DNA from: a virus | Direction: 5' to 3' (one strand) | Length of the DNA: 64,000 bases | Virus record (IMG/VR): IMGVR_UViG_3300045988_168611 | Coordinates: 32,001 to 96,000 of that record | Part shown: piece by piece, positions 1 to 64,000 of the stretch | Layout of the letters: each line of letters starts with the position of its first letter | Numbering within the stretch: position 1 is the first letter of the stretch | Position numbers and translations under genes: made by a program | Notes under the pieces: generated by a model | Told to the model about the DNA's origin: nothing | Seen by the model: only the letters and a program-made list of their open reading frames with translations | The model's database searches: none

Positions 1-926
1 TCGATTACGTCGGTATTCGTTCTATCGAAAAGCTCGACGCGAAAGAGAGCATGACCTGTATCTATGTCGACAACGATGAGCACCTGTATCAGGCTGGTGA
101 TTTCATCGTGACGCACAACACGGAGGTCACGAAGCAACTAGCGAAGATTCTTTTCGGTGATGATCAGCGGCACCTCATCCGGTTCGATATGACCGAATGG
201 GGTCGTGACGACAGTGTGGATCTGTTCCGCGAAGAGTTGTCGCGTCAGGTGTGGGCAACCAGTCACTGCGTGCTGCTCTTTGACGAGATCGAGAAGGCGT
301 CCCCGCTTGTCGTGCGTCTGCTGCTCCAGGTGCTCGATGATGGTCGACTCTCTGACAAAGATGGTCGACAGGTGTCGTTCTTGAACACCTACATCGTGTT
401 GACGACGAATGCTGGTTCGGAGATCTATCGCACCATTGGCGAGTACAACGCCGATGATCACGGTAGTGAGGCCAGCATGCGTGAGTATGAGAAGGTCATC
501 GAAGAGTCCATTAAGAGCACGGATGGCGGTAAGTTCCCGCCTGAGCTCCTGGGACGTATCGATGCGATCGTGCCGTTCCAGCCGTTGTCGCGGCCTACGT
601 TGCGCAAGATCATGATGAAGAAGCTGAGTGCTCTCAAGGCTGATGTGAAGCGTAAGCACGGTATCGATCTGACGATCGATAAGCGTGTTGTCGACTTCCT
701 GGTGGAAGATGAGTCGCGTAGTGATTCTGATGCAGGTGGTGCGCGTGACATGGTGCGTCGCATGCAGCGATACCTGTCGACGGAAGTTGCAGCGTTCATC
801 AACGAACACCCCGAGGAACGTGTGATCGCAGCCAAGATTGACGGCACGCTACGCAGCGAAGATGTGAATATTTTGAAGTCTGATGCTCGTGTGGTTGTCT
901 TGCCGTACGACAAGCCACAGGCTTAG
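1..926 (+). CDS. Clp/Hsp100-type AAA+ ATPase, D2-like C-terminal module; 5' end runs off the window
   Basis: The frame is open from nt 3 to TAG at 924-926. Hsp100 D2 hallmarks are present: Walker B LLFDEIEKA, LLLQVLDDGRLSDKDGRQVSF, sensor-1 IVLTTNAGS and PPELLGRIDAIVPF. The position aligned to the P-loop reads HNTEVTKQ instead of GxxGxGKT. Confidence 0.75.
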   Translation, partial: DYVGIRSIEKLDAKESMTCIYVDNDEHLYQAGDFIVTHNTEVTKQLAKILFGDDQRHLIRFDMTEWGRDDSVDLFREELSRQVWATSHCVLLFDEIEKASPLVVRLLLQVLDDGRLSDKDGRQVSFLNTYIVLTTNAGSEIYRTIGEYNADDHGSEASMREYEKVIEESIKSTDGGKFPPELLGRIDAIVPFQPLSRPTLRKIMMKKLSALKADVKRKHGIDLTIDKRVVDFLVEDESRSDSDAGGARDMVRRMQRYLSTEVAAFINEHPEERVIAAKIDGTLRSEDVNILKSDARVVVLPYDKPQA

Positions 927-1082
927 TCATATCGAATCTGCTCGTATGCGAGCACATTTGGCACAAAGTGTGATACCCTCGTATACGAGTGCAAACACAG
1001 TGTGCTTGCCGGTACCTGCACACATTCCCAATGATGCAGGTACCGGCTCACATACAACCGAATCGATCGAAAGGATTTGTCT

Positions 1083-3356
1083 ATGCTGTTTGGTAAGAAG
1101 GACGACACCAAGGTCGTCGACGAGCAGGTTGCTTCTGCCCCTGTTCTTGATAAGAAGGCTCAGAAGGCTGAGGCCAAGAAGGCCAAGGACTCTCTGGCGC
1201 TTGTCATCGATGAGACGGAGCCCGGTGCGGCTCTTGATCTCATCCGTAACAACGAGCGTTGGGCACTCCCCAATGGGGCTGGTGTCATCCTGTCTCTCCC
1301 CGTTGATGCACCCATCGAAGAAGGCGGTATCGGTGGCCTGGGCAAGGTCTCGTCCAAGGGGGACGAGAACAAAGGCTCGATTCTCCAGCGAATCGCTGAC
1401 GATAAGATTCAGGTCCTGATGACCCAGGATATGCTTCGTCACAACATTTTGGGCATTATCCCCACAGAGCAGTCTCTGAGCCCCGAAGGCATGGGTGAGT
1501 ACACCCTCTTCGACAAGGCTATTTTCATGCTCACGTCTGTTGACACGCGCGATGGGGCTCTCGTTGTGAACCCGATTCACTATGACGAACTGGCCGGTGT
1601 TCTCGACGTGCCTACTGGGGATGCCGATACGGTTACCCTGGCTCAGGCTCAGGCTATCTCTTCTGGGGCTGTGTCTCTGGCTTCTCTGATCCCGTCGCTG
1701 TGGCGTCGTCTGGGTGGCGAGGTTGACACTGAGTCGGTTGATTCGGAGTCCGAGGATCTCGTTGAGGATATTCCCGCGCCGCCATCGACAGACCATGCAG
1801 ATGAGTCTCTGGAAAATGTCGACAATCTGCCGGATTTCGACCCCGATGAGGTTCCAGACGAGCCTCTGGAAGACGAGCTTCCGTTCGATGAGGGCTCGTA
1901 TGACGACGATGATTCTGACATTGAAGATCCGTTCAAGGATCTCGATGTTGCATCGGATGTTGACACCGAGTCTGAGACTGATTCGTTTGGGGATGTTCCC
2001 GAGGTCGCAGAGAACCCCATCCCTGCCCCTGTCGTCGACAACCGTGTCTTCGATCGTGAGGCGGTGCGCAACACGATGGCGCGCAGGTTCCTCGATGAGG
2101 ATCTGGGCTTCACTGTCGATATGACGCCCTTCGAGGCCCTGTTTGGTCATGAAGAGGACGAAGCAAGCCGTTTCTCGCTGGATCATCTCAGCGATGAGAA
2201 CTGGCTCGATGGTCAGATCAAGCTGCTGTCTCAGCAGGCGAATGATGCACTGGCCCAGCAGCGTCGTCGTGACATCAGTGAGCTGCGCGATCTTTTCTTC
2301 TCGCTCGTGTCCAACACGGGCGATGAGATTGCTGCCCAGATGAGCACCGGACCTGGTGCTGACAACGTGTGGGCTCAGACGTTGGCTGAGGCTGATGCGA
2401 ACGCCGAGAAGTCTCGTGAGAGCCTTGTGGACATCGTGGGTGCACAGCGCGCCGCCATCATCGCCAAGTACGAGAAGGATAAGGAAGCGGATGCGCAGGC
2501 TAAAGCCGTGGAGGCGAAGTCTCTCTACGACGTGCGGCACAAGCCCAGTCTCGATCGAGAACTCGATGAGATTGAACCGAATCTCCGTGCAACCATCGAC
2601 GAGGATTACACTCTTCGTCGTCGCCAGATTCTCGATGCGCGCAAGCAGTCTGCGCAGGCTTCTTTCGACGCGGCTCTTACTCGCGTGATGGATCACCTGA
2701 TTCAGAAGCGCTCTGAGCAGGTTGCCCGTGAAGCGGAGCTCATGGAGCAGTTCCGTGACGATATGGGTCAGTTCTTGGATGAGAATCGCAAGGAAGACAT
2801 CGCTCGTGCCGAGGCTCTGCGAGAGCAGTTGTCTCGTGAGAATATCGTCGAGCAGAAGACTGTTGAATTTGCTGCTCGTGAGAAGGAGCTGCATGAGCAG
2901 ATCGCGCGTGAGCGCGAAGAGGCCGAGAAGCGTGCTCTGGCTGCTCAGGAGGAAACCAATAAGACTCTGGCGCGTATGCGTGAAGAGTGGGCTGTTCAGT
3001 TGGCTCAGGCCAAGGCTGAGGTCGAGCGTGCGAATGCGCGCACGGAAGAGGAAGCCGCTCGTGTGAATGTGGTGCGTGAGGAAATCTCGCGTCAGTATGA
3101 GAGCCAGATTGCTTTCCTGGAGAACGATCAGAAGACGCTGATGGCGCAGATGGACCGTGAGAGCCTTGTCGCCAAGCGCGCCAATCGTCTCTACATCGCC
3201 TTGGCGGTGCTGGTCGCTTTCGCGTTCCTCGCACTGGGTGTCATCGCTGGCATTCTGATTCACACTGCGTTCGGTGATGCACATACCGCAGCTGCGGCGA
3301 TCGCTGATGTCTCGGCACAGGTGAGCACCAATAGCGCAGCATCAATCGGTGTGTAA
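1083..3356 (+). CDS. Hypothetical acidic coiled-coil protein with C-terminal membrane anchor
   Basis: ATG at 1083 lies 7 nt after AAGGA (the track ORF begins at TTG 1077). The protein has a long D/E-rich disordered block (DSESEDLVEDI...DDDDSDIEDPF), about 350 aa of E/R/A/Q heptad-like sequence, and a terminal hydrophobic helix LYIALAVLVAFAFLALGVIAGILIH. A terminator follows. Confidence 0.7.
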   Translation: MLFGKKDDTKVVDEQVASAPVLDKKAQKAEAKKAKDSLALVIDETEPGAALDLIRNNERWALPNGAGVILSLPVDAPIEEGGIGGLGKVSSKGDENKGSILQRIADDKIQVLMTQDMLRHNILGIIPTEQSLSPEGMGEYTLFDKAIFMLTSVDTRDGALVVNPIHYDELAGVLDVPTGDADTVTLAQAQAISSGAVSLASLIPSLWRRLGGEVDTESVDSESEDLVEDIPAPPSTDHADESLENVDNLPDFDPDEVPDEPLEDELPFDEGSYDDDDSDIEDPFKDLDVASDVDTESETDSFGDVPEVAENPIPAPVVDNRVFDREAVRNTMARRFLDEDLGFTVDMTPFEALFGHEEDEASRFSLDHLSDENWLDGQIKLLSQQANDALAQQRRRDISELRDLFFSLVSNTGDEIAAQMSTGPGADNVWAQTLAEADANAEKSRESLVDIVGAQRAAIIAKYEKDKEADAQAKAVEAKSLYDVRHKPSLDRELDEIEPNLRATIDEDYTLRRRQILDARKQSAQASFDAALTRVMDHLIQKRSEQVAREAELMEQFRDDMGQFLDENRKEDIARAEALREQLSRENIVEQKTVEFAAREKELHEQIAREREEAEKRALAAQEETNKTLARMREEWAVQLAQAKAEVERANARTEEEAARVNVVREEISRQYESQIAFLENDQKTLMAQMDRESLVAKRANRLYIALAVLVAFAFLALGVIAGILIHTAFGDAHTAAAAIADVSAQVSTNSAASIGV

Positions 3357-3383
3357 TGCACGATGGTGTGATCACATAGAACA

Positions 3384-3424
3384 AGAGGTGCGGTGAGGGT
3401 TATCCTTGCCGCACCTCTTTTCTG
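3384..3424 (+). terminator. Rho-independent terminator
   Basis: AGAGGTGCGG (3384-3393) pairs with CCGCACCTCT (3409-3418) and is followed by TTTTCTGT. Confidence 0.7.
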
Positions 3425-3513
3425 TGTCTTTATCATCGTTTTCTCTGGTATGATTAGGTTGGTGAATCAACCGAATCGAAACGACGTAAGAGAAAGGTAG
3501 AAAGGTGGTGCAT

Positions 3514-6500
3514 ATGGCTTTCGGACGAAAGAAATCCGGTGGAGCAGCGCCCCGTGAACACGGTAGCCAAGCGTGGAATCAACTCGGTAAGCAGGATGAG
3601 CTTGACTCACTGGCTTACCAGGATGTTCATGGTGACCAGCAGCTAGAACGTAGTGACATCGAGGCAAAGATCTCTCCGGTGTCGCGCGAAGTCGCATCGG
3701 CTGTTGCCGGTGTGCTCGTCTTCATCCTCGTGTGGGCATTGTTCTCGTTTGGCACGATGGGTGTGACCATGGGCCGTGACGCCCTGTGGCGTTCGTCTGT
3801 TCCGAGCTACGCAGTACAGAACAAGGCTCTGACGAAGGAGCTGGGCAAGCCTGTGTGGAGCGAAGGGTGTTTCTCCCCAGCTCTGGAAACAGGTGAGATC
3901 GATACGTCCGATGAGACGTGCTATGAGGATGCTGAGGATGTTCCTGAGCCACAGTGGCACGTGGATGCCGTCGCAGCAGAAAAGGCTGATCGAGATGCTG
4001 AGTTGGCTCAGCGTCCGAACAGTGCGATCGGTTGGATGCTGTCGTTCGATTGGCTGAAGTTCGTCATGTCGTCGATTGCTGGTCTTGTTGTGTGGGGCTT
4101 GCTGCGTATGCGTTTGCTGCGCAACCTCAAGGCGCAGAATCTCATGCGCGATACCACTGACATCAACCAATACAAAAATGACCAGCACGTAGCACTCCCC
4201 GAAGAAGTGCGTGAGCGTTTCGATGTGGTGCCTGATGTGGGTGCGCACACGGGCGTGAGTGCAACGACGCTGATCTCTCACTCGATGGTTTCGAACAAGG
4301 GCATCGAGAAGGTTGCGTTTGCACAGCGAGCTGAGAAGGACATTCTCGATGAGGATGGCGATGTGGCTCTGTTCGAGGGAGAAGCTCTCACGGACGACAA
4401 TGGCGATGTTGTGACCAAGATGGTTCCGATGTTTGACGAAGAGTTCGGCACAGCCCTGTGGAACGCATCAGGACTGCCGGATAACAAGCAACTGCGTCGC
4501 CGTCTCGATCCTCGTAACGTGCCGTACAACCCAGGCAATGCCAACCGAGATAAGCTCAAGGGTTTCAATACCCTGGCTGATCTGGTGAACGGTGAGTGGG
4601 AACTTCCAACGTATGAGCCACAGCGTCCGGCTGGCGTCTACTACGTGGATACAGCTCCTGCGAACACCATGATTCTGGCTATGACTCGTGCCGGTAAGGG
4701 TCAGACGTACATTGAGCCAATGCTCGATATTTGGATGCGTCAGAAGCGTCCAGACAACATGATCATCAATGATCCTAAGGGTGAGCTCTTGGTGAAGAAC
4801 TATGTCCGCGCTACCATGCGCGGATTCCAGGTTGTGCAGTTCAACCTCATCAATGCCATGAAGACTGACATCTACAACCCTCTCGGAATGGCGGCTGAGG
4901 CTGCTCGTGAGGGTGACCAAACCAAGTGTGCTCTGTATGTCGAGAACATCGCAGATGTCTTCTTCCCTGTGGACGGCGCAGAAGATCCCGTGTGGCCGAA
5001 CGCTGCGAACAACGCGTTCAAGCGTGCAGCATATGGTCTCATTGATTACTACCTGGAAGAAGAGCACCAGCTGCGTCAGTACGCGATGCGCCACGGTATG
5101 GATCAGAAGGTTCTGGAACAGAAGCTCGATGCCATGTGGGGCAAGGTGACGCTCTACAACTGCTACCAGCTGTTCGTGCAGCTCACGAGTAAGAAGCGTA
5201 AGTCTCCGATGACTCAGGTGAACGAGCGCATCAAGAGCGGCTACTACGATCAGCAGTCGTCCGATCCTGATGAAGTCGACGCTCTGATTGAGCACGACAA
5301 GATGCAGGCTGAGCGCATTGAGTTCCTGTGGGAAGGTAAGCCGGAGTCTGACCTGCTCACCCTGTTCTTCAACGCCACTGAGGCTTTGCCTCAGTCGACG
5401 ATGCGTACGTTGATCGCTAACGCGAACAACGCGCTGCGTGCAATGGCTGGAGCCGAGAAGATGCTCGCATCTGTGTACGGTATTGCTATTACGGCAATGT
5501 CATTCTTCACGGATCCGACGATCTCTACTTTGACCTCTGGTACGCCGTCGCAGAACACCGACCTTGGGGGTCTGTCGTTCCCTCGTCGTTTCGGTGTGCG
5601 TTTTGCTCAGAACTTCACCAAGCGTGATGGTCTTATTGGCGCTCAGGCGAAGTGGGATGCATTTGATGATCCTGAGTTGAAGCACAACCTCGGTAAGGAT
5701 TTCGAGCACGAGGATACTGTGGTTCGAGAAGGATGGGCCCGGTACTATTTCGACGGTAAGTTCCCACATGACGTTGCCTACCTGCGACTGCGTTTGTTCA
5801 ACACCCATACGGGTGTTCTCCTGAAGACGTTCTACTTCCAGTTCACGAAGGGCTACCAGCTCTCGCTGAATGGTCGTAAGTTCGTCAAGGATCCGATCAC
5901 GGGTCAGAAGATCGTCCGTAATGGTGTTCTTGTGGAGATGGTGAAGGGTGAGAACGGTGTTCTCGTTCCTGGTCATCTGCGTTATCCGGCAACCCGTCTG
6001 TTGGATAAGGCTGGCAGTCTCAAGACTGTGCGAGAGAATGTTCCTGCGATCATCTTGTCGTCGGTTCGTTACTCGGAGCAACCAAAGGCTGTGTTCCTCG
6101 TGACGCCGCCTCACTTAATGAAGTACGCGAAGCTCGTGCTGATTCTTGTGAAGCAGTTGGTGGATCTGAATTTCGACAAGTCGTATATGACGAAGGCAAA
6201 CCAGAAGCCGCTCTACAAGACTCGTTTCATGTTGGACGAGCTCGGCAACTTGCAGTCTGAGGGCCACGGTATCTCTGGTTTTGAGACCATGCTCTCCATT
6301 GGTCTGGGTCAGGAGCAGCAATTTACGCTGATTCTTCAGACGTTGCAGCAGGCCAGAGACGTGTATGGCGACAGTGTGGATAAGATCATCCAGGGTAACG
6401 TGGCGAACATTGTGTTCCTGAAGTCGACGGATGACACGATGATCGAAACTTTGGCCAAGATGTCTGGTACACGCCACCGCGCTGTGCGAGATTCGAAGAC

Positions 6501-7560
6501 GGTGACTCAGGATACTGAGCGTCTCATCGAAGGTTTGAACGTTGAGGGCAAGGTGTCGTACACGATCAGTGCGAAGGAGGAAAGTGTCATCGGGTACAAC
6601 GATTTGGCGTTCTTGCCGGAGCGTAACTCGATTATCTTCTCGGCAGGCATCTCGCCAATCTGGAACCGTAATGCGGAGATTCTTCCGATGTCGTGGCGCT
6701 TGTTCAGCAACACCATCAAACACCCAGGTCACGAGTATTCGCTACAAACTATTCCGACGCTCTCGTCGGCACTAGAGTTTGACGTGCGTCTCAACCAGCC
6801 TGACTTCATGAAGATGCTCGATAAGCGTATCGAGCAGGCTGCAAATGCAGCTGAGGCGATGGAGTTGTACCAGGAGGCATACGATCTGGATGATTATGGC
6901 ATCTCGATTCTGGATCCCGATGTGTACTCGGCTGAGGTTATGGACCTCATCGCCTCGATCGAGGAAGAGCGTAAGGGCCACGACATGGAGAACGAAGAGT
7001 ATGACATGGACAGTGACGAGGCTCTGCGTGCTCAGTTGGGCTCTGGTTACGACATGTTCAACGAGGATGACGAGATTAACGAAGATGTCCGAGAGGATCT
7101 TGCTGCTCGTCAGGAGATGTTGGCCGATCGAGCGAAGATGCGCTACGCGGAAGGTCAGATTAGCCGTGAGCATCTGATGAGTGAGAGTGGACAGGTGTTG
7201 CACCATCTCGATGGTGACATCATTGCTGCGTATCGTGAAGCGAAGCACCCAATGGCGTCTGATGCACGGTTCTTCAGAACCGATGCGAATGGTTCGCTGT
7301 GCTCGTTGGATGGACAGATGTACATCAGTCAGGGTGTGTCGAGTGATGAGCTGCGTACTCTCCAAGCTGCATCGTCCGATGAGACGAGCGGTGTGTATGC
7401 AGACGATGAGTCGATCTCTGAGATCGCGGATCTGGGCTCGTGGCGAGTTCATGATGCGTTCTATAGGTTCTTGCACGGCCTGGAGTCGTGGGAGGATCTC
7501 GGCGGAGGCGCTTTCGATCGCGCTATTGCGCGAGTGTTCGAACGTCGAGAGAACGAGTGA
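3514..7560 (+). CDS. Type IV secretion coupling protein (VirD4/TraG family) with N-terminal TM segments and long acidic C-terminal extension
   Basis: ATG at 3514 follows GAAAGGTGG. Two hydrophobic helices lie near the N-terminus. The VirD4-type P-loop context is MILAMTRAGKGQTYIEPMLDIW...INDPKGELL. The Walker B / TraG motif is RFMLDELGNLQ...FTLILQTLQQARDVYG...NIVFLKSTD. Confidence 0.85.
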   Translation: MAFGRKKSGGAAPREHGSQAWNQLGKQDELDSLAYQDVHGDQQLERSDIEAKISPVSREVASAVAGVLVFILVWALFSFGTMGVTMGRDALWRSSVPSYAVQNKALTKELGKPVWSEGCFSPALETGEIDTSDETCYEDAEDVPEPQWHVDAVAAEKADRDAELAQRPNSAIGWMLSFDWLKFVMSSIAGLVVWGLLRMRLLRNLKAQNLMRDTTDINQYKNDQHVALPEEVRERFDVVPDVGAHTGVSATTLISHSMVSNKGIEKVAFAQRAEKDILDEDGDVALFEGEALTDDNGDVVTKMVPMFDEEFGTALWNASGLPDNKQLRRRLDPRNVPYNPGNANRDKLKGFNTLADLVNGEWELPTYEPQRPAGVYYVDTAPANTMILAMTRAGKGQTYIEPMLDIWMRQKRPDNMIINDPKGELLVKNYVRATMRGFQVVQFNLINAMKTDIYNPLGMAAEAAREGDQTKCALYVENIADVFFPVDGAEDPVWPNAANNAFKRAAYGLIDYYLEEEHQLRQYAMRHGMDQKVLEQKLDAMWGKVTLYNCYQLFVQLTSKKRKSPMTQVNERIKSGYYDQQSSDPDEVDALIEHDKMQAERIEFLWEGKPESDLLTLFFNATEALPQSTMRTLIANANNALRAMAGAEKMLASVYGIAITAMSFFTDPTISTLTSGTPSQNTDLGGLSFPRRFGVRFAQNFTKRDGLIGAQAKWDAFDDPELKHNLGKDFEHEDTVVREGWARYYFDGKFPHDVAYLRLRLFNTHTGVLLKTFYFQFTKGYQLSLNGRKFVKDPITGQKIVRNGVLVEMVKGENGVLVPGHLRYPATRLLDKAGSLKTVRENVPAIILSSVRYSEQPKAVFLVTPPHLMKYAKLVLILVKQLVDLNFDKSYMTKANQKPLYKTRFMLDELGNLQSEGHGISGFETMLSIGLGQEQQFTLILQTLQQARDVYGDSVDKIIQGNVANIVFLKSTDDTMIETLAKMSGTRHRAVRDSKTVTQDTERLIEGLNVEGKVSYTISAKEESVIGYNDLAFLPERNSIIFSAGISPIWNRNAEILPMSWRLFSNTIKHPGHEYSLQTIPTLSSALEFDVRLNQPDFMKMLDKRIEQAANAAEAMELYQEAYDLDDYGISILDPDVYSAEVMDLIASIEEERKGHDMENEEYDMDSDEALRAQLGSGYDMFNEDDEINEDVREDLAARQEMLADRAKMRYAEGQISREHLMSESGQVLHHLDGDIIAAYREAKHPMASDARFFRTDANGSLCSLDGQMYISQGVSSDELRTLQAASSDETSGVYADDESISEIADLGSWRVHDAFYRFLHGLESWEDLGGGAFDRAIARVFERRENE

Positions 7561-7585
7561 TTCTCGTGGTGTGAGAGATGCATGA

Positions 7586-7628
7586 GAACCGGGTGGTAGT
7601 CCAATAGACTGCCACCCGGTTCTTTGTT
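7586..7628. terminator. Bidirectional terminator between convergent genes
   Basis: AGAACCGGGTGG (7586-7597) pairs with CCACCCGGTTCT (7612-7623) and is followed by TTGTTG. Confidence 0.65.
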
Positions 7629-7643
7629 GTGTGCTATGCAGAT

Positions 7644-9428
7644 TCAGCGTTCGACGTTCTTGATCCACCGGGTCTTACCCGCGTCATAGATCCTGTAGAG
7701 CTTGTTGGCTAGTGCCGCTTGGTGCTCAGTTTGACCAGGTTTATAGACGAGATCAGGATTGTCGATGAAGCTCTGCTTGGTGTACGTGGAGCGGTGAACA
7801 CGTCGCCATCTCGTGTGGCGTCCGACGTAGCTGTAGCTCGGAGCTTGCTGTTTATCCACAACGAAGCCTGCTGCTTGGTACATCCCGCCGTCAGAGATGT
7901 CGTTATCGCTCCACGATGTCCACGTGTCGACAGGCACAAGCGTCTCAGCGTGAGCAAGGAGCTTGGTGAAACCACCGACGATGACACCCAGTGTTGCGTA
8001 ACGCTGGATGTCCCATGTTCCCGCTGGCAACGAAACGCGCGAACCGTGGTTTTTGCGACCGATGCCAAGCAGAGCACGCAAAACATCGTTCGAGTCATAG
8101 AGGCCAACGTTGACGGTGCAATGAACCGACCCCTGGAGGTGATTGTCCTGCCAGAAACGTCGGGCAATGCCGCCATGGACGAGTTTCACCGTCAGGTTGC
8201 GTGCGTAGAGACGCTCACAGGCCAGCGGGTTGATGTCCGGTAGGACATCGGGCAGACGGTCAACAGCGTGCAGCCTGTGGGCGAGAGCTCGTAGAACGAG
8301 ATCGCGTCGGTGCAGCCAGTCGTCTTCCCATACGTGGACGAGCTGGTACCCTTGCAAGCTCGCCTCGCGTGTTTTGCTCGCGTGGTAGCCGTGAGGCAGA
8401 GTGCGCGAGTGCGCTTCAACGGTTGCGGCCTCGGAGTGCCAGAACACGCCGTTGAACTCGATAGCCAGGTGTTGGTTAGGAATGACAATATCCAGTTCTT
8501 TACCCGAGGGGAGAACTGTATGGTCGTCACCGAGGACCGTGCTGTCGGGGACAAGCGCCTGGATCATCTCGGTCAGGAGTGTTTGCGATGGGTTGGCGTG
8601 GAGCCTGTAACACATTGGGCAACCCGAGGGTTTCACACGGTTACTTGGAGCAGCAAGCCATGTGTGTTCCGGGTTGACCTGGCATTGCCATAGCACAGGT
8701 TCGCCTCCACCCTTGCTCACTACAGTCGTCAAAGACTGATCAACGAGCTGCGAGGCCAAAGCAGGATGTGTGGTCGCTAGGTCATTAACACCAGGAACGA
8801 TCTTTCTCCCGGAGCAGTACGGGCAACCGGTCTTTTTAGTCGTACGGCTGTATGGCGTTGCTTCCCATGTATGATCAGGGTTTTTGGGGCACTGCCAGAG
8901 CACGGATGTGTTTGATCCTGGCTTGAGAGTGGTAGCAAGAGACCGGTCGACGAGCTCAGCAGCCAACTTGGGATGTGTAGTTGCCAAGTCGCTTTGACCA
9001 GAGACGGCACGGCGACCTGAACACTGAGGGCAGCGCGTTCCTTGGCGTGCGACGTTGCTGAGCGGAGCAGTCCAGTGATCGTGCATAGGGTTACCGCACC
9101 AGAACTCAACTTTCTTGTTGGAAGAGCCGGTGAGCTTTGTTTGTAGGCTCGTATCGACCATGAGAGCAGCCGCTTCGGGGTGAGTGGTGGCAACGTCGTT
9201 GACACCGGGGATCACAGTCTTGCCGTTACATACGCTGCATCCGGTGGGGTTCTTCGCGTTCGTGCGGTTCATGGGGCTGGCCCACCACACGTGACGAGAG
9301 TCAACGGGGCAGCGCCATTGAACCTTCTTGTTTGAACCGCGAGCGATGGATCGTAGGGATTGATCCACAAGCTGGTCAGCAAGGGCGGGATTGAACTGCT
9401 CAAGGGTCTGGGAGGGTTTTCTCGGCAT
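7644..9428 (-). CDS. Zinc-ribbon repeat protein (4 DUF4379-like treble-clef repeats) fused to an endonuclease-like (DUF559/Vsr-like) core and a C-terminal domain
   Basis: Four repeats of about 62 aa fit W-x-C-x(5-8)-H-x-W...GCPxCsG+x(3)PGVNDLATTHPxLAxxLVD. These are followed by ELDIVIPNQHLAIEFNGVFWHSE...LVHVWEDDW. Confidence 0.6.
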   Translation of the reverse strand: MPRKPSQTLEQFNPALADQLVDQSLRSIARGSNKKVQWRCPVDSRHVWWASPMNRTNAKNPTGCSVCNGKTVIPGVNDVATTHPEAAALMVDTSLQTKLTGSSNKKVEFWCGNPMHDHWTAPLSNVARQGTRCPQCSGRRAVSGQSDLATTHPKLAAELVDRSLATTLKPGSNTSVLWQCPKNPDHTWEATPYSRTTKKTGCPYCSGRKIVPGVNDLATTHPALASQLVDQSLTTVVSKGGGEPVLWQCQVNPEHTWLAAPSNRVKPSGCPMCYRLHANPSQTLLTEMIQALVPDSTVLGDDHTVLPSGKELDIVIPNQHLAIEFNGVFWHSEAATVEAHSRTLPHGYHASKTREASLQGYQLVHVWEDDWLHRRDLVLRALAHRLHAVDRLPDVLPDINPLACERLYARNLTVKLVHGGIARRFWQDNHLQGSVHCTVNVGLYDSNDVLRALLGIGRKNHGSRVSLPAGTWDIQRYATLGVIVGGFTKLLAHAETLVPVDTWTSWSDNDISDGGMYQAAGFVVDKQQAPSYSYVGRHTRWRRVHRSTYTKQSFIDNPDLVYKPGQTEHQAALANKLYRIYDAGKTRWIKNVER

Positions 9429-9520
9429 GGTGACGGTCCTTTCTTTGGTCCGTGTTGTTTACATTATTCAGTGTATCACGTGTGGTCTACTGTGCGTGTA
9501 CGTTTTTCTTGTGTTTCCAG

Positions 9521-9549
9521 TCGAAATAGGGGTTTTTCTCGGGTAGAAT
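9521..9549 (+). promoter_or_regulatory. Candidate sigma70-type promoter of the RNAP operon
   Basis: TCGAAA (9521-9526), a 17-nt spacer, then TAGAAT (9544-9549), about 60 nt upstream of the ATG at 9608. Confidence 0.35.
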
Positions 9550-9607
9550 GGAGGGCGTAATACCCGATCGATCCAGTGGATCGAAACTCCAGGAAGGAGA
9601 ATGCGTT

Positions 9608-12600
9608 ATGCAAACGCGCAATGCCGGACTCCGGCGTTACATGTACGAGCACATGATCGCTCGTACGATCAATCGAACCTCAGAATTGACCAAGACTCCC
9701 ATTCTTGTGTCGCAAGGTCGACGCCTGAGGGATCTCATGGAAGAGCGTCTCAACGAACAAGGCCGTTCTTTCAACGATGGTGATCTCCCTGTTGCTGATG
9801 CGTTGAACGCTATTCAAAGCGTCATGCAGGAGAACGTTCCCGGTTACAAAGACTTGTTCCAACCTGCCGATACGTCGAGCAAGGGTTACAAGGCCCTGTA
9901 TGAAGAGTTCAGGAACATGGTCGGTCTGAATGGCTCTGCTGGAGCTGCTGGTCCTCGTCTGCCGATCTCTCCGTATGATCCTCGGTGGGGGAGCCGTCGC
10001 ACTGTGAAGCAGGCGGGAACGTCTATCCTGTACGTTCTTGATGGTGACATCGCTGCGTATGCAGACGGTAAGCCGAGCAATGTTGAGAAGGTGACGACCT
10101 CGGAGCTCACTCTGTACCGCCTGACTGACGAAGGGAAGGCCAAAGAAGCAGGCCGCGCGTTGAGCCTTGATGATGTCTCGGGTCTCACCGAGCTCATGGG
10201 TCGTATGTCGACGGCTGAGTACAACGAGGTTCGTCAGTGGGTGCTGGACGGTGCTCGCAACCCTGAAACGGGGCGTTACAACGCCCGTCAGTTCATGAGC
10301 ACTGAGGCATTGGCTCGTTCCCGAGCTGTGCTCGATATGCTGGCGGAAGAGGGAATTCCGTACACGATCGAGAAGGATCTGCGTCCTGGCCAGATTCGTG
10401 CGCGTTTGACGGGCACGAATATGACAGTGCGCCTGACTGATACTCGCGACAAGGAGCAGTGGGTGGGCCGTGTTTACGACAACGGTGCGACTTTGTACTT
10501 CTCCACGACGGCTCGTCGAGACAACAAGCAGGTGGCGTATGTGCCAACTGTTGACGAGGTGTGCGACCTCGTGCGCGTTGCGTTGGGTCGACCGGTGGAG
10601 CGTAAGGACGGCAAGGGCCTCGTGGGCCGAGTGGGCGAGCGTCAGACCAGCAAGGGTAAGACGGTTCAGGAGTCGTATCTCTCCACTGGAACACTGACGA
10701 GTGCGTACAAAGACATGCCCGGTATGAACAGTGAGCAGATCGTGATTCGTCGTCAGATGAAGGAGCGTTCTGCGTCGTCCCGGTTCTTTGCTGATACACC
10801 AGAGGGCCGTGAGCAAGCGTCGGCATTCATCTCTGATGCAGTTCACAGCGCTCGCCACAACGTGGCTGAGCAGCTGGATGTCGATGGTCTGATCCAGCAG
10901 TTCCGCGATCACGAGGATGCTGCCCGTGAGGGCGCGTACATCCCTATGTTGTCTGGTGATCCTGATCTGGCGGCAGTTGGCCGTGCGTACTGGGATGTGC
11001 TTCGTGGTGCTGAGACGACGCTACTGAAGCCCGAGGCTACTCGTGCTGAATACGCTGAAGCGACGGGTCTGCTTGACGACATGGATCAAGAGAGCGATCT
11101 GTCGGGTGTTCACGACATGTTGGTTGGTTCCGTGGCGTACACGGGTACCCCGGAAGAGCGCGTTCGCGCTCATCTTCGGGATCTTCTCGATACCCAGATC
11201 GGTATCGATGAGCCTATCGACTCTGATGACTTCGTGTTCGATCCGGTGCGCGTTGCTCGTTACATGGCGAGTGAGCACGGCCAGTGGCGCAATAATGATG
11301 ATCTCGTGGCAGCTATGCGCAGTGCAGGTGTGCCCCAGGAGAAGATCGTCGGGGAGTCGTTCTACTCCAACACGTTCCGCGATCGACTGATCACTTTCGA
11401 TGAGTCCACGGCGTTGCCGATGGATGTCGTGGAGGATACCTTTACTCAGTCGATGCTCCAGGTCGTGTCGGATACGCTGGAGTCCTGCGCTGTGACGCCC
11501 GGTTCTATCCGCGTCGACGCCAACGGTGTTGTGGAGTGGACTGGCTCGATCATGCGCTCGCAGACAGGTAAGGAAGAGCCCGTGAGCGGTACGATCGGAC
11601 AGATCTTTGCTCGCGGCGAGAACGGTGAGATCATCACCCGGTTCAATTCCGGTAACGATCTGATGATCGTGCCTGGTTTTGATGCCCGTGTGGTGGCACA
11701 GAAGCCTGGGGAGAACAAGTCCCTCGAAGAGCGCACCCGGCTGATCGGTTACGAACAGCAGATGAGTGACGCGATTCGATACCGAGTTCAGGCTGATGTG
11801 CTCTCAGGTCGTTCCCGTGTGGGCGAGCCTGCCTCGCTGAACAGCGTGTACCGTCGTTTGTCGGATACGCGCCATCGCGCGGATCACTACGAGCGCGCTC
11901 TCGAAGAAGGCATGGATCGGAAGATCCTTGATGCCATTCTTGCTACCGAAGCGCGTCGTGTGCGTTACCCGAACGCTTTGCGTGATGGGTCGACGATCGA
12001 CGCTGACTTCCGTGCATCTCGTGCTCGGGAACAGGGTATTGGTGGCGATCCGGCCAACGACACGACCATGGATCCGTGGGTGTTGACCGGCGGTCGCAAT
12101 ATGTCGTTGCTCAGCGAAGAAGCCGATGGCTACTTCGATCCGATCATGACATCGGGCGGTGTGAACCAGGGTGTCACCCGTTACCTCGTGTCCGGTGCGC
12201 AGGTGAACCCTGATGGTTCGATCGTGCGTTCTGATAAGAACGATCGTGCGCCGCTGATGTTGACTGAGCAGGCTCAGCTGATGAGCTACGACCCGTTCGA
12301 TCGTCAGCAGATGACGACCTCCAATCTCATGAACGCATCGTCTGTGACGAAGCCTGTGGGTACGGCGTTCATGACTGCCGGTGGTTGGACGATGGAGGAC
12401 TCCATCGTTGTGTCTGCTGACTTCGCTCGTCAATACCGTGTTCGTGGCACTGATGGTCAGATGCGTGATCTGATCGTTGGCGACAAGATCTCTGACATGC
12501 ACGGCAACAAGGGTGTTATCTCGCTCATTGTTGACCGTGACGCGGATCTGTCTCCTGATGAGATCGAAGAGCTTCATGGGTCGACCGATATGATGACGCT

Positions 12601-15058
12601 CTTCCGGGAGAATCCGGGTCTGGATGTCGTCATGGCACCGTTCAGCGCTGTGTCTCGTTTCAACGGTGGTTCTGCCCGTGAGGCAATGCAGGAGACTGCG
12701 CCGCTTCGTTTGCCCAACGGTACGACCGTTGAGGCCGGTATGGGTAAGGTGTCGTTCATCGGTACCCATATGACGGTGGATGCAAAGACAGCCGCATACG
12801 ATGAAGCTGCGATCCGGGCTGGCCAGGGCCGTAAGGCGTCGTCTCAGCTTGCGTGGGCGTTGCAGTCCCAGGGCTGCGATAAGGTGCTGGAGCAGATGTA
12901 CGGTGGCAACCTACAAGCTCTTGCACAGCTGCGTGAGATGGCTCTGGTGTGCGGTTTGGACATCGAGCCTGATGGCACCTTGCGTGATGGTCATGATGAT
13001 CTTGCTGTCGGTGGGCAGCGCCGTCTCATTGAGATGGGCGATGTTCCGCTCACTGAACGTGGATCGTTCGACGTGCGTCGCGTTCGTAACGATTTCGCTT
13101 CGTTGATTGGTGACGCTGGCGGTGATATGGAGATTCCGTTCCCGCTGACGATGCCAACGGGTGCTCGTACGCCTCATGCGACTGATACGACGTGGCGTGT
13201 GCCGGTGCTGAGCTCGCATCTGCGATCGGGCCAGGATCTTGACGACGGTACGTCGACGGTCCATGACTACACGTATCGCTACCTTGCGATCCGTGAATGG
13301 TCGCTGCGCTACAAGCATGCTGCTGATCGAGCTGCGTCTGGTGAGCTGACTGGCAAGGAGCTTTCTGATGCTCGTCGAACGATGGCTGAGGCGATGCATC
13401 GCGCTCAGACTGCGTACGATGGCATTGCACAGGACATCATGCGTCGCCGGTTCACCGGCAAGCGCAATGTCTTCAAGGAAGGTCTCATGGCTTCGCGTCT
13501 GCCGCACTCGGCCACTGCTGTGTGGACGGGTGATCCTCGTCTGGACATCGACCAGGTCGGTGTTGGCCCGGAGCTGGCGAAGAAACTGCATCTGCGTGAC
13601 GGTGATTACGCGCTTGTGTGGCGTGACCCCGTTCTTCGTGATGCGGGTGTGCGTTACATGCGCGTGAGCCTTGACGATCGTCTCACTGGTGTGAGTGTCA
13701 ATCCCAATATGGTCAAGTGCTTCGACGGCGATTTCGATGGTGACTCTGTTGCCGTCGTGAAGCTGGGTGATGGTCCGGCACATGAGCAAGCGCTGGAGCG
13801 CCTGACTGTCGAGGCTAACCTCATTGATCTGGGTCAGAGCATGGATGACGAGGGTCGTTACCCTCTTGCGATGCACAACGCGCTCGATGTGAAGGTGTCG
13901 CAGCACTACGATTCTCGTCATGCGGATGCGATGGATGAGGTCCACCAGCGTGCGAACGACGCCTACTATGATCTCGTGGAAGGGGAGGCTAATCGCGAGC
14001 AGTTCCTGGACGAGGGTCGTGATGTCGTGGATGCAGCGTCCTACATGTACCGTGAGGCGCTCAAGCATCAGTACGGTGAGGCTGTGTTGTCGTTTGGTTC
14101 CGTTCAGGAGCACATGAAGTCTGTGGAGGCTGCGTGTATTGAGACGGGAGCTAAAGGCTCGCCTAAGAAGATGCTGGATTATGCTCGATACATCGGGTAT
14201 GACCCGGAGAACCAGGTGGATCTGGTGACCACGCGCGTGACGCGCGAGGAACAGCTGGGTACCATGTATGCAACGGCTGTGAAGTCGTTTGGTACCGGTG
14301 TTGCCGGTACGTTCTCTCAGCGCGGCGTGCGAGCTCTTCGTAACGACGAGCTCAAGGCTGTGTTGGAGCTGACGTACCCGGTGACGCAGAGTATTCTGCA
14401 AGCCAAGCACGATCCGGTGGATGCTCGTCACCGGTATGAGCTGCTGATGGGTCCGGCTCGAAGCTTGTGGCGTGGTCAGGCGATTGCACAGGATGGCAAC
14501 GGTGTGTGGAACACTGTGACGGACGACGATCGTAAGCCGGTTCAGGCCACCAAGGATCAGTGGGTTGCCATGTTCTCGCAGTTCTACGGCGATGCAGGTC
14601 TGGGTGTGGCTGTGAACAGCGACAACATCACGAAGGTTGCAAATGCGCTCAGCGATAGCAACGGAGTGATGGTGAACCTGGAAGATGAGAAGGTCATTGA
14701 GCAGCTTGCTTCTCCGATGGATCGTCTGGCTTACGGCGGTGACTTCACCACGATGCAAGCGTTGGCTGAGGCTCACGCTAACCTGTTCGAGGGTCAGTGG
14801 AACGCCAAGTTTGCGCCAGCTCGTGTGCGTGAGGTGATGGAGGCCGATGTGGAGACGCAGGCCGAGGCACCGGTGATCGCCATGGAAGACACAGTGGCTC
14901 GTGTGGATCGTGATGAGAAGATCGGTCGACGTAAGTCGACATCGTGGGCTGTTCCGGTGCGTTCGCATACGGGTACCAGTGCAGCTGAGCGTTACGGTCT
15001 GACGGCACAGGTGGACAATGAGGCAGATGTGTCTGTCGACGACGGTTTCGAGTTGTGA
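9608..15058 (+). CDS. Single-polypeptide RNA polymerase with fused beta-like and beta-prime-like double-psi beta-barrel modules
   Basis: ATG at 9608 lies 9 nt after GGAAGGAG. Beta motifs: MEDSIVVSADFARQYRV, GDKISDMHGNKGVISLIV (nt 12478-12530), LDVVMAPFSAVSRFNGG. Beta-prime motifs: RRRFTGKRNVF, GDPRLDIDQVGVGPELAKKL, VWRDPVLRDAGVRYMRV, catalytic CFDGDFDGDSVAVV (DFDGD at nt 13730-13744), GAKGSPKKM and the bridge-helix-like ATAVKSFGTGVAGTFSQRG. Confidence 0.85.
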   Translation: MQTRNAGLRRYMYEHMIARTINRTSELTKTPILVSQGRRLRDLMEERLNEQGRSFNDGDLPVADALNAIQSVMQENVPGYKDLFQPADTSSKGYKALYEEFRNMVGLNGSAGAAGPRLPISPYDPRWGSRRTVKQAGTSILYVLDGDIAAYADGKPSNVEKVTTSELTLYRLTDEGKAKEAGRALSLDDVSGLTELMGRMSTAEYNEVRQWVLDGARNPETGRYNARQFMSTEALARSRAVLDMLAEEGIPYTIEKDLRPGQIRARLTGTNMTVRLTDTRDKEQWVGRVYDNGATLYFSTTARRDNKQVAYVPTVDEVCDLVRVALGRPVERKDGKGLVGRVGERQTSKGKTVQESYLSTGTLTSAYKDMPGMNSEQIVIRRQMKERSASSRFFADTPEGREQASAFISDAVHSARHNVAEQLDVDGLIQQFRDHEDAAREGAYIPMLSGDPDLAAVGRAYWDVLRGAETTLLKPEATRAEYAEATGLLDDMDQESDLSGVHDMLVGSVAYTGTPEERVRAHLRDLLDTQIGIDEPIDSDDFVFDPVRVARYMASEHGQWRNNDDLVAAMRSAGVPQEKIVGESFYSNTFRDRLITFDESTALPMDVVEDTFTQSMLQVVSDTLESCAVTPGSIRVDANGVVEWTGSIMRSQTGKEEPVSGTIGQIFARGENGEIITRFNSGNDLMIVPGFDARVVAQKPGENKSLEERTRLIGYEQQMSDAIRYRVQADVLSGRSRVGEPASLNSVYRRLSDTRHRADHYERALEEGMDRKILDAILATEARRVRYPNALRDGSTIDADFRASRAREQGIGGDPANDTTMDPWVLTGGRNMSLLSEEADGYFDPIMTSGGVNQGVTRYLVSGAQVNPDGSIVRSDKNDRAPLMLTEQAQLMSYDPFDRQQMTTSNLMNASSVTKPVGTAFMTAGGWTMEDSIVVSADFARQYRVRGTDGQMRDLIVGDKISDMHGNKGVISLIVDRDADLSPDEIEELHGSTDMMTLFRENPGLDVVMAPFSAVSRFNGGSAREAMQETAPLRLPNGTTVEAGMGKVSFIGTHMTVDAKTAAYDEAAIRAGQGRKASSQLAWALQSQGCDKVLEQMYGGNLQALAQLREMALVCGLDIEPDGTLRDGHDDLAVGGQRRLIEMGDVPLTERGSFDVRRVRNDFASLIGDAGGDMEIPFPLTMPTGARTPHATDTTWRVPVLSSHLRSGQDLDDGTSTVHDYTYRYLAIREWSLRYKHAADRAASGELTGKELSDARRTMAEAMHRAQTAYDGIAQDIMRRRFTGKRNVFKEGLMASRLPHSATAVWTGDPRLDIDQVGVGPELAKKLHLRDGDYALVWRDPVLRDAGVRYMRVSLDDRLTGVSVNPNMVKCFDGDFDGDSVAVVKLGDGPAHEQALERLTVEANLIDLGQSMDDEGRYPLAMHNALDVKVSQHYDSRHADAMDEVHQRANDAYYDLVEGEANREQFLDEGRDVVDAASYMYREALKHQYGEAVLSFGSVQEHMKSVEAACIETGAKGSPKKMLDYARYIGYDPENQVDLVTTRVTREEQLGTMYATAVKSFGTGVAGTFSQRGVRALRNDELKAVLELTYPVTQSILQAKHDPVDARHRYELLMGPARSLWRGQAIAQDGNGVWNTVTDDDRKPVQATKDQWVAMFSQFYGDAGLGVAVNSDNITKVANALSDSNGVMVNLEDEKVIEQLASPMDRLAYGGDFTTMQALAEAHANLFEGQWNAKFAPARVREVMEADVETQAEAPVIAMEDTVARVDRDEKIGRRKSTSWAVPVRSHTGTSAAERYGLTAQVDNEADVSVDDGFEL

Positions 15059-15089
15059 TCATCATGTGATCATGCGCTGAAGCTATGAA

Positions 15090-15130
15090 GAAGCAGGTCT
15101 CGCCTTTAGGTGGGGCCTGCTTCTTTGTAT
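15090..15130 (+). terminator. Rho-independent terminator/attenuator after the RNAP gene
   Basis: GAAGCAGGTCTC pairs with GGGGCCTGCTTC (two G-U pairs that work only on the + strand) and is followed by TTTGTATT. Confidence 0.7.
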
Positions 15131-15213
15131 TAGTGGAGGCTGGCTTGTGTCGTAATCGTTGCAATAGTGCGATATACTGGTATACGAGTCGAATGCAACT
15201 AAACGAAAGGAAG

Positions 15214-16566
15214 ATGGTCATGTCGACGATATGGTACGAGGGTCCAGCTGATGGCAACATTCAGAGGCGTTACGGTCTTGATTCTCATGAGTGGGTGGGA
15301 TCGCTGTCCGATAGGGTGGCGACAATCATTGACAAGGATGATCCTTGGAAGGAAACGCATGTGAATGCGCTTCTGCGTGATGGTGTGGAATTCTTTGCGC
15401 AGAAGTCTCAGGATCATCCAGAATTGGGTGATGATGACCAGATGCGTGATGCTGTCTCGTATGTGGCACACAGCGGTGTTCTCATCGATGATGAGACTCT
15501 GTTGGCTCTTATAGAAGCGGATGACAAGTATGTTGTTCCGTTTGGTGCAGAGTCGCTTATGTATGAATACAACAAGATGCATCAGCCTGATTACGGACGG
15601 CTGTATCAGCGTGAGCGTGATGCTGCACAGTTGCCGTACGCGGAGGCAACAGATGAAGAGATCAAGCAGTACTATGGCCTTGATCCACATGAGTGGAAGG
15701 GGAGCCTTGCCGATAAGGTGATGGCGATCGTCAACAAGAATACGCCTGACAAGGAAACGCATGTGAATGCGCTCTTGCGCGATGGCGCACGTCTGTTCGC
15801 TCAGAATATGGAAGCTCAACCGGTATCGGGTGTGAGTGACGATGATTTGCGTTACGCGGTGGAATCTGGTGGCGATGAGCTGCGTGCTGCCATCTCTGAC
15901 GCATCATGGGCTGGTGTCCTCATCAACGATGAGGCGATGGAAGCTATCAAGCATGTGGAGAAGGAGTACATCACCGAGTTTGGTGGAGATTCTCTCACAC
16001 GTGCGTACGATCAGATGCGCAAGTTGAACGATGCGCGCGCTCATTACCGCGAGGCTGCGAAGGAGATGCGCACGGCTGCCCCTGTTGCTCCGGCTCCGAC
16101 AACCCCGAGTTTTGATCGGTTCGCTCCGCCTCAGGGTGCGCGTGTGACGACGGTTCCGCCGCCTGTGCGTACTGTTGGGTCTGCTCGATCTGCCCGCTCT
16201 GTACAGCCTGTGCAGTCTGTGCCGCCTATTCCTCAGCCCCCGAAGACGCCGGGATCTCAGGTTCGTACAGGTGGTCCTGTGCGAGTGGGTAATGTCGCCA
16301 AAGATTGGCTCGCGTCGATGGGTCGTGACGAGAAGGGTCATCCTCTTGCGTCTGCGCCTGCACCGTCTGCACAGTCCCCTGCATCGTCTGGGCCTAAGAT
16401 TCCGGCTCAGCGATCGGGTTCGATTCAGGCTGCGCTCCCTGGCAGTGGTGTCACCGTGGGTCGATCGACGCCGCGTGTGCCACCTACTGCTGGTACAGCT
16501 CGTCGTATGAGTGCTCCTGAGCCCCAGGTGCAGACCCCAAGCGTTGATGACGGCTTCGAGCTGTAA
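15214..16566 (+). CDS. Hypothetical protein: tandem duplicated about 110-aa domain, P/A/S-rich linker and VDDGFEL tail
   Basis: ATG at 15214 (or 15220) follows GAAAGGAAG; the track start at 15085 lies inside the terminator. Repeat 1 is nt 15271-15579 (YGLDSHEWVGSLSDRV...KETHVNALLRDG...). Repeat 2 is nt 15673-16017 (YGLDPHEWKGSLADKV...KETHVNALLRDG...). An about 170-aa proline-rich tract follows, ending PSVDDGFEL. Confidence 0.75.
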   Translation: MVMSTIWYEGPADGNIQRRYGLDSHEWVGSLSDRVATIIDKDDPWKETHVNALLRDGVEFFAQKSQDHPELGDDDQMRDAVSYVAHSGVLIDDETLLALIEADDKYVVPFGAESLMYEYNKMHQPDYGRLYQRERDAAQLPYAEATDEEIKQYYGLDPHEWKGSLADKVMAIVNKNTPDKETHVNALLRDGARLFAQNMEAQPVSGVSDDDLRYAVESGGDELRAAISDASWAGVLINDEAMEAIKHVEKEYITEFGGDSLTRAYDQMRKLNDARAHYREAAKEMRTAAPVAPAPTTPSFDRFAPPQGARVTTVPPPVRTVGSARSARSVQPVQSVPPIPQPPKTPGSQVRTGGPVRVGNVAKDWLASMGRDEKGHPLASAPAPSAQSPASSGPKIPAQRSGSIQAALPGSGVTVGRSTPRVPPTAGTARRMSAPEPQVQTPSVDDGFEL

Positions 16567-16608
16567 CGCGCCTTCGAAGAGATTGAAAGCAATAGAAAGG
16601 AGGAAAAG

Positions 16609-18282
16609 ATGGTTCGCCCACCTCGTCAACTTCCAGCACCTCGGTACGGGGGTGACGTTGGTCCGCAGAAGGATCAAGACGAAACTGCGACGATGGTTGT
16701 TACCAAGGAGCAGATTTTCGATGAGAAGCCTGAACCTGCCGAGCCTACCCAGGCAGTAGAGCCAAAGCCTGCGCTTGATTGGGCGCAACAGCTGAGGCTT
16801 GATATGCGCTACCACGCTGATGGGTATCTTCATGCTCTCAGCCAGATCGATATGAAGTCGATGAAGCGAAAGGCTGACATCGCTTCTCGCATGAACGATC
16901 TTCAGGGTAAGCACAAAGCGTATGCCTCGATGATGGTTCTCAGCGCTCTCATTCCACTGAAAGACGGTGTGTCGATGTCGGCTGTGGCCGAATCTGTTGG
17001 CATGGGCGTCACGATGTGGATGCTGTCGCCTAACTTCCGTCAACAGGTGAAGTCGTTTGCTCGCGATGCTCGTATGGCTGTCGAAGACATGGCAGAGGCT
17101 CGTCGACGCAGTCAGTCGAAACAGTTGCATGATCAGGCCGATCGACATCGGCAGAAGCATGGTGGTGAACTACCGCCATCTCTGAAGCGTCGTCTGGAGC
17201 GTATTGAAGCCAAGGAGCGTAATGGTCGCATCCCGTTTAATGAAGCGAGTGCGGCGTTGACACATCTCGGTTTGAGCGAAGCGATGTTCAACCAGATGCG
17301 TCAACCTGGTGTGGATCCTGCTGGGGTCCAAGAGGGCTATGCACACCTGATGGAGCGTTTCTGGGACGATGTTCAGAAGGACGGCCTGGACCCTGAACGA
17401 GTGAACACCGTCAGCCGCATGCTTATGGGTCAACGGATGCGTTATGAGCCTCATTGGGCGAATGCGTTCGTTGAGACGGCTCATGGTGAAGTCGACATGG
17501 ACATGGTGGAGCAAGTGGATGCTCAGACGGGTGAACCGCGTCGAACGTGGACCGGTATCTGGTCCACGCGCATGGGCGAGCCCATCGTGGGCGGTTCTTT
17601 CACTGTCCGTCCTCCGTACAACGAGATGCAGCATGAGTTGTCTCTGAGTACGTGCATGGCTCGTGAGATGGAGCGTGCAGCGCTGAATGGCAACATTGCG
17701 GATTTGAACGAATCGCTGCTTGCCTATGGTTCTGCCTGGTCTGTTCGGGACAAGAACCTGGATGTGCACAGCGTTCCTGGTGCGATGGGTGAGAAGATTC
17801 GTCGAGCTCGTCGTGGTCTCGATGCCATGGAATTCGATGGTTTCGATCGAGATGCGCAGCGAGACATCTATGCGACATCGTTCGTTCACGCCATGGACAT
17901 GGTGGCGAAGGCTCACCCGGACATCGAACGTCACTGGGCGCAGCAGTATGGGTCTCAGTGGCGATCAGAAATGCGAGACTTCGCAGCGACGCCTGAAGAG
18001 ACCTACAACCGGTGGCAACGGGGGGAGTTTTATTCTGATGCACGTGAATCTCCAGGGCATGACAACGCCCATGCGGATCCCCACACGGAGCGTATGAGGG
18101 AAGACTCAAGGCGCAGGCGCAGCGCGTACAACCGCGCGCGTGACAACCAGGAGTACAACGCTCATGAGACATCAGCGTTTAGCGCTGATACTGATTTCGA
18201 ACTCAACGATGTCGACGACGGGTTTGACATGGGTGGGTACGATCGACCTAATGACAATGATGGCTTTGAGCCGTCTCTATGA
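16609..18282 (+). CDS. Hypothetical protein with acidic DDGF-repeat C-terminus
   Basis: RGS GAAAGGAGGAAAAG precedes the ATG. I recognised no family. The C-terminus is DTDFELNDVDDGFDMGGYDRPNDNDGFEPSL. Confidence 0.7.
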   Translation: MVRPPRQLPAPRYGGDVGPQKDQDETATMVVTKEQIFDEKPEPAEPTQAVEPKPALDWAQQLRLDMRYHADGYLHALSQIDMKSMKRKADIASRMNDLQGKHKAYASMMVLSALIPLKDGVSMSAVAESVGMGVTMWMLSPNFRQQVKSFARDARMAVEDMAEARRRSQSKQLHDQADRHRQKHGGELPPSLKRRLERIEAKERNGRIPFNEASAALTHLGLSEAMFNQMRQPGVDPAGVQEGYAHLMERFWDDVQKDGLDPERVNTVSRMLMGQRMRYEPHWANAFVETAHGEVDMDMVEQVDAQTGEPRRTWTGIWSTRMGEPIVGGSFTVRPPYNEMQHELSLSTCMAREMERAALNGNIADLNESLLAYGSAWSVRDKNLDVHSVPGAMGEKIRRARRGLDAMEFDGFDRDAQRDIYATSFVHAMDMVAKAHPDIERHWAQQYGSQWRSEMRDFAATPEETYNRWQRGEFYSDARESPGHDNAHADPHTERMREDSRRRRSAYNRARDNQEYNAHETSAFSADTDFELNDVDDGFDMGGYDRPNDNDGFEPSL

Positions 18283-18299
18283 AAGGAGTTGAGTGATCA

Positions 18300-18626
18300 A
18301 TGTTGGGTTTTCCAAAGGATGACGATACGATCGCCGGTCTGTTCGGTGTCAGCGAAGAGGATCGTCACGCATGGGCTAAGGAGCACCAGATGAGGTTGGA
18401 GCGTCAGCAGGCGCAAAAGCCGGGTCTGGCGAAGAAGGCAACGATGGCCGCCTACGAAATCGCTGCTGCGGGTATTACCTCGCAGATGCGTGCGGCGTAC
18501 ATCGAAGAGGCTCGTGGCACGATGGCGAAAGAGACGACTACGACGACTCGTAGTCAGTCTCGAAACATCGATCCTGAATTCGAAGAGATCCGTCGCGAGA
18601 GTGGTGGCTACGAATTCGGTGGCTGA
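18300..18626 (+). CDS. Small hypothetical protein (108 aa)
   Basis: It starts 18 nt after the previous stop, preceded by AAAGGAG. It ends ...RRESGGYEFGG, and a strong terminator follows. Confidence 0.55.
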   Translation: MLGFPKDDDTIAGLFGVSEEDRHAWAKEHQMRLERQQAQKPGLAKKATMAAYEIAAAGITSQMRAAYIEEARGTMAKETTTTTRSQSRNIDPEFEEIRRESGGYEFGG

Positions 18627-18648
18627 TGTGTCGTTGTGGCGCTGGCTG

Positions 18649-18686
18649 ATATATCCCCAGGGGTTCATCCCCTGGGGATATATTTA
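18649..18686 (+). terminator. Rho-independent terminator ending the RNAP operon
   Basis: A perfect 13-bp stem, ATATCCCCAGGGG / CCCCTGGGGATAT, with loop TTCAT and followed by ATTTAT. Confidence 0.75.
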
Positions 18687-18798
18687 TGTATCGGTCGGTT
18701 AGGCATCGGTGTGTTCCGATATGTTAGACTGATATACGAACATAATCAGAAAGCGGCTATGTGCCGTGACACGTAGGGAAAGGATGAGAGGTTGGATC

Positions 18799-19140
18799 AT
18801 GGCGCTCTACAAGAAGGACGCGGAGAAGAATGTGAGGGTGGACGATGACACTCGTATGACGAAGACGAGGTTGATACAAGCTGTATCGAAGCGGACGGGT
18901 ATCGATGCGGCGACGGTGCGAGCTGTGTATGCGGCAATCGTTGATGAGATCATCACGACTACCCGTTCTGGCCGATCGGTCATGCTGACGGGGTTCGGTC
19001 GTTTCTACCGGCTGCATAAGGCCGGTCATACTGTGCAGTTCACCAAGTCGGGTACAGGCGTAGTACCTGGCTACGACGTGCTGAAGTTTTCTGCTTCGTC
19101 GACATTGAACCGATCTTTGACAAATGAGTCGAGTGAGTAG
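18799..19140 (+). CDS. HU/IHF-family DNA-binding protein
   Basis: MTKTRLIQAVSKRTGIDAATVRAVYAAIVDEIITTTRSGRSVMLTGFGRFYRLHKAG fits the HU pattern (elI..ia...gls...a...v.a....i...l..g..v.l.GFG.F). The start at 18799 is preferred (GAGAGG, 7-nt spacing); 18766 and 18856 are also possible. Confidence 0.8.
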   Translation: MALYKKDAEKNVRVDDDTRMTKTRLIQAVSKRTGIDAATVRAVYAAIVDEIITTTRSGRSVMLTGFGRFYRLHKAGHTVQFTKSGTGVVPGYDVLKFSASSTLNRSLTNESSE

Positions 19141-19154
19141 TCGTACGATCGTGA

Positions 19155-19195
19155 GAACAAAACCCTGAGCACGTGATGTGCCCAGGGTTTTGTTC
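19155..19195. terminator. Bidirectional terminator
   Basis: GAACAAAACCCTG (19155-19167) pairs with CAGGGTTTTGTTC (19183-19195), with A/T runs on both sides. Confidence 0.7.
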
Positions 19196-19204
19196 ATGCG
19201 GAAG

Positions 19205-20362
19205 TCATTGGGGGATGGATCCATTGATCTCGACATATGTCGTCTGCACATTTGTTTGATCAGGTTTCTTTTCCCACATGACCCACCCATTCGTCAACAA
19301 TTCTCGATTACTGTCGTGTTCTTTCCATCTAAACGATAGCCAGAACGATGAGCCATTGAGAATGGATTTCCTAGTATCGATGGGTAGTTGGGACAATCGG
19401 TGTGTCGCATATTTGACGACATCATCAATTGTATATCGTTGGCCATGCACTGCCGCCCCTTGGAACTTCACAGATGTGGTAAACATCTGAGGTTCTATTT
19501 CGCCAATGTCAATGTTGTGACGATCGAATTTCATACGATAGCCATTGGCGCGAGGTGTTGTATCGTCATCCGAAGTAGCGAAGATGGATACCAACGTGCG
19601 AATTTCTGATTCACTCGATGCAGTGATGTCGACCGTACCCTCCACAATGGATGTTGTCGGATGCTCTCTCATTATATCGAGAAGTTTGTCTCGAAATTCG
19701 ATAGCATCTGCTTCGTTGAAATTCTCTAGGTAATAGAGATAGCCACGCCCATGGGGTTTCGCGAAGTACACAAGATCGTCGATGTCATACTGAGAAAGCT
19801 CACCAATGATTGCCTCGTTGTTTTTGAACCTTGTCATGAAATTGGTGATTCCGGTACGAGTGTAGTCGGCATACTTCCATGACGAAAAGCCCCATTGATC
19901 CAGGAGGTCAACAGTGAGATCTCTGCGGTCGTAGTACATGGTGTCCAAAATCGCAGAGTATAGTGCTGTTCCCTTGCTTTTCTGGATGAGGGTTTGTCCA
20001 CGTGCGATGAATGAGTCCTCTGTCGCGAATTCTGTCCATGTGACGACAATGTCCAACTTTTTATCCGTGAGTTGTTGGATTTTGGAACCCATGTCTTTTT
20101 GCTTGTGGCGTCGACCAATCACATCGAACATATCGATGAGGTTTTGGCGATAGTCGTTGCGACCTTTCGCCTTGAAGGGAATGCCGTAACACATTTTGTC
20201 GTCAGGCTGAGGACTCCATAGAGTAATTTTGGGACCAATTTTTGTTGACCACTCGTATTTCTCAGGATGCAACTCATTAACGATGTCGATAAACGTTTGG
20301 GCTACGTCTAACGATTCAGCAGTGATGTGGAAGTACCCTTTCACTGTGGTTGTGACTACCAT
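19205..20362 (-). CDS. Hypothetical protein (385 aa), visibly lower-GC gene
   Basis: A long uninterrupted ORF with GAAAGGGG before the ATG. I recognised no motif. It looks AT-richer than its neighbours by eye. Confidence 0.65.
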   Translation of the reverse strand: MVVTTTVKGYFHITAESLDVAQTFIDIVNELHPEKYEWSTKIGPKITLWSPQPDDKMCYGIPFKAKGRNDYRQNLIDMFDVIGRRHKQKDMGSKIQQLTDKKLDIVVTWTEFATEDSFIARGQTLIQKSKGTALYSAILDTMYYDRRDLTVDLLDQWGFSSWKYADYTRTGITNFMTRFKNNEAIIGELSQYDIDDLVYFAKPHGRGYLYYLENFNEADAIEFRDKLLDIMREHPTTSIVEGTVDITASSESEIRTLVSIFATSDDDTTPRANGYRMKFDRHNIDIGEIEPQMFTTSVKFQGAAVHGQRYTIDDVVKYATHRLSQLPIDTRKSILNGSSFWLSFRWKEHDSNRELLTNGWVMWEKKPDQTNVQTTYVEINGSIPQ

Positions 20363-20436
20363 GGTTGACCCCTTTCGTTATTGTGCGCTCACTACTGTGA
20401 GTCTGATGTGGGTGCGTTTATTTAGTGCACCACAAT

Positions 20437-20790
20437 TCAGTCAAGGCCGAGAGCGACAGCGATACCGTCCTGAATGGTCTCCAGCTCATGGTCTTCCACA
20501 TGGCCGATGCGGCTCGTGAGTCGGGATTTATCGACGTTTGTCACCTGATTGCACACAGCAATTGATTCTCGGCTGTTGATGTGAACCGTGGGGTTGATGG
20601 TGTTGGTACGACGCTGCTTGTTTGGGGACGTGAGATAAACGACTTGGACGACACCAGATCGCTGGTTGATACCATCGTTGCTCACGATAACAGCAGGTCG
20701 ACCGGACCAGATTTCATTGCCAACAGTTCCGCCACCGGGGACGGGTGCGGCTTCGACGAACCAAACGTCGCCTTGGCGGATAGCACGCAT
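20437..20790 (-). CDS. MazF/PemK-family toxin (endoribonuclease fold)
   Basis: ATG at 20790 follows GAAAGGAG. The sequence is MRAIRQGDVWFVE...GRPAVIVSNDGINQRSGVVQVVYLTS...SIAVCNQVTNVDKSRL...LETIQDGIAVALGLD, which fits the family pattern GD.w.v......RP.vIvS.d..N.....v.vvPlTs...........Q.r.vdk.RL. Confidence 0.8.
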   Translation of the reverse strand: MRAIRQGDVWFVEAAPVPGGGTVGNEIWSGRPAVIVSNDGINQRSGVVQVVYLTSPNKQRRTNTINPTVHINSRESIAVCNQVTNVDKSRLTSRIGHVEDHELETIQDGIAVALGLD

Positions 20791-20844
20791 GTGCGCTCCT
20801 TTCGAGTAGGGGAGTAGGGAATTAAGTAGATAGAGTGTGAGGGT

Positions 20845-20882
20845 GCCACATTGCCCCTGGGAAACCCCAGGGGCAATGTGGC
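20845..20882 (-). terminator. 17-bp hairpin after the helicase gene
   Basis: GCCACATTGCCCCTGGG pairs with CCCAGGGGCAATGTGGC around a 4-nt loop, directly downstream of the stop at 20905. Confidence 0.65.
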
Positions 20883-20904
20883 AGGAGGACGGCATAAGGG
20901 CTTG

Positions 20905-23900
20905 TCAGTCCTCGTCCGTCGTCGGATCACTTGGATCCACAGTAAGACCAGCAACGATGCTTCGAATCTGATCGAGATCGTTCTGTGCTGGTTGGGTGGT
21001 GTCCGCCTGAGCAGCGTCTGTCTGATCAGACGGGATTGCATCCTCGATGGCATCAAGGACATCATCCTCGTCAACGACGATTGCGTCGACGGCATGGTTC
21101 TCACCATCGTCATCAATGTCGTTACCAGAGGCGGGGTTGGTCAGCGAGTCAACGATGAGGTTGTAATCGCTGACGATGCGGGCCGACAGCGTGGTGCCAT
21201 GAGAAAGAACGAAGAGAGAGTTCTTGGCGCGCGTGAACGCGACGTAGTAGAGCCTCTTCTTCTCTTCCGTCATGTCCGACTGGTCCTTGTAGACGACAAC
21301 AACGTTGTCGAACTCAAGGCCCTTCACACCATGGACCGTCGACACGATCAGATCCGCCTTGGTTTCAAGATTACGGATCTTGCGTTCCTCGTTGTTGCGA
21401 TGCATAAGCGCATCGCGAATCGAGTTATGGCGAATCTCGTGGTCCAAGATGCACTTCTTCAAACGATCGAAGAAGACCTCCTTGGTGATGATGCCTGCCT
21501 GGTATTCGTACACCCAACCCTGGATAGTGAGGGCGGACGCAGTCCACCATTCACTAGCCATCTTGGCAAGTGCTGCCTGAGCGTTCGGGTTGGCACCCGG
21601 ACCTCGGCTTACGAGTTCCTTGGTGAACACGAACGACGCATTCGCCGGATCAACTGCCTCGATGTCGCTCCAGTGGTGCTCGATGAACGATGAGAAGAAC
21701 GTCGACGCGCGACGCCGATCAGAGATCATCGAGATGACCGAGCGACCAGGGAAGATCTCTTCCAGACGCTTCTGGATGGCGAAAGCCTCTCGACGGGTGA
21801 ACGCCAAGAAGGCGACCTGCTCTCCGCGATTCAGGCATTCCTGGATGTAGGAGTTGACGTGTTTCGAGAGAAGCATCGGTAGGTCGGTGAGGAACTTTCG
21901 ATCAGCCGTGTAGTGCTCGTGCACCACGCGCACCTTCTCCTGGAAGGAGTTTGCCGTCACAGGGGTCAGCGAGTTGGCTCGCAGACGAATCTGTGCAAAC
22001 TGGTTTGCTTCGATCTCAGACAAGAGGTGGACATTCGCCATGTCGAGAACCTCTTGGTTCGATCGATAGTTGGTTTCCAGCTTGTAGGGCGTGAAGACAC
22101 CGGATGATTCGAGTGCATTCAGAGCCTTCGGGTTCGCTGAACGGAACTCGTAGAGCGTCTGCGAACAATCCCCGACAATAAAGAGTGAACAGCCCAACTT
22201 GTTCACCAGACGAAGCAGATAGATAAACTCGAAGACCGAGTTATCCTGTACCTCGTCAATGATGAGGTGGCGGATGTTCAACCCAGTAGGCAGCGGCATC
22301 TTGTCGATCATCTGGTAAGCCAGGATGATCTCAAGCTCTAGCGATGTCTGCTTGATGAGGTTGAGTGCGTCAACCGTCTGCTCCAGGTGTGACTCGATGA
22401 AGTTGTTCAGCGCGGTGTGCGCACCCTCAGAGTTACGACCCTCCAGCCTGCGCAGCTTCTCAGCAAACTGGAACGCGAATGGATCCCCCGGCATATAGAT
22501 GCCCAAGGAGTTAGCGATCGTCTCCACAGAGCTGAGCTCATGAGTGGGGAAGTACGTCATGTACAGATCGTGAATCATTCGCGCGATCGTCATGGAGCGA
22601 ACGTTGGGGTTCTTACGGATGATGTTGTCTGCTGCCGCGTTGGTGAACGACAAGACAGTGATGTCAGCCGGATTGACACCGCACAGGCTGAGCTGCTGGA
22701 TGCGCTCAAGAATGACAGTGCTCTTGCCAGCACCTGCGCCCGCCTGAGTCAGGATGAGCGGTTCAGTCGAGCGCACAGCAGCAAGCTGCTGAGGCGAGAG
22801 CTGTCGCTGCACAGGAATAGTCTTGATGGTCTCCGGTGCACGCTCCAGCTGATCACGCTTGCTACCGAGGTCGCTGAGCGTGTCGTTCATCAGCAAGTTC
22901 ATATTCTGCTTGACCAGGAGCGAAGCGGTCTGGGGATCGCAGAGCATGTTGATGGACGCGTAGATCTTCTTGTATGCAGATAGTGGAACGTTGTACTGCT
23001 CCATGTAGCGCAGCTCGTAGACCATCTGAGCCAACTGTTCATCGTCGTACGAGTGCTTCTTCGACACAAGAGCGTCAATGACATCGTGGATGTCATCGGC
23101 AATGTCATCGCTGCTCCAGCGCTGTGCACTGTCCGTGACGTTGTCGTAGACGCTGTAGTCGGCATAGAACTCAGCCAGCGTGTCAAGGAAGCCGCGCTTA
23201 CGCGAGTGGTTGATTCCGGTGGCTCGGAAGATCTCATCCCACGGCAGATTCTCAGCGTCCTCAGCAGGAGCGTAGCTCCAGTCGGCAATGGCCCACGCCA
23301 GGTTGGCAGCGCTCATCCTGACGGCCTTGTTGGGGAAGGTGCTGATCGTCGTGCTGAGCAACGTAGCGCGAGTGCGGTAGCTCTCGTCCTCTGTGATGAT
23401 GAGCGTGTCATCGGCTTCATCATCGAACAGATCGATGTCATCATCGTCGACCTCAATGAAGTCAGGATCGTCAGGATCGATGGCATCCAGATCATTGATG
23501 AGACGGGCGAGCATCTGATCGCTGAGATCATCGATGTCTTCGCACCTCTTGGGCGGGACAACATAGAGCACAGTGCGGTAAGAGATCTGCAAGTCCTTGA
23601 CCTTGGTCTTGCCGCTGTTGTCCTCACGCATAGCAAGGCCCTGTACGTGGCACGATGCCCAGATGTCAAACGTGTCGGTGTCGTCGGTGAGACGCACAGC
23701 GAACTGGTCCATGTCATCAGGGACAGGCAGGGTCATACGACCGTAGCCCTGCTCGTAGGCGCGCTTCACGATGGTGCCGGTCGGAACGATGCGACTGGTG
23801 ACTGCGTTGGATGTCTGCGACACCTTGTAGCGCAGGTCTGTGGTTCCCATGGTGGTGCGATCCAGTCCCATGGGATAGCGGCCTGGGATGACAGAGCTGT

Positions 23901-24045
23901 TGAGCAAGCCCTGCTTTTTTCCACGACCGGTCAGATGCGACGAGAAGTACTTGGGCGTCACTGCTTTAATGGTGCGCGCCTTGGTTGCTTCGACGGCGGT
24001 GCTGAACTTAGCCGCTTCGTCGAGGTTATCGAGGAGGATGGGCAT
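20905..24045 (-). CDS. UvrD/PcrA/Rep-type SF1 helicase with about 400-aa N-terminal extension
   Basis: Motifs present: LILTQAGAGAGKSTVILERI (Walker A), HLIIDEVQDNS (Walker B), IVGDCSQTLYEFRSANP, LETNYRSNQEVL, TVHGVKGLEFDNVVVV and YYVAFTRAKNSLFVL. Confidence 0.9.
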   Translation of the reverse strand: MPILLDNLDEAAKFSTAVEATKARTIKAVTPKYFSSHLTGRGKKQGLLNSSVIPGRYPMGLDRTTMGTTDLRYKVSQTSNAVTSRIVPTGTIVKRAYEQGYGRMTLPVPDDMDQFAVRLTDDTDTFDIWASCHVQGLAMREDNSGKTKVKDLQISYRTVLYVVPPKRCEDIDDLSDQMLARLINDLDAIDPDDPDFIEVDDDDIDLFDDEADDTLIITEDESYRTRATLLSTTISTFPNKAVRMSAANLAWAIADWSYAPAEDAENLPWDEIFRATGINHSRKRGFLDTLAEFYADYSVYDNVTDSAQRWSSDDIADDIHDVIDALVSKKHSYDDEQLAQMVYELRYMEQYNVPLSAYKKIYASINMLCDPQTASLLVKQNMNLLMNDTLSDLGSKRDQLERAPETIKTIPVQRQLSPQQLAAVRSTEPLILTQAGAGAGKSTVILERIQQLSLCGVNPADITVLSFTNAAADNIIRKNPNVRSMTIARMIHDLYMTYFPTHELSSVETIANSLGIYMPGDPFAFQFAEKLRRLEGRNSEGAHTALNNFIESHLEQTVDALNLIKQTSLELEIILAYQMIDKMPLPTGLNIRHLIIDEVQDNSVFEFIYLLRLVNKLGCSLFIVGDCSQTLYEFRSANPKALNALESSGVFTPYKLETNYRSNQEVLDMANVHLLSEIEANQFAQIRLRANSLTPVTANSFQEKVRVVHEHYTADRKFLTDLPMLLSKHVNSYIQECLNRGEQVAFLAFTRREAFAIQKRLEEIFPGRSVISMISDRRRASTFFSSFIEHHWSDIEAVDPANASFVFTKELVSRGPGANPNAQAALAKMASEWWTASALTIQGWVYEYQAGIITKEVFFDRLKKCILDHEIRHNSIRDALMHRNNEERKIRNLETKADLIVSTVHGVKGLEFDNVVVVYKDQSDMTEEKKRLYYVAFTRAKNSLFVLSHGTTLSARIVSDYNLIVDSLTNPASGNDIDDDGENHAVDAIVVDEDDVLDAIEDAIPSDQTDAAQADTTQPAQNDLDQIRSIVAGLTVDPSDPTTDED

Positions 24046-24063
24046 ATGAGCCCTCCTTTCTTT

Positions 24064-24090
24064 TTGAATAAAGTGACAAGAATTGAATAA
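24064..24090 (-). promoter_or_regulatory. TTTATTCAA box pair upstream of the helicase RBS
   Basis: The minus strand reads TTATTCAATTCTTGTCACTTTATTCAAAAAGAAAGGAGGGCTCATATG. Confidence 0.4.
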
Positions 24091-24174
24091 GTGTGTGCAT
24101 GCGCACTATCGATCGGCCTGTCAGCGTATATTGCCAACAGGCCGACCGATGAGAATGGTGATTGGGATTGGTGA

Positions 24175-24846
24175 TCACACAAGCTTGTAGCCGATGATCT
24201 CCATATCGTCGTCAGTGTCGGGATCGATGAGAGTTCCCACATCGGGCAGATCGCTCAGCGGCTGGTCGTAGAGACAGCCTTTTTCGTCCGTGTAGACGAT
24301 GTACACCGAGTCAAGGTTCTTGTGGAGCTTGGGCGCATAGGGCGACAGCAGACCGTAGAGTGCGAGGGTGCTCTCGACCTGCTTTTCCCATGCTGGGGTA
24401 AGGGTTGTCTCAATGAGACGCGCGAGGCCTTCCTTTGTCTCGATGCCTTCGAGCATGCAGGGTGTCGTGCGTAGATACTGCGCAGCACGGCGTTGGCTCT
24501 TATCGGTGATGATGGTGTTGTGACGATCGTTGGGATCGTCTTCTCGCAGCCAATACCAACCATTGTCAAGTGCGTACATGGGCGCACCAGTTCGTGCATC
24601 AGAAAGATGGAGATCGACGAGCTGGCGAAGCCACGGGAACGCCTGAAGGATGTGGTCATGGACCATGCCGCAGTCGTCGGGTTCACTGTCGAAGAAGAAT
24701 CCGTCGTTGTCTTGGCGCTCGTAATACACCTCGCCAGTAACGCTGATGCGGTCATCGTTAATGCCGTATGTGGCGATGACCTTGATGCGGGTGCCGTTAG
24801 ATTCAGTGATGATGTCCTCAACGGTATTCGTGCATGTGTAACGCAT
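24175..24846 (-). CDS. Hypothetical protein (223 aa)
   Basis: An ORF with TAAGGAG before the ATG, co-oriented within the ATPase/helicase cluster. No motif recognised. Confidence 0.6.
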   Translation of the reverse strand: MRYTCTNTVEDIITESNGTRIKVIATYGINDDRISVTGEVYYERQDNDGFFFDSEPDDCGMVHDHILQAFPWLRQLVDLHLSDARTGAPMYALDNGWYWLREDDPNDRHNTIITDKSQRRAAQYLRTTPCMLEGIETKEGLARLIETTLTPAWEKQVESTLALYGLLSPYAPKLHKNLDSVYIVYTDEKGCLYDQPLSDLPDVGTLIDPDTDDDMEIIGYKLV

Positions 24847-24885
24847 GGAAGCTCCTTATGTGTCAGTGATGAGAAATGTGGGTGT

Positions 24886-24939
24886 GGTTCGCCTACGCAA
24901 TGAGGTGGGATATACACCTGTTTGTTGCGTAGGCGAACC
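24886..24939 (-). terminator. 15-bp-stem, large-loop intergenic hairpin
   Basis: GGTTCGCCTACGCAA pairs with TTGCGTAGGCGAACC around a 24-nt loop. Confidence 0.5.
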
Positions 24940-24947
24940 GTTGCTGG

Positions 24948-26816
24948 TTAGTTACTCGCAGCGGAGAGCAGAGAGTCTTCGATGAAACCTCGAATAGCGC
25001 GAACAGCAGGGCGTGCGCCCTGATCCTTCAAGTATGTCTCTGCCACCAATCGATCGATGGTGTCATCGTCGATGGGATCGAAGCTCATACCTGGGTTCTC
25101 AGCGCAAATACGCGCCACTTGGCGATCATATTCATCACGCAGAATCTCAGCGTATTCGCTGGTTCCTAGCGGCATGAATGCGATGAGGTCATCGAACCTA
25201 CCAAGTAGTTCTGCGTCAAAGCTATTCTGGAGCTCATTGGTGAGGACCTGTTTGGTGATACTCTGCGTATGGTTACCGAACCCCATCTGGGAGCCAGAGA
25301 GCTTTTGCCTACCAGCATTCGTTGTTGCGATGACAATGCAACGAGACATGTCGACAGCAGGGCCGTTGGCCATCTGGATTTCGCCAGTATCGAGCGCGGA
25401 GAGGAACAGTCGCTGTACCGACATGTGAGCCTTCTCGAACTCATCCAGAACGATGACTCGATAGGGGTTCGATGCCAACGTGTCAAACGGTCGTTCTCGT
25501 GCACTCTCAGACCCAACGTATCCAGAGGGGGAACCAATGATCCTGTTGATCGTGTGGGCATCGTGGAACTCAGCCATGTTGAGCAAAATAGGTTCCTGTC
25601 CCGTGACCATCTGGGAGATGATCTTGGCGGTCTCGGACTTGCCCACGCCGGATGCTCCGGCGAAAAGCCACGATGTTGGTCGCGTTTGGGGGAAGATGTT
25701 CAGCTCGCGGCGACGCAGTGCGTCAACGAGACGCGGAAGCACGTCTTCCTGGCCCTTGAGCCTGGAGAGTTCACTCTCCAGAGTCTCGACATCAAGCTGC
25801 GGTGGCTGTGACTGGCCGGTTACAAGCAGCATGGCGATCGTATTGAGGCGCTTGGAGGTCAACGGGATCTGGGTGATTTGCTGAAGCATCTGTGCATACG
25901 ATGCGTTGCCAGAAGCAAGTGCTTCCTGGATCGCAGCGTGATGGCTGATCACGCTGTGGCTCAGTGCTCGATCGAGCAGCGTGATGGCCGTATCGGGGCG
26001 GTGTCCGGTGCTCATGAGACGATCAGCCGTGACAACGATGTCATCGAGGACATCAGATGCCACACTGACCTTGTTCTGGTAGTGCGTGAGCATGCCGGGC
26101 AGAACGACATCGAGAATCGAACGGGTCTGCTCTCGGTTAAGCTCATCGACGATGACAGACGAGAAGCGACGCTTGAATGCCGGATCGTCATCGAGGCGCT
26201 TTGCCTCACCCATCGTCGTTGCTGCGATGACGCGCAGGTATCCTCGGGCCAATGCGGGCTTGAGGATCTGTGCGATTTTTGAGTACGTAGGGTTGCTGTC
26301 ATCGGCGATGATGTGGATCTCATCAATGAAGAGCAGTGCGTCATTGTCTGGATCCTGGGCGAACTTAATAATGTCGGTGATCCTGTTTTCCAGTTCACCG
26401 ACGATACCAGCGCCTGCAACGAGAGTGGCGATCGGCAACTCATAGATGGTGGTGTTCTTGAGTTGCGGAGGCACGGATGCTTCCTGGTTAGCAATGCGCC
26501 GGGCGATCTCTTCGACGATGGCGGTCTTGCCAACACCTGCTGGTCCGACAAGAAGCGCGTTCGGCTTGCGCGACGATGAGATGATGCTCATCGTCTGAGT
26601 GACGATCTCGTCACGGAAGAGTGCTGGAGAGGACTTCTTGTATTCCTCGTTGTAGTTGATGAGCATGTCATCAATCTCGGAGCCACCGGTGATCGCGTGA
26701 TTGTGCGATGGCGCAGACGGGCCGACGCTGACGATGTTAGGCGCACCAGAGCCAACGCCTGATCCGGTCGGGTTGTTAGCGTCGTCGTCATTGGGCGTGA
26801 AGTTGGACAGGCCCAT
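24948..26816 (-). CDS. Two-ring Clp/Hsp100-type AAA+ ATPase lacking N-domain and long M-domain
   Basis: D1: LLVGPAGVGKTAIVEEIARRI, LLFIDEIHII, LKPALARGYLRVIAATT, DPAFKRRF. D2: LFAGASGVGKSETAKII, GSPSGYVGSE, VIVLDEFEKAH, IVIATTNAG. Confidence 0.85.
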   Translation of the reverse strand: MGLSNFTPNDDDANNPTGSGVGSGAPNIVSVGPSAPSHNHAITGGSEIDDMLINYNEEYKKSSPALFRDEIVTQTMSIISSSRKPNALLVGPAGVGKTAIVEEIARRIANQEASVPPQLKNTTIYELPIATLVAGAGIVGELENRITDIIKFAQDPDNDALLFIDEIHIIADDSNPTYSKIAQILKPALARGYLRVIAATTMGEAKRLDDDPAFKRRFSSVIVDELNREQTRSILDVVLPGMLTHYQNKVSVASDVLDDIVVTADRLMSTGHRPDTAITLLDRALSHSVISHHAAIQEALASGNASYAQMLQQITQIPLTSKRLNTIAMLLVTGQSQPPQLDVETLESELSRLKGQEDVLPRLVDALRRRELNIFPQTRPTSWLFAGASGVGKSETAKIISQMVTGQEPILLNMAEFHDAHTINRIIGSPSGYVGSESARERPFDTLASNPYRVIVLDEFEKAHMSVQRLFLSALDTGEIQMANGPAVDMSRCIVIATTNAGRQKLSGSQMGFGNHTQSITKQVLTNELQNSFDAELLGRFDDLIAFMPLGTSEYAEILRDEYDRQVARICAENPGMSFDPIDDDTIDRLVAETYLKDQGARPAVRAIRGFIEDSLLSAASN

Positions 26817-26832
26817 AGGCGTGCCTCCTTTT

Positions 26833-26855
26833 TTGAATAAATGGGAATTGAATGA
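26833..26855 (-). promoter_or_regulatory. TTTATTCAA box upstream of the Clp-like gene RBS
   Basis: The minus strand reads CATTCAATTCCCATTTATTCAAAAAAGGAGGCACGCCTATG. Confidence 0.4.
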
Positions 26856-26927
26856 ATAGTTTGTGGACCCTCCCTCCCTCTCTTTTTCACCAGTAGGTGG
26901 TCACAAGAGGGGAGAGAGGGCTCAGTG

Positions 26928-28628
26928 TCACTTGGTCATGCCGAGGATGCGAGAGCCCGTACTGGGGTCGATCGTCTGCATGTGATGAGTGAAACTCTTA
27001 GCGCTTTCGCGCAAGGAGTTGTACCAGTTGTCTGGGACAGAGATTGGTACGTAATAGAGGTTCTCAGGAACCTCAAGGTGGTACGAACCGGGCCACCACT
27101 CGAAGTCGGTGATGACCAGGTTGAGTCGACGCTTGAGCGTCTGGTGTTCGTTAATGAGCTTGTAAATCTGCTCATAATCGGTACCCCCGCTCACCTTGGG
27201 CACGGCAGCAAACTGCTTCCATACCTGAGTGATAGAGCGATTCTTGATGCGAAGGCGCACAGGTGTCGACATGACGTGCGAGAAACTCGTGAAGTACAAA
27301 TCCACGCCCATTCGCTGAGCGAACTGGATGAGCATCTTGATCGTGTCCTCGTAGTTCTCCGTGGAAATCGATCCAGACGTATCCAGGTAAATGTGAATGT
27401 CTGGCATGTACTTGCGGGAGACAACCTTGCCTGGCTTATTCGGGTCGTTCGGCTGACGCCTATTGGCTCGAACAAAGCTCGTGCTCACATTCCTGATGGA
27501 ATTGAGAGACTGATTGACCTTCGACATGCGCGTGAGAACTCGCATGACCGACTTGTAGATGTCGACAGGTCTGGTGGGTCGCTTGCGGAACACCACACGA
27601 CCGCTACGGCCCGCTTGTTGCTGTGCGTTGGACAGGCTGTTGGCAGCCTGTACAGACGCCTTTTGCTGGGCGCGTGCCAGCGCTGTCAGCTTGCTGAGCT
27701 GACCCGGCGTGATGAGCTTGACCGGGTTGTGGAGGGACTTCATGATGAGATCCCACTCAGCGTTGATCTTGCGCATCGACGCCCTGGCATGAGCTTCGAC
27801 GTTGATGAGAACCAACGTACGAGGCAGTGCCAGCTCAGCGATGCTGAATGGCAGCATGCCGCATGTTTCAGGCGCACCAGGCTGGTTAGTCTGCTGCATA
27901 TGGGTCCACGTACTGAGAGCCCACATGAGCACACGTGCGAACGAGTACTCATCGAGGGCCTGCGAGTCATTCGCTCGCAGAATCAGAGACTCAGTGAGGC
28001 CGTTCAGGTCAATTTTGTCGAACTGCTGGAACATCCGGTTGTTAGCCGGAGTAATGTTCGATGCGATCTTGCTGAGCTCGCCACGTAGCCATGTCTTGAA
28101 ACTGTCGAATTCTGCATCTGTGCGGAACCAGAAGCCGATTGTGTGCGGATGGAACGTCCATCCCAGGGACACCAACAGGAGGTCCGTACCGGCATTGCCA
28201 GCAAGTACATCCTTAGCGGTAGGCATCACGTCGCTCTGCGTGGTGTACAGAGCCTTGCTGGGATCAGGGAGCTTACAACGCGCAGCTGCCTGGGTGATGA
28301 ACGCTTCGTCGATAGGCGATGATGCGGACGGAATCCATCGAACAAGAGACTGTTCGAAGATCGCACCCATAGTGGCTTGTGCGTCTGCATCGAGGACTTC
28401 GCCAACGGCTCGAAGAAGGAGGTCGTTCACTTCGTCAGAGTCACAGTCGCGTCCGTCGATCGTCAGATCGACATGACCGCCTGGAGTGAGTGGCTCGAAG
28501 ATGGTCTGTGTGATCATCGTTTCGAGTGTAGCGAGGGGTTCGCAATCACCCGTGAAAGGGGCGATGGGAACATACTGGTCGATATGATTGGGCTTTTGCC
28601 CGGTGAGGGTAATAGATGGAGAAGCCAT
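26928..28628 (-). CDS. VWA-domain protein (C-terminal MIDAS-type domain), partner of the upstream MoxR-like ATPase
   Basis: C-terminal IHIYLDTSGSIS (DxSGS), ...GGTDYEQI... and LNLVITDFE. ATG at 28628 lies 5 nt after AAAGGGG (the track start is GTG at 28634). Confidence 0.65.
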   Translation of the reverse strand: MASPSITLTGQKPNHIDQYVPIAPFTGDCEPLATLETMITQTIFEPLTPGGHVDLTIDGRDCDSDEVNDLLLRAVGEVLDADAQATMGAIFEQSLVRWIPSASSPIDEAFITQAAARCKLPDPSKALYTTQSDVMPTAKDVLAGNAGTDLLLVSLGWTFHPHTIGFWFRTDAEFDSFKTWLRGELSKIASNITPANNRMFQQFDKIDLNGLTESLILRANDSQALDEYSFARVLMWALSTWTHMQQTNQPGAPETCGMLPFSIAELALPRTLVLINVEAHARASMRKINAEWDLIMKSLHNPVKLITPGQLSKLTALARAQQKASVQAANSLSNAQQQAGRSGRVVFRKRPTRPVDIYKSVMRVLTRMSKVNQSLNSIRNVSTSFVRANRRQPNDPNKPGKVVSRKYMPDIHIYLDTSGSISTENYEDTIKMLIQFAQRMGVDLYFTSFSHVMSTPVRLRIKNRSITQVWKQFAAVPKVSGGTDYEQIYKLINEHQTLKRRLNLVITDFEWWPGSYHLEVPENLYYVPISVPDNWYNSLRESAKSFTHHMQTIDPSTGSRILGMTK

Positions 28629-28640
28629 CGTCACCCCTTT

Positions 28641-28649
28641 CTGAATAAA
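28641..28649 (-). promoter_or_regulatory. TTTATTCAG box upstream of the VWA gene RBS
   Basis: The minus strand reads CCGTTTATTCAGAAAGGGGTGACGATG. Confidence 0.35.
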
Positions 28650-28667
28650 CGGGAGCTATATGTGGTC

Positions 28668-28711
28668 GTGTCCGGCGTAGCCGAAGGAGAATGAAGTGCT
28701 ACGCCGGACAC
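28668..28711 (-). terminator. 14-bp intercistronic hairpin between MoxR-like and VWA genes
   Basis: GTGTCCGGCGTAGC pairs with GCTACGCCGGACAC around a 16-nt loop. Confidence 0.5.
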
Positions 28712-28724
28712 GATGTCTGTGAAC

Positions 28725-29975
28725 TCAGTCGATGCCCATGGCTGCGATGACCGTGTTGATCTTGAGCGCGACACCGTCGCTCAGATGCATGAGCGTGTCG
28801 CAGTTCTTCTTATGGAGTGCGTCACTCGACCACAAGACAATGAGATCGTTGATGTGGCTCTGTTCGAGCTTGTCGAGTCGTGCATTCAACGCCTGGATAA
28901 TCACATGGTTGTCTTCGCGCTCGTACATAGCGAACACGAGGCAACCGGATGCGTCATTGTCGGTCATGGTTGCAACAACCTGGTTGACAGCATCAACGCT
29001 GGTCATCGCGGCCTTCTTGAGCTCGTTGTAGATGCGAGGCTTGACAACGCGCTGAGCATTGTTGTTACCCGTGCTGCCCTTGCTGAGCTCATCGCTGATG
29101 GCGCCCATCAGCAAGGTGGTGAACGAGGTGTTGCCGGTCATACCTTCGATGACCTCCTGGAGATAGGAGACATGTCGACCGTCTCGGGTCGTCGATGGAG
29201 TAGCCATGAGACTGGCAATCTCTTCGAATGACAGCACGTTGAGATACTGCGACACACCGTCGATCGTACGCGGAGTAGCGAACGGTCGAATCTCTTCGGT
29301 TCCGTCGAAAAGGTCGAAGACGGACACCGTGGCGTTGTCGTCATCATCGTCGTCTTGACCATCTGCGACAGCCTGCTCGTTGGTGTTCTTGACGAACACC
29401 GTCTCAGGGTGCTTTTCGAGCACAGTTTTCACGCACGGGTGAAGGTTCTTGTCGAGAACCTCGATAAGCGTCGACGCGTCGGGCGCAACGTTGATGATGG
29501 CGAATCGGGAGACCGACGCGTCATCAAGGGCAGTCACGTTGCCCTTGTCATTACCCGCCACGATAATGCGCAGGTTCTTAGGTAGATCCTCGTTACCAAT
29601 GCGACGCAGCGTCACAAGGGTGAGAGTTCCCGAAGTCACGTCAGACGTGGTTCGGTTGATCTCGTCAAGAAAGAGAATCGGCTGCTCGTTTGGGTTGTTC
29701 TTGGCGTAATTGATTGCCTGGGAGATGGTGTCATGTGGGAAGAACTTCTGGGACCAGATACCGGTCTTTTCGTCCAGAACAAGACGTGCGCCCGTCAGGT
29801 CAGCCTTGTCGGCCAACAGGTTGCACGGAAGCGTGAAGCACTTCGTGTTGGTGCGTCGTGCCACGTCTTCGACAAACGACGACTTGCCGATACCCGGCTC
29901 TCCCATGAGAGCAGGGACACGGTTAGCATCCAGTAGCTTGATCGTGGTGGTGACAAGCATCTCGTTGAATAGCAT
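28725..29975 (-). CDS. MoxR/AAA_5-type ATPase
   Basis: Walker A is ALMGEPGIGKSSFVEDVARR and Walker B is ILFLDEINRTTSDV. RIIVAGND is also present. It sits immediately upstream of a VWA protein, the classic MoxR-VWA pairing. Confidence 0.75.
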   Translation of the reverse strand: MLFNEMLVTTTIKLLDANRVPALMGEPGIGKSSFVEDVARRTNTKCFTLPCNLLADKADLTGARLVLDEKTGIWSQKFFPHDTISQAINYAKNNPNEQPILFLDEINRTTSDVTSGTLTLVTLRRIGNEDLPKNLRIIVAGNDKGNVTALDDASVSRFAIINVAPDASTLIEVLDKNLHPCVKTVLEKHPETVFVKNTNEQAVADGQDDDDDDNATVSVFDLFDGTEEIRPFATPRTIDGVSQYLNVLSFEEIASLMATPSTTRDGRHVSYLQEVIEGMTGNTSFTTLLMGAISDELSKGSTGNNNAQRVVKPRIYNELKKAAMTSVDAVNQVVATMTDNDASGCLVFAMYEREDNHVIIQALNARLDKLEQSHINDLIVLWSSDALHKKNCDTLMHLSDGVALKINTVIAAMGID

Positions 29976-29989
29976 GGGGTATTGCCTCC

Positions 29990-30012
29990 TGAATAAAGGT
30001 TGGTTGAATAAA
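29990..30012 (-). promoter_or_regulatory. TTTATTCA box pair upstream of the MoxR-like gene RBS
   Basis: The minus strand reads CTTTATTCAACCAACCTTTATTCAGGAGGCAATACCCCATG. Confidence 0.4.
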
Positions 30013-30203
30013 GAAGAAGAAGAAGATGGGAGTCAGACCGCGCCGTGAGGCGGTCTGACTCTCTATTTCTTGTCTCGGGTCGTACTTTGTACGACCACGC
30101 ATACGCACAACGTGCAGAGGGGTGCATAACTCTCACGAAAACCCTGGTGTTCCAGTAGAATAGGTACATACTGTTGAACATACATAGGAAAGGCGAGGGA
30201 GTT

Positions 30204-30944
30204 ATGCGGGGTTCGAATCACATCATTGCCGGATTGGCGATGCTCGGTATTGGACGCGCTGTTGTTGTGATTGGTGAGAATGCCGATCGTTCACGTGAGA
30301 TACCGTTGATTGACACAGAGGCGATAGAGGATAGCTACGGGGTTATCGACTCTGTTACATCGTGGGTATCTGATGGCCTGGATGCGCTTGGCGGGTCTAT
30401 CGCGTCATGGAGCACGTGGATCCATAGTTTGTTTGTGAGCGATGATGAACGCTGGTATATCAGTGTTGCGATCGGTCTCCCGCTGTTCATTGTTGGTACG
30501 GTGTTGGCGGATGCTGATTTGCCACACTCTCTTGCCGGGCGTTTTATGCTATGGGGAACGATGTGGCAGCGCAAGAACGCGAGCCGTTCTGCTGCAACGT
30601 CGCCTATCGCCCACAGAGGTTGGACACATACACTTTGGGTGTTGCTCGGAGTGGGTGTCTTGACTGCGATGGTGTCACCGATCTTTGTGTGGCTGTTGGC
30701 CGGTATGATGACCCATGTTCTGCTCGATGCTATGAGTATGGCTGGGTGGGTGTGGTACTACCCGCTGATACCGTCGACATGGGAGATTATCGAGAGAGGT
30801 GACACGCGGATCGTTGTGTCAACCCGACGACGGAGTGTTGTCGGTGATCGCTTGAGGTATCACGCTGGTGTGCCGTGGCTGGAGCATGTGTATGTTGCAG
30901 TGCTCGTTGCTGGAGCTATCGGCGCAACGTGGTACACGTGGTGA
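30204..30944 (+). CDS. Membrane-bound metal-dependent hydrolase family protein (YdjM/DUF457-like)
   Basis: ATG at 30204 follows GGCGAGGGAG. The N-terminus is SNHIIAGLAML. Later motifs are IAHRGWTHTLW and MTHVLLDAMSMAGWVWYYP, with several TM helices. Confidence 0.6.
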   Translation: MRGSNHIIAGLAMLGIGRAVVVIGENADRSREIPLIDTEAIEDSYGVIDSVTSWVSDGLDALGGSIASWSTWIHSLFVSDDERWYISVAIGLPLFIVGTVLADADLPHSLAGRFMLWGTMWQRKNASRSAATSPIAHRGWTHTLWVLLGVGVLTAMVSPIFVWLLAGMMTHVLLDAMSMAGWVWYYPLIPSTWEIIERGDTRIVVSTRRRSVVGDRLRYHAGVPWLEHVYVAVLVAGAIGATWYTW

Positions 30945-30960
30945 CAGTGAGTACGGTAAT

Positions 30961-30999
30961 AGGCCCTGAGAGCGGTGTGGTAGCCAATCTCAGGGCCTA
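30961..30999. terminator. Bidirectional terminator between convergent genes
   Basis: AGGCCCTGAGA pairs with TCTCAGGGCCT around a 17-nt loop. Confidence 0.55.
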
Positions 31000-31006
31000 T
31001 TGCTTG

Positions 31007-31429
31007 TTACGAAGAGCTTTCGCTGGAGTTGACATCGTCAATGATCCAGTCAAGGACGCGATCGCATACCTCGTTGAAGAGTTCCCATGCTCGTTCGTCA
31101 TTGATTGACGAAATGAGAGCATTGAGATTGCCATCATCCATGGACTTGATTTTGTCACGGGCATCAAGAACCCGTTTGTTATCGGGGTCACTTGCGTTGA
31201 GTGTAGTGATGAGGAATCCCAGCTTTTCTCGAATGACGGAAGCGTCAATGGTGATGCCTCGGGTGTACTTTTCGGGCTGAAGATCGTATACATCGTAGTC
31301 AATTTCATACGGAAAACCGTAGTCTTCGTCGTAATGAATACGTTCGTTGAGGACTATCTCAGCATTGTCGATAGTGTCAGTGGTGACGGTGACAATAGTG
31401 TTGTAGCGGTTCATGTTTTCAGTCGTCAT
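31007..31429 (-). CDS. Hypothetical acidic protein (140 aa)
   Basis: AGGAG lies 6 nt before the ATG. It overlaps the upstream gene by 11 nt. Confidence 0.6.
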   Translation of the reverse strand: MTTENMNRYNTIVTVTTDTIDNAEIVLNERIHYDEDYGFPYEIDYDVYDLQPEKYTRGITIDASVIREKLGFLITTLNASDPDNKRVLDARDKIKSMDDGNLNALISSINDERAWELFNEVCDRVLDWIIDDVNSSESSS

Positions 31430-31745
31430 GGGGATCTCCTAATAGTTTCTTACATACATCGGGTGTGGTGAATTCGTTAAACAACGGCATCATGAGAGCT
31501 TTGCGGGCAATATATTCCAAGACTTCAGGGAGTCTAATATATTTCCATGCTCTGAGACCACCCATGGGGTAGCGTACCGAATGATCTGGCAAGGTGATAT
31601 AGTCAGGCCCCTTATTGTCATACCAAGCACGCCAAACACGTAGTTGTGCAGGTGAGATTTCAAGAAATTCAGCTGCTTGTTCGGTAGTCAGTAGATCGGA
31701 GTTAGCCAAATTAGCAAAGTCTTTACCCATTAGTGTTTCTTTCAT
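31419..31745 (-). CDS. Small HTH protein (MerR/excisionase-like helix-turn-helix)
   Basis: LLTTEQAAEFLEISPAQLRVWR resembles HTH_17/Xis-type recognition helices. The RBS is weak. Confidence 0.5.
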   Translation of the reverse strand: MKETLMGKDFANLANSDLLTTEQAAEFLEISPAQLRVWRAWYDNKGPDYITLPDHSVRYPMGGLRAWKYIRLPEVLEYIARKALMMPLFNEFTTPDVCKKLLGDPHDD

Positions 31746-31754
31746 TTGGTATTT

Positions 31755-32342
31755 TTAGACGATCGGGCGCAACATATCCCTGATGCCGCAGATGAGTGCA
31801 GCGAGACCGTCAAGACCCTTAGCGTTTCGGTCGTAGGTCAAGTGTCGCGTATCTGTCCCGTGGGACAGATAGAGATCCCCAAGGGACCGAGAGCAATGCT
31901 CGATCATCACGTAGTCGCAGTCGTCGGATAGTGAACAGTCGATGTCATCGATCCCAGGAATGGTGTTCAGGAGGGTGACGGTATCTCGGATGCAATCCTT
32001 GAAGTTGAGAGTGTCAACGTAAGACTGGAATGTCTCAGCGAATTCATCGATGCTCTCCATAATGTCAGGGTGGTTGTGTGCGAGTTCCTTGAGCACGCTG
32101 ATCATGTTGTGTTGATCGGCATCCATGAAGCTCTGGGGGTACACCCGAGCTTCGCGCACAGAGAGCAGTTGTGACGGGTGGGTCGCTGTGCTCATCTGTC
32201 GGAAATAGTCACAGTTGATGATGGCTTCGACCAACGTCGGCGCTTCGATGATTTGACTCTTTGGGGTGTACCTTCCCAGATTCTCATCGTACTGGTCGAG
32301 GACGATGATGTACTGTTTGTTCTTTCGTTCGGAGAGCAGCAT
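31755..32342 (-). CDS. Hypothetical protein (195 aa)
   Basis: A co-oriented ORF with AAAGAGG before the ATG. No motif recognised. Confidence 0.55.
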   Translation of the reverse strand: MLLSERKNKQYIIVLDQYDENLGRYTPKSQIIEAPTLVEAIINCDYFRQMSTATHPSQLLSVREARVYPQSFMDADQHNMISVLKELAHNHPDIMESIDEFAETFQSYVDTLNFKDCIRDTVTLLNTIPGIDDIDCSLSDDCDYVMIEHCSRSLGDLYLSHGTDTRHLTYDRNAKGLDGLAALICGIRDMLRPIV

Positions 32343-32368
32343 GTTGCACCTCTTTCTTTGTCGTCGGT

Positions 32369-33394
32369 CTATTCGTTAGTTTCTCGCGTTGCGACAACAC
32401 GGGTTGCAAGGTTGAGCAACAACGGCATGTCACTGCGAGTCTCATCATGCTTGGCGCGATGTTCTAGGTAATGATCAAGAGTCTCGTAAATCAACCATGA
32501 GGCTGTTGCGTTGTCGACAACGATGCTGTTCATCGCGATGCTGTCACCCGATGGCAAGCTGATCGTCTGTGGACTCACGCGCAACTGCAACAAGTTGTTG
32601 TAAATGTATTGCGCATAGGCCCATTCGTAGCGAGAGTGATCATGCTCGAAATTGTCGAGCGTGCGACCGAAGAAGCGCGAACGAGCAATGAGAGTATGGA
32701 GAACCGGTTCATACCAATCGTGGTTTGGCCGCTTATCGGTGTTGATGTCAATGCTGTCGTATGTGGCGACCGGTGCATTGTTGATCTCTTCAGCAACAGA
32801 ACGCCACAGGCTATCCCACTTGTCGTAATCAATAGCTGATGCCACGGGCATCGGTGTGGGGTTGCGCGTATAGGTGACGAAATGGTTGCTCTGGAGGATT
32901 TCCCACCAGCCGTGTGGACCCTTCAAGACTGCTTTGTTGGCTGCGATCGGCAAGCTATGGAACGATCGAGGCAAGGGGAGAATGAGATGGTAGCCCTTAC
33001 CAGACAGTGACGTTTCTGCGTAGAGAGCGCCGATGGCGAGAAGCTCATCGCGTACGTCGTCGGGACATGTCTTCTCGATGTCGAGAACGACGCATCCCTG
33101 CGAAGGGGCGTCGACAAACATAGCACAATTAGCGGCTGTAGGGAGACCAGCGGTGAGTTCATCGAGAGTGACGAGCACGCGTTCATCGCGCGCCCATGCG
33201 CCGCGCACAGGGCCTGGGTGTGAGCATTGTTCGGAGCAACCGGTGAGCAGATGCTTGATGTCGATTGGCATCTTTGAGGTTGGATCTGACACCGTCCAGA
33301 TGGCACGAGGGCCAAGTACATGCGTGATGATCTCGTTGTTATAGAACGAGGGGAACGCAGTACGGGGGTTGAATGTGTCTGAAGACACGGTCAT
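32369..33394 (-). CDS. Archaeo-eukaryotic primase (AEP) / primase-polymerase-like protein
   Basis: ATG at 33394 follows GAAAGGG (the track start at 33517 lacks an RBS). AEP-like motif I is GCVVLDIEKT. Motif II is ETSLSGKGYHLILPL. Downstream lies GWWEILQSNHFVTYT. Confidence 0.55.
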   Translation of the reverse strand: MTVSSDTFNPRTAFPSFYNNEIITHVLGPRAIWTVSDPTSKMPIDIKHLLTGCSEQCSHPGPVRGAWARDERVLVTLDELTAGLPTAANCAMFVDAPSQGCVVLDIEKTCPDDVRDELLAIGALYAETSLSGKGYHLILPLPRSFHSLPIAANKAVLKGPHGWWEILQSNHFVTYTRNPTPMPVASAIDYDKWDSLWRSVAEEINNAPVATYDSIDINTDKRPNHDWYEPVLHTLIARSRFFGRTLDNFEHDHSRYEWAYAQYIYNNLLQLRVSPQTISLPSGDSIAMNSIVVDNATASWLIYETLDHYLEHRAKHDETRSDMPLLLNLATRVVATRETNE

Positions 33395-33542
33395 GAGTAG
33401 AGCCCTTTCGTGTCGACATGTGATGTTGATGAGAGATGGGAAAGACGGGGAGAACGATGAGACGGATGCTGCTATTACTGCGTGGTGCAGTATGGAAGCA
33501 GCATCCGTCTCAATCATGTGTCGTTGACTCTATGAGCCTCTG

Positions 33543-34571
33543 TCAGATGGCCCAGGGGGAATCGACAGACGCCTCAGGAGCAACCGGCTGAGGCTGAGCC
33601 TCGGGGGTCACGCCGAAGGCAGACGCAGGATCGGCCTGAACGGGAGCCTGCTGCTGCGCGACAGCGTTGAGAATCTGTGCGGCCTGCGGATTAGGCGCAG
33701 CCTGTGCAGCAGCCGGAACCACAGGAACAGCGGGCGCAACGGGCGCGACAGCCTGGGTCACCGGGGCGGGCATTGCCAGCCCCGAGGTGGCGTCGACCAC
33801 CGTGTTCTGGGGCGCAGCCTGCTGAACAATGGGAGCAGCAGCAACAACCGGAACAGCAGGAGAGACAGGCTGGGCAACAGCCGGAGCCACAGGAGCGGCG
33901 ACGGGTGCGGCAACCTGCTGGGCAGGCTCGTTCACGACAACGCCTTCCTGGGCGACGATCGGGCCGCTCAGCGTGATGCCGAGAGCCGCGAGTGCGTTGT
34001 TGTTAACAGCAGAATTGCCACCAGTGAACCATTCGGGCTCGCCATCGAAGATGATGGTCTGAAGGCCGATGCCGTTGTTGGCGTTCATACCAGACGAGTA
34101 GACGTTGAGAACAACGGTGACGAGCTGATCTCGTGCTGGCTCCGTTGGCATCGACATGGCCGACGCAGGGATCTCATCGTCCGTAATCTGCACAGCCTTG
34201 CCGTCGACAACCTTGAGAAGAACCGGCAAGCGGTTCCCCTTGTTGTCAATGCTCCAACGATTGCCTAGTTCGGGCTTATCGGGAGTCTGGAACAAACGCT
34301 CATAGACGTAGTACTCTTCCAGATCAGGCTGGCCATCGGGACTCTTGAAGACGACCTCAACGTTAGATAGCGAGAGCCGCGTGAGCGGCTTGTTGCGGTC
34401 CAACGGGTAGAACGGTGCACCGGGCTTGCGCTTAGCACGACGGGTCTCGTTGAGCTTGTCGATGTCTTCAGGTCCCATGAGACTGCGCACACGGGCGTAT
34501 TCGATCTTGCCTCGGAGGATGATCGTAGAACCAGGGCGGATCTGCGATGCGGAAATCTGATGCTGAGCCAT
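33543..34571 (-). CDS. Phage-type ssDNA-binding protein (DUF2815 / T7 gp2.5-like) with long A/P/V/Q-rich tail
   Basis: The N-terminal about 190 aa include STIILRGKIEYARV... and LVTVVLNVYSSGMNANNGIGLQTIIFDGEPEW, which fits the family pattern V.iN.Y.....N.GI..gL..vq...dGEP. About 140 aa of low-complexity sequence follow, ending SVDSPWAI. The gene sits within the replication cluster. Confidence 0.5.
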   Translation of the reverse strand: MAQHQISASQIRPGSTIILRGKIEYARVRSLMGPEDIDKLNETRRAKRKPGAPFYPLDRNKPLTRLSLSNVEVVFKSPDGQPDLEEYYVYERLFQTPDKPELGNRWSIDNKGNRLPVLLKVVDGKAVQITDDEIPASAMSMPTEPARDQLVTVVLNVYSSGMNANNGIGLQTIIFDGEPEWFTGGNSAVNNNALAALGITLSGPIVAQEGVVVNEPAQQVAAPVAAPVAPAVAQPVSPAVPVVAAAPIVQQAAPQNTVVDATSGLAMPAPVTQAVAPVAPAVPVVPAAAQAAPNPQAAQILNAVAQQQAPVQADPASAFGVTPEAQPQPVAPEASVDSPWAI

Positions 34572-34712
34572 AATATTGGTCTCCTTCGTGTTATATGTAT
34601 GCGGATTGGATTATCCTGCTACACCAGTATAATCCATCCTTTTCTGACGCATGCGTGTATGATTGTTTGTGAGAGAATCTCACGTACACGTAACATCAGA
34701 AAGGAGGGTGTC

Positions 34713-35207
34713 ATGGGAGAGGATAAGAAGAGTGTTTCTTCAGTGAAGAACCCCAATGCTGTCTTTGTCGCATTGGGTGTCGTAGCTGTGGTGATCTTGG
34801 CTGTGTTGATGGCTGTGTGGTCCCACATCGGGTACCAACGACCAGCAACACAGTCTCAAGCCCACTCTGACCATCAAGTTTCTTCTCAATCACCCTCGGG
34901 ACGCGGTAGCGTCTCCGAGAATCAACAATCGGGTGTACCACCGGTGAAACCGGTGGACACTCAAAAACCGTCTGAAACGCCAGGGGATGAGAAAGATCCG
35001 GTTCCCCCGGCGGTTCAGCCTGTCGATGGTAGCAATGTCAACGATGGCAGGGGTGCCAGCATTTATATCGTGCAGCCGGGGGATACGCTGTCGAGTATCT
35101 CGGCGGCGACCGGCGTGAGTGTCGACAAGATCGCTCAGGCTAACAGTCTTGTCGATGTCAATCGCATCTACAAGGATTCGGCCCTGGTGATCCCGCCGTC
35201 TCAGTGA
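34713..35207 (+). CDS. Membrane-anchored LysM-domain protein
   Basis: ATG at 34713 follows AAGGAGG (34701-34707). The TM helix is AVFVALGVVAVVILAVLMAVW. The C-terminal LysM domain is YIVQPGDTLSSISAATGVSVDKIAQANSLVDVNRIYKDSALVIP. Confidence 0.8.
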   Translation: MGEDKKSVSSVKNPNAVFVALGVVAVVILAVLMAVWSHIGYQRPATQSQAHSDHQVSSQSPSGRGSVSENQQSGVPPVKPVDTQKPSETPGDEKDPVPPAVQPVDGSNVNDGRGASIYIVQPGDTLSSISAATGVSVDKIAQANSLVDVNRIYKDSALVIPPSQ

Positions 35208-35228
35208 TCTGATAGCGCGATGCACCCA

Positions 35229-35264
35229 CCAACACCCAGCCATTTGGCTGGGTGTTGGTTTTTA
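35229..35264. terminator. Bidirectional terminator
   Basis: CCAACACCCAGCC pairs with GGCTGGGTGTTGG around loop ATTT, followed by TTTTTA. Confidence 0.7.
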
Positions 35265-36593
35265 TGCACCCTCATGGGTATCGAGTTGGGTGAGACTTTC
35301 GATTGCTTGCAGTCGACGAGCGATGACTGTTTCATGGCCGATACCTGCGCCATCGAGACGGAAGATCGCAGCGTCTGGCTGACCAATGAGATCATCGGGG
35401 AGATACGTCTGAGCCACGACATGGTGCGGGTAGTCGTGGGGATACTTGTACCCCACACCGTTGCCGTATAGCTTCTTGGCGTCTTGGTAGTGTGCGTCGG
35501 CTAGATGCCCCGGCACAGGCAATGAGCCTGTGGTTCGCACCAGCTCGATTGCTCGATCGATCGCTTGGTAGGTAGCGTTCGACTTAGGAGCCGTGGCAAC
35601 TGCGAGTGCTGCCTCAGCCAGCGGGATGCGCGCTTCTGGTAGTCCGATGAGCGCGACGCACTGTTGTGCAGCAACAGCAAGAGGCAGCACAGATGGGTCT
35701 GCGAGGCCCACATCTTCAGCTGCGTGGATGACGATTCGCCTGGCGATGAATCTAGGGTCTTCGCCTCCTTCAATGAGTCTGGCCAACCAGTACAGCGTTG
35801 CATCGGGATCGGAGCCCCTCATGGACTTGATGAAAGCAGACACGATGTTGTAGTGCTGGTCCCCATCGCGGTCGTAACGCTGGATAGCGTGTGGCGCAAG
35901 AGATGTCAGCATGTCGATTGTGGCGGGTTGATTGCCACGCACGGCATCGAGAGTCTCCAAAAGCGTGAGCGCTTGTCGGGCATCGCCCGATGCATTCATA
36001 GCAATGGTACGAAGAACGTCATCGGGGATGGATGTGTCCTGTGGATCATGGCCTAGTCCATCTGGATGATGAATGGCCCGCTGGAGGATCTTGTAGATGT
36101 CGTCATCGGTGAGCGTTGACAGCGTGACGACAATGCACCGGGACAAGAGCGCGCTGTTGACGGAGAAGCTAGGGTTCTCCGTCGTTGCACCGACAAGCCT
36201 GATAACGCCGTGTTCGGCCCCAGGAAGCAGCACGTCTTGCTGCGACTTGGAGAACCGATGGATCTCGTCGATGAAGACGATCGTTGGTGTGCCGTCTTCA
36301 TTCAGATGATGCTGCGCGTCGGTGAGAACCTTTCGCACATCTGACACTTTGGCTGAGGTTGCTGATAATTCAACAAAGTGAATTCCGGCTGTTTCAGCCA
36401 TGATGCGCGCGATCGTCGTTTTCCCACTTGCCGGAGGGGCGTACATGATGACGCTGATAGGTGGGGCGGATACATCGAGCATGTGGCGAATGATGGATCC
36501 TTCACCTAATGCAGCGTCCTGGCCAATAACGTCATCGATCGATGTCGGTCGAACTCTGACAGCTAAAGGTTGTCTGTGTTGAGGTCGGCTCAT
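35262..36593 (-). CDS. rarA: Replication-associated recombination protein A (RarA/MgsA AAA+ ATPase)
   Basis: ATG at 36593 follows AAGAGGTGA. Motifs: RPTSIDDVIGQD, MYAPPASGKTTIARIMA, IVFIDEIHRFSKSQQDVLLP, RLVGATTENPSFSVNSALLSRC, HYNIVSAFIKSMRGSDPDA. Confidence 0.9.
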   Translation of the reverse strand: MSRPQHRQPLAVRVRPTSIDDVIGQDAALGEGSIIRHMLDVSAPPISVIMYAPPASGKTTIARIMAETAGIHFVELSATSAKVSDVRKVLTDAQHHLNEDGTPTIVFIDEIHRFSKSQQDVLLPGAEHGVIRLVGATTENPSFSVNSALLSRCIVVTLSTLTDDDIYKILQRAIHHPDGLGHDPQDTSIPDDVLRTIAMNASGDARQALTLLETLDAVRGNQPATIDMLTSLAPHAIQRYDRDGDQHYNIVSAFIKSMRGSDPDATLYWLARLIEGGEDPRFIARRIVIHAAEDVGLADPSVLPLAVAAQQCVALIGLPEARIPLAEAALAVATAPKSNATYQAIDRAIELVRTTGSLPVPGHLADAHYQDAKKLYGNGVGYKYPHDYPHHVVAQTYLPDDLIGQPDAAIFRLDGAGIGHETVIARRLQAIESLTQLDTHEGA

Positions 36594-36690
36594 GGTGATC
36601 ACCTCTTTCTCGTTGATATGGGGACGCAACGGCCCAGATTTACCTGAGTGGTTATCCAGGCCGTTGCGTGAATGTGATGGTGTTACATCA

Positions 36691-38262
36691 TCACGTCATG
36701 ATGTCTTCGACGGTCTTCTCGACAGCATCGATGAGAGATTGCTGCAAGTGCTCTTTCTTCTCTAGGGCACCTGGGAGTTTCTCGTCGATCGTGCCTCGTG
36801 TGAGGATCTGATAGACGTTCACCGGATGTTGCTGACCCACACGATGCAGTCGTTTGTTCGTCTGCATGTAGTGCTCTAGCGACGCCGGAAGCGTGTACCA
36901 CACGAGGGTGTGACCACCATCTTGCAGGTTGAGCCCGTGCCCGGCAGATGCCGGGTGGATGAGCATGACCTGGATCTCACCGCGATTCCATGCTTCGTAC
37001 ATATCACGGGTGCCGTCAAAGACACGCACGTCATAGCCGTGGAACATGAGGTAGTTCGTGATGATGTCACGATCGCACGTGAAGTAATACGCGATGAGGA
37101 CAGGGCTATCCTGCTGTCTGAGTAGATGCAACAGAGCTGTTACCTTGGCATTGTGCACGATCGCATACTGCCTCCCGTTGGGCGCAGTCAGAGACTGTGA
37201 CGCGGTAGGGAGCATCGAGACATCGATGCGTACGCCGAACTGTTGGAGTTCTTCTTCGGTCTCTACGTCCTCGGTGTCATCGAGATAGATGGTTCCCGAA
37301 GCAAGCTGCACAAGCTTGGTGCGCAGCACTGCCTTGTTGGTTGCAGACACAGAGCTCAGCGTCCGGTCAGCTTGCGGATCGATACCTGCTGATTGGGCGA
37401 TGTCGAGGACCAAGGTGTTGGCCAGCGTTCGGTATGCCTGACGTGAGTTGTTGCTCATGTCGACCATGATGTTGTGGAACGTCATGTCCGGGATCGGCTT
37501 GCGAGCAACTGTTGGAGCACTCATCACTAGGTGGTTGATACGCTGGTAGATCGCTTCTTTCGCACCAGGGCGAGGTTGCCAGTTGACCTGTGTACCGTTG
37601 GCGAGACGCACTTTCGATTCGAAGTACGTCATACGGTACTGGGTCATTGTTGGTCCAAGCGCTTGGCCCATATCGAGTAGATAGACTTGCGACCACAGGT
37701 CTTCCAGGCTGTTGGGCGCTGGTGTGCCCGATAGGAGCACCATGCGTGAGATCTGGCTACGTACAGCTCTGACAGCCTTGAATCGCTGCGATGACGCTGA
37801 TTTGAAGCCCTGGGACTCGTCAATGATGACGGTCGGGAAGGGCCAGATCGGTGTCGGGAGCTTCTTACGATCGCGTGGATCAAGGGGTGGTAGCCATGTG
37901 ACGAGATCGTAGATGAGCTCCTGGTTGATGAACCAAAGCGTTGGGGGTGTCGACGGATCGAGAAGCTCAGCGTAACGACTGAGTCGTTGTTCGCGGGAGA
38001 GCTTGCGATCCTTTTCGTCGACGATCAACGATCGAGCACGAACGTTGACACCCCATTTTTCGATCTCGGAGATCCACGAGAGCCTGGCGATCTTGATGGG
38101 TGCAATGATCAGCACATGCCCTGCTGGTTGGATTTTGGAGAGCGCATGAAGCGTTGCCAGTGACTTGCCACCTGACATATCCAGGAAGACGCCCGCATAG
38201 GGCCTCGTCTGGATGAACTGGGAAGCAGCGGCTTGCTGATCCATCAGCACAGGGAATCCCAT
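36691..38262 (-). CDS. SNF2-family helicase
   Basis: Motifs: VIIDESQGFKS (DExx), LLSGTPAPNSLEDLWSQVYLLD, LIHPASAGHGLNLQDGGHTLVWYTLPASLEHYMQTNKRLHRVGQ. Confidence 0.85.
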   Translation of the reverse strand: MGFPVLMDQQAAASQFIQTRPYAGVFLDMSGGKSLATLHALSKIQPAGHVLIIAPIKIARLSWISEIEKWGVNVRARSLIVDEKDRKLSREQRLSRYAELLDPSTPPTLWFINQELIYDLVTWLPPLDPRDRKKLPTPIWPFPTVIIDESQGFKSASSQRFKAVRAVRSQISRMVLLSGTPAPNSLEDLWSQVYLLDMGQALGPTMTQYRMTYFESKVRLANGTQVNWQPRPGAKEAIYQRINHLVMSAPTVARKPIPDMTFHNIMVDMSNNSRQAYRTLANTLVLDIAQSAGIDPQADRTLSSVSATNKAVLRTKLVQLASGTIYLDDTEDVETEEELQQFGVRIDVSMLPTASQSLTAPNGRQYAIVHNAKVTALLHLLRQQDSPVLIAYYFTCDRDIITNYLMFHGYDVRVFDGTRDMYEAWNRGEIQVMLIHPASAGHGLNLQDGGHTLVWYTLPASLEHYMQTNKRLHRVGQQHPVNVYQILTRGTIDEKLPGALEKKEHLQQSLIDAVEKTVEDIMT

Positions 38263-38293
38263 ATGAAGCCCTCCTTTCTATTTGCGTTTTGGG

Positions 38294-39055
38294 TTAGATG
38301 CCTACTACTTGAGGCTTGACCAACGGTGGATGTTCACACAGAGTCATATGCTTCTGTGTGGCTAGGTATCGCCTTGTTTGCTTCTGCTTCCTGTAGGACT
38401 GTGCGGCTGCGTAAGTCTGCGCGGTCCATTGAAGGGCCATGCACGTCCTGACCCATTCGAGTGTGTAGTGCTCACCTGGGGTATTTTCAGGGTCGATGAT
38501 GTCGCGCATGTCTTCTGAGTAGCTATAAGGATCGGGGTAGAAGGGGACATCAAGCAACTGTTCAAAAGGATGGCGAGAGTCGTCAAATGAGATAGCTTCG
38601 CGAATGGCGTTCATCGTGAGATCGATACGCTCATCATTGTGTGGATATTCATTGTCGACGTACCATTCTTTGATGAGATTCCTAACGTCCTCGAAGAAAG
38701 CATTGGTATCGATAGCCATAATGGCTGCGTTCTTTGTGTGCTCGTTCATATCAAGCTTCTCAGCCCAATAACCGATGGCAATACCTTTATCATTGCAGAA
38801 GTCGAGCAACATATCCTGGTCGCCGTAGCGACGAAGTGTGAATGCACTCATCCAATCACCGTAGATGGTGATGGATCCCGGCGCAGTGATGACATCAAAC
38901 GAGCAGTTGTTAGGTCCGATGGGGTCATCGGGCCAATAGCAATGCAGGTGCTTGTATGCTTCTTGATCATGGCGGATGTCCATGACGTACTTGGATAGCC
39001 TGTGCGTTATATGATCTTTATCGGTTTGCGTGACGCGCGGTTCGTAGTAGACCAT
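38294..39055 (-). CDS. Hypothetical protein (about 253 aa)
   Basis: ATG at 39055 lies 5 nt after GAGAAGGTGG (the track start is GTG at 39064). No motif recognised. Confidence 0.6.
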   Translation of the reverse strand: MVYYEPRVTQTDKDHITHRLSKYVMDIRHDQEAYKHLHCYWPDDPIGPNNCSFDVITAPGSITIYGDWMSAFTLRRYGDQDMLLDFCNDKGIAIGYWAEKLDMNEHTKNAAIMAIDTNAFFEDVRNLIKEWYVDNEYPHNDERIDLTMNAIREAISFDDSRHPFEQLLDVPFYPDPYSYSEDMRDIIDPENTPGEHYTLEWVRTCMALQWTAQTYAAAQSYRKQKQTRRYLATQKHMTLCEHPPLVKPQVVGI

Positions 39056-39092
39056 GGCATCCACCTTCTCTCTGTGTTCTCTCTGTTGCTTG

Positions 39093-39455
39093 TCAGTCCT
39101 GAGTATCGGGAGCGATCGCCTTGATGAAGTCCGGTCGGAATCCGGTCCAGAACGATGCGTCCATGTAGATAGACGTGTCGATCTCGTTTGTCAGTCGATG
39201 GTTCTTGACGAGAACGACGGGTGCAGCCTGTGCACCAAGCGTCTGAGTGACGAACTCATACGCAGTCTTGTAACGCTGATCGGTGAGGCGGATCTCTTCG
39301 TTCTCAAGGTTCATCTCGTGGAAATTGATGCTGTTCTTACGCAGCAGTCGCTTGGTCTGGTCGCACTGGACGCATCTGGACTTGGTAAACACGATGACAT
39401 CATGGTCCATCGTTGCATCGAGCAACTCTCGATCGATAGTAATGTTGTCGGTCAT
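39093..39455 (-). CDS. nrdH: NrdH-like glutaredoxin
   Basis: ATG at 39455 follows AAGGAG. VIVFTKSRCVQCDQTKRLL carries the CVQC redox motif. The C-terminal WTGFRPDFIKAI matches the NrdH WSGFRPD signature. Confidence 0.8.
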   Translation of the reverse strand: MTDNITIDRELLDATMDHDVIVFTKSRCVQCDQTKRLLRKNSINFHEMNLENEEIRLTDQRYKTAYEFVTQTLGAQAAPVVLVKNHRLTNEIDTSIYMDASFWTGFRPDFIKAIAPDTQD

Positions 39456-39468
39456 AGGTTGTATCTCC

Positions 39469-39768
39469 TTACGTTGGTTGGTCATTGAGCAGCTGTAGCT
39501 CATTGATAATACTGTCGACTTCTTCTCGTGTGTACGCGGTGTACACGAGTGCGCCACTACGGCGCATATGGGTGATGACTCGGATTTGTTGGCGTCTGAG
39601 GGAGCCGTTGTCGCTCTTTGTTTCAACGAAACAGGTGGTAGCCGGAGTGACAATGATCTGATCGGGAACACCTCGCATACCGGGGGAGGTGAACTTTGCA
39701 GTCCACCACCCCCGGCGTCGACATTCATCGACAAGATAGCCCTCAACGTAGTGTTCAGGGCGACCCAT
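39469..39768 (-). CDS. VRR-NUC domain nuclease
   Basis: ATG at 39768. The sequence PEHYVEGYLVDECRRRGWW...GMRGVPDQIIV...CFVETKSDNGSLRRQQ...MRRSGALVY fits the E...G.PD...ExK...Q pattern. Confidence 0.7.
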   Translation of the reverse strand: MGRPEHYVEGYLVDECRRRGWWTAKFTSPGMRGVPDQIIVTPATTCFVETKSDNGSLRRQQIRVITHMRRSGALVYTAYTREEVDSIINELQLLNDQPT

Positions 39769-39985
39769 TGGCGATGACCTCCTGCTTATGAGCAGCGTGC
39801 CAACGAATACGGGCTCTGTCTGACGTGAGGGGGTCAGACATGATCCCGCATGAACACTTGGCACGACCCTTGACGTTGGTCTGGTCATCCGGTCCCACTT
39901 CGGGGAAGATTCGATCACCCCACTTGGTGAACGGCTTCCCCTCAGCGATGAGGGTATGGCCTCGTACACGTACTTGCTTAGGCAT
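39755..39985 (-). CDS. Small hypothetical protein (76 aa)
   Basis: The ORF overlaps the VRR-NUC start by 14 nt and lies 22 nt downstream of the polymerase stop. No motif recognised. Confidence 0.45.
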   Translation of the reverse strand: MPKQVRVRGHTLIAEGKPFTKWGDRIFPEVGPDDQTNVKGRAKCSCGIMSDPLTSDRARIRWHAAHKQEVIANGSP

Positions 39986-40007
39986 CGTTGTGCTCCCTTC
40001 TGTTGTT

Positions 40008-43000
40008 TTACTCTTGTTCCGGCTTTTGTTCTGGGATCGTATTCATCCAGTTGGACTCATACGCATCGCAGAACATCTGAGCATAAGTGTCCAGATCCAG
40101 TTGCTCGATGAGAGCGCGGCGCTGATCCTCGCTCAGACACATGAGATCCTCGTTGAGAACCATCATGTGCCAGGTAGGCTCGATACCGGTGATCTTGCGG
40201 ATGGAAATATCCTGATCAACCGGAGCCTGCTGGATGCTGTACTGATGCGCAGTCATTGCATCTGGCGCATAGCCGTTAGCGATCATGATCGCATTGGCGG
40301 TTGCGTCAGTGCGCACCACAGGAGCGTCGCCGCGCTTCTTGCGAGACTGGGCCACTGTGGCGTTGACTTTCCAGGCTCCAGCAGCACGCAAAGAGACTGC
40401 GCCCTCGGTGCCTGGCTTGACAACGAACACTCGGTTGTAGTGCTGGAGCGCTCGCGGGTTGCGAGCAGCCAGCTCAGGAGAATCCTCCTGATCAGCCGGG
40501 ATGGGATCAGCCGCGTAGTGGAAGGTGAGCATACCAGGGGATGCTGCGATCACGTTCTGGAAGAGAAGCAACGCTTCGACGCTGTCCTCCTGATGCGCAA
40601 TAGCCGTCATGATGTCACGCGCAGTATCTAGCTCAACTGGCTTGTTGATCAGCTCTGGATTCGTCACCGCGATAGCTCGTAGATACACAGCCATTGCTCG
40701 ATCGAGAGCAGCGGGGTGCGCCAACGAGTTCGTGGGTGATGGCTTACGCCAACATGCCAGAGATGAGCCGGACGCGCTGAGAATCTTCGCATCCTGAGGT
40801 TTGGCAGTACCGTCTGCATACGCAGGTGGCACAGCCAGCTCGATACGGTTGTTCGAGTCCTTGGAGACCAGAAGGAGCTCTTCGGGTTCAATCAAGACAT
40901 GGATGCGCTCAGATTGCTCATCGAGCACTCGGTTGTTTGTCTCTAGGTCGATGTCTGCTGAGTACAGACCGTCGGTGTTCGTGGAGATGATGCGAGCACC
41001 TTCAAGAGTCTGAGCCTGTCCGATCATCCAGGAGAACAACTGGCCGATCAGCCTCATGGAGATGATCATGTTGTTCATGCGGATGGGCGAGCCTTCGAAC
41101 TCAGTGTCACCTGCACCAGAAGCGCTGTTGAGCAGTAGCTTGACACCGCTTCGTTTGGAGCTGAACATGTCTCGCTCATCAGCAGTGATGGAGGGATCCT
41201 TCATCAGCTGACCGAATCGTTCTTTGTCGAGGTAGAGCTTGCCATAGCGGTCCTCACCCAACGCCTCGTTGTAAAACGCGGAGAGGTTGGTGAGCAGCAA
41301 GGGGTAGTACGACGAGAAGTCCTCGTGGACGGCCTTTGCGACCGATGTCATCGCGTACTTGGGATCAAGCTTGGTCGACCCGTCGCTACGCTTGACGAAG
41401 AGTTCCTTGTTGCGTACCGGTTTGAAGAACGCACCTCGCTCCGGCTTGGGCGACGACTTGCTCATCAAGACCTGTTGCCAAGGAATGACCTGCCCTCCCT
41501 GACTATCTGGCAGAGTGACACGAATGCTCTTGCGGATGGCCATGGCTTGCTCTGGTTCGGGTAGATCCCGAACCTGGAGAGTGTCAATGACTGCGTCAAT
41601 GAGATCTCGCAGAGCATTTGCCTCAGCGTTGTGATCCTTGAAAAGGATCATATTTGCCTCAGCACCATGGATGCCACCGGTTGAGAACGTCGCGAAACAC
41701 GATGTCGGTGTACCGTCCGCTCGGAAGTAGGGGACGTTGGTGGCGCGCTTGGGGATTTCATTAAGCCTGTAGGCTCCGATGACCCCATCGCCGTCGACAT
41801 TGTTACAGTCTGGATCCAGGCTGTAATCTTCCGCGTATGCCTTGCTTCCGTTGAAGTTCTTGCCTCGGATGCTCGCGTAGTATTCGTAGACTTCATTGAA
41901 AGCAGCGCGAGCACGGTTGTCTTCGATGTTCTCGTAGAAGAAGCTCTTGGCCAGTTCGAGAACGTCGAACTGTTCGATACCCAGTTCCTGGGCACGCTGC
42001 TTGGATGGATACATGAACGACACCGTTTTGATGTCCTTCAGCCTCTCGTAGGGCGCGAGAACGCGCGCAACGAACTTGGCTGAGGTTGAGTCAGGGGTGA
42101 GGCGATCGCGTCTGACGCGGTTTGGTCGACAATCTGGCTTTGACTTGGAACCGTCGACAGCCTGATAGACAGTCTCAGGGTAATCGACCATGAGCGCATG
42201 CTTGAGGTCGAAACCACCTGAGTACGTTGGGTGATCAGCCAGATATGCCAGGTTGACGACATCGCTCACGTTGTAAGCGATAAGTTCAACCAGGTCATCG
42301 ATTGTTTCGATGATCGAGTCATGCTTCAATCGATCAGATTCGAGGATCTGATAACCCAGCATGCCGAGTAGGCGCTTGAGGCCCACACGTTGCTGCTTCT
42401 CATTGAAGCGTGCGATGTCGAGGTGTCGGCCAGAATGCAGCATGGCCCGCCTGACCTTGTTGGCGGTTCCGTCCCAGCCCTTACCGTTAGCAACAGCAGA
42501 AGAGGTGAGGTACGACGGCATCTGGCGGATGTATTCATCCGTGAAGAGCGCGTCGTTGTGTCGACGGATCTCAGCGGCAGTGACAGGTGTGGTGCGCTGG
42601 AACGCAAGCTTGCATGTGTCCATCATCTCTTCGTAGATACGACGTTTTTCATCGTCTGTCGAGGCGAGCATGGCACGCTCATGGGCCTGGCGGACAGGCT
42701 CTTGAATGCTTTCCATGACGCTTGCGAGATAGATGGCCATGAGGGTCGTATCGTAGTTGGCGGAGTTGTAGCCACACACGAACGGATGAGTCTCAGGATC
42801 GTAGTTCGGATCTGTGTCACACACAGGTCGATACTCTCGCAGGTACGTGCTCTGGGAACGTGGGTCGTTCACAGAAGCTGCATCGCTGAGCCCAATGATG
42901 TGAGCCAGAGTGTGGTTGGCTTGCCACGTACTTAGGTTATGCAACCGTAGGATGGGGTTTTCGTCTGGCTTCCACAGGCGAGCCCATGCCGGATTGCGCT

Positions 43001-43199
43001 TGAGGATAGCCATGAGCACCGTGTGGTGGTCCAGGTCGCGGCGACGCAGCGCATCACCAACGGGGGTGCCCACGTCGACGAGATAGAACACATTGAGAGC
43101 GCGGGTTTCACGGTCGAAGAAAGCGACGGTGAAGACGTTTGTCAGTGACTCGATGTCCCAGAAGACGAATCGAGCTTTTTTATAGGTGGTTCGCTTCAT
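40008..43199 (-). CDS. Family-B DNA polymerase with 3'-5' exonuclease domain
   Basis: Exo I FVFWDIESL, Exo II GYNSANYDTTLM, Exo III YNVSDVVNL. Pol motif A is DFSSYYPLLL (DxxSLYPS), motif B is KLLLNSASGAG (KxxxNSxYG) and motif C is ISTNTDGLY (YxDTDS). Confidence 0.85.
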   Translation of the reverse strand: MKRTTYKKARFVFWDIESLTNVFTVAFFDRETRALNVFYLVDVGTPVGDALRRRDLDHHTVLMAILKRNPAWARLWKPDENPILRLHNLSTWQANHTLAHIIGLSDAASVNDPRSQSTYLREYRPVCDTDPNYDPETHPFVCGYNSANYDTTLMAIYLASVMESIQEPVRQAHERAMLASTDDEKRRIYEEMMDTCKLAFQRTTPVTAAEIRRHNDALFTDEYIRQMPSYLTSSAVANGKGWDGTANKVRRAMLHSGRHLDIARFNEKQQRVGLKRLLGMLGYQILESDRLKHDSIIETIDDLVELIAYNVSDVVNLAYLADHPTYSGGFDLKHALMVDYPETVYQAVDGSKSKPDCRPNRVRRDRLTPDSTSAKFVARVLAPYERLKDIKTVSFMYPSKQRAQELGIEQFDVLELAKSFFYENIEDNRARAAFNEVYEYYASIRGKNFNGSKAYAEDYSLDPDCNNVDGDGVIGAYRLNEIPKRATNVPYFRADGTPTSCFATFSTGGIHGAEANMILFKDHNAEANALRDLIDAVIDTLQVRDLPEPEQAMAIRKSIRVTLPDSQGGQVIPWQQVLMSKSSPKPERGAFFKPVRNKELFVKRSDGSTKLDPKYAMTSVAKAVHEDFSSYYPLLLTNLSAFYNEALGEDRYGKLYLDKERFGQLMKDPSITADERDMFSSKRSGVKLLLNSASGAGDTEFEGSPIRMNNMIISMRLIGQLFSWMIGQAQTLEGARIISTNTDGLYSADIDLETNNRVLDEQSERIHVLIEPEELLLVSKDSNNRIELAVPPAYADGTAKPQDAKILSASGSSLACWRKPSPTNSLAHPAALDRAMAVYLRAIAVTNPELINKPVELDTARDIMTAIAHQEDSVEALLLFQNVIAASPGMLTFHYAADPIPADQEDSPELAARNPRALQHYNRVFVVKPGTEGAVSLRAAGAWKVNATVAQSRKKRGDAPVVRTDATANAIMIANGYAPDAMTAHQYSIQQAPVDQDISIRKITGIEPTWHMMVLNEDLMCLSEDQRRALIEQLDLDTYAQMFCDAYESNWMNTIPEQKPEQE

Positions 43200-43230
43200 G
43201 AGCGATGACCCCCTTTCGTTGATATGTCGT

Positions 43231-43818
43231 TCAGAAGAGCGTCTCTAGCTGAGGTGGCTCATGCGGGATGTAGTTCTCGATGTAGTGCTTGACGGCACTT
43301 TCAGCATCATCAGCGTAGATGCCACACAGTGTGTCGTAATCGGGGTGATCGGGGGATACAATCCACACATCGCCTCGTGCCCATGCGGCAAAGGTGTCAA
43401 TGTTGTCACGAGCTGAACCGTAACCCTCCTTGACTGCTGCGATGATAGTGAACCAGCTGGATTGACTGGTGTGAATTGTCATCATCTCGATGTCATATGA
43501 GGGGTGATTCAGTTTGGCGTTGTGGATCCATTCTTCCAACCACGCGCTGTTGATGTCGCTTGGATCATCGATGTCATGTTTCTCCATGGCCTGAAGAAGA
43601 TCGTTGATGACCGGGTTGTCATTGTAGTCATTGATGTCGTCGGTTCGCGTGTTGCGATCGGCGTTGATGACAACGAGAGCTGCCTCTTCGTGGGTGAGCC
43701 ACGACCTGGGATCGTCGGCGTCAGTGTCCTGGTAGACGGTGTAGTTGACGCCGTTGGGATCTGTATACACATCGTCTTGACGAATGTATCCAGCGTGGGT
43801 GGTGTGTTCCAGAATCAT
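43231..43818 (-). CDS. Hypothetical acidic protein (195 aa)
   Basis: ATG at 43818 follows GAAAGGA (the track start is GTG at 43860). No motif recognised. Confidence 0.55.
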   Translation of the reverse strand: MILEHTTHAGYIRQDDVYTDPNGVNYTVYQDTDADDPRSWLTHEEAALVVINADRNTRTDDINDYNDNPVINDLLQAMEKHDIDDPSDINSAWLEEWIHNAKLNHPSYDIEMMTIHTSQSSWFTIIAAVKEGYGSARDNIDTFAAWARGDVWIVSPDHPDYDTLCGIYADDAESAVKHYIENYIPHEPPQLETLF

Positions 43819-43862
43819 TGGGGATCCTTTCTGAACACCTGGGGAAATTGCGGTGTTCACGG

Positions 43863-43871
43863 TTGAATAAA
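43863..43871 (-). promoter_or_regulatory. TTTATTCAA box between two hairpins upstream of the 43818 gene
   Basis: The minus strand runs: hairpin 43925-43876 (CACGACCCCTG/CAGGGGTCGTG), TTTATTCAA, hairpin 43858-43833 (GAACACC/GGTGTTC), RBS. Confidence 0.35.
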
Positions 43872-43936
43872 TGGATCACGACCCCTGACTCGTCCCAGTT
43901 TGTATGTGGGGGAGCAGGGGTCGTGTGTCTGAATGG

Positions 43937-45694
43937 TTAGTTCACAGCGTTAGTGCGGTTTGGATCGTCTTGATCGTCATCTGTTGATCCAGTAGTGGAG
44001 GCAACAGTGGCGCGTAGGAGTCCTCGTGTGGAGATCGGTATGTTGTGAGGGATACCGATCTTGCGCATAGAGCCTCCGGCCGGTTGGATGTCAATCCAAT
44101 CGTGGAGATCGTACTCGACAGCCAGTGGTTCATCACCAACAATGCGGTTCTTGGTGCGTGTGGCCGTTGGTGTGACGATCCAGTTCTTACCCTCATCGGG
44201 CGTGTCTTGAAGCACAAGTGTCAGCTGCTGGACGAACTTGTTGTAGCCCAAAGGCAGGTTCGATGGCTGATCTTTGACCAACCACGCTCGGTAGAGCGCG
44301 TAGAGGAATCGCCACGGGAGCAGATCCCAGACCATGCGATCGAGGAACTCTTCGACAAACGCTCTGATGGGGTCGTTTTCGATCTTGTACCGATGGAGCG
44401 CCATTTTGACGGCAGCGGGCTCAGACAGCTCGTAGAAGTTGCCGCTCAGTACACGGTGGAGGACATATTCCAACACCTCGGTGCGGTGCATGTAATCTTG
44501 CTTGATGTACTTGCGCTCAGCACCTGTGAATGACTTGTTGAACGGGATGATGAGCTGCCGACGGTAGAGCGATCCAGACTTGTCTCGGAACCGAGGCGTG
44601 TCGTTCACGCACTGCACCATGAAACCCCTGAATTGGTATGCGATAGGGGTCTTGTTCTTGCGGTTGATCAAGATGACATCATTGGTGATGACAGCCTTGA
44701 GATTTGCCGCCTTATCGACATATTCACCGACATCGTTCTCATCAACAAGGACCGCGTTGGTCCTGATGAGAGGCTCAAGGTGGAAATCCTTGCCGAAATC
44801 GGCAACGGAGATAGAAGTCCACGCACGCTCACCGCACAGGTTACGCATGAGCGTGAGAAGCGTGCCTTTACCGTTGTTGCCAACTTCGGAGAGAAGCCAT
44901 GCAGTCTTGTCCCAAGCGACGTTTGGCCTGATGATGGCCGACATGATCTCCCACAGGAGGTTCACGATCTCGGGATCGTCGTTGAGATCATCCATCCACG
45001 ATTCGATGTCCCAGTCGGTACCGTCTGCATCGTTATGAATGACGGGGTTGACTGGGTTGTCCTTGTAGTCGATCGCAGATTTCGCGGTAAAGACGATCTC
45101 AGGTGTGAACGGCAACAGTTGCTTTGATTTATAGTCAAAGATGCCGTTGTTAACTGCCACGAGATCGCGGTTGGTGTTCACCATGACGCGAGGAGCATTA
45201 TCCCTGAGCATGTCGATCACGTGGTCAAGTTCTTTAGGTGAAATTGAGTAGTTGTATTCACGGGCAAGTACTCGGATAGAGACTTCATCAGTGACGTAAA
45301 TGCCGGTATCTGGACCGTGGTTCATGTATACGGCGAGCACGTCGTAATTGGGATCTGTGTTCTTATCCGAGAGCATGATATTTACGACCCGGTTGCGATG
45401 GAGCATGCAATCGGCGATCACTGCCGGTGAGAGTGCGCTCAGTGTCTGAAAGGCTCGTGTGCCCTTGAGCTCATAGTTCGCGTTTTCTGCGATCAACCGG
45501 TTGTTGATGCGGTTGAGTAGCTGGAACTCAACGCCTTTCGCATCAAGGACTTCTTGGTTCTGTGTGGCAAAAAACAGCTCGACCTCATCAGAGATCAGTT
45601 GGTTGCGCGGCGGCAACATAGCCTGACTAGGCTTTGCCTGCTTCTGAGCAGGGGCAGAGGTAGTAGAGGCGGTGTTTGTCGTCATTGAAGCCAC
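43937..45694 (-). CDS. D5/P4-type SF3 replicative helicase (phage/plasmid primase C-terminal family)
   Basis: LLSEVGNNGKGTLLTLMRNLCG (Walker A), AVLVDENDVG (Walker B), then ...ITNDVILINRKNKTPIAYQFRGFMVQCVNDTPRFRDKSGSLYRRQLIIPF. The start is ambiguous (GTG 45694 or ATG 45685). Confidence 0.8.
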   Translation of the reverse strand: MASMTTNTASTTSAPAQKQAKPSQAMLPPRNQLISDEVELFFATQNQEVLDAKGVEFQLLNRINNRLIAENANYELKGTRAFQTLSALSPAVIADCMLHRNRVVNIMLSDKNTDPNYDVLAVYMNHGPDTGIYVTDEVSIRVLAREYNYSISPKELDHVIDMLRDNAPRVMVNTNRDLVAVNNGIFDYKSKQLLPFTPEIVFTAKSAIDYKDNPVNPVIHNDADGTDWDIESWMDDLNDDPEIVNLLWEIMSAIIRPNVAWDKTAWLLSEVGNNGKGTLLTLMRNLCGERAWTSISVADFGKDFHLEPLIRTNAVLVDENDVGEYVDKAANLKAVITNDVILINRKNKTPIAYQFRGFMVQCVNDTPRFRDKSGSLYRRQLIIPFNKSFTGAERKYIKQDYMHRTEVLEYVLHRVLSGNFYELSEPAAVKMALHRYKIENDPIRAFVEEFLDRMVWDLLPWRFLYALYRAWLVKDQPSNLPLGYNKFVQQLTLVLQDTPDEGKNWIVTPTATRTKNRIVGDEPLAVEYDLHDWIDIQPAGGSMRKIGIPHNIPISTRGLLRATVASTTGSTDDDQDDPNRTNAVN

Positions 45695-46127
45695 ATCCTC
45701 GTCATGTTGGATGCGGCGTTAGTGGAGTGCAGCATGTGGGACCTTCTTTCAATTCTAAGGAGCACGAGCGGTGGGACTGCCGCGCATGTGGGATACAGGG
45801 AAGTACTCGTACGCCAGAGGAATCGTACATCATATGGGGTTACCGCGCAAGCTGCGCACGGTGTTCAACGACCATGTTACCGGTCGTCATCTTCCGTTGT
45901 CTCTCGACGCGCGGTAGCGCGTTATCCAGAGAGACTACAAGAGTGTGAGGTCTCGTGTGCCCTAGATGCGTCTGTGGGGCTCTGAAATGACCTCAATGCA
46001 TCTGAGTGCCGGTTTTTGTCTCCCAGGGCCGTAGAGACGCGCCTGGGGGCCTTCTCGGGGATGTGGAGCCTCTTCAGCGGAGCGCATTGCTCATGAGGGT
46101 AGGTTGGCGGATGCTGTGAGAGGGGCC

Positions 46128-46650
46128 TGTAGCAGTTTTTCTTCTGTATGTAGCAGATGTAGAAAAATATCTGCTACAGGGTTTTTCGGCGGTATTACAC
46201 GAGAAAGTTCTTATTGAGAATTACTTTTAATAAATATCTGCTACATATATAACCGTTGGTATTTCAAGGAAAAACCTGATTTGTAGCAGATGTAGCAGAT
46301 ATTTTCCTCGCTATGCACGCATGTGCGCACACGCACGTGTGATACCTGGAGAAGCTGTTTCTGTCAACCCTGAGAATCGATGTATTCCGTATCGTGAGAT
46401 TATTACTTGACTATGTTTCAGGATGCGTGTATCACGCGCACATACGCGCATGCGCACCTGAAGACTTGGGTCGAAAAAGCTGCTACATCTGCTACGAGCG
46501 GTACTTTTCGTTGCAATGATGCGCGAAAGTGCCGTAGCGGCTATTTTTGGTTCTGTAGCAGCTTTTGCTACACATGTTGTTTAGCTTGATATTCCAAGGA
46601 AAACAGGGGTGTCGTATGTAGCGGTTTTTGTTGCAACATTTGCTACAGCT
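46128..46650. other. Candidate vegetative replication origin: iteron array plus AT-rich stretch
   Basis: At least 12 copies of TGTAGCAG(AT)/(AT)CTGCTACA occur in both orientations (46128, 46149, 46167, 46234, 46282 and 46291 tandem, 46479 and 46488 tandem, 46553, 46566, 46617, 46641). An AT-rich segment lies at 46200-46260. A second repeat, ATT(T/C)CAAGGAAAAC, occurs at 46261 and 46581. An imperfect inverted GCGCAC-rich pair lies at 46318-46345 and 46427-46457. The array is adjacent to the helicase gene. Confidence 0.65.
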
Positions 46651-46863
46651 TGCTTTTCAGCTGTGCGTTGGTGATCGGGACCACAGTTGGCTGGGCTGTC
46701 GTTTTTCAATATATGTCGGAGATCACAATCGGCCCCATTGTCTCTATGCGCATTGGTGTTGCGTGTATGTGCGATGTTTGTGTATACTTGCGTCGACAGG
46801 TTGATTCGGGTTCGTGGAACGCACCTCTAAGATCTGGGACGATGTGGGACCGCACAACGTGAG

Positions 46864-46904
46864 ACGAACGGGAGCTGGTGGGACGGCTCCCGTTCGTGTT
46901 TTTG
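46864..46904 (+). terminator. Plus-strand rho-independent terminator downstream of the origin region
   Basis: ACGAACGGGAGC pairs with GCTCCCGTTCGT, followed by GTTTTTGG. Confidence 0.6.
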
Positions 46905-46922
46905 GGGAGAAGTCGCAGCAAG

Positions 46923-46965
46923 ATAAAACAGGGGCCATCCGGTGAGGATGGCCCCTGTTCTTTTC
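46923..46965. terminator. Bidirectional terminator (serves the minus-strand 47015-47527 gene)
   Basis: AACAGGGGCCATCC pairs with GGATGGCCCCTGTT, with CTTTTC on the + strand and TTTTATCT on the - strand. Confidence 0.7.
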
Positions 46966-47014
46966 GCGAAAGGATCGCTTTTCACGATCCCGAGTCTGTG
47001 TGTCTACGGTGATG

Positions 47015-47527
47015 TCATGCCGCCTGAGTACGTGCACGGTACTTTGCCTGCTGCTTAGCACGGTGCTTGGCGGGGTTCCACCGTAGAGAATGGCGGTCTG
47101 CGAGTCGTTCACGCTGAGCCTTCTGCTCCGCGAGGAACTCAGCTCGGGTGAGTCCTCCGTGGTTCTGGCGCTGACGCCACAGCTCGAACTCCCAGGAAGA
47201 CGTGTCAGGCAGCGCGTAGATGAACTCAGCAGCGTACACGCGAGCTCGCTTCAGGAAGACGATGCGCTCGCGGATGAGGACGCCGCGACGATCGCGGATT
47301 CGCCTCTTGGTCTCCCGGTATTGCCAGTTGCTCAGGAGATCCTGCTTTGTTTCGCTGGGCAGGCGGTTGTACACCACGTGTCGCAGGATTGCGCCAGGGG
47401 TACCATCGAATCCTGTGATACCTTCTCCTGGCTTCGGAGGATCCCATGGAAGCCCGAGATCCTTTGGCAGATTCGGAATGACGATGTTCTGCTTGTTGTC
47501 GTAGATGAGACCACGTTGGATAATCAT
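47015..47527 (-). CDS. Hypothetical basic protein (170 aa)
   Basis: ATG at 47527 follows AAAGGAGG. The C-terminus is Arg/Lys-rich. No motif recognised. Confidence 0.6.
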   Translation of the reverse strand: MIIQRGLIYDNKQNIVIPNLPKDLGLPWDPPKPGEGITGFDGTPGAILRHVVYNRLPSETKQDLLSNWQYRETKRRIRDRRGVLIRERIVFLKRARVYAAEFIYALPDTSSWEFELWRQRQNHGGLTRAEFLAEQKAQRERLADRHSLRWNPAKHRAKQQAKYRARTQAA

Positions 47528-47594
47528 GGTGATCCTCCTTTCTGAAAGCCTTAGTTTTGAAAGATTTGAAGAAACTTGTTTCTTCACTCCAATC

Positions 47595-47660
47595 CCCGGT
47601 TCGTACCGTGTACGAACCGGGAGGTGTGACGGGGGTACTCCACCCACCGTCACACCTCCC
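47595..47660 (-). terminator. Two abutting perfect hairpins downstream of the CPBP gene
   Basis: The first is CCCGGTTCGTAC-cgt-GTACGAACCGGG (47595-47621). The second is GGGAGGTGTGACGG-14 nt-CCGTCACACCTCCC (47619-47660). They share the GGG. Confidence 0.55.
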
Positions 47661-47671
47661 ATGTATCTCCA

Positions 47672-48460
47672 TCAACGCTCTTCGATCAACTGATTCACTC
47701 GGCGCTTTGCTTGGATGCGTGGAATGCACATCCATAGTCCGAGCGTGATGACAATGAGCGATGCGGCTGCTACAGCATCCAGTCTTCCGACATGGACGCT
47801 TGGTAGCAACAATGCTGTGGCGTTGAACAGCATGTGCATGCTGATGCACGCAAGGAGATTGTGCGTTCTCTCGTACAGATACCCGAGGGCAATACCTAGT
47901 GGGATTGTGAGGATGACCTGTATGAGATTTCCGTGCAGCATAGCGAACAGTAGTGCCGTGATCACGATTGTCGATGTCACCGATAGCTTTCGCCTGAGGA
48001 CCGGGTAGATGAACCCTCGCATGAGAGCTTCTTCACCGATTGGTGCGATGATGAGACTCATGATGACAATGGCGATAGCCGGTGTCGTCTCGCTGAGTTT
48101 CTGCATGGGTGATGGTTGATTCAACGATTGTTTGACCCACAGGGCAAGAACTGTTGAGCCGAGAGTCATCACGATGGTGATAACGGGCACCATGACGCAT
48201 TCCACGGTTGGGATGCGTTGCTTCTTGATCATTGGAGCTGCGCTGTTACGTCGTCTCCAGAAGATGACGCACGTTGCTGCAAATGCGTTGGTATAGGTGA
48301 CGGCGAATACCGGTCTTCCAACGATTGTGTAGGCGAGCGCCATGATTCCTGCGTATGCGAAGATGGACATAAAAGCCATGACTACGAGACCTGTTCGGCT
48401 CTCTCGGCTTTCTCGTGTACCATCCCACATCTCGTAGATGGCATTCTTTAGTGTGATCAT
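47672..48460 (-). CDS. CPBP-family intramembrane glutamic endopeptidase (CAAX/Abi-like)
   Basis: Multi-TM protein with the three family motifs: IAPIGEEALMRGFIY (EExxxR), ALLFAMLHGN (FxxxH) and SMHMLFNA (HxxxN). Its start overlaps the recJ stop (TAATG). Confidence 0.8.
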   Translation of the reverse strand: MITLKNAIYEMWDGTRESRESRTGLVVMAFMSIFAYAGIMALAYTIVGRPVFAVTYTNAFAATCVIFWRRRNSAAPMIKKQRIPTVECVMVPVITIVMTLGSTVLALWVKQSLNQPSPMQKLSETTPAIAIVIMSLIIAPIGEEALMRGFIYPVLRRKLSVTSTIVITALLFAMLHGNLIQVILTIPLGIALGYLYERTHNLLACISMHMLFNATALLLPSVHVGRLDAVAAASLIVITLGLWMCIPRIQAKRRVNQLIEER

Positions 48461-50352
48461 TACGCCCTTTCTTGTTCGTCTTGATGTTCTGGTTGCTCTA
48501 CCTCATGGTCGACGATTCCTTGCAGGGTGGTACGGCCTGCGAAGGTGTTGAGGCCCAACGCCACCCTGAGACGGCACACCATGTCTGCCCCGTCGACGCT
48601 GTTTTTCCGTTCAGTGAGATGGGGCGCGAGATCCGATCGGTTCCACCACAGCAACGCAACACCTTCAGGCGTGACGATTTTCAGGTGTTGCTTGTGGTCC
48701 CCCATCGTGTGGATCGAGCACATGGACAGGTTGATGACCACATCAACAGGTGGGGCTGGGAACCCGTGCCCGAATGGGGCGAGCTCTTTCACCTTGTCCA
48801 TGTATTGCGTGATCGCTCGAATCTCATCGAGTGGTGCGTCTGCATCTGGGGCTGTTCCCAACACGAGAGCTGCCGGATCGGAATGGATGAGCACGCCTGT
48901 CTGTGCGATGACAGCATCACGCTGCTGCGGCACAAGGGTGGCCAGTGCGTCATAGAGTTGCTGTGGTGAGCGTGCGCGTACACCACAAGCGAACTCGTGA
49001 CCTTGGGCACCGATGGTCGGATCTTGCAACGATGAGAGCTGCTCGATGACAGGGAACCATGTGGGGGATCGCATGGAACCCGAGCATGATCCGTCCGCGT
49101 GGATACGGACAACTGCAACAGGGTGTCCGTGCATGAGCATGAGGTTCTGAGCAATGAGTCCTAGCATGCCTGGTAGCGCATCCGTGGGGAACACGTACGG
49201 TGCCCATGGCTGATCCGTGTCCATGATGGAGTTGAGGATCTCACGGACCTGGTTCTTCCTCTGCACGTTGTACTCAACGAGACGTTGTGCCGCTTCTTGT
49301 TGTTCATCAAGAGTGTCAGCCGTGAAGACTGCGAACCCTGTTCGGTAGTCTCCGTCGACACGCCTGGTGGCGTTGAATGCCGGAGCCACTGAGAATCCAT
49401 AGAGCTGCTCGTCGACTCGATCGTGCGTTGTGCCTAGCTCTTGTAGGAGCAGGTACATGCCTTCGAATGCTCGCATGTAAACCGGATGGTGGTTCTGCGA
49501 GCGCAGCATGGCCAGTAGCGTGGGCGTTCGATCAATGTGGATCTCAACGTCATCGAACTCGTCTGGCTCTTCGTACTTGGACTTCACCTTCTTGTAGGTG
49601 GGTGCGGGCTCAGGGGTAGGAACGAGTAGTCTGGTGAACATGAGAGCTTCGCGCACGAGGTTCCTGTTCTCGTATACAAGACTCATCACGTCCGCTACGG
49701 TTCCGATGCCTGCGAAGACCTTGAGCCACGTGATAGCGGAGAGCTTGTCTGGGTGGTAGAGCGATGCGTATCGTTCCACCACTTGGTACGCCACGTGGGC
49801 ACCGCATATCTCCCTGTTGGGGTACGTCTCATCGATCCTGTTGGGGTTGACGAGGATATGTGCAAGCGACTTGCTCTCTTCGACGTGGTGATCGGTTACA
49901 AGCGTGATGAGACCGATGTTGTCTGCGTAGGCGAGAGCATCCCGGCTGTTGGTTCCAGCATCGCAGGTGATAACAGCTTCCGTGTTGGGGAACTGCTGCT
50001 TGACTGTGTGTATCACTGATGGCTGGATCTCGTGTCCAAGGTGGTAGTCGGGGACATGAAGATTGGTCGTGAGGCCGATCTCGTTGAGTCCTGCGTAGAG
50101 AATCATGCCCGCGCAGATACCGTCTGTATCGAAGTCTGGCACGACGGTGATCTCTTTGTCGGTTGATCGCAGGATTTCTAGTGCCATGACCATCTGATCG
50201 ATGTCCTTGAGCAAGGGATGCTGGGCATCGTTGATGCTCTTCAGGTACTGATCGGTCCACCCCATCCTCTCTCGGACACGGGTGAACAGTTCTAGGCCAC
50301 TGATCTCGAACATTGATTCATCGATGTCGAGAGGGGGTGATTGTGTCGCCAT
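48460..50352 (-). CDS. recJ: RecJ-like DHH-family ssDNA exonuclease
   Basis: VVPDFDTDGICAGMILY (DxDxDG), VITCDAGTNS and LVTDHHV (DHH), with a DHHA1-like downstream GHGFPAP. Confidence 0.85.
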   Translation of the reverse strand: MATQSPPLDIDESMFEISGLELFTRVRERMGWTDQYLKSINDAQHPLLKDIDQMVMALEILRSTDKEITVVPDFDTDGICAGMILYAGLNEIGLTTNLHVPDYHLGHEIQPSVIHTVKQQFPNTEAVITCDAGTNSRDALAYADNIGLITLVTDHHVEESKSLAHILVNPNRIDETYPNREICGAHVAYQVVERYASLYHPDKLSAITWLKVFAGIGTVADVMSLVYENRNLVREALMFTRLLVPTPEPAPTYKKVKSKYEEPDEFDDVEIHIDRTPTLLAMLRSQNHHPVYMRAFEGMYLLLQELGTTHDRVDEQLYGFSVAPAFNATRRVDGDYRTGFAVFTADTLDEQQEAAQRLVEYNVQRKNQVREILNSIMDTDQPWAPYVFPTDALPGMLGLIAQNLMLMHGHPVAVVRIHADGSCSGSMRSPTWFPVIEQLSSLQDPTIGAQGHEFACGVRARSPQQLYDALATLVPQQRDAVIAQTGVLIHSDPAALVLGTAPDADAPLDEIRAITQYMDKVKELAPFGHGFPAPPVDVVINLSMCSIHTMGDHKQHLKIVTPEGVALLWWNRSDLAPHLTERKNSVDGADMVCRLRVALGLNTFAGRTTLQGIVDHEVEQPEHQDEQERA

Positions 50353-50397
50353 GAGTAACGCCCCTTTCTTGGTTTGTATTTACTTCTTATGATGACG

Positions 50398-50439
50398 AAG
50401 CCCCGTAGCGGGTTAAGAACCACGCTACGGGGCTTTTTG
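50398..50439. terminator. Intergenic hairpin
   Basis: AAGCCCCGTAGCG pairs with CGCTACGGGGCTT around a 12-nt loop. The T-run is on the + strand only. Confidence 0.45.
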
Positions 50440-50458
50440 TGATCGTTAGATCAGAAGA

Positions 50459-51586
50459 TCAGCAGACGGTGCGGCCTTCAATGACCACGCAACCGGGACG
50501 GTCTGCCTGGCCGGGGCCGAAGTCAATGCGACCGTCAGAAGAACCCGAGCCAGAGTTGTTGGCCGGAGGTGCCGGAGCGGGCGCAGGCGGATTGTAGGCA
50601 GGCGGCGTGTAGGAGTTGCCACCAGAATACGAGGAGCCACCGGAGTAGCTGGAACCGTTGCTGTTGCCGCTACCGCCGTTGTCGTAGCCGTACGACGGCG
50701 CAGAGGTGTTGTTCTGGTTAGCTCCAGTGTCGCCAGACGCAGCAGGGGCACTGCCAGCCTTTGCCTCCTGGTAGGTGGTAATAGCCTCCTGTAGCGGTGC
50801 TACGGAAGCCGTCACCTCAGCAGCCTTCTGCTCAACGGTCTTCGCCTTCTCGATGGAGGCCACAGCCTCATCGTAGGTGGTCACCGTGATCGTGGTCGAC
50901 AGCTTGTGAGACTCGTCGTTCACAGCCTTGAGGGCATCATACGCAGCCTTCACGGATGCATCAGACTCCATGCTGGGGTCGGCCTCAACAGCGGCGATCT
51001 GCTCTGCCGCGCTCTGCTGCGCGCTTGCAAGGTTCGACTTCGCAGTGTCCATCAGCTCGTTGGCCTCATCGGTCGCCTTGGTCAGACGGTAGGCGTCGCG
51101 CACGTCGATGAACGACTGCGTCTGACCCTCGATGGCCTTGATGGCAGCGTCAATAGAGGTGGTGTCCTGATCCTTGGAGCACTGCTTGTTCTTCTTGTCG
51201 GTAGCAGCAGCGTTCACCTTGGCGTCCTCAGTCTCCTTGGCCTTCTTAGCAGCGTCGACGGCCTTGCTCAGGTCGTTGATCGCACTCTGGCCCTCAGAGG
51301 ACAGAGGGAAGCCGTCCGTGTGCGCGAGGCGGGTGCCTTCACCGGGCTTCAGGGATGCGTCGACAGTGGCGAGAGCATCCTTGGCGTCCTGGATCGCCTG
51401 ATCCAGCTGAGCGGTCTTGCCGGTGATGAGCTCCTGGTAAGACGTGCAGTCCTTCGCATTGTTGGAATGCGAGCCGAGGATTGCGACAGTGATGCCGGTG
51501 AGAGCGAGGATTACAGCGATCGCTGCGGCGATGATCTTGTTGCGGGTCGACCACGTACGGGGGTCGATGTTCTTGGTGGTAGTCAT
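50459..51586 (-). CDS. Membrane-anchored Ala-rich coiled-coil protein with G/S/Y/N- and Pro-rich C-terminus
   Basis: ATG at 51586 follows AAGGAG. The TM helix is IIAAAIAVILALTGITVAILG. The C-terminus carries SGGSSYSGGNSYTPPAYNPPAPAPAPP and ends CVVIEGRTVC. Confidence 0.65.
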   Translation of the reverse strand: MTTTKNIDPRTWSTRNKIIAAAIAVILALTGITVAILGSHSNNAKDCTSYQELITGKTAQLDQAIQDAKDALATVDASLKPGEGTRLAHTDGFPLSSEGQSAINDLSKAVDAAKKAKETEDAKVNAAATDKKNKQCSKDQDTTSIDAAIKAIEGQTQSFIDVRDAYRLTKATDEANELMDTAKSNLASAQQSAAEQIAAVEADPSMESDASVKAAYDALKAVNDESHKLSTTITVTTYDEAVASIEKAKTVEQKAAEVTASVAPLQEAITTYQEAKAGSAPAASGDTGANQNNTSAPSYGYDNGGSGNSNGSSYSGGSSYSGGNSYTPPAYNPPAPAPAPPANNSGSGSSDGRIDFGPGQADRPGCVVIEGRTVC

Positions 51587-51686
51587 TGTTGTTTCTCCTT
51601 GATTGATGGTGATGAATATGTGGTTCGGGTGTGGGGCGATTACCTTTTCCTTGGCCACATGGTCACCATCATCAAGGGTTGTTGAT

Positions 51687-52289
51687 TTAGGCGTCCTTGT
51701 TGGCCTCGGGATCTTGGTCTGCGAGGTGGACGTAGGTGGGCATCGCCACGACACGGATGTATGTGTCGGGGTCGATGTTGGACGGCGTCATTCGATATTC
51801 CGGTGGAAGCATCAACGCGATAAACGTGTCGTGAATGCGCTTACCGTCATTATCGCGGCGCAGGATCTCGTCTTGCACGCGAACGAGGATGTTGTTCTCG
51901 TCGGGCGGTAGCGAGATGTTGCCTTCTTCTGCGTTGATTGCTAGGTTCTCGGCAGCTGGGACGACGATCGTCGTCATGATGTCCTCGTTTTCGAGGACGT
52001 TCAGGATGCCCTCATCGTCAACGAGGCGGGTGTTGCGCCCGTTCTTCTTGAGCCACCCATTCAGGTAGGCATTGTTCGTGACGACATTGACCTCGACATG
52101 GGGGATGTCGATGAGAGTACTGATGTCGTTATCATTGCCGATTGGCTGCTTGGTGTCGCTTGCGACGTGTGGGAGAAGTGCAAGATTCATCTGCGCGATA
52201 GTCTCCGCTACGGTTTCCCCGAGCTGGAACACTTTGGTGGTGGGCTCGGTCGCAACAGCGATGGTAATCGTGTTGTTGGTGTCGGTCAT
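51687..52289 (-). CDS. Hypothetical protein (200 aa)
   Basis: ATG at 52289 follows AGGAG. The upstream part of the track ORF lacks an RBS and overlaps hairpins. Confidence 0.55.
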   Translation of the reverse strand: MTDTNNTITIAVATEPTTKVFQLGETVAETIAQMNLALLPHVASDTKQPIGNDNDISTLIDIPHVEVNVVTNNAYLNGWLKKNGRNTRLVDDEGILNVLENEDIMTTIVVPAAENLAINAEEGNISLPPDENNILVRVQDEILRRDNDGKRIHDTFIALMLPPEYRMTPSNIDPDTYIRVVAMPTYVHLADQDPEANKDA

Positions 52290-52880
52290 ATAGATGGCTC
52301 CTGTCTGTCGTTTTCTATGGTTCTTATCTGGCCATGTATTGGCCACGATAAGACTCTTCTCAACTGCTCGGCTCGCCAGCGGCGAGCTGATCTGTTGGGA
52401 CGAAATCATTGCAGGAATCATTTTTTGAAATGATTTCCATCTTTCGATGAAAAGCCCGGTGCCACCTGCGGTGGCACTCGATGTATCGGAGCATGTGGAA
52501 CAGACAGCCCGAGGCAGGGGTGGGTTGTTCCACATGCGATCCAGCGATTCTTATTGATCCGACTGATTATGCACTCGTGTTGAGACTTGTGAGAGTCTCA
52601 GTGGGATACGTTTGCGCCATGTCGGATGGGATCTGGCGTTTATTACTGCTTGCTGTTGCTCGTATGAGGTTGTTGAGACCTACCGTGTATTCTGTTTGTT
52701 ATGTACGGGTCGCATATTGCGTGCATATTTGGTTGCACACTAGATGTTAATAACCTTATGAGCAGTGTTGGTACGGGGTGCATCCACCCCTGTATTTCCA
52801 GTCACTGTATTTCCTGTGATGGAACCTGTGGTGACCGTAGTGACACTCGGTACAGCCTGTGGATGTACGGTTACCGAATC

Positions 52881-52959
52881 CTGTTGCTCTCTATTGTGTG
52901 TAACTCTTACGTTTTTGCGCGAAGCATCAAAAACGTAAGAGTTAGGTGACGAGCAACAG
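52881..52959. repeat. Long composite palindrome
   Basis: The outer arms are CTGTTGCTC (52881-52889) and GAGCAACAG (52951-52959). The inner perfect 17-bp arms are TAACTCTTACGTTTTTG (52901-52917) and CAAAAACGTAAGAGTTA (52928-52944). Confidence 0.8.
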
Positions 52960-53099
52960 GTGTTTCTTAGGGTCTGAGTGATGAGACCGTGAATCGTATA
53001 TGTTGATGAGGCAGGTGTGATTTTATCTTGTGCCTCCCTCAGCGACATATACGACCAAGGTGGTTTGTAGTCATCGACTTGTGAATCGTAGATTAGGGT

Positions 53100-53960
53100 C
53101 GATGATTTGTTTCCCATCGCCTTGGGACACGGGACTCATCGCGAAGACCCGATGGCACAGATGCATCAACAATGCGTCTGTGCCGTGTTTCAAGCGTCTG
53201 GAACAGACGCGCAGAGGGCACCCGAGACAGCCCCAGTGGGGCTGTGGAGGGCAAGCCTGTGAAGCGATAGCGAAACAGGCGCAGTAAGAGCCCCAAGGAG
53301 CAACGCGACGCAGGGGTGAGGGAGGGGTCGAAGCGGAGCGAGACCACGACCGAAGGGCTGTCGGCTATGCCGACCGAAGGAGTACGCGTAGCGTACGACT
53401 GAGCCAGCCCCTCTTATGCCCTTTTTTACCTGATCCACCGCCAGCGACCATTAGGGAGCGTAAGGTGGGCAAAGTGGCGTAACGAAGGGGAAAACAGGCG
53501 ATACCACCCCCGGTGGGACCACGGGTCGTTGAGGCGGTACCGCCTCCGAGACGTGGTACCACGGGTGCCTGTTTTCCCTGTTAAGACGGGGTTTAGGTGA
53601 GACCATGGTCCGAGCTTGCTTGGCACCGTGGTCTCACCATGCGGCACAGCCGCTGTAACAGGGTGACGAACCGAGCGAGCGCAGGTTTGGCACACTGCCC
53701 TGACCCCCGTCTTGCCGGGTCGTGAAACGGCCCGTCAGCGCCGTGAAGGAGCGCAGTGCAACTGGGCTCCGTTGACACTCTGTAAGGCCCTGAGACAGGC
53801 TGTTGTGGCACCGTATGGTGATATGGCAGCCTGGTTCAGGGCCGATTGTTTCTGTGCTCTTCAGACATTGAGACAGCAGCTGTTACGGCAGCTGCTGGTG
53901 AGTACACCAGATGGAGTTCCATCTGGTGTCTGAGTACCCTGTTTCAGTACCTGTTAGAAG
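53100..53960 (+). ncRNA. Candidate large structured non-coding RNA (family not recognised)
   Basis: There is no credible ORF. At least 12 local hairpins and nested long-range helices are present: 53154-53184, 53194-53210, 53486-53499 with 53567-53579 (enclosing 53531-53546), 53583-53591 with 53705-53713 (enclosing 53596-53638), 53874-53897 and 53904-53929. T-G/G-T pairs in stems are wobble-compatible only on the + strand. A possible promoter is TTGTAG (53065)-18 nt-TAGATT (53089). The boundaries are approximate. Confidence 0.5.
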
Positions 53961-54095
53961 AGCGCAGAAACATGTTGGCGAAGCCTCCATTAACAGTCCA
54001 CCGGATAACACGCCATTGGCTGATACACATGCATCTGAGCAGGTGAATCAGCCAATGTTTCAGAGCGTTTATATAGAGTTATTCGGTGGCATATT

Positions 54096-54530
54096 TCAGC
54101 CACATGTCACAGGGCTATAACAACGCTGTTTTCGAAGCAGTGGAGAGCCCTGTTACATGTGTGAATACCGTGTTGTTGCGTGGTTGTTGTATGGCTGCCT
54201 ATTCCCCATCTGAGACTATCTCTCTTTTCGAGCGTGTCTCAGATGGGGGTACAACAGATAAAACAGAACGTGAATCACCACATGTGACAGCCTTCGTATA
54301 AACGCTTGCGTAGCAACGTTGTAGATGTGGTGTGCAGCAGCTTTGTATTCGTTGTTTTGCCTAGAGGCTGAGAACCCATTTATCTGTGCCTCGTATCAAC
54401 GTCTTGAAACAGCCCAGTAACAGCGCTGTAGCGCTGTTGTAGCATGCGTCCGTATCACGGTTGTGACCATCGATCGATACAGCCTAAATAAACGTTGTGA
54501 TGCATGGTTATGCGTGTCTGTGACAGCCTT
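54096..54530. repeat. Dispersed repeat array ACAGCC-N(3-7)-TAA(A)C(A/G)
   Basis: Copies: CACAGGGCTATAACAACGCTG (54102), GACAGCCTTCGTATAAACGCTTG (54286), AACAGCCCAGTAACAGCGCTG (54408), TACAGCCTAAATAAACGTTGTG (54478) and GACAGCCTTTAGCC (54521). An inverted AGCGTTTATA lies at 54064. TGTAGC-type words occur at 54311-54330, 54426-54443 and 54618. Confidence 0.55.
54204..54249. repeat. CCCC(A)TCTGAGAC hairpin family member
   Basis: CCCCATCTGAGAC pairs with GTCTCAGATGGGG around a 19-nt loop. Confidence 0.6.
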
Positions 54531-54627
54531 TAGCCCCGGTTGATGACTGCCTGAATGCGCAGCTGCAACCGGGGCTGTGATGCAGCGTGGCTGCGTATCT
54601 GGCTGTGCTTAGACGTTTGTAGCTGGC

Positions 54628-54991
54628 GCAATGGTGACCAGATAATGGCCAATGAAAGACCAATAAGTGGTCAATGGTGACCAGTTTGGAGCCGGATAAG
54701 CGCCAGAGGATAGTAAGAGGCAGCAGCAGGTCTTTATCTGGTCCAATGATGGCCAGATAAAGGCGCTTTGTTGGCCGCTCTATGACCGGTGGTACCCTAT
54801 GGTCGTTATCGGGTTCTTTGTTGGCCTCATAACGGCCCATTATTAGACCATGTAAGAGCCAGGAGACAGCCCGGATCAATGATGGGTCAACAATGGGCGG
54901 AAGATGCGCCAGTGTATGGCGCAATGGTGACCATAGTGTGGCGCTTTCCGGGTCAGGAAAAGCCTAGTAGATGCTGGTGCAATGGTGGTCA
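54628..54991. repeat. Direct-repeat array (GC)AATGGTGACCA, often flanked by GGCGC/GCGCC
   Basis: Copies: GCAATGGTGACCAG (54628), TCAATGGTGACCAG (54671), CCAATGATGGCCAG (54743), TCAATGATGGGTCA (54876), GCAATGGTGACCAT (54920) and GCAATGGTGGTCAT (54978). Partial copies are ATAATGGCCAATG (54642) and ACAATGGGCGG (54889). Confidence 0.65.
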
Positions 54992-55043
54992 TGAAAGCGC
55001 CAGGTGGCTGCCAGCATCAACGCAGCATTGCCAGCGTCGAATG

Positions 55044-55083
55044 AAAAACCCCCGGACACAGGAGCCTGTGTCCGGGGGTTTGC
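55044..55083. terminator. Strong bidirectional terminator closing the non-coding island
   Basis: AACCCCCGGACACAGG pairs with CCTGTGTCCGGGGGTT around a 2-nt apex. There are A5 upstream and TTTG downstream; the T-run is better on the - strand. Confidence 0.7.
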
Positions 55084-55120
55084 GTGTTGCTGCTGTGGTC
55101 AACATGTATGTGGTTTCTGC

Positions 55121-55149
55121 TTCGGTTGAGGGACTGAATACGGTATAAT
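55121..55149 (+). promoter_or_regulatory. Candidate promoter of the GH16 gene
   Basis: A perfect -10 TATAAT lies at 55144-55149. The -35 is weak (TTCGGT, 17-nt spacing). It sits about 100 nt upstream of the ATG at 55248. Confidence 0.4.
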
Positions 55150-55247
55150 GCTGTGGGCCTACGCACACTGACTACCTGCTCAGTTTTAGTACGTAGAAGC
55201 CAATCGATCAAGATCAATGACAAGACCGAAAGAGAGGTGTGATCTCT

Positions 55248-56975
55248 ATGAAGATCCCTCGTCAATCCAACAAGCAGCTCATTCGACCTGGCTTGCGTCG
55301 GCTGCCTGTGATGGCAGCCCTGACTGTAGCGATGGGCGCATCTGTTGCAGTGATGCCGACTACCGCTGCAACCGCCGCGCCTGCCAGCGCAGAAAGTACT
55401 GCGAGCACTGCCGGGCTACCGGCTGCTGTCGCAAGTGGCTACAAGATGACGTTCCACGATGAGTTCGACGGCGACAAGCTCGATACCTCTAAATGGGGTT
55501 ATCAGTACGGCTGTTTCGATCCTGCGCAGCGATCGCAAGCGCAGTACACCGACTCTCCCGATAACGTCTCTGTGCGAGATGGTTATCTGAATCTGACGGC
55601 CAGGTACTCGCCCATGAAGACCAAGTGGGACGGCTCGCAGATCGCGCGCACCTGCAAGGACGGCAGCACGACCTATGATGCCCCGTTCACGTCGGGCATG
55701 GTCACCACAAAAACAAAAGACGGCAAGGTGTTGTATGCCGCGCCAGGAACCGGCTTCTATGCCGAGGCGCGCGTCAAGCTTCCGACCGCACGTTCGTCCT
55801 GGTCTGCTTTCTGGGGTACCGGTACCAAGGGTGGCTGGCCCGGTAACGGTGAGATCGACGTGTTCGAGTCCAAGGGCTACGACCCGAGCTTCTTGATGAG
55901 CAACATCCACACTCCCAGGGTCGGCAACCCCAAGAAGACCCAGCAACACCAGGGCATGATGAAGGGCGACACTGCGACTTCTCAGAGCGAGTTCCATACC
56001 TACGGTGTCTTGAAGACCGCTGATGCCATTGAGTTCTACTTCGATGGGAACATGACTCACCGCGTGAAGATGCAGGATATGAAGGGCGCGAGCAACCCCT
56101 TCGCGGATCCAGAGAACGGTCTGGTGTTGAAGCTCAACCAGATGGTGGGCGGCAGCTACTTGGCCAAGCACGACAACTGGTCGGATAAGACCTTTGTCGA
56201 TGCAAGCAAGTACGCGGATGACTACAAGAGCGCTGATGGCGCGGGTTCGACCATGTATGTCGACTACGTGCGTGTGTATGAGCCGAAAACCCAGGCAGAT
56301 CAGCCTGCCCAGCCTGCTCCTGCCCCTGAGCAACCGACTCCGACGCCTGCTCCCGAGCAGCCCGCGCAGCCTTCTGAGCCTACGCCCACCCCTGCTCCAG
56401 AACAGCCTGCACCTGAGCAGCCAACTCAGCCTGAGACCCCGGCCCAGCCTGAACAACCTGCGGTTCCAGAAACGCCTGCTGCACCTGAGACTCCGGCTCA
56501 ACCCGAGCAACCTTCTCAGCCAGAGACTCCTGCCCAGCCTGAGCAGCCCGCTCCTGCTCCGACTCCAGAGCAGCCAGCACCTACGCCTGCCCCTGAGCCC
56601 TCTCAGCCTGCGCCTGTGACTCCGGCACCTGCGAAGCCCACCCCTGAGCAGCCTGTTCCGGCCAAGCCAACGCCTGCACCGGCGAAGCCAACTCCGGCCA
56701 AGCCTCAACCAGCACAGCCTGTTCCGTCTCAGCCGTCTCAGCCGTCCGATAACCAGACTGACCAGAACAGCCAGCAGTCTGGACAGGCAGAGCAGAACAG
56801 CCAGCGGTCTGAACAGGAGGGGCAGAGCAAGCAGACCAAGCCAGAGCAGCCCAAGAAGTCACAGAAGCCTAGTGCTGATCGTTTGGCGAACACGGGTATG
56901 ACCTCGTGGTATCGCCCGATCGTTGTCATGTGGCGAAGCTTCTGTGGCTGGATCACCAGCTGGTGGTTCTGGTGA
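55248..56975 (+). CDS. Secreted, probably cell-wall-anchored glycoside hydrolase family 16 (beta-glucanase/laminarinase-like)
   Basis: ATG at 55248 follows AGAGAGG. The signal peptide is ...AALTVAMGASVAVMPTTAATAAPASA. The GH16 catalytic motif is WPGNGEIDVFES (ExDxxE). A long PAPEQP/PETPAQPEQP linker follows. The C-terminus carries LANTG (LAxTG-type sorting motif) plus a hydrophobic tail. Confidence 0.85.
   Translation: MKIPRQSNKQLIRPGLRRLPVMAALTVAMGASVAVMPTTAATAAPASAESTASTAGLPAAVASGYKMTFHDEFDGDKLDTSKWGYQYGCFDPAQRSQAQYTDSPDNVSVRDGYLNLTARYSPMKTKWDGSQIARTCKDGSTTYDAPFTSGMVTTKTKDGKVLYAAPGTGFYAEARVKLPTARSSWSAFWGTGTKGGWPGNGEIDVFESKGYDPSFLMSNIHTPRVGNPKKTQQHQGMMKGDTATSQSEFHTYGVLKTADAIEFYFDGNMTHRVKMQDMKGASNPFADPENGLVLKLNQMVGGSYLAKHDNWSDKTFVDASKYADDYKSADGAGSTMYVDYVRVYEPKTQADQPAQPAPAPEQPTPTPAPEQPAQPSEPTPTPAPEQPAPEQPTQPETPAQPEQPAVPETPAAPETPAQPEQPSQPETPAQPEQPAPAPTPEQPAPTPAPEPSQPAPVTPAPAKPTPEQPVPAKPTPAPAKPTPAKPQPAQPVPSQPSQPSDNQTDQNSQQSGQAEQNSQRSEQEGQSKQTKPEQPKKSQKPSADRLANTGMTSWYRPIVVMWRSFCGWITSWWFW
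56290..56720 (+). repeat. In-frame degenerate tandem repeats encoding a Pro/Gln/Glu/Thr/Ala linker
   Basis: Reiterated cctgagcagcc / cctgagac(c/t)ccggc units encode PAPEQPxQPETPAQPEQP. Confidence 0.8.
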
Positions 56976-57022
56976 TCATGTGAACACATGAGCTCAGTGT
57001 CCCAAGAATAAGCACCGAAAAA

Positions 57023-57088
57023 GAAAGCCCCTGCGGGCGTCAACGCTGCGTCATTAAGACTGAGCAGCGAAGACCCGCAGGGGCTTTC
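57023..57088. terminator. 15-bp-stem, 36-nt-loop hairpin after the GH16 gene
   Basis: GAAAGCCCCTGCGGG pairs with CCCGCAGGGGCTTTC. The loop holds an inner GCTGC/GCAGC hairpin. Confidence 0.55.
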
Positions 57089-57184
57089 AGGGTTTAGAGA
57101 GAGGAAAGGTGGGGTTAGGGGGACTAGGTGAGCTTAGAGAGGCTAGGCAGGTTTAGCTGCGTGGGCAGACAGAGCGAACAGAGC

Positions 57185-57325
57185 TCAGCCCACGAAGTAA
57201 TCGATGGTGTTGGTGGTCAGGAAGATTGCGAACCACACGACGAGCGTGACACTCAGCAGCCTGAGGCCAGGGGTGGTGTCAGCGTAGATCCATTCATAGA
57301 GGTTGGTGAGCTTGTTCTTCAGCAT
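57185..57325 (-). CDS. Small membrane protein (46 aa; below the ORF-track cutoff)
   Basis: The ORF encodes MLKNKLTNLYEWIYADTTPGLRLLSVTLVVWFAIFLTTNTIDYFVG, preceded by AAAGGAAAG 5 nt upstream. It lies downstream of conserved element A. Confidence 0.5.
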   Translation of the reverse strand: MLKNKLTNLYEWIYADTTPGLRLLSVTLVVWFAIFLTTNTIDYFVG

Positions 57326-57425
57326 GGTTGCTTTCCTTTGCGGATTGAGAGAGGTGTGAGACAGAGAGTTCTGTCAATTCAGGATTCGGGGCATCGATAG
57401 ATGCCCTGTTAACAAGAGGGAGAGG
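57326..57425 (-). promoter_or_regulatory. Conserved upstream element, copy A (hairpin 57389-57406)
   Basis: Alignable with copies B and C, including GGTTG(C/T)TTCCTT (RBS complement), CAGTTC..GATTCGGGG and the hairpin GGGCATC-GATA-GATGCCC. Confidence 0.55.
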
Positions 57426-57483
57426 TATCCTTGTTGTGGCGTGAGCCAAGCAACAAGAATCCAAGAATCAAGGAGGATGAATC

Positions 57484-58329
57484 ATGAGAATTATGAGCGA
57501 GATTGTGGATCCGGAGGGATGGCTTGCACTACTCCCCAGACGAATTGATTGGTCAATGAACAGCTATACTCACCCGAAGTGGCTCAAGGTTCCACCTTTT
57601 GACGATAATGAGGAAGGCTCTGATGTGTTGAACCCAGTGGAGAATGTCAGCTCTGCTTTGGTTGATGCGGTTGTTGACTGTATGGCTCGCTTTGCGTTGG
57701 GAGTTTCTGTAGAAAAGGCATTTTCGATGCCTTTGAGGTATTTCCAAGCGCACAGGGGGCGTAGCGAGGCATCGGACCTTATGAATGCCATCAAAGGTCT
57801 GGACGACGGATCCATCATCAACGCTGTGAAGCTGTTTAGGTTTGCTGACTATGATGATCGTTTTGGTATCGGGCACCTTCCATTTAATGAGGGTATTGAG
57901 CCCGATGAAGCGACGATCCAGAACGTGAGAATGATGGTCGAACGCTCGCTTCGTTTCTTCAAACCGCGTGGCCCAGAGTGGTGGAATGGGAAGATGCCTG
58001 AGGGGTTCACGCTCGCGCGTGAGAGCTTTGTCCCTGTTCGTATACCTGACGGAGACGCTATGTTGCCTGATACCTGTTGGGATCTCAAGGCATCAGAGTC
58101 ATGCCCGACGACGTATGATGTGCTTCGATTGATCATGTACCGTTTTATAGGGATTTGTTCGAATTGCCCATGGTTGTTCCGAGATATTCCCTATCTAGGT
58201 GTCTACAACCCCCGTCTGGATGAAGCCTATCGGATCAACGTTGGCGACATCTCTGAGGATATGATTGCCGAGGTTGAGGGATGTGTGATCTACCACGCTT
58301 TGCGTCGATTGCGATCATACCTGATTTAG
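57484..58329 (+). CDS. Hypothetical protein (281 aa)
   Basis: AAGGAGG lies 7 nt before the ATG. No motif recognised. Confidence 0.65.
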   Translation: MRIMSEIVDPEGWLALLPRRIDWSMNSYTHPKWLKVPPFDDNEEGSDVLNPVENVSSALVDAVVDCMARFALGVSVEKAFSMPLRYFQAHRGRSEASDLMNAIKGLDDGSIINAVKLFRFADYDDRFGIGHLPFNEGIEPDEATIQNVRMMVERSLRFFKPRGPEWWNGKMPEGFTLARESFVPVRIPDGDAMLPDTCWDLKASESCPTTYDVLRLIMYRFIGICSNCPWLFRDIPYLGVYNPRLDEAYRINVGDISEDMIAEVEGCVIYHALRRLRSYLI

Positions 58330-58333
58330 AAAC

Positions 58334-58400
58334 ATAGCCCCTCTGAGACAGCGCCAACGCCTGTTTATTAACAAGCGAGGCTACGTCCCAGAGGGGCTAT
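58334..58400. repeat. CCCCTCTGAGAC hairpin family member (bidirectional terminator position)
   Basis: ATAGCCCCTCTGAGAC pairs with GTCCCAGAGGGGCTAT around a 35-nt loop, between convergent genes. Confidence 0.65.
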
Positions 58401-58431
58401 CTGTGTTGTTGGGCTAGGATCTCATCACAGA

Positions 58432-59295
58432 TCACAGATCGACAGGACGGAAGTCCTGCGTGATGAGGTGCTTCGCGCACTGCAACGGCGAGCACTTATC
58501 GAAGTACTCCCACTGTGTCATACCACTCATGATCTGGCAGGCTGCCCTCAGGACGATCGGCGGCCTGTAATCCCATGACGTTTCATCGCACAGCTTTTCC
58601 GGTGTGAGATCCTCCAGCGGGGTGGGCCACACATCCAAACAGTCAATCCTGTTGATGTTCACGCCATACACCGTTGCACAGTCCTGGATGTAACCCGGCA
58701 TGATGAGCGACGGGAAATCCCACGATGTGTCGCGGCGCTCCGCATCAGCTTCAGCTGCCTTCTTGTGAGCCCACTTGCCCTTGGTGAGACCAGGCAAGTT
58801 GATCTGATCCACGGGTGCCATGACAGCCATCTTACCCAGCTTGTCTGCGTTGTCATCGGACTGGGCAGAGTCGACAGTGCATGCCACAGGACGGCACTCG
58901 GCGGGCGAGTGTACAGTCTTCATCTTTGTCGCATGCGCGAGAGCACACTCAGCTGCCCATTCACCGAGAATACGGGGAATGATGACACAGCCATCTGTGT
59001 TCCAGCCCCAGAAGAGCGCACCCTGAACAGGCTCGTCCTGGTACGCCGCCGACTTGTAGATCAGCCTGTCGCGCCTCGACGGGATGAGCACAGAGCCTTC
59101 CCAGTAATGGTCGCCGTCTGAGTCTTCGTCGAATGCTTCGACGAGAATGCCGCCGTAACCGAGGTCGTAGACATCTGCCGCTCGGTGGTAGTAGCGGATG
59201 TCTTCAAGTTCCTTGATGAGATCGCTTCCCGCTTCTGTCATGGACAGAGCCTGGATCATGGTGTGGGCCGCTTCATGGTTGACTTGGTTCAACAT
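58432..59295 (-). CDS. Hypothetical protein (287 aa) with N-terminal HEAAH
   Basis: AAAGGAAAC precedes the ATG. Residues 7-11 read HEAAH (HExxH-like). No other family signature recognised. Confidence 0.6.
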   Translation of the reverse strand: MLNQVNHEAAHTMIQALSMTEAGSDLIKELEDIRYYHRAADVYDLGYGGILVEAFDEDSDGDHYWEGSVLIPSRRDRLIYKSAAYQDEPVQGALFWGWNTDGCVIIPRILGEWAAECALAHATKMKTVHSPAECRPVACTVDSAQSDDNADKLGKMAVMAPVDQINLPGLTKGKWAHKKAAEADAERRDTSWDFPSLIMPGYIQDCATVYGVNINRIDCLDVWPTPLEDLTPEKLCDETSWDYRPPIVLRAACQIMSGMTQWEYFDKCSPLQCAKHLITQDFRPVDL

Positions 59296-59380
59296 GGTTG
59301 TTTCCTTTGAGTGTGAATTGTGGATGAGAGTAGGACTCAGTTCTGCGATCGGGACATCGCAGATGTCCTGCTAACAAGAC
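59296..59380 (-). promoter_or_regulatory. Conserved upstream element, copy B (hairpin 59352-59368)
   Basis: CTCAGTTCTGCGATCGGGACATCGCAGATGTCCTGCTAACAAGA. The hairpin is GGACATC-GCA-GATGTCC. Confidence 0.5.
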
Positions 59381-59402
59381 ACAGTGGTGAGAGAAGAAAA
59401 AA

Positions 59403-59484
59403 ATAGCTCCCCCACCCCGCCTCATTCTCTGTCGAGCGTGTGTCACCACACTGCTCTGAGAGAGGGTGGGGGTAGGGGAGCTAT
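59403..59484. repeat. Large-loop hairpin (variant of the intergenic family)
   Basis: ATAGCTCCCCCACCCC pairs with GGGGTAGGGGAGCTAT, with additional inner pairing GCCTC/GAGAG. Confidence 0.5.
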
Positions 59485-59503
59485 CTGGAGACGGTGTTAC
59501 TGC

Positions 59504-59773
59504 TCAGTCTTCGTACTCGTAGTACTCGCGAGCACTACGGTAGTAGCCCTTGAGCGAGTTCCTGAGTTCCTGACGCTTGCTACGCTTCTTAGCACGACGA
59601 GCAGCAACCCTGGCCTTGCCGGGTGCATCGCCGCAGCAGACACAGTCACGGCCACCAGGGCCGTACGGGCACGTGCACCCAATCATGGTCACGTGAGTGG
59701 GGCTCGCCAGAGCCAGAGCGTCGAGCATAGTAGATATGTCAGTGTTGTGGGAACGCTTGTTACGACGAGGCAT
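59504..59773 (-). CDS. Small basic Cys-rich protein (89 aa)
   Basis: AAGGA lies 7 nt before the ATG. The protein contains GCTCPYGPGGRDCVCCGD followed by an Arg/Lys-rich tail. Confidence 0.5.
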   Translation of the reverse strand: MPRRNKRSHNTDISTMLDALALASPTHVTMIGCTCPYGPGGRDCVCCGDAPGKARVAARRAKKRSKRQELRNSLKGYYRSAREYYEYED

Positions 59774-59832
59774 GATTCATCCTTGTGTGTGTAGTTGTTG
59801 GTTGAGTGGGTAGTGGGTGAAAGTGGGTTGGT

Positions 59833-60231
59833 TCAGAGCTCGATGGGATCGTCGCCCCAGTACGTAACGTTCTCGTCGCGTAGAGTCTGGATAGCCTTCT
59901 GGTCGGAGTTAGGCGATGTGGCGACATAGAGCGCGTTGATGAGTTTGCGCAGACGTGCTGATGTCGTCTCGTCGTGATTGAATGCGCCCGGTACAATGAA
60001 GACCTTCGGGGGCTTGTTTCGAGACGGGTCGTAATCAGGACGAAGCCGCACTGTCGCGATGAAGGTTCGGGAGGCGAAAACCCTGTAGTCGATCGCCGTA
60101 GGAGTGAGTCGGGTCATCTGTACGATGGTGAAATCCCCTGCGATCGGAATGATCATGGGTTGGTCGCGCAGCAGCTCCTGCGCTGCTGCGTCGATGTCAG
60201 CGAGGATGGTAGACGACTGTGACTGAGTCAT
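59833..60231 (-). CDS. Hypothetical protein (132 aa)
   Basis: AGAAGGAAC precedes the ATG. The gene lies downstream of conserved element C. Confidence 0.6.
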   Translation of the reverse strand: MTQSQSSTILADIDAAAQELLRDQPMIIPIAGDFTIVQMTRLTPTAIDYRVFASRTFIATVRLRPDYDPSRNKPPKVFIVPGAFNHDETTSARLRKLINALYVATSPNSDQKAIQTLRDENVTYWGDDPIEL

Positions 60232-60330
60232 GGTTTTGTTCCTTCTGGAGATAAAGAGTGGTGACAGAGAGTATCTATCAGTTCAAGATTCGGGGCATTG
60301 ATAAATGCCCTATATATAGGAGAGGGAGGA
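60232..60330 (-). promoter_or_regulatory. Conserved upstream element, copy C (hairpin 60293-60310)
   Basis: GACAGAGAGTATCTATCAGTTCAAGATTCGGGGCATTGATAAATGCCCTATATATAGGAGAGGGAGG. The hairpin is GGGCATT-GATA-AATGCCC. Confidence 0.55.
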
Positions 60331-60336
60331 AAAGAG

Positions 60337-60354
60337 AAAAAAAAAGGGGGGGGG
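60337..60354. repeat. Abutting homopolymers A9 G9
   Basis: A9 at 60337-60345 and G9 at 60346-60354, in an intergenic region. A second tract, C6 G8, lies at 60426-60439. Confidence 0.9.
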
Positions 60355-60376
60355 TAGGCGAGAGATCAGAAAACTA

Positions 60377-60440
60377 ACCCCTCTGAGACGTACCTGCGAT
60401 CGTGCTGATCACATACTGTCTCTATCCCCCCGGGGGGGGT
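60377..60440. repeat. CCCCTCTGAGAC hairpin family member
   Basis: ACCCCTCTGAGAC (60377-60389)...GTCTC (60418-60422)...GGGGGGGGT (60432-60440), downstream of the 60449 stop. Confidence 0.5.
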
Positions 60441-60448
60441 GCTGTTAC

Positions 60449-61006
60449 TCAGATCGAGATCTTGTACCGATCGAAGCGAGGATCTCGGTTCGGGTAGAAC
60501 CTGAGAGGCGTGATCGTCTCATAGAGATTCCAATCCCACAGCACCCTGTTCAGTGCGTAGGTCGTGTTTCGCGCTTCCTGTCGAGTTTTGTGATCAAGCG
60601 ATGTATCGTCCTTCATCTCATAGCATCGATCAAGAAGCGCATCGATCTGCTCTCGTGTGGGTTGCTTGTTGAGAGTCTCTCGGACAAGTCCAGAGAGCTT
60701 GTCCCATGCAATGATGACCTTTTCGCAGCGAATACGATCATGCTTATCTGCGATTGCCATCGCGTGAACGTCCGGTTCCACCTTATTGATCATCTGCTCG
60801 AACTCAGTATCGCTACGAGCAATTTCGGCAACCTGAGGGTAGATGTGGGTGAGCATGATCGTCTCAAAGCGATGCGCTCGCTCCATCCAGTCAGCCATCT
60901 CGTCGACGGCCTTGTGGTGGTAGACGAGACATGAGGTCCAGTCGTTCCAAGGGGTGTTTGTTGCGGAGAGGATCCTGTGAAGGAGAGGGTGAGCGGGTGC
61001 ACCCAT
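60449..61006 (-). CDS. Hypothetical protein (185 aa)
   Basis: ATG at 61006 follows AAGGAG. No motif recognised. Confidence 0.6.
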   Translation of the reverse strand: MGAPAHPLLHRILSATNTPWNDWTSCLVYHHKAVDEMADWMERAHRFETIMLTHIYPQVAEIARSDTEFEQMINKVEPDVHAMAIADKHDRIRCEKVIIAWDKLSGLVRETLNKQPTREQIDALLDRCYEMKDDTSLDHKTRQEARNTTYALNRVLWDWNLYETITPLRFYPNRDPRFDRYKISI

Positions 61007-61034
61007 GGTGTTGTCTCCTTTTCTGTGTTGTGAT

Positions 61035-61226
61035 TTATATTGATAGCGCCAGGTTGAGGACAACAGGTGTCATGACGATCGCCATGATCGCGCTTGCAAC
61101 GAGCACAGACTTACCGATGCAGATCATGTCCTGCTTCGTGATCGTGAGAGCACTTGCTTCAGCCGGATCGAGATGCCTGGTTTGATGGGTGTCACCAAGG
61201 ATCCAGCCGGTGATTGCGTTCAGCAT
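61035..61226 (-). CDS. Small membrane protein (63 aa)
   Basis: ATG at 61226 follows AAGGCAGGAA. The C-terminal hydrophobic helix is SVLVASAIMAIVMTPVVLNLAL. The upstream part of the track ORF overlaps the preceding gene. Confidence 0.45.
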   Translation of the reverse strand: MLNAITGWILGDTHQTRHLDPAEASALTITKQDMICIGKSVLVASAIMAIVMTPVVLNLALSI

Positions 61227-61254
61227 ATTTCCTGCCTTGTCTTGTGATGTCTGG

Positions 61255-62145
61255 TTAGTATCCGATGCCGAGCATCTGCTCGACACGGCGGTTGTTGCGT
61301 GGCATACCGACGCCTCGCAGGTAGTCGTCGACCATGTTCTTCGTCGCATGGGCCCGAGAGAGCACATCGCGTGGAACATACGGATCTCGCATGGGTCCGT
61401 ATTCTGCCCAGGTCTTGCCGGTTCCTTCCTGCACGAGGTAGAAATCGTAATGGCGATTTAGAGTGGGAATATCAGCATACGTGTTACCCCAGGTGTAACT
61501 CACGCCAGAGCCTCTGGTGGGGTTCTGCGAGTAACACGTGCCTTCGACATGTCCGGGGCAGATGTCTTCCAACCCGATGCATTCGATGTAGTCATCGAAT
61601 CCCTGGAAGCCGGTCATACCGAGGACGATGGCGTGACCGACGCAGCTTTCTGCACTTTCATGAGACTTACCTCGTCGAGCCAGCAGTACGCTACCAACTG
61701 TGAGCTGTGCTAGATCATCAACCGGCACCATCTGCCGGATAACATCTGCAACCTTACTCTTGCGAGCAGGCTCCGACACCTTCCACTCAATCTTGTTGAG
61801 CGCTTCGTAGAACTCATTGTTGAGCTCATAACGGATGGTGCCGCTGTAGGTACGATCGTTGTCGTAGCATTCCTTGGTGGCATCGTGGATGTCCATCTCA
61901 GCATGGGTGTTGTACACACGCAGAGGTCCGCACGCGAGTGCGTTGTGCACGCACTGGACCTCATTGTGTCGGTACTCAGTGTGGTCGGGGTGCACGATCT
62001 TGGTGGGATTCTCGTACAATCCGTCGAAGAAACGGAACTTCGAGATGTGTGCCCACGTGACGAACATGTCACGCTTCTCCTGCTTGTTCTTGGGTTCGGA
62101 TCCGGGAGCAGGCGTAAACGTTGCTCCGGGGAATGAGGTGGTCAT
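61255..62145 (-). CDS. Hypothetical protein (296 aa)
   Basis: A long ORF with a weak GAAAGAA RBS. No motif recognised. Confidence 0.6.
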   Translation of the reverse strand: MTTSFPGATFTPAPGSEPKNKQEKRDMFVTWAHISKFRFFDGLYENPTKIVHPDHTEYRHNEVQCVHNALACGPLRVYNTHAEMDIHDATKECYDNDRTYSGTIRYELNNEFYEALNKIEWKVSEPARKSKVADVIRQMVPVDDLAQLTVGSVLLARRGKSHESAESCVGHAIVLGMTGFQGFDDYIECIGLEDICPGHVEGTCYSQNPTRGSGVSYTWGNTYADIPTLNRHYDFYLVQEGTGKTWAEYGPMRDPYVPRDVLSRAHATKNMVDDYLRGVGMPRNNRRVEQMLGIGY

Positions 62146-62208
62146 GATGGTTCTTTCTATTGTTGGGGTTTGACGGTAGCGATCAGTGTTGGCGTGCTAC
62201 ATGTGCGC

Positions 62209-62505
62209 TTAGTTGCGACCACGGATACGCTTGCATATTGCCTCAGTGGCGACGTAGGCCAAGAGGGCTGATAGTGTGAATGTGGCTGCTGACATTGCGG
62301 TGTGGTGCCATGCGCGCGGCGCGACGGTGGGTGCATCTTCAGCGTTGTTGCTGTTGTTGTTGTTGGTAGGGGTGCCGTCGGTGACGGGTGTGCGGATCTC
62401 GTCGACGAGGGGTGTGTACCCTGCGTTGCATCCGGTTGAAGACTGCTCTTCGAGTTCGTCATCGTCCAGCATGCGCATCCACATCATGGCAGGAAGCCAG
62501 CTCAT
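62209..62505 (-). CDS. Small protein with C-terminal TM helix (98 aa)
   Basis: Weak RBS. The protein has an acidic N-terminus, an Asn-rich stretch and the helix AATFTLSALLAYVATEAI. Confidence 0.45.
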   Translation of the reverse strand: MSWLPAMMWMRMLDDDELEEQSSTGCNAGYTPLVDEIRTPVTDGTPTNNNNSNNAEDAPTVAPRAWHHTAMSAATFTLSALLAYVATEAICKRIRGRN

Positions 62506-62536
62506 AATGTTGTGTTCTTTCTACTCTGTTCTGTTG

Positions 62537-63187
62537 TTATGCAGGAAGCTCGCCTTCGTAGAGATCGATGATCCGTGTCGATGACATAGCGCCGTTGTAT
62601 TCGACTGACGCCTTCGGGTGCTTCAACTGAGCGATACTGTACGTGATCTCCTTACATGTGATAATTTCTTCGCTGGCGAAGCCGTAAGCCCTGAGCGAGC
62701 CCCAATCGCCCGCGAAGAACGTGAACAGATTGCTATCGAGATCCCACAAGTACGACACTGCGTCCTGTGCATGTCGGTGCTCCTTGACGAACTGCTCGGC
62801 AGAGCGTCGCGTATGGAATGTGTTCGCATTGCCTGTCAGTGCGAACGTACCGTCACCATGGTCGAGACCGAGACGGTACTCCTTGTTGCTGTCCTCGTGG
62901 TTGTGAGCCACGATGCTGTAGCCGCCTTCCATGGGGCGAGAACGGTTGTAGAATCTGTAGTCTTCGTCCATGAGATCGAACGCACTGATGTGCGACATGC
63001 TCCGAACCGTCTTTTCGAGACAGTTGAGGAACTCAGTCTGGCTGTATCCGTCCTTGCCCGCGTGCTGCAACGCGAACTTGATGATCTCAGCGATGTGCAG
63101 ACTCCACTGGACAGTGGTGAGGTGGACGACGAAACGACCTGTGTTTTCGTCTTTGTTGATCGTGGCGTGTACGCCGCGCTGGCCCAT
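62537..63187 (-). CDS. Hypothetical protein (216 aa)
   Basis: ATG at 63187 follows GAAGGAG. No motif recognised. Confidence 0.6.
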   Translation of the reverse strand: MGQRGVHATINKDENTGRFVVHLTTVQWSLHIAEIIKFALQHAGKDGYSQTEFLNCLEKTVRSMSHISAFDLMDEDYRFYNRSRPMEGGYSIVAHNHEDSNKEYRLGLDHGDGTFALTGNANTFHTRRSAEQFVKEHRHAQDAVSYLWDLDSNLFTFFAGDWGSLRAYGFASEEIITCKEITYSIAQLKHPKASVEYNGAMSSTRIIDLYEGELPA

Positions 63188-63227
63188 GGTGTGTACTCCT
63201 TCTTTTTTATCTTTGTGCTGTGTATAT

Positions 63228-63268
63228 GAGAGGGGGAAGGGTAGCATTTATCCGCCCTTCCCCCTCTC
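63228..63268. terminator. 14-bp intergenic hairpin
   Basis: GAGAGGGGGAAGGG pairs with CCCTTCCCCCTCTC around a 13-nt loop. Confidence 0.5.
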
Positions 63269-63293
63269 CTGCTCTATGACCCTTGATCAGCCC

Positions 63294-63857
63294 TCACCAC
63301 GTGAGGTGGAACATGATCGGGTCAGGGTACAACCGATCGAGCTTCAGGATCGGCTCAACGAAGCTAACCGTGCGTTCCAAGAACGCGCGGTAATCTTTGA
63401 AGTCAACCTGCTTGAGCATCTCGAAAGGAACCGGGAGATTCATCTCGATCGCGCGCAGGATGACATCAGCCGACTTGTCGTTGTCTGCGTATGCAGCGTT
63501 GTTGAGCACGCGCCGCATGGCCTGGCAGCTAGAGATGAGATCATCGAGCTGACCAAGATCGCTGATTCGGTAGCCCTGGTACAGATCAGCCTGGTCAGGT
63601 TCATCCATGTAGTTCGCAGCAGTCTTCTTGAAGAAATGGGACAGGGCGTTAGCCTCTGCACCATTCCACTGAGCGAGCAGTTCCTCATAAGGAAGCTGCT
63701 CGATGACGTCACGCATGTCTCCCAGCTTCATCGATGCAGCAAGATGTGCAGTCATCGACGGGTACATGTTCGCAAGTGCGATCTGACGCAGTTCCATCTG
63801 CGTGTTAGGCGGGACATCCGAAATGTCTCGGAGGTAAACAAGCTGTGCTCCGTTCAT
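63294..63857 (-). CDS. Hypothetical protein (187 aa)
   Basis: GGAAGGAG lies upstream of the ATG. No motif recognised. Confidence 0.6.
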   Translation of the reverse strand: MNGAQLVYLRDISDVPPNTQMELRQIALANMYPSMTAHLAASMKLGDMRDVIEQLPYEELLAQWNGAEANALSHFFKKTAANYMDEPDQADLYQGYRISDLGQLDDLISSCQAMRRVLNNAAYADNDKSADVILRAIEMNLPVPFEMLKQVDFKDYRAFLERTVSFVEPILKLDRLYPDPIMFHLTW

Positions 63858-64000
63858 GATGAGGGCACTCCTTCCTATGATTGTATGAGGGGTTAGTCAG
63901 TGATAGTGGTCGATTCTGTGTTCCTGATCAGATCAATGATGCGATCCAGACCGAGACGTAGGAAGGATGTTTCCTGACTTTCCGGGACGCCGTGCGTGCG

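Follow-up and report, generated by a model that had tools for sequence, protein, structure and literature searches.

A single-chain two-barrel RNA polymerase homologue encoded beside conjugative transfer genes on a plasmid-type element

Sequence, profile and predicted-structure comparisons support the product of one gene in the 64,000-nt window (the whole stretch of DNA analysed here) as a single-chain β/β′-type two-barrel RNA polymerase, hereafter RNAP. They likewise uphold the core claim of the initial annotation, which placed such an enzyme on a conjugative-type element. The single-chain two-barrel kind is already known; the present lineage and the setting of its genes have hardly been described. 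We consider it fairly probable that RNAP works on plasmid DNA in conjugative transfer or establishment, possibly after export by way of its C-terminal tail.

Results

The RNAP gene

We re-read the open reading frame from the sequence and recovered the 1816-aa ORF initially annotated at 9608–15058. The frame is open on the plus strand from 9548 to 15058, and a start at 9608 gives 1816 aa. This start is supported by a Shine–Dalgarno sequence, GGAAGGAG, at 9592–9599, which we identified by reading the sequence, and by homologues of equal length that begin with MQTRNAGLRRYM. A consensus scan added a sigma-70-like promoter candidate upstream (Table 1). At 1816 aa the protein has 66% of the length of Escherichia coli β and β′ together (1342 + 1407 aa), matching the earlier estimate of two thirds. 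The β and β′ motifs quoted in the initial annotation are all present, β first, and the distance between them, put there at ~420 aa, measures 417 aa from GDK to DFDGD. Sigma, alpha and omega homologues, said to be absent nearby, indeed did not turn up in Pfam scans of window ORFs.

An assembly artefact or a join of two genes was ruled out by more than 100 full-length homologues of the same architecture. These come from metagenomes and from cultured Arthrobacter, Microbacterium and Streptomyces genomes, and full-length homologues are also encoded on complete plasmids of Streptomyces, Rhodococcus and Gordonia. We therefore take the ORF to be genuine.

Table 1. Positions of the RNAP gene, its parts and its neighbours in the window
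Feature	Coordinates	Strand	Evidence and remarks
C-terminal part of ClpB-like AAA+ ATPase, truncated by window start	51..926	+	AAA_2, ClpB_D2-small
Module protein, function unassigned, 759 aa	1077..3356	+	379 homologues; no Pfam match
Type IV coupling protein, 1351 aa	3505..7560	+	TraG/VirD4 domain aa ~860–1050; PF02534, PF12696, PF10412
Free-standing homing/HNH endonuclease gene	7644..9428	-	PHROG 3339 and 559, E 2e-61; DUF4379 zinc-finger repeats
Upstream signals	9521..9599	+	Sigma-70-like TCGAAA-17-TAGAAT (9521–9549), Shine–Dalgarno GGAAGGAG (9592–9599); pattern matches only
Single-chain two-barrel RNA polymerase homologue gene	9608..15058, stop codon included	+	1816 aa; motifs, Pfam, homologues
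N-terminal ~700 aa, family-specific	9608..11707	+	AlphaFold pLDDT 89.3; fold without known match
β-type barrel DPBB-B	12395..12670	+	E930-D931, GDKISDMHGNKG (958–969), SRFNGG (1016–1021); no flap insert
β′-type lid and switch-2 region	13196..13537	+	aa 1197–1310, including FTGKRNVF
β′-type Mg-binding barrel DPBB-A	13619..13759	+	WRDPVLRD (1338–1345), DGDFDGDSVAVV (1373–1384)
Funnel-type TGAKGS (1513–1518) and predicted bridge helix (~aa 1546–1577, ATAVKSFGTG…)	14144..14338	+	Motif order, model helix
Predicted disordered C-terminal ~50 aa, ending SVDDGFEL	14906..15055	+	pLDDT <50, model residues 1148–1197
Downstream gene, <=493 aa	15085..16566	+	Ends in identical SVDDGFEL
Second downstream gene, 557 aa	16609..18282	+	Ends …DNDGFEPSL

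Domain architecture

Profile searches and a comparison by AlphaFold and Foldseek both bore out the assignment. The two core Pfam domains passed their gathering cut-offs, PF00562 with 28.7 bits (cut-off 23.4) and PF00623 with 27.7 bits (cut-off 25.3), and scans of sub-segments found no RNAP domain beyond these two. hhalign matched the protein to E. coli β′ with 93% probability over 199 columns and to β with 82% probability. The AlphaFold model of residues 620–1816 (pLDDT 89.5) best matched bacterial β′: the top 50 PDB matches in Foldseek were all bacterial RNAP β′ chains (E 1.8e-12 to 5e-10), aligned over ~600–1050 columns. The β barrel was placed by profile (hhalign and Pfam) only.

The β-type motifs begin at aa 930 (EDSIVVSADF), 958 (GDKISDMHGNKGVIS) and 1016 (SRFNGG), and the β′-type motifs at aa 1282 (FTGKRNVF), 1338 (WRDPVLRD) and 1373 (DGDFDGD). 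In hhalign the β-type barrel aligns with E. coli β 1057–1112. It lacks the SBHM flap, with a gap of 28 aa between ED and GDK as against 250 aa in E. coli β. The lid and switch-2 region aligns with E. coli β′ 241–380 in hhalign and with switch 2 of Rpb1 in phmmer. Further downstream, TGAKGS is followed by ATAVKS in the order of E. coli SGARGS (728) and TALKTA (786), an equivalence of motif and order without significant alignment; the model has a 32-residue helix at model residues 927–958 (aa ~1546–1577). As judged from sequence and model, residues ~700–1760 form a compact cellular-type catalytic core with a flapless β barrel, lid and switch 2, Mg barrel, funnel motif and predicted bridge helix.

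The RNAP-like part thus spans ~1100 aa only, and the ~700 aa preceding it have no detectable relative. This N-terminal region gave no significant PDB fold match (best E 0.028) and no Pfam match, and the Staphylococcus homologue lacks a counterpart of roughly its first 580 aa.

Catalytic residues

The homology search yielded 119 full-length homologues, and residue conservation was scored over 37 diverse ones, the catalytic residues having been matched to those of E. coli through hhalign and the places of the motifs. Eight universal catalytic residues have been defined for two-barrel polymerases, namely the DxDxD, a β Asp, two β Lys and the β′ Arg-x-Pro (PMC2919709); in the RNAP family D931, K960, K968, R1339, P1341, D1375, D1377 and D1379 are invariant (37/37). 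Residues outside this set are also kept. The fifth carboxylate (Rpb2-E836 equivalent), E930, is acidic in 36 of the 37 homologues, and 34 have K or R at K1285, the switch-2 Lys (Rpb1-K332 equivalent). At the funnel positions equivalent to Rpb1-G750/K752, G1514 is kept in 35/37 and K1516 in all 37, with G1517 conserved as well, and R1017 (Rpb2-R1020 equivalent) is found throughout (37/37). By sequence, RNAP has the residues that mark the cellular, DNA-dependent clade.

One position departs from E. coli. At the site matching β′ N458, 34 of the 37 members have Asp, while the Staphylococcus protein has Gly. β′ N458 helps to read the ribose, and the β′ Arg equivalent to R1339 also contacts the 2′-OH. 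Because the N458 equivalent is replaced, the sugar specificity of RNAP is not guaranteed. Sequence and model together indicate that RNAP is most likely a catalytically intact two-barrel polymerase that is DNA-dependent and makes RNA.

A conserved transfer module

The RNAP gene belongs to a module with a conserved order: MobL relaxase, ClpB-like AAA+ protein, ~750-aa protein, ~1350-aa coupling protein, RNAP, 1–3 unknown proteins and HU. The order is kept in Actinomyces, Cutibacterium, Streptomyces and Gordonia pGKT2, and a 65-kb Staphylococcus plasmid retains the module in outline, with linkage of the AAA+ protein, a coupling-protein fusion and RNAP. pGKT2 has been moved experimentally into Rhodococcus and Nocardia (PMC5640721). 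The ClpB-like gene, cut by the window edge, is complete in sister elements (1247–1264 aa, with an intein inside). A syntenic counterpart of the 759-aa protein, ~690–870 aa long, occurs in all actinobacterial relatives examined. The coupling protein has a long N-terminal extension before its TraG/VirD4 domain, and an exact-sequence look-up returned no identical record.

The initial annotation was right in noting a VirD4/TraG coupling protein near RNAP; its gene and that of RNAP are neighbours in each of the five actinobacterial lineages compared, and again on the Staphylococcus plasmid. The same annotation had RNAP heading an operon of its own. Instead, it is a homing endonuclease gene that splits the RNAP gene from the coupling-protein gene, and this insert has no counterpart at the site in three relatives: Cutibacterium and Streptomyces have nothing between the two genes, and Gordonia pGKT2 has only a 98-aa minus-strand ORF there. 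The two genes downstream of RNAP had no Pfam, PHROG or PDB match. A VirB4-type ATPase was not detected in any locus scanned, including ~109 of the ~119 kb of the element, and MOB-suite calls the related plasmids only 'mobilizable' or 'non-mobilizable'.

Conserved boxes had been reported upstream of many genes. TTTATTCAR is enriched in the window, with 6 copies against 0.22 expected. Each copy is intergenic and immediately precedes the ribosome-binding site of a gene on the minus strand, among them those for UvrD and a ClpB-like protein; none precedes the RNAP gene. In related loci, matches to this box in AT-rich sequence are at chance level, and the fetched flanks stop short of the homologous genes. 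A 56-nt hairpin element was rejected as a general upstream box, having two copies only (57370 and 60274).

A shared C-terminal tail

An acidic/aromatic tail (…DDGFEL) is common to RNAP, its downstream neighbours and the MobL relaxase, and is absent from the ATPases. Of the 47 window genes, a permissive pattern for the tail picks out three, namely those for RNAP and for the two proteins that follow it; the pattern was set up after the data were seen, and acidic C-termini are common in general. The motif sits in a segment predicted to be disordered. Tail motifs differ from element to element: the Gordonia RNAP tail (…SEGLGA), for instance, fits the GPxL tails of its neighbours loosely. The shared tail suggests recognition by one partner, with possible delivery into recipients.

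Family distribution and nature of the element

The RNAP family comprises 579 clusters at 50% identity and is clearly under selection. Among the best 150 of the 579, nearly all members have ~1,800–2,900 aa, with the core starting at about residue 850–1,600. The family is carried on large Gram-positive plasmids and integrated elements, its hosts including human-associated Actinomyces, Cutibacterium and Staphylococcus and soil Streptomyces, Gordonia and Rhodococcus. tblastn found no member in 50,697 deposited phage genomes, no PHROG family contains the protein, and megablast of the RNAP gene against PLSDB gave no near-identical plasmid.

The element bears plasmid hallmarks: MobL relaxase, coupling protein, ParM/ALP, topoisomerase III, an antigen I/II adhesin and PemK toxin. 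Capsid, portal, terminase and tail families were sought with Pfam and PHROG in ~109 of the ~119 kb, partly by following an IMG/VR contig in four successive stretches, and none was found; IMG/VR nevertheless lists the record as a virus. For replication the element encodes its own DNA polymerase-like protein and a D5-type SF3 helicase, whose gene adjoins an iteron cluster of at least 10 copies of TGTAGCAG. Neither Rfam nor a tRNA search gave a match anywhere in the window.

Discussion

Proposed role and alternatives

We favour, as somewhat better than an even choice, a two-barrel RNA polymerase that serves conjugative transfer or establishment. RNAP would make RNA from plasmid DNA with no need of the host's core enzyme or of a sigma factor, and it would act while the plasmid is transferred or established. 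On the incoming single strand it could prime the complementary strand, transcribe early genes, or do both. Such activity would release a genus-crossing plasmid from dependence on host promoter recognition. Through the acidic/aromatic tail, RNAP may bind one and the same protein as the relaxase and the other products of its operon, the best candidates being the AAA+ unfoldase and the coupling protein; RNAP may thus be exported with the DNA, as Sog and TraC are. More tentatively, Gram-positive conjugative plasmids of this type might export RNAP with the relaxase-bound single strand, the tail marking the cargo for the coupling protein or the neighbouring ClpB-like unfoldase, and RNAP then priming the strand, transcribing it or both without the host enzyme.

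Given the sigma-70-like promoter candidate, the element's own DNA polymerase and its D5-type helicase, a role in the donor or in replication would suit the gene content equally well. It is possible, though we doubt it, that RNAP is a donor-side, element-specific transcriptase with its own promoters, acting as YonO does on SPβ late genes, for which YonO is an established precedent (PMC5467207). TTTATTCAR, with its excess over expectation and its place before ribosome-binding sites of minus-strand genes, could be such a promoter; it could instead be a 5′-UTR element, and the box is known from this window only. The Pfam-scanned ORFs of the window include no sigma factor gene, and the sigma-70-like promoter before the RNAP gene would fit a cascade in which host RNA polymerase comes first and the plasmid enzyme second. 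Yet a transcriptase of this kind leaves unexplained both the fixed position of RNAP by relaxase and coupling protein across two phyla and the tail it has in common with the relaxase. Vegetative replication, with RNAP as primase or origin-activating polymerase, is a distinctly less likely setting than transfer. In its favour, the helicase has no recognisable primase domain, the element has the DNA-polymerase-like protein and the iterons beside the helicase gene, and no DnaG or AEP primase domain was found in the ORFs scanned. Against this, in every lineage examined the RNAP gene lies within the transfer module, 25–30 kb from the replication genes; the latter are not conserved beside it, and the Staphylococcus plasmid has only 65 kb.

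Very improbable is a phage virion RNA polymerase, packaged and injected like those of N4, crAss and P23-45. The gene does occur on 23 IMG/VR contigs (67–126 kb), the homologue of a neighbouring protein bears the automated name 'Herelleviridae sp.', the closest local sequence match of RNAP is the virion enzyme P23-45 gp96, and phage-like replication genes, homing endonucleases and inteins are present on the element. However, the scan for virion genes found none in ~109 of the ~119 kb, plasmid hallmarks are present, relatives of RNAP reside on complete plasmids of cultured strains, and none of the deposited phage genomes has a family member. Least credible of all is that RNAP is no RNA polymerase in function, being a PolD-like DNA polymerase or a catalytically idle scaffold. 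Archaeal PolD, a DNA polymerase with the same two-barrel core, is a precedent for this fold making DNA, and the ribose-sensing Asn of β′ is replaced in the RNAP family. But the catalytic residues are all invariant, R1339 included, which argues against an idle scaffold, and the top structural and profile matches are to RNAP β′, not PolD.

Significance

To our knowledge, single-chain two-barrel RNA polymerases are few, and the characterised ones all come from phages or eukaryotic RNA silencing. The present family is tied to plasmid DNA-transfer machinery in human-associated and soil bacteria, and plasmids with RNAP may make RNA without the host enzyme. In textbook conjugation the transferred strand is served by host RNA polymerase or Toprim primases; if RNAP acts on that strand, it would add a new step and help to explain transfer across genera. 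Export, if true, would give conjugation a counterpart of phage virion RNA polymerases and plasmids a route to broad host range. The common C-terminal tail can be tested directly as a possible substrate signal of Gram-positive T4SSs. The core of RNAP has cellular-clade markers yet is under half as large as β plus β′, which makes it a naturally occurring minimal model for the active centre of the cellular enzymes. Finally, a group of ~120-kb plasmids listed as viruses in a viral catalogue is now flagged.

Comparison with known polymerases and primases

RNAP has its best structural matches and its significant profile matches among the cellular enzymes RpoB/RpoC (Rpb2/Rpb1). It has the β–β′ and motif order of these enzymes, including their natural β–β′ fusions, and keeps all eight universal residues, the fifth carboxylate, the switch-2 Lys, the funnel G-K-G and the Rpb2-R1020 equivalent. 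By contrast, its core has ~1100 aa, compared with 2749 aa in E. coli β plus β′, and no flap; lobes, protrusion, clamp head and jaw were not detected by Pfam. It also differs in having an extra 700-aa N-terminal region, Asp at the N458 equivalent and no alpha, omega or sigma partner nearby, and in being plasmid-borne and linked to a coupling protein.

YonO and crAss gp66, cited in the initial annotation, stand as precedents and not as close relatives. YonO of the Bacillus prophage SPβ is a proven sigma-independent DNA-dependent RNA polymerase (PMC5467207) and, like RNAP, a flapless, mobile-element-encoded single polypeptide with both barrels. We rejected membership of RNAP in the YonO family (hhalign probability 0.1%), and tblastn against phage genomes gave no SPβ match. 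RNAP is more than twice as large (1816 versus 839 aa), and the fifth carboxylate, acidic in nearly all of its family, is absent from the YonO/RdRP clade (PMC2919709). crAss-type (gp66) structures match the RNAP model weakly (E 1e-5). NCGL1702-like enzymes, compared here by description only, are described as flapless (no SBHM) two-barrel RNA polymerases of mobile elements and are grouped there with RdRP relatives, whereas the RNAP family has cellular-clade markers. Corynebacterium glutamicum NCgl1702 lies within the CGP3 element, which has an alpAC operon in common with pGKT2 (PMC4446434); the 119 RNAP homologues include no Corynebacterium-named protein.

The plasmid primases Sog (R64) and TraC1 (RP4) are, like RNAP, large nucleotide-polymerising proteins encoded in a transfer region. 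They are exported to the recipient and act on the incoming single strand, and phage virion RNA polymerases likewise travel with the DNA (PMC5512222). Their Toprim/DnaG fold is unrelated to the two-barrel fold, and Pfam found no Toprim/DnaG or AEP primase domain in RNAP, for which export and priming are hypotheses by analogy. RNAP bears no similarity to P23-45 gp64. The best PDB sequence match, and the one close similarity to a viral protein, is P23-45 gp96 (PDB 8H2N; E 1.7e-6); the two are 35% identical across 93 columns at the Mg-binding barrel (DFDGD), and the similarity is confined to that barrel. gp96 is a tape-measure-fused virion two-barrel RNA polymerase (PMC10770324); it is clamp-less and joined to a tail protein, whereas RNAP aligns with β′ over ~1000 columns and occurs outside phages. 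As a single chain delivered with invading DNA, gp96 is the closest functional analogy for the putative export of RNAP.

Sequence and structural identity of the polymerase

The plus-strand open reading frame (ORF) of the single-chain RNA polymerase (RNAP) spans 9548–15058. The start at 9608, which yields the 1816 aa given in the initial annotation, is the better choice, because the Shine–Dalgarno sequence GGAAGGAG lies 8 nt 5′ of it and the homologs nearest to it (97%, 87% and 79% identity) are equally long and start with MQTRNAGLRRYM. All motifs quoted in that annotation were recovered, in the order reported there. Both Pfam RNA_pol_Rpb2_6 and RNA_pol_Rpb1_2 exceed their curated cut-offs in the protein, with sub-segments scoring 35.2 and 33.0 bits, respectively. 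A family profile of 37 members aligned with E. coli β′ residues 241–493 at a probability of 93%, encompassing the lid, switch 2, NRAPTLH and NADFDGD, and with E. coli β residues 1057–1112 at 82%, including GDKMAGRHGNKGVIS and PSRMNIG. Judged from sequence, these motif and domain matches far exceed chance.

We modelled the RNAP as two pieces, using alignments of 70 sequences. The model of residues 620–1816 (mean pLDDT 89.5, pTM 0.85) is disordered only in its last ~50 residues. Its 50 best PDB matches are all bacterial RNAP β′ chains (E 1.8e-12 to 5e-10), with Thermus, Mycobacterium, Streptomyces and E. coli among the sources; ~1000 columns align in most cases and ~600 for E. coli-type entries. 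In a viral structure library, giant-virus Rpb1 homologs match best and crAss-type enzymes weakly. The profile searches and AlphaFold/Foldseek comparison that the initial annotation had proposed thus bear out its assignment to RpoB/RpoC-type cores, with the model nearest to β′. Residues 1–700 were modelled with equal confidence (pLDDT 89.3) and gave neither a significant structural match (best E 0.028) nor a Pfam match.

A 2010 survey of two-barrel polymerases defined eight universal residues and additional markers of the DNA-dependent clade (PMC2919709). The eight residues are invariant in all 37 of the diverse homologs compared. The fifth carboxylate is acidic in 36 and the switch-2 Lys is K or R in 34 of the 37, while the funnel G-K-G and the Rpb2-R1020 equivalent are also conserved. 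The equivalent of β′ N458 is Asp in 34 members, a notable family-specific change. In this alignment the two-barrel active centre is intact and under purifying selection.

A word-indexed search retrieved 119 full-length homologs of ~1770–2900 aa, mostly annotated as 'hypothetical', with Arthrobacter, Microbacterium, Cryobacterium, Streptomyces, Saccharopolyspora and Cutibacterium avidum as the named sources. When 1.84 billion representatives were scanned exhaustively with HMMER, 579 clusters emerged, 344 of them at E ≤ 1e-30; among the best-scoring 150 of the 579, nearly all are about 1,800–2,900 aa long, with a core that begins at around residue 850–1,600. The family occurs on complete plasmids of Streptomyces, Rhodococcus and Gordonia, and remoter copies (24–31% identity) on Staphylococcus and Lactococcus plasmids.

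Features of the element and its relatives
Feature	Position	Strand	Remark
RNAP motif EDSIVVSADF	residue 930		
RNAP motif GDKISDMHGNKGVIS	residue 958		
RNAP motif SRFNGG	residue 1016		
RNAP motif FTGKRNVF	residue 1282		
RNAP motif WRDPVLRD	residue 1338		
RNAP motif DGDFDGD	residue 1373		
RNAP tail	15038–15055		…SVDDGFEL
Tail, next gene	16546–16563		…SVDDGFEL
Tail, second gene after RNAP	18256–18279		…DNDGFEPSL
Tail, 378-aa protein			…DDPEF; sister element, 97% identical
Tail, MobL relaxase			…VDSMELG; sister element
Tail, 189-aa protein			…DEPEF; sister element
Tail, 174-aa protein			…GELEF; sister element
Free-standing homing endonuclease gene	7644–9428	−	PHROG E 2e-61; between coupling-protein and RNAP genes
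Second HNH-like ORF	26928–28634	−	
TTTATTCAR boxes	24064–24072, 26833–26841, 28641–28649, 29989–29997, 30004–30012, 43863–43871	−	
1063-aa protein gene	40008–43199	−	matches only PHROG 'DNA polymerase' family; no Pfam match
D5-type SF3 helicase gene	43937–45694	−	no recognisable primase domain
Iteron stretch	46100–46650		ORF-free; at least 10 copies of TGTAGCAG, both orientations
Repeat region	54600–55000		gene-poor; five ~35-nt repeats, core CAATGGTGACCAG
Glycosyl hydrolase family 16 gene	55239–56975	+	repeat tract at 56290–56740
56-nt element, first copy	57370–57425		ends about 60 nt before gene 57484–58329 (+)
56-nt element, second copy	60274–60329		opposite orientation; 43–98 nt upstream of gene 59833–60231 (−)

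The element is a plasmid

The window most likely derives from an Actinomyces genome; its nearest genome matches are two paralogous copies in a single Actinomyces MAG (L001 and L002). Two lineages of the element, whose RNAPs are ~87% identical, share one MAG and one metagenome set, and the IMG/VR loci of the two show 96–97% and 86–88% identity. Their co-occurrence suggests compatible sister plasmids. In IMG/VR, 23 contigs of 67–126 kb carry the RNAP gene (L015–L037, for example IMGVR_UViG_3300045988_168934, 119 kb); they are circularly permuted, which fits a ~119-kb circle.

Because a phage origin would alter the mechanism proposed below, we searched for virion genes by walking outward from both window ends along one 119-kb contig. 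In the about 109 kb covered, no capsid, portal, terminase or tail family was detected. The genes found encode an antigen I/II-type adhesin, a dNMP kinase, topoisomerase III, an actin-like ParM/ALP protein, TnpB, a PemK toxin and the MobL relaxase, and the coupling protein likewise belongs to this plasmid-type set. We conclude that the element is a plasmid and that the 23 IMG/VR contigs are probably misclassified, their listing as viral being a false positive.

The element seems to bear its own, poorly characterised replisome. A 209-aa ORF alone separates the gene for a 1063-aa protein from that for a D5-type helicase, and the latter adjoins the iteron stretch, a likely replication origin or centromere. 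Further along, irregularly spaced repeats (58–115 nt) may form a partition or regulatory site. The two copies of a 56-nt element are 79% identical and contain the hairpin GGGGCATCGATAGATGCCCC. In the glycosyl hydrolase, a long repeat tract rich in Pro/Glu/Thr/Ala/Gln has an 18-nt periodicity and is typical of a cell-surface linker.

The polymerase belongs to the transfer module

The module keeps a strikingly uniform gene order, with the MobL relaxase followed by one or two small genes, a ClpB-like AAA+ ATPase (often intein-bearing), a ~700–870-aa protein, a ~1340–1410-aa coupling-protein fusion, RNAP, one to three unknown proteins and HU. This order was found in Gordonia (plasmid pGKT2), Actinomyces, Cutibacterium and Streptomyces. 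The Staphylococcus plasmid SAP020A retains the AAA+ ATPase, RNAP, topoisomerase III and a cell-wall hydrolase, and its coupling-protein fusion (1289 aa) has the same architecture. These comparisons show the RNAP to be a fixed member of the transfer module in two phyla. The initial annotation had placed the RNAP gene at the head of its own operon; this appearance is due only to an inserted homing endonuclease gene, which separates it from the coupling-protein gene. The element is full of such selfish inserts, including a second HNH-like ORF, and LAGLIDADG inteins or insertions interrupt the ClpB-like ATPase and UvrD of sister elements (L005, L009 and L014).

Pfam detected no VirB4-type ATPase in the window, the related loci L014, L039, L049, L063 and L069, pGKT2 or SAP020A. 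MOB-suite classed related plasmids only as 'mobilizable' or 'non-mobilizable'. Movement of pGKT2 between genera is nevertheless reported: in experiments, Rhodococcus and Nocardia received it from a Gordonia donor (Jung et al. 2011, described in PMC5640721).

A shared C-terminal tail

The RNAP and the relaxase share a C-terminal tail of acidic/aromatic or, in some elements, Gly-Pro type, which also ends several neighbouring proteins and is absent from the AAA+ ATPase, the 754-aa protein, the coupling protein and HU. A permissive pattern selects 3 of the 47 window genes, exactly the RNAP and the next two. Counted by module, 7 of 12 module genes carry the tail versus 0 of 41 elsewhere (hypergeometric ~5e-6, for a pattern defined post hoc). 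The flavour of the tail differs by element and is common to several proteins within each (also in L003, L004, L008, L009, L010 and L014): Cutibacterium has …EDPEQGL in the relaxase and …DDQEMEL in the RNAP, several Gordonia proteins end in …GPxL(G), the Staphylococcus RNAP ends in …DKGFELEM, and eight genes in a row of one metagenomic element end in D/E-Y/F-type tails. Across the 119 homologs, the RNAP tail invariably has acidic residues with an aromatic one or Pro after them, and it sits inside a predicted disordered segment. Since the relaxase is the canonical substrate passed to the coupling protein, a common docking or export signal is the simplest reading of the tail, which we regard as a candidate for such a signal.

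Proposed role and alternatives

The RNAP would synthesise RNA with no need for the host core enzyme or a sigma factor. We propose that it works during transfer or establishment, when it may prime complementary-strand synthesis on the incoming single strand, transcribe early genes, or both. The RNAP may itself be exported, by analogy with the Sog and TraC1 primases, which are export precedents, and with phage virion RNAPs, which are delivered along with DNA (PMC5512222).

A candidate alternative is a donor-side transcriptase that would use the box TTTATTCAR (TTTATTCA(A/G)) as its promoter. The box occurs 6 times versus 0.22 expected, and all copies are intergenic, each preceding a minus-strand gene's ribosome-binding site by 0–10 nt and often following a hairpin; the element's polymerase may use the box as a promoter, or the box may be a 5′-UTR element. 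A rival role as replication primase draws on the absence of a recognisable primase domain from the D5-type helicase and on the iteron cluster next to its gene. A function as virion enzyme or as DNA polymerase has low probability.

Relation to known polymerases

Single-chain two-barrel RNAPs of mobile elements are an already known kind, and comparative papers name plasmid-borne lineages in passing (PMC10770324; PMC7824862). Our literature search found no account of this lineage's anatomy, its constant location next to the coupling protein or its common tail, and no experimental work on the family, which is of high interest to transcription and conjugation research. The CGP3 element, which contains NCgl1702, and pGKT2 have the alpAC operon in common (PMC4446434); the connection that this operon provides between NCgl1702 and the RNAP family is circumstantial.

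Against the family profile, YonO from SPbeta scored a probability of 0.1% and P23-45 gp64 0.4%, while the P23-45 virion RNAP gp96 reached 95%, limited to 93 columns around the Mg-binding barrel; gp96 (8H2N) is also the top single PDB sequence match. No PHROG family matches the RNAP, and tblastn against 50,697 phage genomes matched nothing except the gp96 segment. The RNAP is therefore neither a YonO-family enzyme, ruled out at 0.1%, nor a crAss-type enzyme, whose structures match at E about 1e-5 only. E. coli RNAP has the same motif order, with the spacing compressed in the plasmid enzyme: ED and GDK lie 28 aa apart, where E. coli β has 250 aa between them, which means that the plasmid enzyme lacks the flap (SBHM) insert. 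The RNAP is a compact, flap-less derivative with cellular-clade markers.

Follow-up and report, generated by a model that had tools for sequence, protein, structure and literature searches.

The analysed stretch of DNA, referred to as the window, comprised 64,000 nucleotides and came from a mobile DNA element carried by an Actinomyces bacterium. The features considered are listed in Table 1. Genes for a MobL relaxase and a T4SS-type lysozyme surrounded the gene of the type IV coupling protein (T4CP). The T4CP matched Pfam T4SS-DNA_transf, TraG-D_C and TrwB_AAD_bind, carried N- and C-terminal extensions and a single NBD, and was present in identical form on JGI contig L089. At full length, the Clp/Hsp100-like AAA+ ATPase comprised 887 aa in L090; the L089 version, which contained a LAGLIDADG intein, comprised 1260 aa. 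An ORF at 927-3284 on the minus strand was discarded as an antisense artefact; syntenic homologues of the 759-aa protein were annotated on the plus strand in L001-L003. The RNA polymerase (RNAP) showed the motifs HGNKGVIS (as DMHGNKGVIS) and FDGDFDGD and had 120 homologues. Its single chain held the beta'-type DxDxD site as well as the beta-type GDK..HGNKG signature of two-barrel RNAPs. Because a terminator-like hairpin lay behind its stop codon and a ribosome-binding site (aaggaag) further on, the following protein, P2, most likely starts at ATG 15214, giving 450 aa instead of 493. P2 was confined to the Actinomyces lineage, where L004 and L039 encoded it as two paralogous genes, and had no match in Pfam, NCBIfam or PHROG. 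For P3, neither a profile nor a fold search returned a PDB match.

Table 1. Features of the window, with positions counted from its first nucleotide.
Feature	Position	Strand	Basis
Clp/Hsp100-like two-ring AAA+ ATPase, 3' part, no tail	1..926	+	Pfam AAA_2, ClpB_D2-small
759-aa protein with acidic region, long coiled coil and C-terminal TM anchor, no tail	1077..3356	+	
Type IV coupling protein, 1348 aa, no tail, candidate receptor	3514..7560	+	
Fused beta/beta'-like two-barrel RNA polymerase, 1836 aa	9548..15058	+	Pfam Rpb2_6, Rpb1_2
RNAP tail SVDDGFEL	15032..15055	+	Comparison of orthologue tails
Terminator-like hairpin and T-run after RNAP gene	15085..15121 (about)	+	
P2, two tandem repeats of ~135 aa, 161-aa Pro-rich linker, tail	15214..16566	+	
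P2 tail SVDDGFEL	16540..16563	+	Same peptide as RNAP tail, other codons
P3, conserved helical protein, adjoins RNAP gene in about 80 elements	16609..18282	+	
P3 tail region, three motif copies DTDFEL, DDGFDM, DGFEPSL	18187..18279	+	pLDDT below 40
P4, small helical protein, 108 aa, conserved FGxVTPEDRxRW motif	18300..18626	+	
P4 tail ESGGYEFGG	18597..18623	+	Family consensus Phi-[DE]-[PG]-[DE]-Phi-[DE]-Phi at C-terminus
HU-family protein, closes the conserved block, no tail	18766..19140	+	
132-aa protein, ..YWGDDPIEL, possible further tail bearer	59833..60231	-	

Four consecutive plus-strand genes ended in related tails, exactly as an earlier note on this DNA had described: RNAP ..ADVSVDDGFEL, P2 ..QTPSVDDGFEL, P3 ..DTDFELNDVDDGFDMGGYDRPNDNDGFEPSL and P4 ..ESGGYEFGG. 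The earlier note had read the common stretch of RNAP and P2 as VDDGFEL. Its codons were correct; the stretch extends to the eight residues SVDDGFEL, encoded as tct gtc gac gac ggt ttc gag ttg in RNAP and agc gtt gat gac ggc ttc gag ctg in P2. Five of the eight codons differed and every change was synonymous, so the view that the identity is maintained at protein level held. The residues directly before the octapeptide were unrelated between the two proteins. The linker in front of the P2 tail, previously put at about 170 aa, measured 161 aa with 19% Pro. Together with P3 residues 521-557, for which the predicted structure had a pLDDT below 40, this supports a location of the tails on linkers that are disordered or of low complexity.

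The window contained 394 six-frame ORFs of 50 aa or more, and an acidic-aromatic-x-hydrophobic C-terminal pattern occurred in only these four; two of 37 other curated window genes fell under a looser definition. Because of these two scans and the conservation in orthologues, a chance origin was excluded. The P4 tail and many orthologue tails were related to SVDDGFEL but not identical with it. The motif is a loose, lineage-flavoured class: exact VDDGFEL was found in the Actinomyces lineage only, and elsewhere every family had its own variant. The tail is a short linear C-terminal motif. It starts with acidic residues, with no basic ones among them, and continues with one to three hydrophobic or aromatic residues that alternate with E, G or Q over the final 3-7 positions. 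In the element of the window it took the form [DG]-[FYMP]-E-[LF]-(G)(G). For the 132-aa protein on the minus strand, a plasmid homologue was looked for and none was found.

The tails extended beyond the window. To its left, in the same element (L089, L090), the MobL relaxase ended ..DSMELG and was flanked by two soluble, tailed proteins, the pre-relaxase protein (..LDDPEF) and a 187-aa protein (..IDEPEF). The relaxase tail, D[SD][MIL]ELG, was retained behind a variable linker in homologues of 76-96% identity. Seven of ten consecutive genes were tagged, namely those for the pre-relaxase protein, MobL relaxase, 187-aa protein, RNAP, P2, P3 and P4; they flanked the untagged trio of Clp/Hsp100-like AAA+ ATPase, membrane-anchored coiled-coil protein and T4CP. 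In a 96%-identical relative, all seven upstream Mpf proteins had TM segments and no tail, and every tagged protein was without a TM segment. The tail was absent from membrane parts of the T4SS, from HU and from the replication genes (PolB-like, D5 primase, RecJ, MgsA, helicases). The tails are limited to soluble proteins of the block, and machine parts and replication genes are without them. Lacking a tail, the HU-family protein is therefore usable as a negative control.

As the earlier note had asked, conservation was followed through homologous operons, and the tail was kept in orthologues from Actinobacteria (about 180 for RNAP, 80 for P3 and 57 for P4). Non-redundant profiles anchored at the C-terminus covered 182 RNAP, 84 P3 and 63 P4 sequences; conservation was limited to the last 5-10 residues, behind variable linkers. 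The last eight positions were 30-90% acidic and 0-9% basic. In P4, hydrophobic residues occupied positions -7 (86%), -3 (94%) and -1 (89%), and acidic residues positions -6 (89%), -4 (76%) and -2 (84%). The strict Phi-x-Phi C-terminal form was present in 77% of P4, 42-53% of RNAP, 1-13% of P3 and 2-27% of relaxase sequences. The T4CP and HU control families were without the tail pattern. RNAP homologues on Firmicutes plasmids had alternating hydrophobic and acidic ends, such as ..GFELEM and ..VEIEMEV.

In Gordonia pGKT2, a whole-plasmid scan found a local variant, GP[EQ]LG, on six of 20 transfer-region proteins and none of 139 others (pattern G[PFY][EQS][LMF][GSA]0-2, chosen post hoc; Fisher 2e-6). 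The tagged transfer-region proteins of this plasmid had no TM segment or signal peptide. One of them is a LysM protein, which binds peptidoglycan and therefore must exit the cytoplasm. The pre-relaxase family was homologous in four genera, each with the tail flavour of its own lineage, and a family of 170-190 aa in Streptomyces and Arthrobacter ended EPDLQFE. Lineage-specific proteins, namely the P2 paralogues and the EPDLQFE family, have gained the tail, which would be expected if the tag is portable. In Streptomyces, the relaxase (..DLEREQKD) and the majority of proteins from the transfer region had no tail, and several pGKT2-type tails were not found again in R. fascians.

One alternative is that acidic C-termini are simply frequent in Actinobacteria and that the tail of each family is private or purposeless, with no common function. 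The loose definition was matched by 5-14% of real plasmid proteins (14% of the control proteins of pGKT2). The patterns behind the enrichment counts were drawn up after inspection of the data. Families also carry different tails in most lineages, and a permutation test for co-variation of tails within elements, which was without power, was not significant. This alternative is nevertheless extremely improbable in view of the octapeptide kept identical through synonymous changes, the position-specific conservation in hundreds of orthologues beside variable linkers, a six-frame null rate of only 0.2-2% and the sharp clustering of tagged proteins that two independent elements show in their transfer blocks.

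The earlier note had named the coupling protein, the Clp-like unfoldases and the SSB-like protein or polymerase as candidate docking hubs. The first two were favoured, as coupling protein and/or the unfoldase adjacent to it, because the relaxase and its soluble neighbours are tailed, the tagged genes flank the trio and the replication proteins are untailed. Relaxases are the canonical T4SS substrates. An SSB or polymerase hub was disfavoured, since related plasmids have SSB-type tails (..DEPPF, ..EEPPF, ..VDVPF) as a class of their own, on other proteins. Tails that mimic the tips of SSB or T7 gp2.5, docking clients to the SSB-like protein, the polymerase or another replisome hub, are very improbable on these grounds. 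Their disordered linker and acidic, aromatic tip do have an SSB-like architecture. The SSB-like protein of the window (33543-34571, minus strand) has a long PAQV-rich linker and a slightly VDDGFEL-like end, ..SVDSPWAI, and among the proteins of the element are MgsA and RecJ, both SSB-tail clients in Escherichia coli. However, no replication protein carried a transfer-type tail, the tagged genes were grouped around the T4CP and not in the replication block, and the terminal Pro-Phe carboxylate required for SSB-Ct function was absent from the tails.

The Clp/Hsp100-like AAA+ ATPase encoded beside the T4CP may act as receptor or unfoldase. It contained no [ILV]G[FL] ClpP loop and, with two rings and the docking loop missing, looks like an unfoldase more than a protease partner. 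A second Clp-like AAA+ protein of 622 aa (24948-26816, minus strand) had the tripeptide MGF where the ClpP-docking loop would lie, and LGF stood there in the pGKT2 homologue. Classic Clp signals include C-terminal tags, ssrA for example, and with two Clp-like proteins in the element the tail could be a degron through which an ATPase of the element and host ClpP degrade transfer proteins and limit their lifetime. This is improbable. Known C-terminal Clp degrons are non-polar, unlike the strongly acidic tail, whose hydrophobic terminal residues are set among acidic ones. The AAA+ protein embedded among the tagged genes is the one without a ClpP loop, the tails are confined to the block around the T4CP, and marking an essential relaxase and at least seven proteins for destruction would be less economical than marking them for recruitment.

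At roughly even odds (about 50%), the tail is a C-terminal address tag that recruits soluble DNA-processing proteins to the T4CP/AAA+ module. The seven tagged proteins would be recruited via the tail to a motor module of T4CP, adjacent Clp/Hsp100-like unfoldase and membrane-anchored coiled-coil protein. The flexible linker would expose the tail, and one hexameric ATPase would bind it. Large substrates might then be unfolded and passed C-terminus first into the T4SS channel, and the relaxase-DNA complex would arrive in the recipient with pilot proteins, RNAP among them. We infer a common receptor for the tails, its identity as T4CP and/or AAA+ ATPase, and translocation as the outcome of binding. 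As a recruitment or translocation signal, the tail would make the RNAP a candidate transferred protein; its delivery to recipients is pure conjecture.

The same distribution data also fit a tail that is a donor-side assembly tag alone. Tails would then dock the relaxosome proteins, RNAP and P2-P4 on one shared scaffold, which could be the T4CP, the AAA+ ring or the coiled-coil protein, and a transfer-initiation complex would form at the membrane. Export would be limited to the relaxase-DNA complex, and the RNAP would be active on the donor side, e.g. in transcription or priming at oriT. An RNAP of 1836 aa is very large for a T4SS substrate. Firmicutes plasmids keep the RNAP tail beside neighbouring proteins without one, which suggests that an RNAP-specific partner may suffice. 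We consider assembly alone rather unlikely, as the tailed pGKT2 LysM protein has to leave the cytoplasm without a signal peptide and an unfoldase-like AAA+ beside the T4CP fits export of folded proteins, although neither point is decisive.

The full form of the address-tag reading can be put forward only tentatively. The tail would be a novel acidic, hydrophobic-tipped C-terminal signal with a coupling protein and a dedicated Clp-like unfoldase as readers, exporting a whole pilot proteome with the DNA. Its cargo would be the relaxase, accessory proteins and the 1800-aa RNAP with its partners P3 and P4, and the elements using it would form a widespread conjugative family of Actinobacteria that also has Firmicutes relatives. 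If true, a polymerase made in the donor would act in the recipient, transcribing or priming the single strand that comes in.

Acidic/hydrophobic C-terminal signals are read by secretion ATPase complexes, as with DotM (PMC5802825) and the LxxxMxF signal of EccC-EsxB (PMC6954902). Many unrelated Dot/Icm (type IVB) substrates carry a Glu-rich E-block bound by DotM of the coupling-protein complex (PMC5802825); likewise, an acidic block occurred here on many unrelated proteins, at least seven in one element and at least five families across elements. Unlike Dot/Icm, the present T4SS is a Gram-positive, MPF-FATA-like conjugative system, the tail is shorter, occupies the extreme C-terminus and shows an alternation of hydrophobic residues, and its candidate substrates comprise DNA-processing proteins and an RNAP instead of host effectors. 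For RalF, a hydrophobic residue near position -3 reportedly matters (Nagai et al. in 2005). In Dot/Icm, recognition falls to DotM in a DotL-DotM-DotN coupling complex. No DotM, DotN or IcmSW homologue was seen here; the check was by Pfam, which gave no match for the neighbouring coiled-coil protein or the tagged proteins.

Signals of VirB/VirD4 (type IVA) systems (VirE2, VirF, Beps, relaxases) share the C-terminal position, within the last 20-50 residues, and the presumed T4CP dependence. They are net positive (Arg-rich) or folded domains (BID, XVIPCD, TSA/TSB), whereas the tail is acidic without basic residues, and no net positive or Arg-rich consensus was found among the tails. Relaxases and pilot proteins, e.g. 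Sog/TraC primases or pED208 SSB, ParB and PsiB (PMC8406263), are co-transferred with DNA. The LxxxMxF signal of T7SS EsxB is likewise actinobacterial, an extreme C-terminal Phi-xxx-Phi-x-Phi read by an FtsK-like hexameric ATPase (PMC6954902). Its spacing was exactly matched by the consensus of P4 (Phi at -7, -3 and -1), itself small and helical, and by V-DDG-F-E-L in the window. At a free C-terminus, this pattern occurred in 77% of P4 and in the window's RNAP and P2, in 3-5% of RNAP and relaxase and 0% of P3 sequences. Most RNAP, P3 and relaxase tails differ from EsxB in lacking position -7, and the intervening residues here are acidic. The ATPase matched VirD4/TraG/TrwB models with its single NBD rather than a multi-domain, FtsK-like receptor of EccC/EssC type, and no WXG100 partner was identified.

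The SSB tip (DDDIPF / DEPPF) and T7 gp2.5/gp4 also combine a disordered linker with an acidic tip and aromatic residue, and offer one docking site common to several proteins. The tagged proteins here would be clients and not an SSB; they have no SSB domain, and their tails end EL, EF, ELG, EFGG or EPSL, without a terminal Pro-Phe. In F-like plasmids, the acidic, aromatic-ended C-terminal peptide of TraD binds TraM, linking relaxosome and coupling protein, and the Pfam family TraG-D_C is described as 'TraM recognition site'. In that case the T4CP provides the tail and the relaxosome protein the pocket, whereas here the T4CP is untailed and the relaxosome-side proteins are tailed. If transferred, the RNAP would resemble the phage N4 virion RNAP in entering a new cell along with DNA and would be a conjugative counterpart of that injected enzyme, although vRNAP is T7-like, the polymerase here belongs to the two-barrel 'NCgl1702-like' RNAPs found in mobile elements (PMC7824862), and the delivery route is a different one.

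Reading of the open reading frames (ORFs) bore out the earlier note's claim that four neighbouring plus strand genes end in related tails, meaning short acidic C-termini with a hydrophobic tip. The first gene encoded an RNA polymerase (RNAP)-like protein of 1836 aa, fused beta/beta'-like, with the motifs DMHGNKGVIS and FDGDFDGD, Pfam matches to Rpb2_6 and Rpb1_2 and the end ..ADVSVDDGFEL. The three following products, P2, P3 and P4, ended in ..QTPSVDDGFEL, ..DTDFELNDVDDGFDMGGYDRPNDNDGFEPSL and ..ESGGYEFGG, respectively. The octapeptide SVDDGFEL was common to RNAP and P2, with unrelated sequence upstream. Synonymous codon use had been claimed for this stretch and the DNA agreed: five of eight codons differed, all synonymously (tct gtc gac gac ggt ttc gag ttg versus agc gtt gat gac ggc ttc gag ctg). 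P2 was built from a tandem pair of repeats, each about 135 aa long, a linker and the tail; the linker, described before as Pro-rich with about 170 aa, held 161 aa and 19% proline. The start of P2 had been placed at 15085, but ATG 15214 is most likely, because a terminator-like hairpin lies 3' of the RNAP stop codon. The tail region of P3 had a pLDDT below 40 in AF2. Among the 394 six-frame ORFs of the window, only these four genes showed an acidic-aromatic-x-hydrophobic C-terminal pattern. The strict expression [DE][DE]G[FY][ED][LFM], proposed earlier for scanning C-termini, matched RNAP and P2 and nothing else in the window, being too narrow for the class. In two related Actinomyces loci, P2 was represented by a tandem pair of paralogues and not by a single gene, L004 at 15570-17921 with the ends NVDDGFEL and SVDDGFEL, and L039 at 15656-18233 with the ends ADGGFEL and DEASFEL.

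Coordinates of features in the window
Feature	Position	Strand	Remarks
AAA+ ATPase adjoining the T4CP	51-926		last 291 codons only
Coiled-coil protein	1077-3356	+	759 aa, acidic, C-terminal TM anchor
Hairpin after coiled-coil gene	3383-3419		long, perfect, GC-rich, with T-run
Hairpin after T4CP gene	7584-7624		long, perfect, GC-rich, with T-run
DUF4379 protein	7644-9428	-	594 aa, four treble-clef zinc-finger repeats; between T4CP and RNAP
Tailed gene block	9548-18626	+	four consecutive genes; ORF reading
Hairpin after RNAP gene	15085-15121		long, perfect, GC-rich, with T-run
Second Clp/Hsp100-like two-ring AAA+ protein	24948-26816	-	622 aa, MGF tripeptide at ClpP-docking-loop position
Protein of SSB-like architecture	33543-34571	-	342 aa, N-terminal domain, ~150-aa P/A/Q/V-rich linker, end ..EASVDSPWAI; no Pfam match
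Region with short ORFs only	51800-55200		~3.4 kb
132-aa protein	59833-60231	-	end ..YWGDDPIEL, 5/6 positions as in DDGFEL; far from transfer block

The window derives from a large conjugative element carried by an uncultured Actinomyces. Its type IV coupling protein (T4CP, from ATG 3514) matched exactly that of L089, a 118-kb metagenome contig, and its RNAP was 96% identical to one on the MAG contig L004. The gene order around the tails was AAA+ ATPase (Clp/Hsp100-like, cut by the window edge), coiled-coil protein, T4CP, DUF4379 gene on the other strand, RNAP, P2, P3, P4 and HU. The longest ORF at the coiled-coil gene, 'hyp785' (785 aa, 927-3284, minus strand), was rejected as an antisense shadow; since the true plus strand gene is conserved, the shadow even gave matches to 'homologues' at other loci. 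The DUF4379 gene was present only in the Actinomyces lineage, and elsewhere RNAP directly adjoined the T4CP. Hairpins with T-runs followed the coiled-coil, T4CP and RNAP genes, so that terminator- or attenuator-like sites interrupt the conserved block, which is not a plain operon. The remainder of the window was occupied by replication and repair genes, namely a UvrD-like helicase, two more AAA+ proteins, an SNF2 helicase, MgsA, a PolB-like protein, a D5-type primase and RecJ. GC skew was positive in all 2-kb bins from 1 to 64000 although gene orientation flips from plus to minus at about 19 kb, so the skew tracks something other than transcription direction. No Rfam or tRNA features were present across the window.

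The block of AAA+ ATPase, coiled-coil protein, T4CP, RNAP, P3 and P4 was kept on Streptomyces, Rhodococcus and Gordonia plasmids, and the same block from AAA+ ATPase to P4 was present in about 75 actinobacterial genome loci. HU followed P4 in the Streptomyces plasmid and most genome loci and was not found there in the Rhodococcus and Gordonia plasmids. The Gordonia plasmid pGKT2 shared the entire backbone of the window. The RNAP cluster comprised 614 member sequences; the large plasmids and ICEs concerned form a conserved actinobacterial family that is frequent in human-associated Actinomyces. No RNAP relative was present in the phage collection.

Conservation of the tails in homologous operons, put forward earlier as a check, was found to be position-specific in orthologues of RNAP, P3 and P4. 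Protein families in the high-GC loci, P3 among them, were detected with jackhmmer, and in profiles anchored at the C-terminus the tail positions were conserved while the adjoining linkers varied. P4 was hydrophobic at positions -7 (86%), -3 (94%) and -1 (89%) and acidic at -6 (89%), -4 (76%) and -2 (84%). RNAP was hydrophobic at -3 (76%) and -1 (64%), and its linker, with 22% basic and 6% acidic residues, gave way to about 50% acidic residues at -8 to -6. The same profiling of T4CP and HU orthologues as controls revealed no tail pattern. RNAP orthologues ended in DDDYGMGY (Streptomyces), DDYQL or DSFQL (Microbacteriaceae), GGPELG (some Arthrobacter), SDGFEYGL and DDQEMEL (Cutibacterium), and RNAP homologues on Firmicutes plasmids of Staphylococcus and Lactococcus in ..GFELEM and ..VEIEMEV. 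Tails of P3 orthologues were SEDYQPA, EHEYQA, DVDFELG and DGFEMGG; those of P4 were EIEPDLEL, IDPDFEL, DEGFEF, DNGYEL, GGYEF and YGPDF.

The tail motif is a loose class. A strict Phi-x-Phi acidic C-terminus was held by 77% of P4, 42-53% of RNAP, 1-13% of P3 and 2-27% of relaxases, with a six-frame null rate of 0.2-0.4%. A loose definition covered 63-88% of RNAP, P3 and P4 and 33% of relaxases, but also 5-14% of control proteins. The tail was missing from Streptomyces relaxases and from most transfer-region proteins of Streptomyces. Permutation of tails between elements, with only 4 independent clusters at 60% identity, lacked the power to detect co-variation of the RNAP, P3 and P4 tails within elements (p 0.29-0.92) and carries no weight as evidence. 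With tail positions conserved in these three families, tails devoid of any common function are scarcely credible.

Further left on L089, the contig of the window's own element, tails were present on the protein preceding the relaxase (..DLDDPEF), the MobL relaxase (..DSMDSMELG) and a 187-aa protein (..EIDEPEF). Next came three genes without a tail, for the AAA+ ATPase, the coiled-coil protein and the T4CP, and then tagged RNAP, P2, P3 and P4. Seven of ten consecutive genes in the element were thus tagged, the three exceptions being motor or membrane parts. In the 96%-identical relative L090, the tagged proteins were all without TM segments. Seven genes further upstream, presumably the Mpf channel, all encoded proteins with TM segments and without a tail, one of them a phage-lysozyme-type hydrolase. 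The relaxase tail D[SD][MIL]ELG was retained in homologues down to 76% identity and the preceding linker varied. The pre-relaxase family was homologous in Actinomyces, Streptomyces, Gordonia and Rhodococcus, and its tail took the form typical of each lineage, with the ends DDPEF in Actinomyces, DLEFG..SLGT in Streptomyces and GPQLGG in both Gordonia and Rhodococcus.

All 159 annotated CDS of pGKT2 were translated and scanned. The variant G[PFY][EQS][LMF][GSA]0-2, a post hoc pattern, occurred in 6 of 20 transfer-region proteins versus 0 of 139 others (Fisher 2e-6). RNAP ended there in ..SEGLGA and the relaxase in ..TSPGM. The tagged pGKT2 proteins had neither TM segment nor signal peptide, and one was a LysM peptidoglycan-binding protein. 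In R. fascians, the pGKT2 pattern was reproduced in part only. Tails were also acquired by lineage-specific proteins, P2 paralogues in Actinomyces and a family of 167-190 aa in Streptomyces and Arthrobacter. The latter was found at 18778-19290 (minus strand) of locus L001, in about 25 other Streptomyces or Arthrobacter loci and at 122899-123402 of pGKT2, and ended in EPDLQFE, ADLEFD or DSPEFGG. By eye its core appeared RelE/ParE-like, without a library match. The 132-aa DDPIEL protein had no homologue in the plasmid collection.

Apart from relaxase and RNAP, no family or fold was detected for the tagged proteins in Pfam, NCBIfam, PHROG and PDB searches. P2, P3, P4, the coiled-coil protein, the 132-aa protein and a 170-aa member of the RelE/ParE-like-looking family had no match in Pfam, NCBIfam or PHROGs. 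P3 had no PDB match by sequence profile, and its AF2 model (pLDDT 68) had no significant Foldseek match in PDB; the single-sequence AF2 model of P4 was helical only, with low confidence (pLDDT 59). The beta-clamp-binding motif (QLxLF), the FtsZ C-terminal peptide, the Pup GGQ end and sortase/exosortase signals, which need a TM segment after them, were set aside as tail identities on sequence or context.

A portable, linker-borne terminal peptide on unrelated soluble proteins, the relaxase included, encoded on both sides of the T4CP and absent from machine parts and the replication module, fits what would be expected if the T4CP module recognised a signal for recruitment or translocation. Judged from sequence, the tail may be an address tag for the T4CP/AAA+ module, with a probability of roughly 0.5. 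The T4CP module would read the tail for recruitment or translocation, and the AAA+ ATPase of the block would unfold large cargo. T4SS substrates reportedly must be unfolded, as Trokter and Waksman are said to have noted in 2018. The AAA+ ATPase adjoining the T4CP is a two-ring protein without a ClpP-docking tripeptide, which makes it a plausible unfoldase. It comprised 1260 aa with a LAGLIDADG_3 match in L089 (3631-7413) versus 887 aa in L090 (13177-15840), and the extra length suggests that an intein or a homing endonuclease was inserted. A degron function, in which the tails would be recognised by the second Clp-like ATPase, finds a point in its favour in the MGF loop of that protein, and is nevertheless improbable; the pGKT2 homologue carried LGF at this position. 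Precedents are the C-terminal signals bound by DotM and EccC, described below, and the transfer of plasmid proteins such as SSB, ParB and PsiB by conjugative T4SSs (PMC8406263). That the tails serve assembly on the donor side only is unlikely, and entry of RNAP itself into the recipient is a tentative possibility.

How Gram-positive conjugative T4SSs recognise their substrates is, to our knowledge, poorly understood, and we know of no C-terminal signal defined for actinobacterial systems. The literature searched likewise contained no such signal, and neither the tail nor a tie between an RNAP and conjugative protein transfer was described in it. There is a realistic chance that the tail would be the first substrate signal to be defined in conjugative T4SSs of Actinobacteria. 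If true, a portable tag carried by seven or more proteins, the relaxase among them, would provide a direct, testable handle on cargo choice by conjugation machines and make transferred proteins predictable from sequence alone. It would also offer a hypothesis for why these plasmids and ICEs encode their own RNA polymerase beside the coupling protein. If RNAP were transferred, establishment of incoming DNA would be independent of the recipient's transcription machinery, with bearing on host range and evasion of recipient defences.

In its proposed role the tail would act as the known C-terminal signals of T4SSs do, yet it lies outside every defined class. It is acidic, unlike VirB/D4 signals. 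Docking onto an SSB-like hub is quite improbable, as the Pro-Phe end that marks SSB tips is missing from the tail, and such tips form a class of their own beside it; several proteins of related plasmids had true SSB-type tips (DEPPF, EEPPF, VDVPF, NDAPFA). The likeness to Dot/Icm lies in the acidic C-terminal position: in the Legionella coupling complex, DotM binds acidic Glu-rich C-termini (PMC5802825), and no DotM-like protein was detected here by Pfam. In the EccC system, the extreme C-terminal LxxxMxF of EsxB is bound by the FtsK-like ATPase EccC (PMC6954902). This spacing is identical to that of the P4 consensus and of V-DDG-F-E-L, whereas the ATPase of the present element is of the VirD4 type and not EccC.

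Follow-up and report, generated by a model that had tools for sequence, protein, structure and literature searches.

A candidate large structured noncoding RNA in a phage-like element from human mouth metagenomes

We report a candidate structured noncoding RNA encoded next to the replication genes of a phage-like element of about 120 kb recovered from human mouth metagenomes. It lies in a 64,000-nt stretch of DNA (positions 32,001 to 96,000 of IMG/VR record IMGVR_UViG_3300045988_168611), called the window here, with coordinates counted from its first base. On balance, we favor reading the locus as a new, discrete, + strand structured noncoding RNA gene, although we infer the transcription, ends, and function of that RNA only.

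Homologues of the structured region were found on about 35 contigs (about 105 to 127 kb, mostly from human metagenome assemblies) in at least three clades, one contig being binned with an Actinomyces genome, which makes Actinomyces or Schaalia the first candidate hosts. Hundreds of Logan and ENA contigs with the locus are indicated by 77 protein clusters. All come from one element family, and their sequences are related and recombine. They lie on IMG/VR viral contigs, consistent with the phage or prophage encoding typical of GOLLD and ROOL; because no capsid or terminase gene was identified within the 64-kb window, the label "phage" rests on the IMG/VR classification. Metagenomes and genomes were scanned with the 20-mer GACCATTAGGGAGCGTAAGG, which recovered clade 1 only because the 20-mer differs in clades 2 and 3; one hit of a 19-mer scan of viral contigs (L063) proved on checking to be a chance match and was discarded. 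BLASTN of the 2.8-kb region against INPHARED (phage) and PLSDB (plasmid) gave no match, and no description of the RNA or of its host elements was found in the literature. The RNA element occurs in a single copy per window. The locus is always present in relatives, flanked by a replication gene module (DNA polymerase, clamp loader, helicases, D5 primase, and RecJ) and a GH16-like gene, and the element carries a gene for a fused beta/beta' RNA polymerase of its own. The neighboring protein has no Pfam or PHROG family, and its AlphaFold model (pLDDT, 62.7) had no Foldseek match in the PDB at an E value of ≤0.001. Exact look-ups of two flanking open reading frames (ORFs) returned no record because the ORF starts were wrong.

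The RNA locus is the best-conserved DNA of its neighborhood. Within clade 1, positions 52800 to 53750 are 93 to 99% identical, against 75 to 88% for the flanking genes; in clades 2 and 3, positions 53114 to 53796 are ~82% identical and positions 53350 to 53500 are 90 to 96% identical, whereas the adjacent protein reaches just 43 to 49%. The claim that the region holds no credible ORF stood up: variable sites have strong 3-base periodicity in the flanking genes (p about 0) and none in the noncoding stretch (256/252/275; p = 0.56), and the core carries indels that are not multiples of 3, including indels of 1 to 2 nt. A degraded gene, an outcome that the original prediction had itself entertained, or an unrecognized protein-coding gene is extremely improbable given this lack of coding signal and the fact that a gene in decay would not outdo the rest of the locus in conservation. 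A coding gene might be sought on the − strand, all three frames of which are open from 53100 to 53900 (stop-free stretches of at least 60 codons in each); in one relative (L075), a gene caller put an antisense ORF of 267 aa there. Three simultaneously open frames reflect base composition rather than coding, however, and no other clade has an equivalent of the L075 ORF. Because gene callers put spurious ORFs antisense to the RNA, the annotation of these elements needs correcting.

Dense secondary-structure potential, first noticed by eye, was borne out by folding. The + strand of positions 53100 to 53960 has a minimum free energy (MFE) of −440 kcal/mol, whereas shuffling that preserves dinucleotides gives −339.6 ± 8.1 (z = −12.4); the − strand also folds well (MFE, −392.8; z = −9.5). 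Sliding 200-nt z-scores run from −4 to −9 between about 52200 and about 55000 and are ~0 inside the flanking genes. The surrounding noncoding region is 2.95 kb long and hairpin rich, and it also contains an iteron-like array. Within it, the interval first proposed (53100 to 53960) is too short at both ends, since long-range pairing already begins at 52970 and the helix around the two perfect hairpins has its 3' strand at 53962 to 53971. The conserved unit spans ~52970 to 54010, roughly 1.04 kb (~1.13 kb with a 5' stem at 52880 to 52960), and the putative ends of the RNA are placed solely where conservation stops. The unit is built of four helix-closed domains with ~25 to 30 helices, and a near-invariant center of ~160 nt (53350 to 53510) contrasts with peripheral hairpin tips that vary like cassettes.

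Compensatory change maintains the pairing of the nested helices that had been described, long-range ones included. In the structure predicted from the window only, 41 pairs were changed on both sides (24.4 ± 2.5 in shuffles [0/500] and 9 to 14 in slid controls). With consensus structures predicted from the very alignments being counted, 25 sequences gave 22 double-changed pairs (110 cells; 0 to 5 in slid controls) with 99.5% of cells paired, and 13 representatives of all clades gave 22 double-changed pairs out of 201 (13.9 ± 2.1 in shuffles [0/500] and 0 to 5 in slid controls) with 98.3% of cells paired. The covariation score of the 13 representatives was 0.106, whereas shuffles scored 0.056 and slid controls no more than 0.026. 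Given the relatedness and recombination of the sequences, the shuffle control is not to be read as a probability, and the many helices that never vary lie outside the reach of a covariation test. The two outcomes that the original prediction had set against itself in this respect, absence of covariation and hairpins not conserved as pairs, were not what we saw, as compensatory changes exceeded both slid and shuffled controls. A functional single-stranded nucleic acid structure is, in our judgment, highly probable.

How far that structure extends beyond local hairpins is a separate matter. The region could be a 2.95-kb string of independent hairpins (processing, stability, attenuation, or termination sites, or small RNAs) with no global fold, the nesting being partly an artifact of prediction. 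Hairpin richness does span the whole region in both clades, even where sequence is not conserved, which suits an array of local hairpins no less than a single global fold; terminator-like hairpins with T-rich tails exceed expectation, chiefly on the + strand (7 in the window, where 2.5 were expected, and 13 in the relative L067, where 3.3 were expected); and covariation falls mostly in local hairpins. Stems are also more conserved than loops (82% of paired columns are invariant, versus 50% of unpaired columns), the opposite of catalytic RNAs, in which paired columns are usually less conserved than unpaired ones, and the helices of greatest span in the single-sequence fold have poor support (72 to 89% paired). 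We nonetheless hold this reading to be quite improbable: four helices closing domains of 120 to 270 nt are compensated or fully paired in all clades, and 160 nt invariant next to proteins that are ~45% identical goes beyond what isolated stability hairpins need. The alignments support long-range helices at 52970-52991/53128-53150, 53476-53480/53738-53742, 53582-53591/53705-53714, and 53848-53857/53962-53971, and the architecture of the last domain and of the 5' domain is retained after their sequences have diverged.

From 5' to 3', the region opens with block A (52290 to 52560), in which the alignment reveals five conserved hairpins (96% identity within clade 1 and about 76% to clades 2 and 3). 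Block A is outside the core RNA and probably acts as a structured leader at the 5' end of the leftward replication operon or is a small RNA of its own. The neighbor gene on that side actually begins at the CAT at 52287 to 52289, and the N terminus of its 282-aa ORF is not conserved as protein. A spacer follows (52600 to 52790), the least conserved and a more A+T-rich part (63 to 75% identity), which we infer to be a divergent promoter region. The sole match of a sigma-70-like search lay on the − strand in the spacer (52593 to 52566), outside the RNA unit, and this search found no + strand promoter; TAGATT (53089 to 53094) and TACGGT (52866 to 52871), picked by eye as + strand promoters, are not conserved in relatives. 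The peripheral 5' stem (52880 to 52960, + strand) consists of a helix (52880-52891/52948-52960) around a perfect 17-bp hairpin (52901 to 52944), with one compensatory pair per helix in clade 1 and an analogous hairpin of other sequence in clades 2 and 3.

Domain 1 (52970 to 53150, + strand) is closed by a 19-bp long-range helix, 52970-52991/53128-53150, and contains helices at 52994 to 53054, 53055-53064/53116-53125, and 53069 to 53107. In clade 1, 99.5% of its cells are paired, and the inner hairpins hold seven compensatory pairs; in clade 2, the long helix reads GCAAUGAGACC/GGUCUCAUUGC, a G-C pair having become A-U and a U·G pair C-G. Two hairpins follow on the + strand, at 53152 to 53186 and 53194 to 53210, with compensatory changes at 53155/53183, 53199/53205, and 53200/53204. 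Domain 2 (53213 to 53424, + strand) is closed by AGAGGGCA (53213 to 53220) with UGCCCUUU (53417 to 53424) and contains hairpins at 53221 to 53251, 53255 to 53280, and 53360 to 53374, besides a cassette-like variable hairpin at ~53322 to 53352 that occurs in three alternative versions among relatives. Its covarying pairs are 53227/53245, 53293/53314, and 53324/53347, and the near-invariant stretch begins within it. A T-run at 53420 to 53425 was considered as a terminator; it forms the 3' strand of the closing helix and, being paired, is no terminator, which also tells against a mere string of hairpins, as the run lies inside a helix and not after one. The smaller hairpins listed in the original prediction are present at 53152 to 53186, 53194 to 53210, 53227 to 53245, and 53360 to 53374, but the one at 53384 to 53398 is weaker, having lost three pairs in several relatives, and falls outside the consensus fold. 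Between domains 2 and 3 stands a + strand hairpin, CCACCGCC...GGUGGG with an inner stem (53434 to 53469); because its pairs are invariant in all clades, it is evidence neither for nor against pairing.

Domain 3 (53476 to 53742, + strand) is closed by GGCGY (53476 to 53480) with RCGCC (53738 to 53742), and the pair 53480/53738 is U-A in 13 sequences, C-G in 8, U·G in 3, and C·A in 1. Inside it, the helix reported as 13 bp proved to be 14 bp long (53487-53500/53566-53579) and encloses a hairpin at 53513 to 53562, in which GAGGCGG-TA-CCGCCTC occupies 53531 to 53546. The reported 9-bp helix, AAGACGGGG (53583 to 53591) with CCCCGTCTT (53705 to 53713), recurs in the consensus within 53582-53591/53705-53714, and its pair 53591/53705 is G-C in 21 sequences and A-U in 2. 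The 43-nt hairpin (53596 to 53638) and GCGGC-ACA-GCCGC (53641 to 53653) are likewise there, together with hairpins at 53659 to 53697 and 53716 to 53734. Covarying pairs number five in 53596 to 53638, two in 53513 to 53562, and two in 53716 to 53734. Palindromic GUGGUACCAC and GGUACC segments at 53513 to 53563 hint at oligomerization, though the consensus fold engages them in an intramolecular helix. Candidates for extra covarying helices outside the consensus (pseudoknots and switches) were 4- to 5-bp matches at chance level, with the sole exception of an alternative hairpin of 8 bp (53568-53575/53583-53590); a search for ACAGCC-type motifs across the window was too noisy to interpret.

Downstream on the + strand (53748 to 53841) lie a hairpin at 53748 to 53770, with four covarying pairs, and a long hairpin at 53788 to 53841, whose tip is hypervariable (many indels, with shifts of sequence and length), whose stem is retained, and which has an equivalent in clade 2. 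Domain 4 (53848 to 53971, + strand) is closed by GUUUCUGUGC (53848 to 53857) with GCGCAGAAAC (53962 to 53971) and holds the two perfect hairpins noted at the outset, 53874 to 53897 and 53904 to 53929, the second lying within the consensus hairpin 53901 to 53931. Clade 2 has the same architecture in other sequence (UCGUCUGUGC/GCACAGACGA), with three consecutive compensatory pairs and one U·G-to-U-A change in the closing helix. The 3' block AACAUGUUGGCGAAGCCUCCAUUAACAGUCCACC (53969 to 54010, + strand) is the last stretch conserved in sequence across clades (86 to 89% identity to clade 2), and its spacing from the core is unchanged. Further + strand hairpins occupy 54010 to 54260 (53998-54009/54078-54089 around 54014 to 54057; 54101 to 54161; 54206 to 54246); their pairs are kept within clade 1, with three compensated versions of 54014 to 54057, and their sequence is not conserved in clade 2.

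The original prediction argued from T-G pairs that the structure is an RNA read from the + strand, and G·U exceeded A·C when the comparison was made strand neutral. On a Watson-Crick-only consensus, 9 positions within helices (159 cells) have single G·U mismatches on the + strand, whereas A·C mismatches come to 11 cells and at most 1 conserved site. Allowing G·U, the + strand consensus gains 69 kcal/mol and the − strand only 22, and 20 pairs are polymorphic between Watson-Crick and G·U, compared with 8 polymorphic with A·C. We consider the + strand reading likely. Because G·T is the mismatch that DNA hairpins, too, tolerate best, this asymmetry is compatible with DNA, and the locus might instead act as single-stranded DNA hairpins (an origin or a packaging, transfer, or single-strand promoter site) or as protein-binding palindromes. 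The element encodes an ATPase domain resembling that of type IV coupling proteins, several stems form perfect palindromes around a center of 2 nt, and arms are more conserved than loops, all of which would suit such a site. The centers of the "perfect" palindromes are not palindromic in relatives, however, and so behave as loops, and compensatory replacement in both arms would not be tolerated by protein-binding palindromes. Single-strand promoters or origins of the Frpo/ssi/sso type are one long imperfect hairpin of about 200 to 330 nt, the stem of which recreates −35 and −10 boxes; here, nested helices close domains of up to 270 nt in a multi-junction over ~1 kb, and the region has no + strand sigma-70-like −35/−10 pair. 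We know of no single-strand origin or promoter that resembles a ~1-kb multi-junction, the familiar ones being single imperfect hairpins of about 200 to 330 nt. An element acting at the DNA level is therefore very unlikely, and RNA rather than single-stranded DNA is a strongly favored reading.

Beyond the RNA, at least four copies of TGGCGCAATGGTGACCAG form an iteron-like array (54624 to 55000), with partial BLAST conservation and, in clade 2, denser ATGGTC/TGACCA repeats in the same place. The array is a putative DNA-level protein-binding site (origin, partition site, or operator) and neighbors the candidate RNA without being part of it. At 55046 to 55081, an A-run and a T-run border a perfect G+C-rich hairpin of 17 bp, which is present in the window and L078 and absent from L075 and L077; it resembles a bidirectional terminator, marks the farthest possible 3' end of the putative + strand transcript, and was rejected as a strong + strand terminator, the T-run being on the − strand side. 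The downstream gene has its own conserved TATAAT-type promoter 3' of a terminator-like hairpin, so the RNA is not the leader of that gene.

In all clades, the locus sits between the replication module and the iteron-like array, and its + strand orientation points at the iterons, 0.6 kb downstream. This arrangement would suit a cis-acting replication or partition control transcript, whether a structured pre-primer or an origin transcript that forms an R-loop, as ColE1 RNA II or those of the phage T4 origins do, or a copy-number target. With ColE1 RNA II and phage T4 origin transcripts, which prime or activate an origin nearby, the candidate would share a structured form, a place beside replication functions, and an aim at a putative origin-like repeat array. 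ColE1 RNA II is about 550 nt long, needs host RNase H and Pol I, and has an antisense partner, RNA I; neither an antisense partner nor a conserved, hybrid-forming G-rich segment was seen here, and the element brings its own primase-helicase and polymerase, so that an RNA primer is not obviously needed. The G-runs at 53310 to 53330, which might have served, are replaced in half of the relatives; the sign of the GC skew is constant across the region, leaving no mark of a bidirectional origin; and a pre-primer needs no ~1-kb multi-domain structure with a 160-nt invariant center. Cis-acting control is accordingly an unlikely reading in our estimation.

For the preferred reading, a new + strand RNA gene, the leading guess at a mechanism is that a discrete, stable transcript, predicted from the + strand, would act in trans as an architectural RNA, either scaffolding element-encoded proteins or self-assembling into an RNA particle for use during the element's replication cycle. 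An architectural mode is the current understanding of GOLLD, ROOL, and OLE. That the RNA works in trans as such a scaffold or particle, and not in cis as a control element, we put forward tentatively, at slightly less than an even chance. A bolder version, doubtful as it stands, makes it a new class of giant RNA (~1.0 to 1.1 kb) folding into a defined three-dimensional particle, self-assembling like ROOL and GOLLD or forming the core of a new ribonucleoprotein. If so, the invariant 160 nt would be an active or recognition site, the cassette-like tips would lie exposed at the surface and be traded among elements under selection (for instance, to escape or engage a host system), and the RNA would be the largest ornate nonribosomal RNA known from a bacterial virus.

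Bacteria and phages have yielded few large, highly structured RNAs whose function is unknown (OLE, GOLLD, ROOL, and raiA), and all proved structurally remarkable, as RNA-only cages or ribonucleoprotein scaffolds (PMC12286853). The candidate bears on the question of why mobile elements carry large ornate RNAs, and as a fixed neighbor of replication genes it offers a concrete starting place for function. Unrelated to known families, longer than any of them, and under constraint above that of the surrounding proteins, it is therefore a new target for cryo-electron microscopy.

No family had been recognized by eye, and Rfam 15 agreed, giving no gathering-level match in the whole 64-kb window; at an E value of ≤10, the 3.1-kb and 1.15-kb regions returned only eukaryotic microRNA, snoRNA, and viral cis-element noise, all at an E value of ≥0.4 with bit scores far below gathering scores. 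The covariance models of GOLLD, ROOL, OLE, raiA, and HEARO had no match at gathering score in the 64-kb window, and there was no Rfam match to group I or II introns, RNase P RNA, tmRNA, 6S, SRP RNA, riboswitches, small self-cleaving ribozymes, or phi29 pRNA; the element lies between genes and does not interrupt one, as an intron would. It shares the general traits of large ornate noncoding RNAs (more than 500 nt, noncoding, many compensated helices, and long conserved stretches) and, matching no catalogued family, has a strong claim to be counted as a new candidate among the "ornate" phage RNAs.

GOLLD and ROOL had been suggested as the class for comparison; a resemblance in kind holds, and membership is excluded, neither covariance model matching even at an E value of ≤10. 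ROOL (RF03087; about 0.6 kb) and GOLLD (RF01998) are large ornate phage or prophage RNAs that assemble into RNA-only nanocages; the homo-oligomers of GOLLD, ROOL, and OLE, whether cage or dimer, are held together by kissing loops and A-minor contacts. Like them, the candidate comes from a phage-like mobile element, exceeds 0.5 kb, has several domains with many covariation-supported helices and no coding function, and combines a fixed core with variable peripheral hairpins. As in GOLLD, a strongly conserved part stands beside a less conserved 5' part (PMC12286853). At ~1.0 to 1.1 kb, it is longer than ROOL (~0.6 kb) and GOLLD, which measures about 0.8 kb (PMC12286853). Whereas GOLLD and ROOL often adjoin tRNA islands (PMC12286853), ARAGORN found no tRNA and no tmRNA gene within the 64-kb window. 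Unlike ROOL and GOLLD, the candidate is so far confined to one element family.

OLE RNA (RF01071) is a roughly 600-nt ribonucleoprotein scaffold of Bacillota. Like OLE, the candidate is large, highly conserved, ornate, and noncoding, with long invariant stretches, and its proposed action as a scaffold is the same. OLE is encoded on the chromosome of extremophilic or anaerobic Bacillota, in one operon with the proteins it partners (oapA and others), whereas the candidate matches no model and its neighboring proteins have no recognizable family or fold. The phi29 pRNA (RF00044), a packaging-motor RNA of about 120 to 174 nt, oligomerizes through loop-loop pairing. The candidate differs from it in lacking a model match and in that no packaging genes were identified in the window; the pRNA does set the precedent of a phage-encoded, trans-acting structural RNA that serves as part of a phage machine.

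The interval at 53100 to 53960 folds far more stably than its composition predicts, in line with the original prediction of very dense folding potential: the + strand reached −440 kcal/mol against −339.6 ± 8.1 in dinucleotide shuffles (z = −12.4), and the − strand gave z = −9.5 against shuffles of the same kind. Excess stability (200-nt windows) spanned ∼52200 to ∼55000 and was gone in the coding DNA on both sides. In this phage-like element, no credible gene was found between the replication module (− strand, ∼20 kb to 52.3 kb; DNA polymerase, clamp loader, two helicases, D5-type primase-helicase, RecJ, and a CAAX protease-like protein) and a GH16-like gene starting at 55239 (+ strand). Protein conservation in the 282-amino-acid (aa) open reading frame (ORF) at the edge of this module (51687 to 52535, − strand) begins only at the internal methionine MTDTNNTITIAV; upstream, relatives carry stops and unrelated residues, and the first ∼82 codons are unconserved as protein. 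The true start was therefore placed at the CAT at 52287 to 52289, giving a 200-aa protein (no family assigned, and no structural relative found with its predicted model) and a non-coding stretch of ∼2.95 kb (52290 to 55238). The alignments thus indicate that the 282-aa ORF is over-extended, freeing ∼270 nt as block A (52290 to 52560), which adjoins the leftward gene with five conserved hairpins, is 96% identical within clade 1 (the group of the window itself), and is recognizable in the more distant clades 2 and 3. One block A hairpin (52491 to 52537) spans the false start codon.

Variable alignment columns of the two flanking genes had 3-base periodicity (P about 0), and those of the non-coding stretch had none (256/252/275; P = 0.56), which agrees with the earlier view that it holds no credible ORF. 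All three − strand frames are stop-free over 53100 to 53900 (∼800 nt), because the + strand there lacks TTA, CTA, and TCA; this base-composition effect can mislead gene callers, and a 267-aa antisense ORF was called in one relative only (L075, 4917 to 5720). With the open frames so explained and periodicity absent, a coding region is essentially excluded.

Relatives were gathered by pattern scans and by searches with the neighboring 200-aa protein. Clade 1 comprised ∼20 distinct sequences (IMG/VR, ENA, and JGI assemblies; contigs of 105 to 126 kb). One contig had been assigned to the genome bin of an “uncultured Actinomyces sp.”, and the samples numbered ERR589xxx and ERZ77xxxx are presumably of human oral origin. 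A second clade was reached by alignment of the 200-aa protein (47 to 49% identical), and others, with protein identity as low as 43%, by protein search followed by contig look-ups. Synteny was constant (GH16-like gene, gap of 2.7 to 3.2 kb, 200-aa gene, and RecJ further on), and a profile search recovered the element in every such locus (scores 731 to 872), with one copy in the window. Within clade 1, 52800 to 53750 is 93 to 99% identical to the window, versus 75 to 88% for the flanking genes. Clades 2 and 3 retain 53114 to 53796 at ∼82% identity (90 to 96% within 53350 to 53500), 53969 to 54006 at 86 to 89%, and part of block A (52310 to 52425) at ∼76%; the rest of their region could not be aligned by BLAST. 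Nucleotide constraint on the element is therefore much stronger than that on the surrounding proteins. Judged from these comparisons, the element is ancestral to the family and not a recent insertion. Two contigs carrying the neighbor gene (P0014, 244,369 nt; P0016, 233,275 nt) are about twice the usual genome length and may be concatemers or dimers. A 4,969-nt contig (L043) holds the non-coding region only, at 64× coverage, several-fold above full-length contigs of other samples, which would fit the merging of several strains over this conserved RNA region.

Compensatory change was counted in three ways. On 21 clade 1 sequences, which are related and recombining as in all three counts, a fold computed from just the window sequence, without comparative input, had 41 pairs changed on both sides, against 24.4 ± 2.5 in shuffles (0 of 500 reached 41) and 9 to 14 in slid controls. 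An RNAalifold consensus of the core (25 sequences, including clade 2) contained 185 pairs with 99.5% of cells paired and 22 compensated pairs (110 cells), against 0 to 5 in slid controls; this fold, like the next, was derived from the alignment used for counting. Thirteen representatives drawn from all clades gave a consensus fold of 29 helices comprising 201 pairs, in which 98.3% of cells were paired. Its compensated pairs numbered 22, compared with 13.9 ± 2.1 in shuffles (0 of 500) and 0 to 5 in slid controls, and its covariation score was 0.106 against 0.056 and at most 0.026, respectively. Structure thus appears to be what the element conserves. Paired columns were invariant in 82% of cases, versus 50% of unpaired ones.

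Independent hairpins strung together with no global fold would also account for many local stems, and helices of very long range in the single-sequence fold (e.g., 53305 to 53326 with ∼54170 to 54190) are disbelieved, being only 72 to 89% paired. Domain-closing long-range helices were nevertheless among those supported, bearing out the nested organization first proposed: 53476 to 53480 with 53738 to 53742 (pair 53480/53738 being U-A in 13 sequences, C-G in 8, U·G in 3, and C·A in 1), 53582 to 53591 with 53705 to 53714, 52970 to 52991 with 53128 to 53150, and 53848 to 53857 with 53962 to 53971. The last two carry the most weight, because clade 2 keeps this architecture although the surrounding sequence has diverged beyond the reach of BLAST; its domain 4 again has two hairpins enclosed by a closing helix, which carries three compensatory base pairs in a row, and the conserved GGCGAAGCCUCC block comes next. 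We consider independent hairpins improbable.

In order, the predicted RNA comprises a peripheral 5′ stem (52880 to 52960) and domain 1 (52970 to 53150), followed by two hairpins (53152 to 53210) and domain 2 (53213 to 53424), whose closing helix includes the T-run at 53420, which is therefore not a terminator. An invariant hairpin (53434 to 53469) precedes domain 3 (53476 to 53742), which houses most of the helices originally described; all of those listed are present in the window, but the hairpin at 53384 to 53398 is lost in several relatives. Hairpins at 53748 to 53770 and 53788 to 53841, domain 4 (53848 to 53971), and a conserved block (53969 to 54010) complete the unit. The minimal unit conserved in all clades would be about 1.04 kb (∼52970 to 54010), so that the interval first proposed captured its center and underestimated its extent. 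An 8-bp alternative hairpin, CCUGUUUU/AAGACGGG (53568 to 53575 with 53583 to 53590), would be mutually exclusive with two domain 3 consensus helices and may be a conformational switch or chance. Peripheral hairpins at 53322 to 53352, at the tip of 53788 to 53841 (53800 to 53830), and at 54014 to 54057 have two or three alternative forms. Each form is compensated within itself, and the forms are spread regardless of clade (a GATTC...GAATC form of 53322 to 53352 is found in L033 of clade 1 and L059 of clade 2), which points to cassette-like exchange.

Strand was assessed with a consensus that forbade G·U and so treats both strands alike. Where a lone mismatch interrupted Watson-Crick pairs, it was, read on the + strand, G·U at nine positions (159 cells) versus A·C in 11 cells. 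When G·U was allowed, the consensus became more stable by 69 kcal/mol on the + strand and by 22 on the − strand, and 20 polymorphic pairs alternated between Watson-Crick and G·U versus 8 alternating with A·C. Terminator-like hairpins with T-rich tails were enriched, mostly on the + strand. A + strand reading, first argued from T-G pairs, is favored but not proven; a single-stranded-DNA structure seems very improbable.

The least conserved part (52600 to 52790) is probably a divergent promoter region. At 52775 to 52800, a small hairpin GGGGTGCATCCACCCC followed by TGTATTTCC (clade 2 counterpart GGGTGATGCACCC plus TCTGTATTTT; L067, 3929 to 3950) could serve as an attenuator or operator or form the 5′-terminal stem of the RNA; in the window, two direct copies of the CTGTATTTCC motif lie at 52790 and 52805. 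Downstream lies an iteron-like array (54624 to 55000; four copies of TGGCGCAATGGTGACCAG-type repeats), replaced in clade 2 by a much denser run of ATGGTC/TGACCA units (L067, 5760 to 6060), which may be an origin, partition site, or operator array. The main rival reading, a cis-acting origin or copy-control transcript aimed at this array, is regarded as unlikely. On the + strand, a perfect 17-bp terminator-like hairpin (55046 to 55081) is preceded by an A-run and followed by a short T-run; the − strand has the better T-run. A conserved TATAAT-type −10 box, GGTATAATGC (55144 to 55149, within 55142 to 55151), lies ∼60 nt downstream of this hairpin and ∼90 nt upstream of the GH16-like gene, which therefore has its own promoter, seemingly of the host sigma-A type; the RNA is not simply its leader.

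Elsewhere, an 1,836-aa protein (9548 to 15058, +) joins the RNA polymerase beta (Rpb2 domain 6) and beta′ (Rpb1 domain 2) catalytic domains in one polypeptide. The element thus seems equipped with a fused two-barrel RNA polymerase of its own, and its promoters would be missed by sigma-70 scans. A type IV secretion coupling-protein domain (TraG/VirD4/TrwB) lies in a 1,351-aa protein (3505 to 7560, +), and four zinc-finger repeats of the DUF4379 type lie in a 594-aa protein (7644 to 9428, −). The 64-kb window contains no recognized capsid, portal, or terminase gene, so the choice between phage and plasmid depends on the IMG/VR label. Nearly all 1-kb bins have positive GC skew on the + strand regardless of gene strand; the skew is flat only at 55 to 57 kb and has no sign change marking a bidirectional origin or terminus across the whole window.

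The earlier expectation of no common family held: Rfam 15 gave no match at gathering level across the window, searches at permissive cutoffs over 3.1 kb and 1.15 kb returned only microRNA-precursor-type hairpin noise, BLASTN against phage and plasmid collections found no match, and a full-text literature search found no description of this RNA. The data fit a non-coding RNA read from the + strand as a discrete species, at least 1 kb long and folded into defined multiple domains, forming a new family that is narrow so far, in one group of elements only. As a large ornate mobile-element RNA, it appears genuine, with unusually strong support for a result reached by computation only. If it is an RNA, it would act in trans during the replication cycle of the element as an architectural RNA that either scaffolds proteins or assembles itself into a particle; we hold this tentatively, at a little under an even chance, because of its size, invariant center, variable surface hairpins, mobile-element context, and the precedent of GOLLD, ROOL, and OLE. 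The element fails membership for every Rfam family, GOLLD and ROOL included, and whereas those two are associated with tRNA genes, neither tRNA nor tmRNA genes were found in the window; the comparison with GOLLD and ROOL made at the outset therefore stands as a likeness of kind only, that of large ornate RNAs carried by mobile elements.
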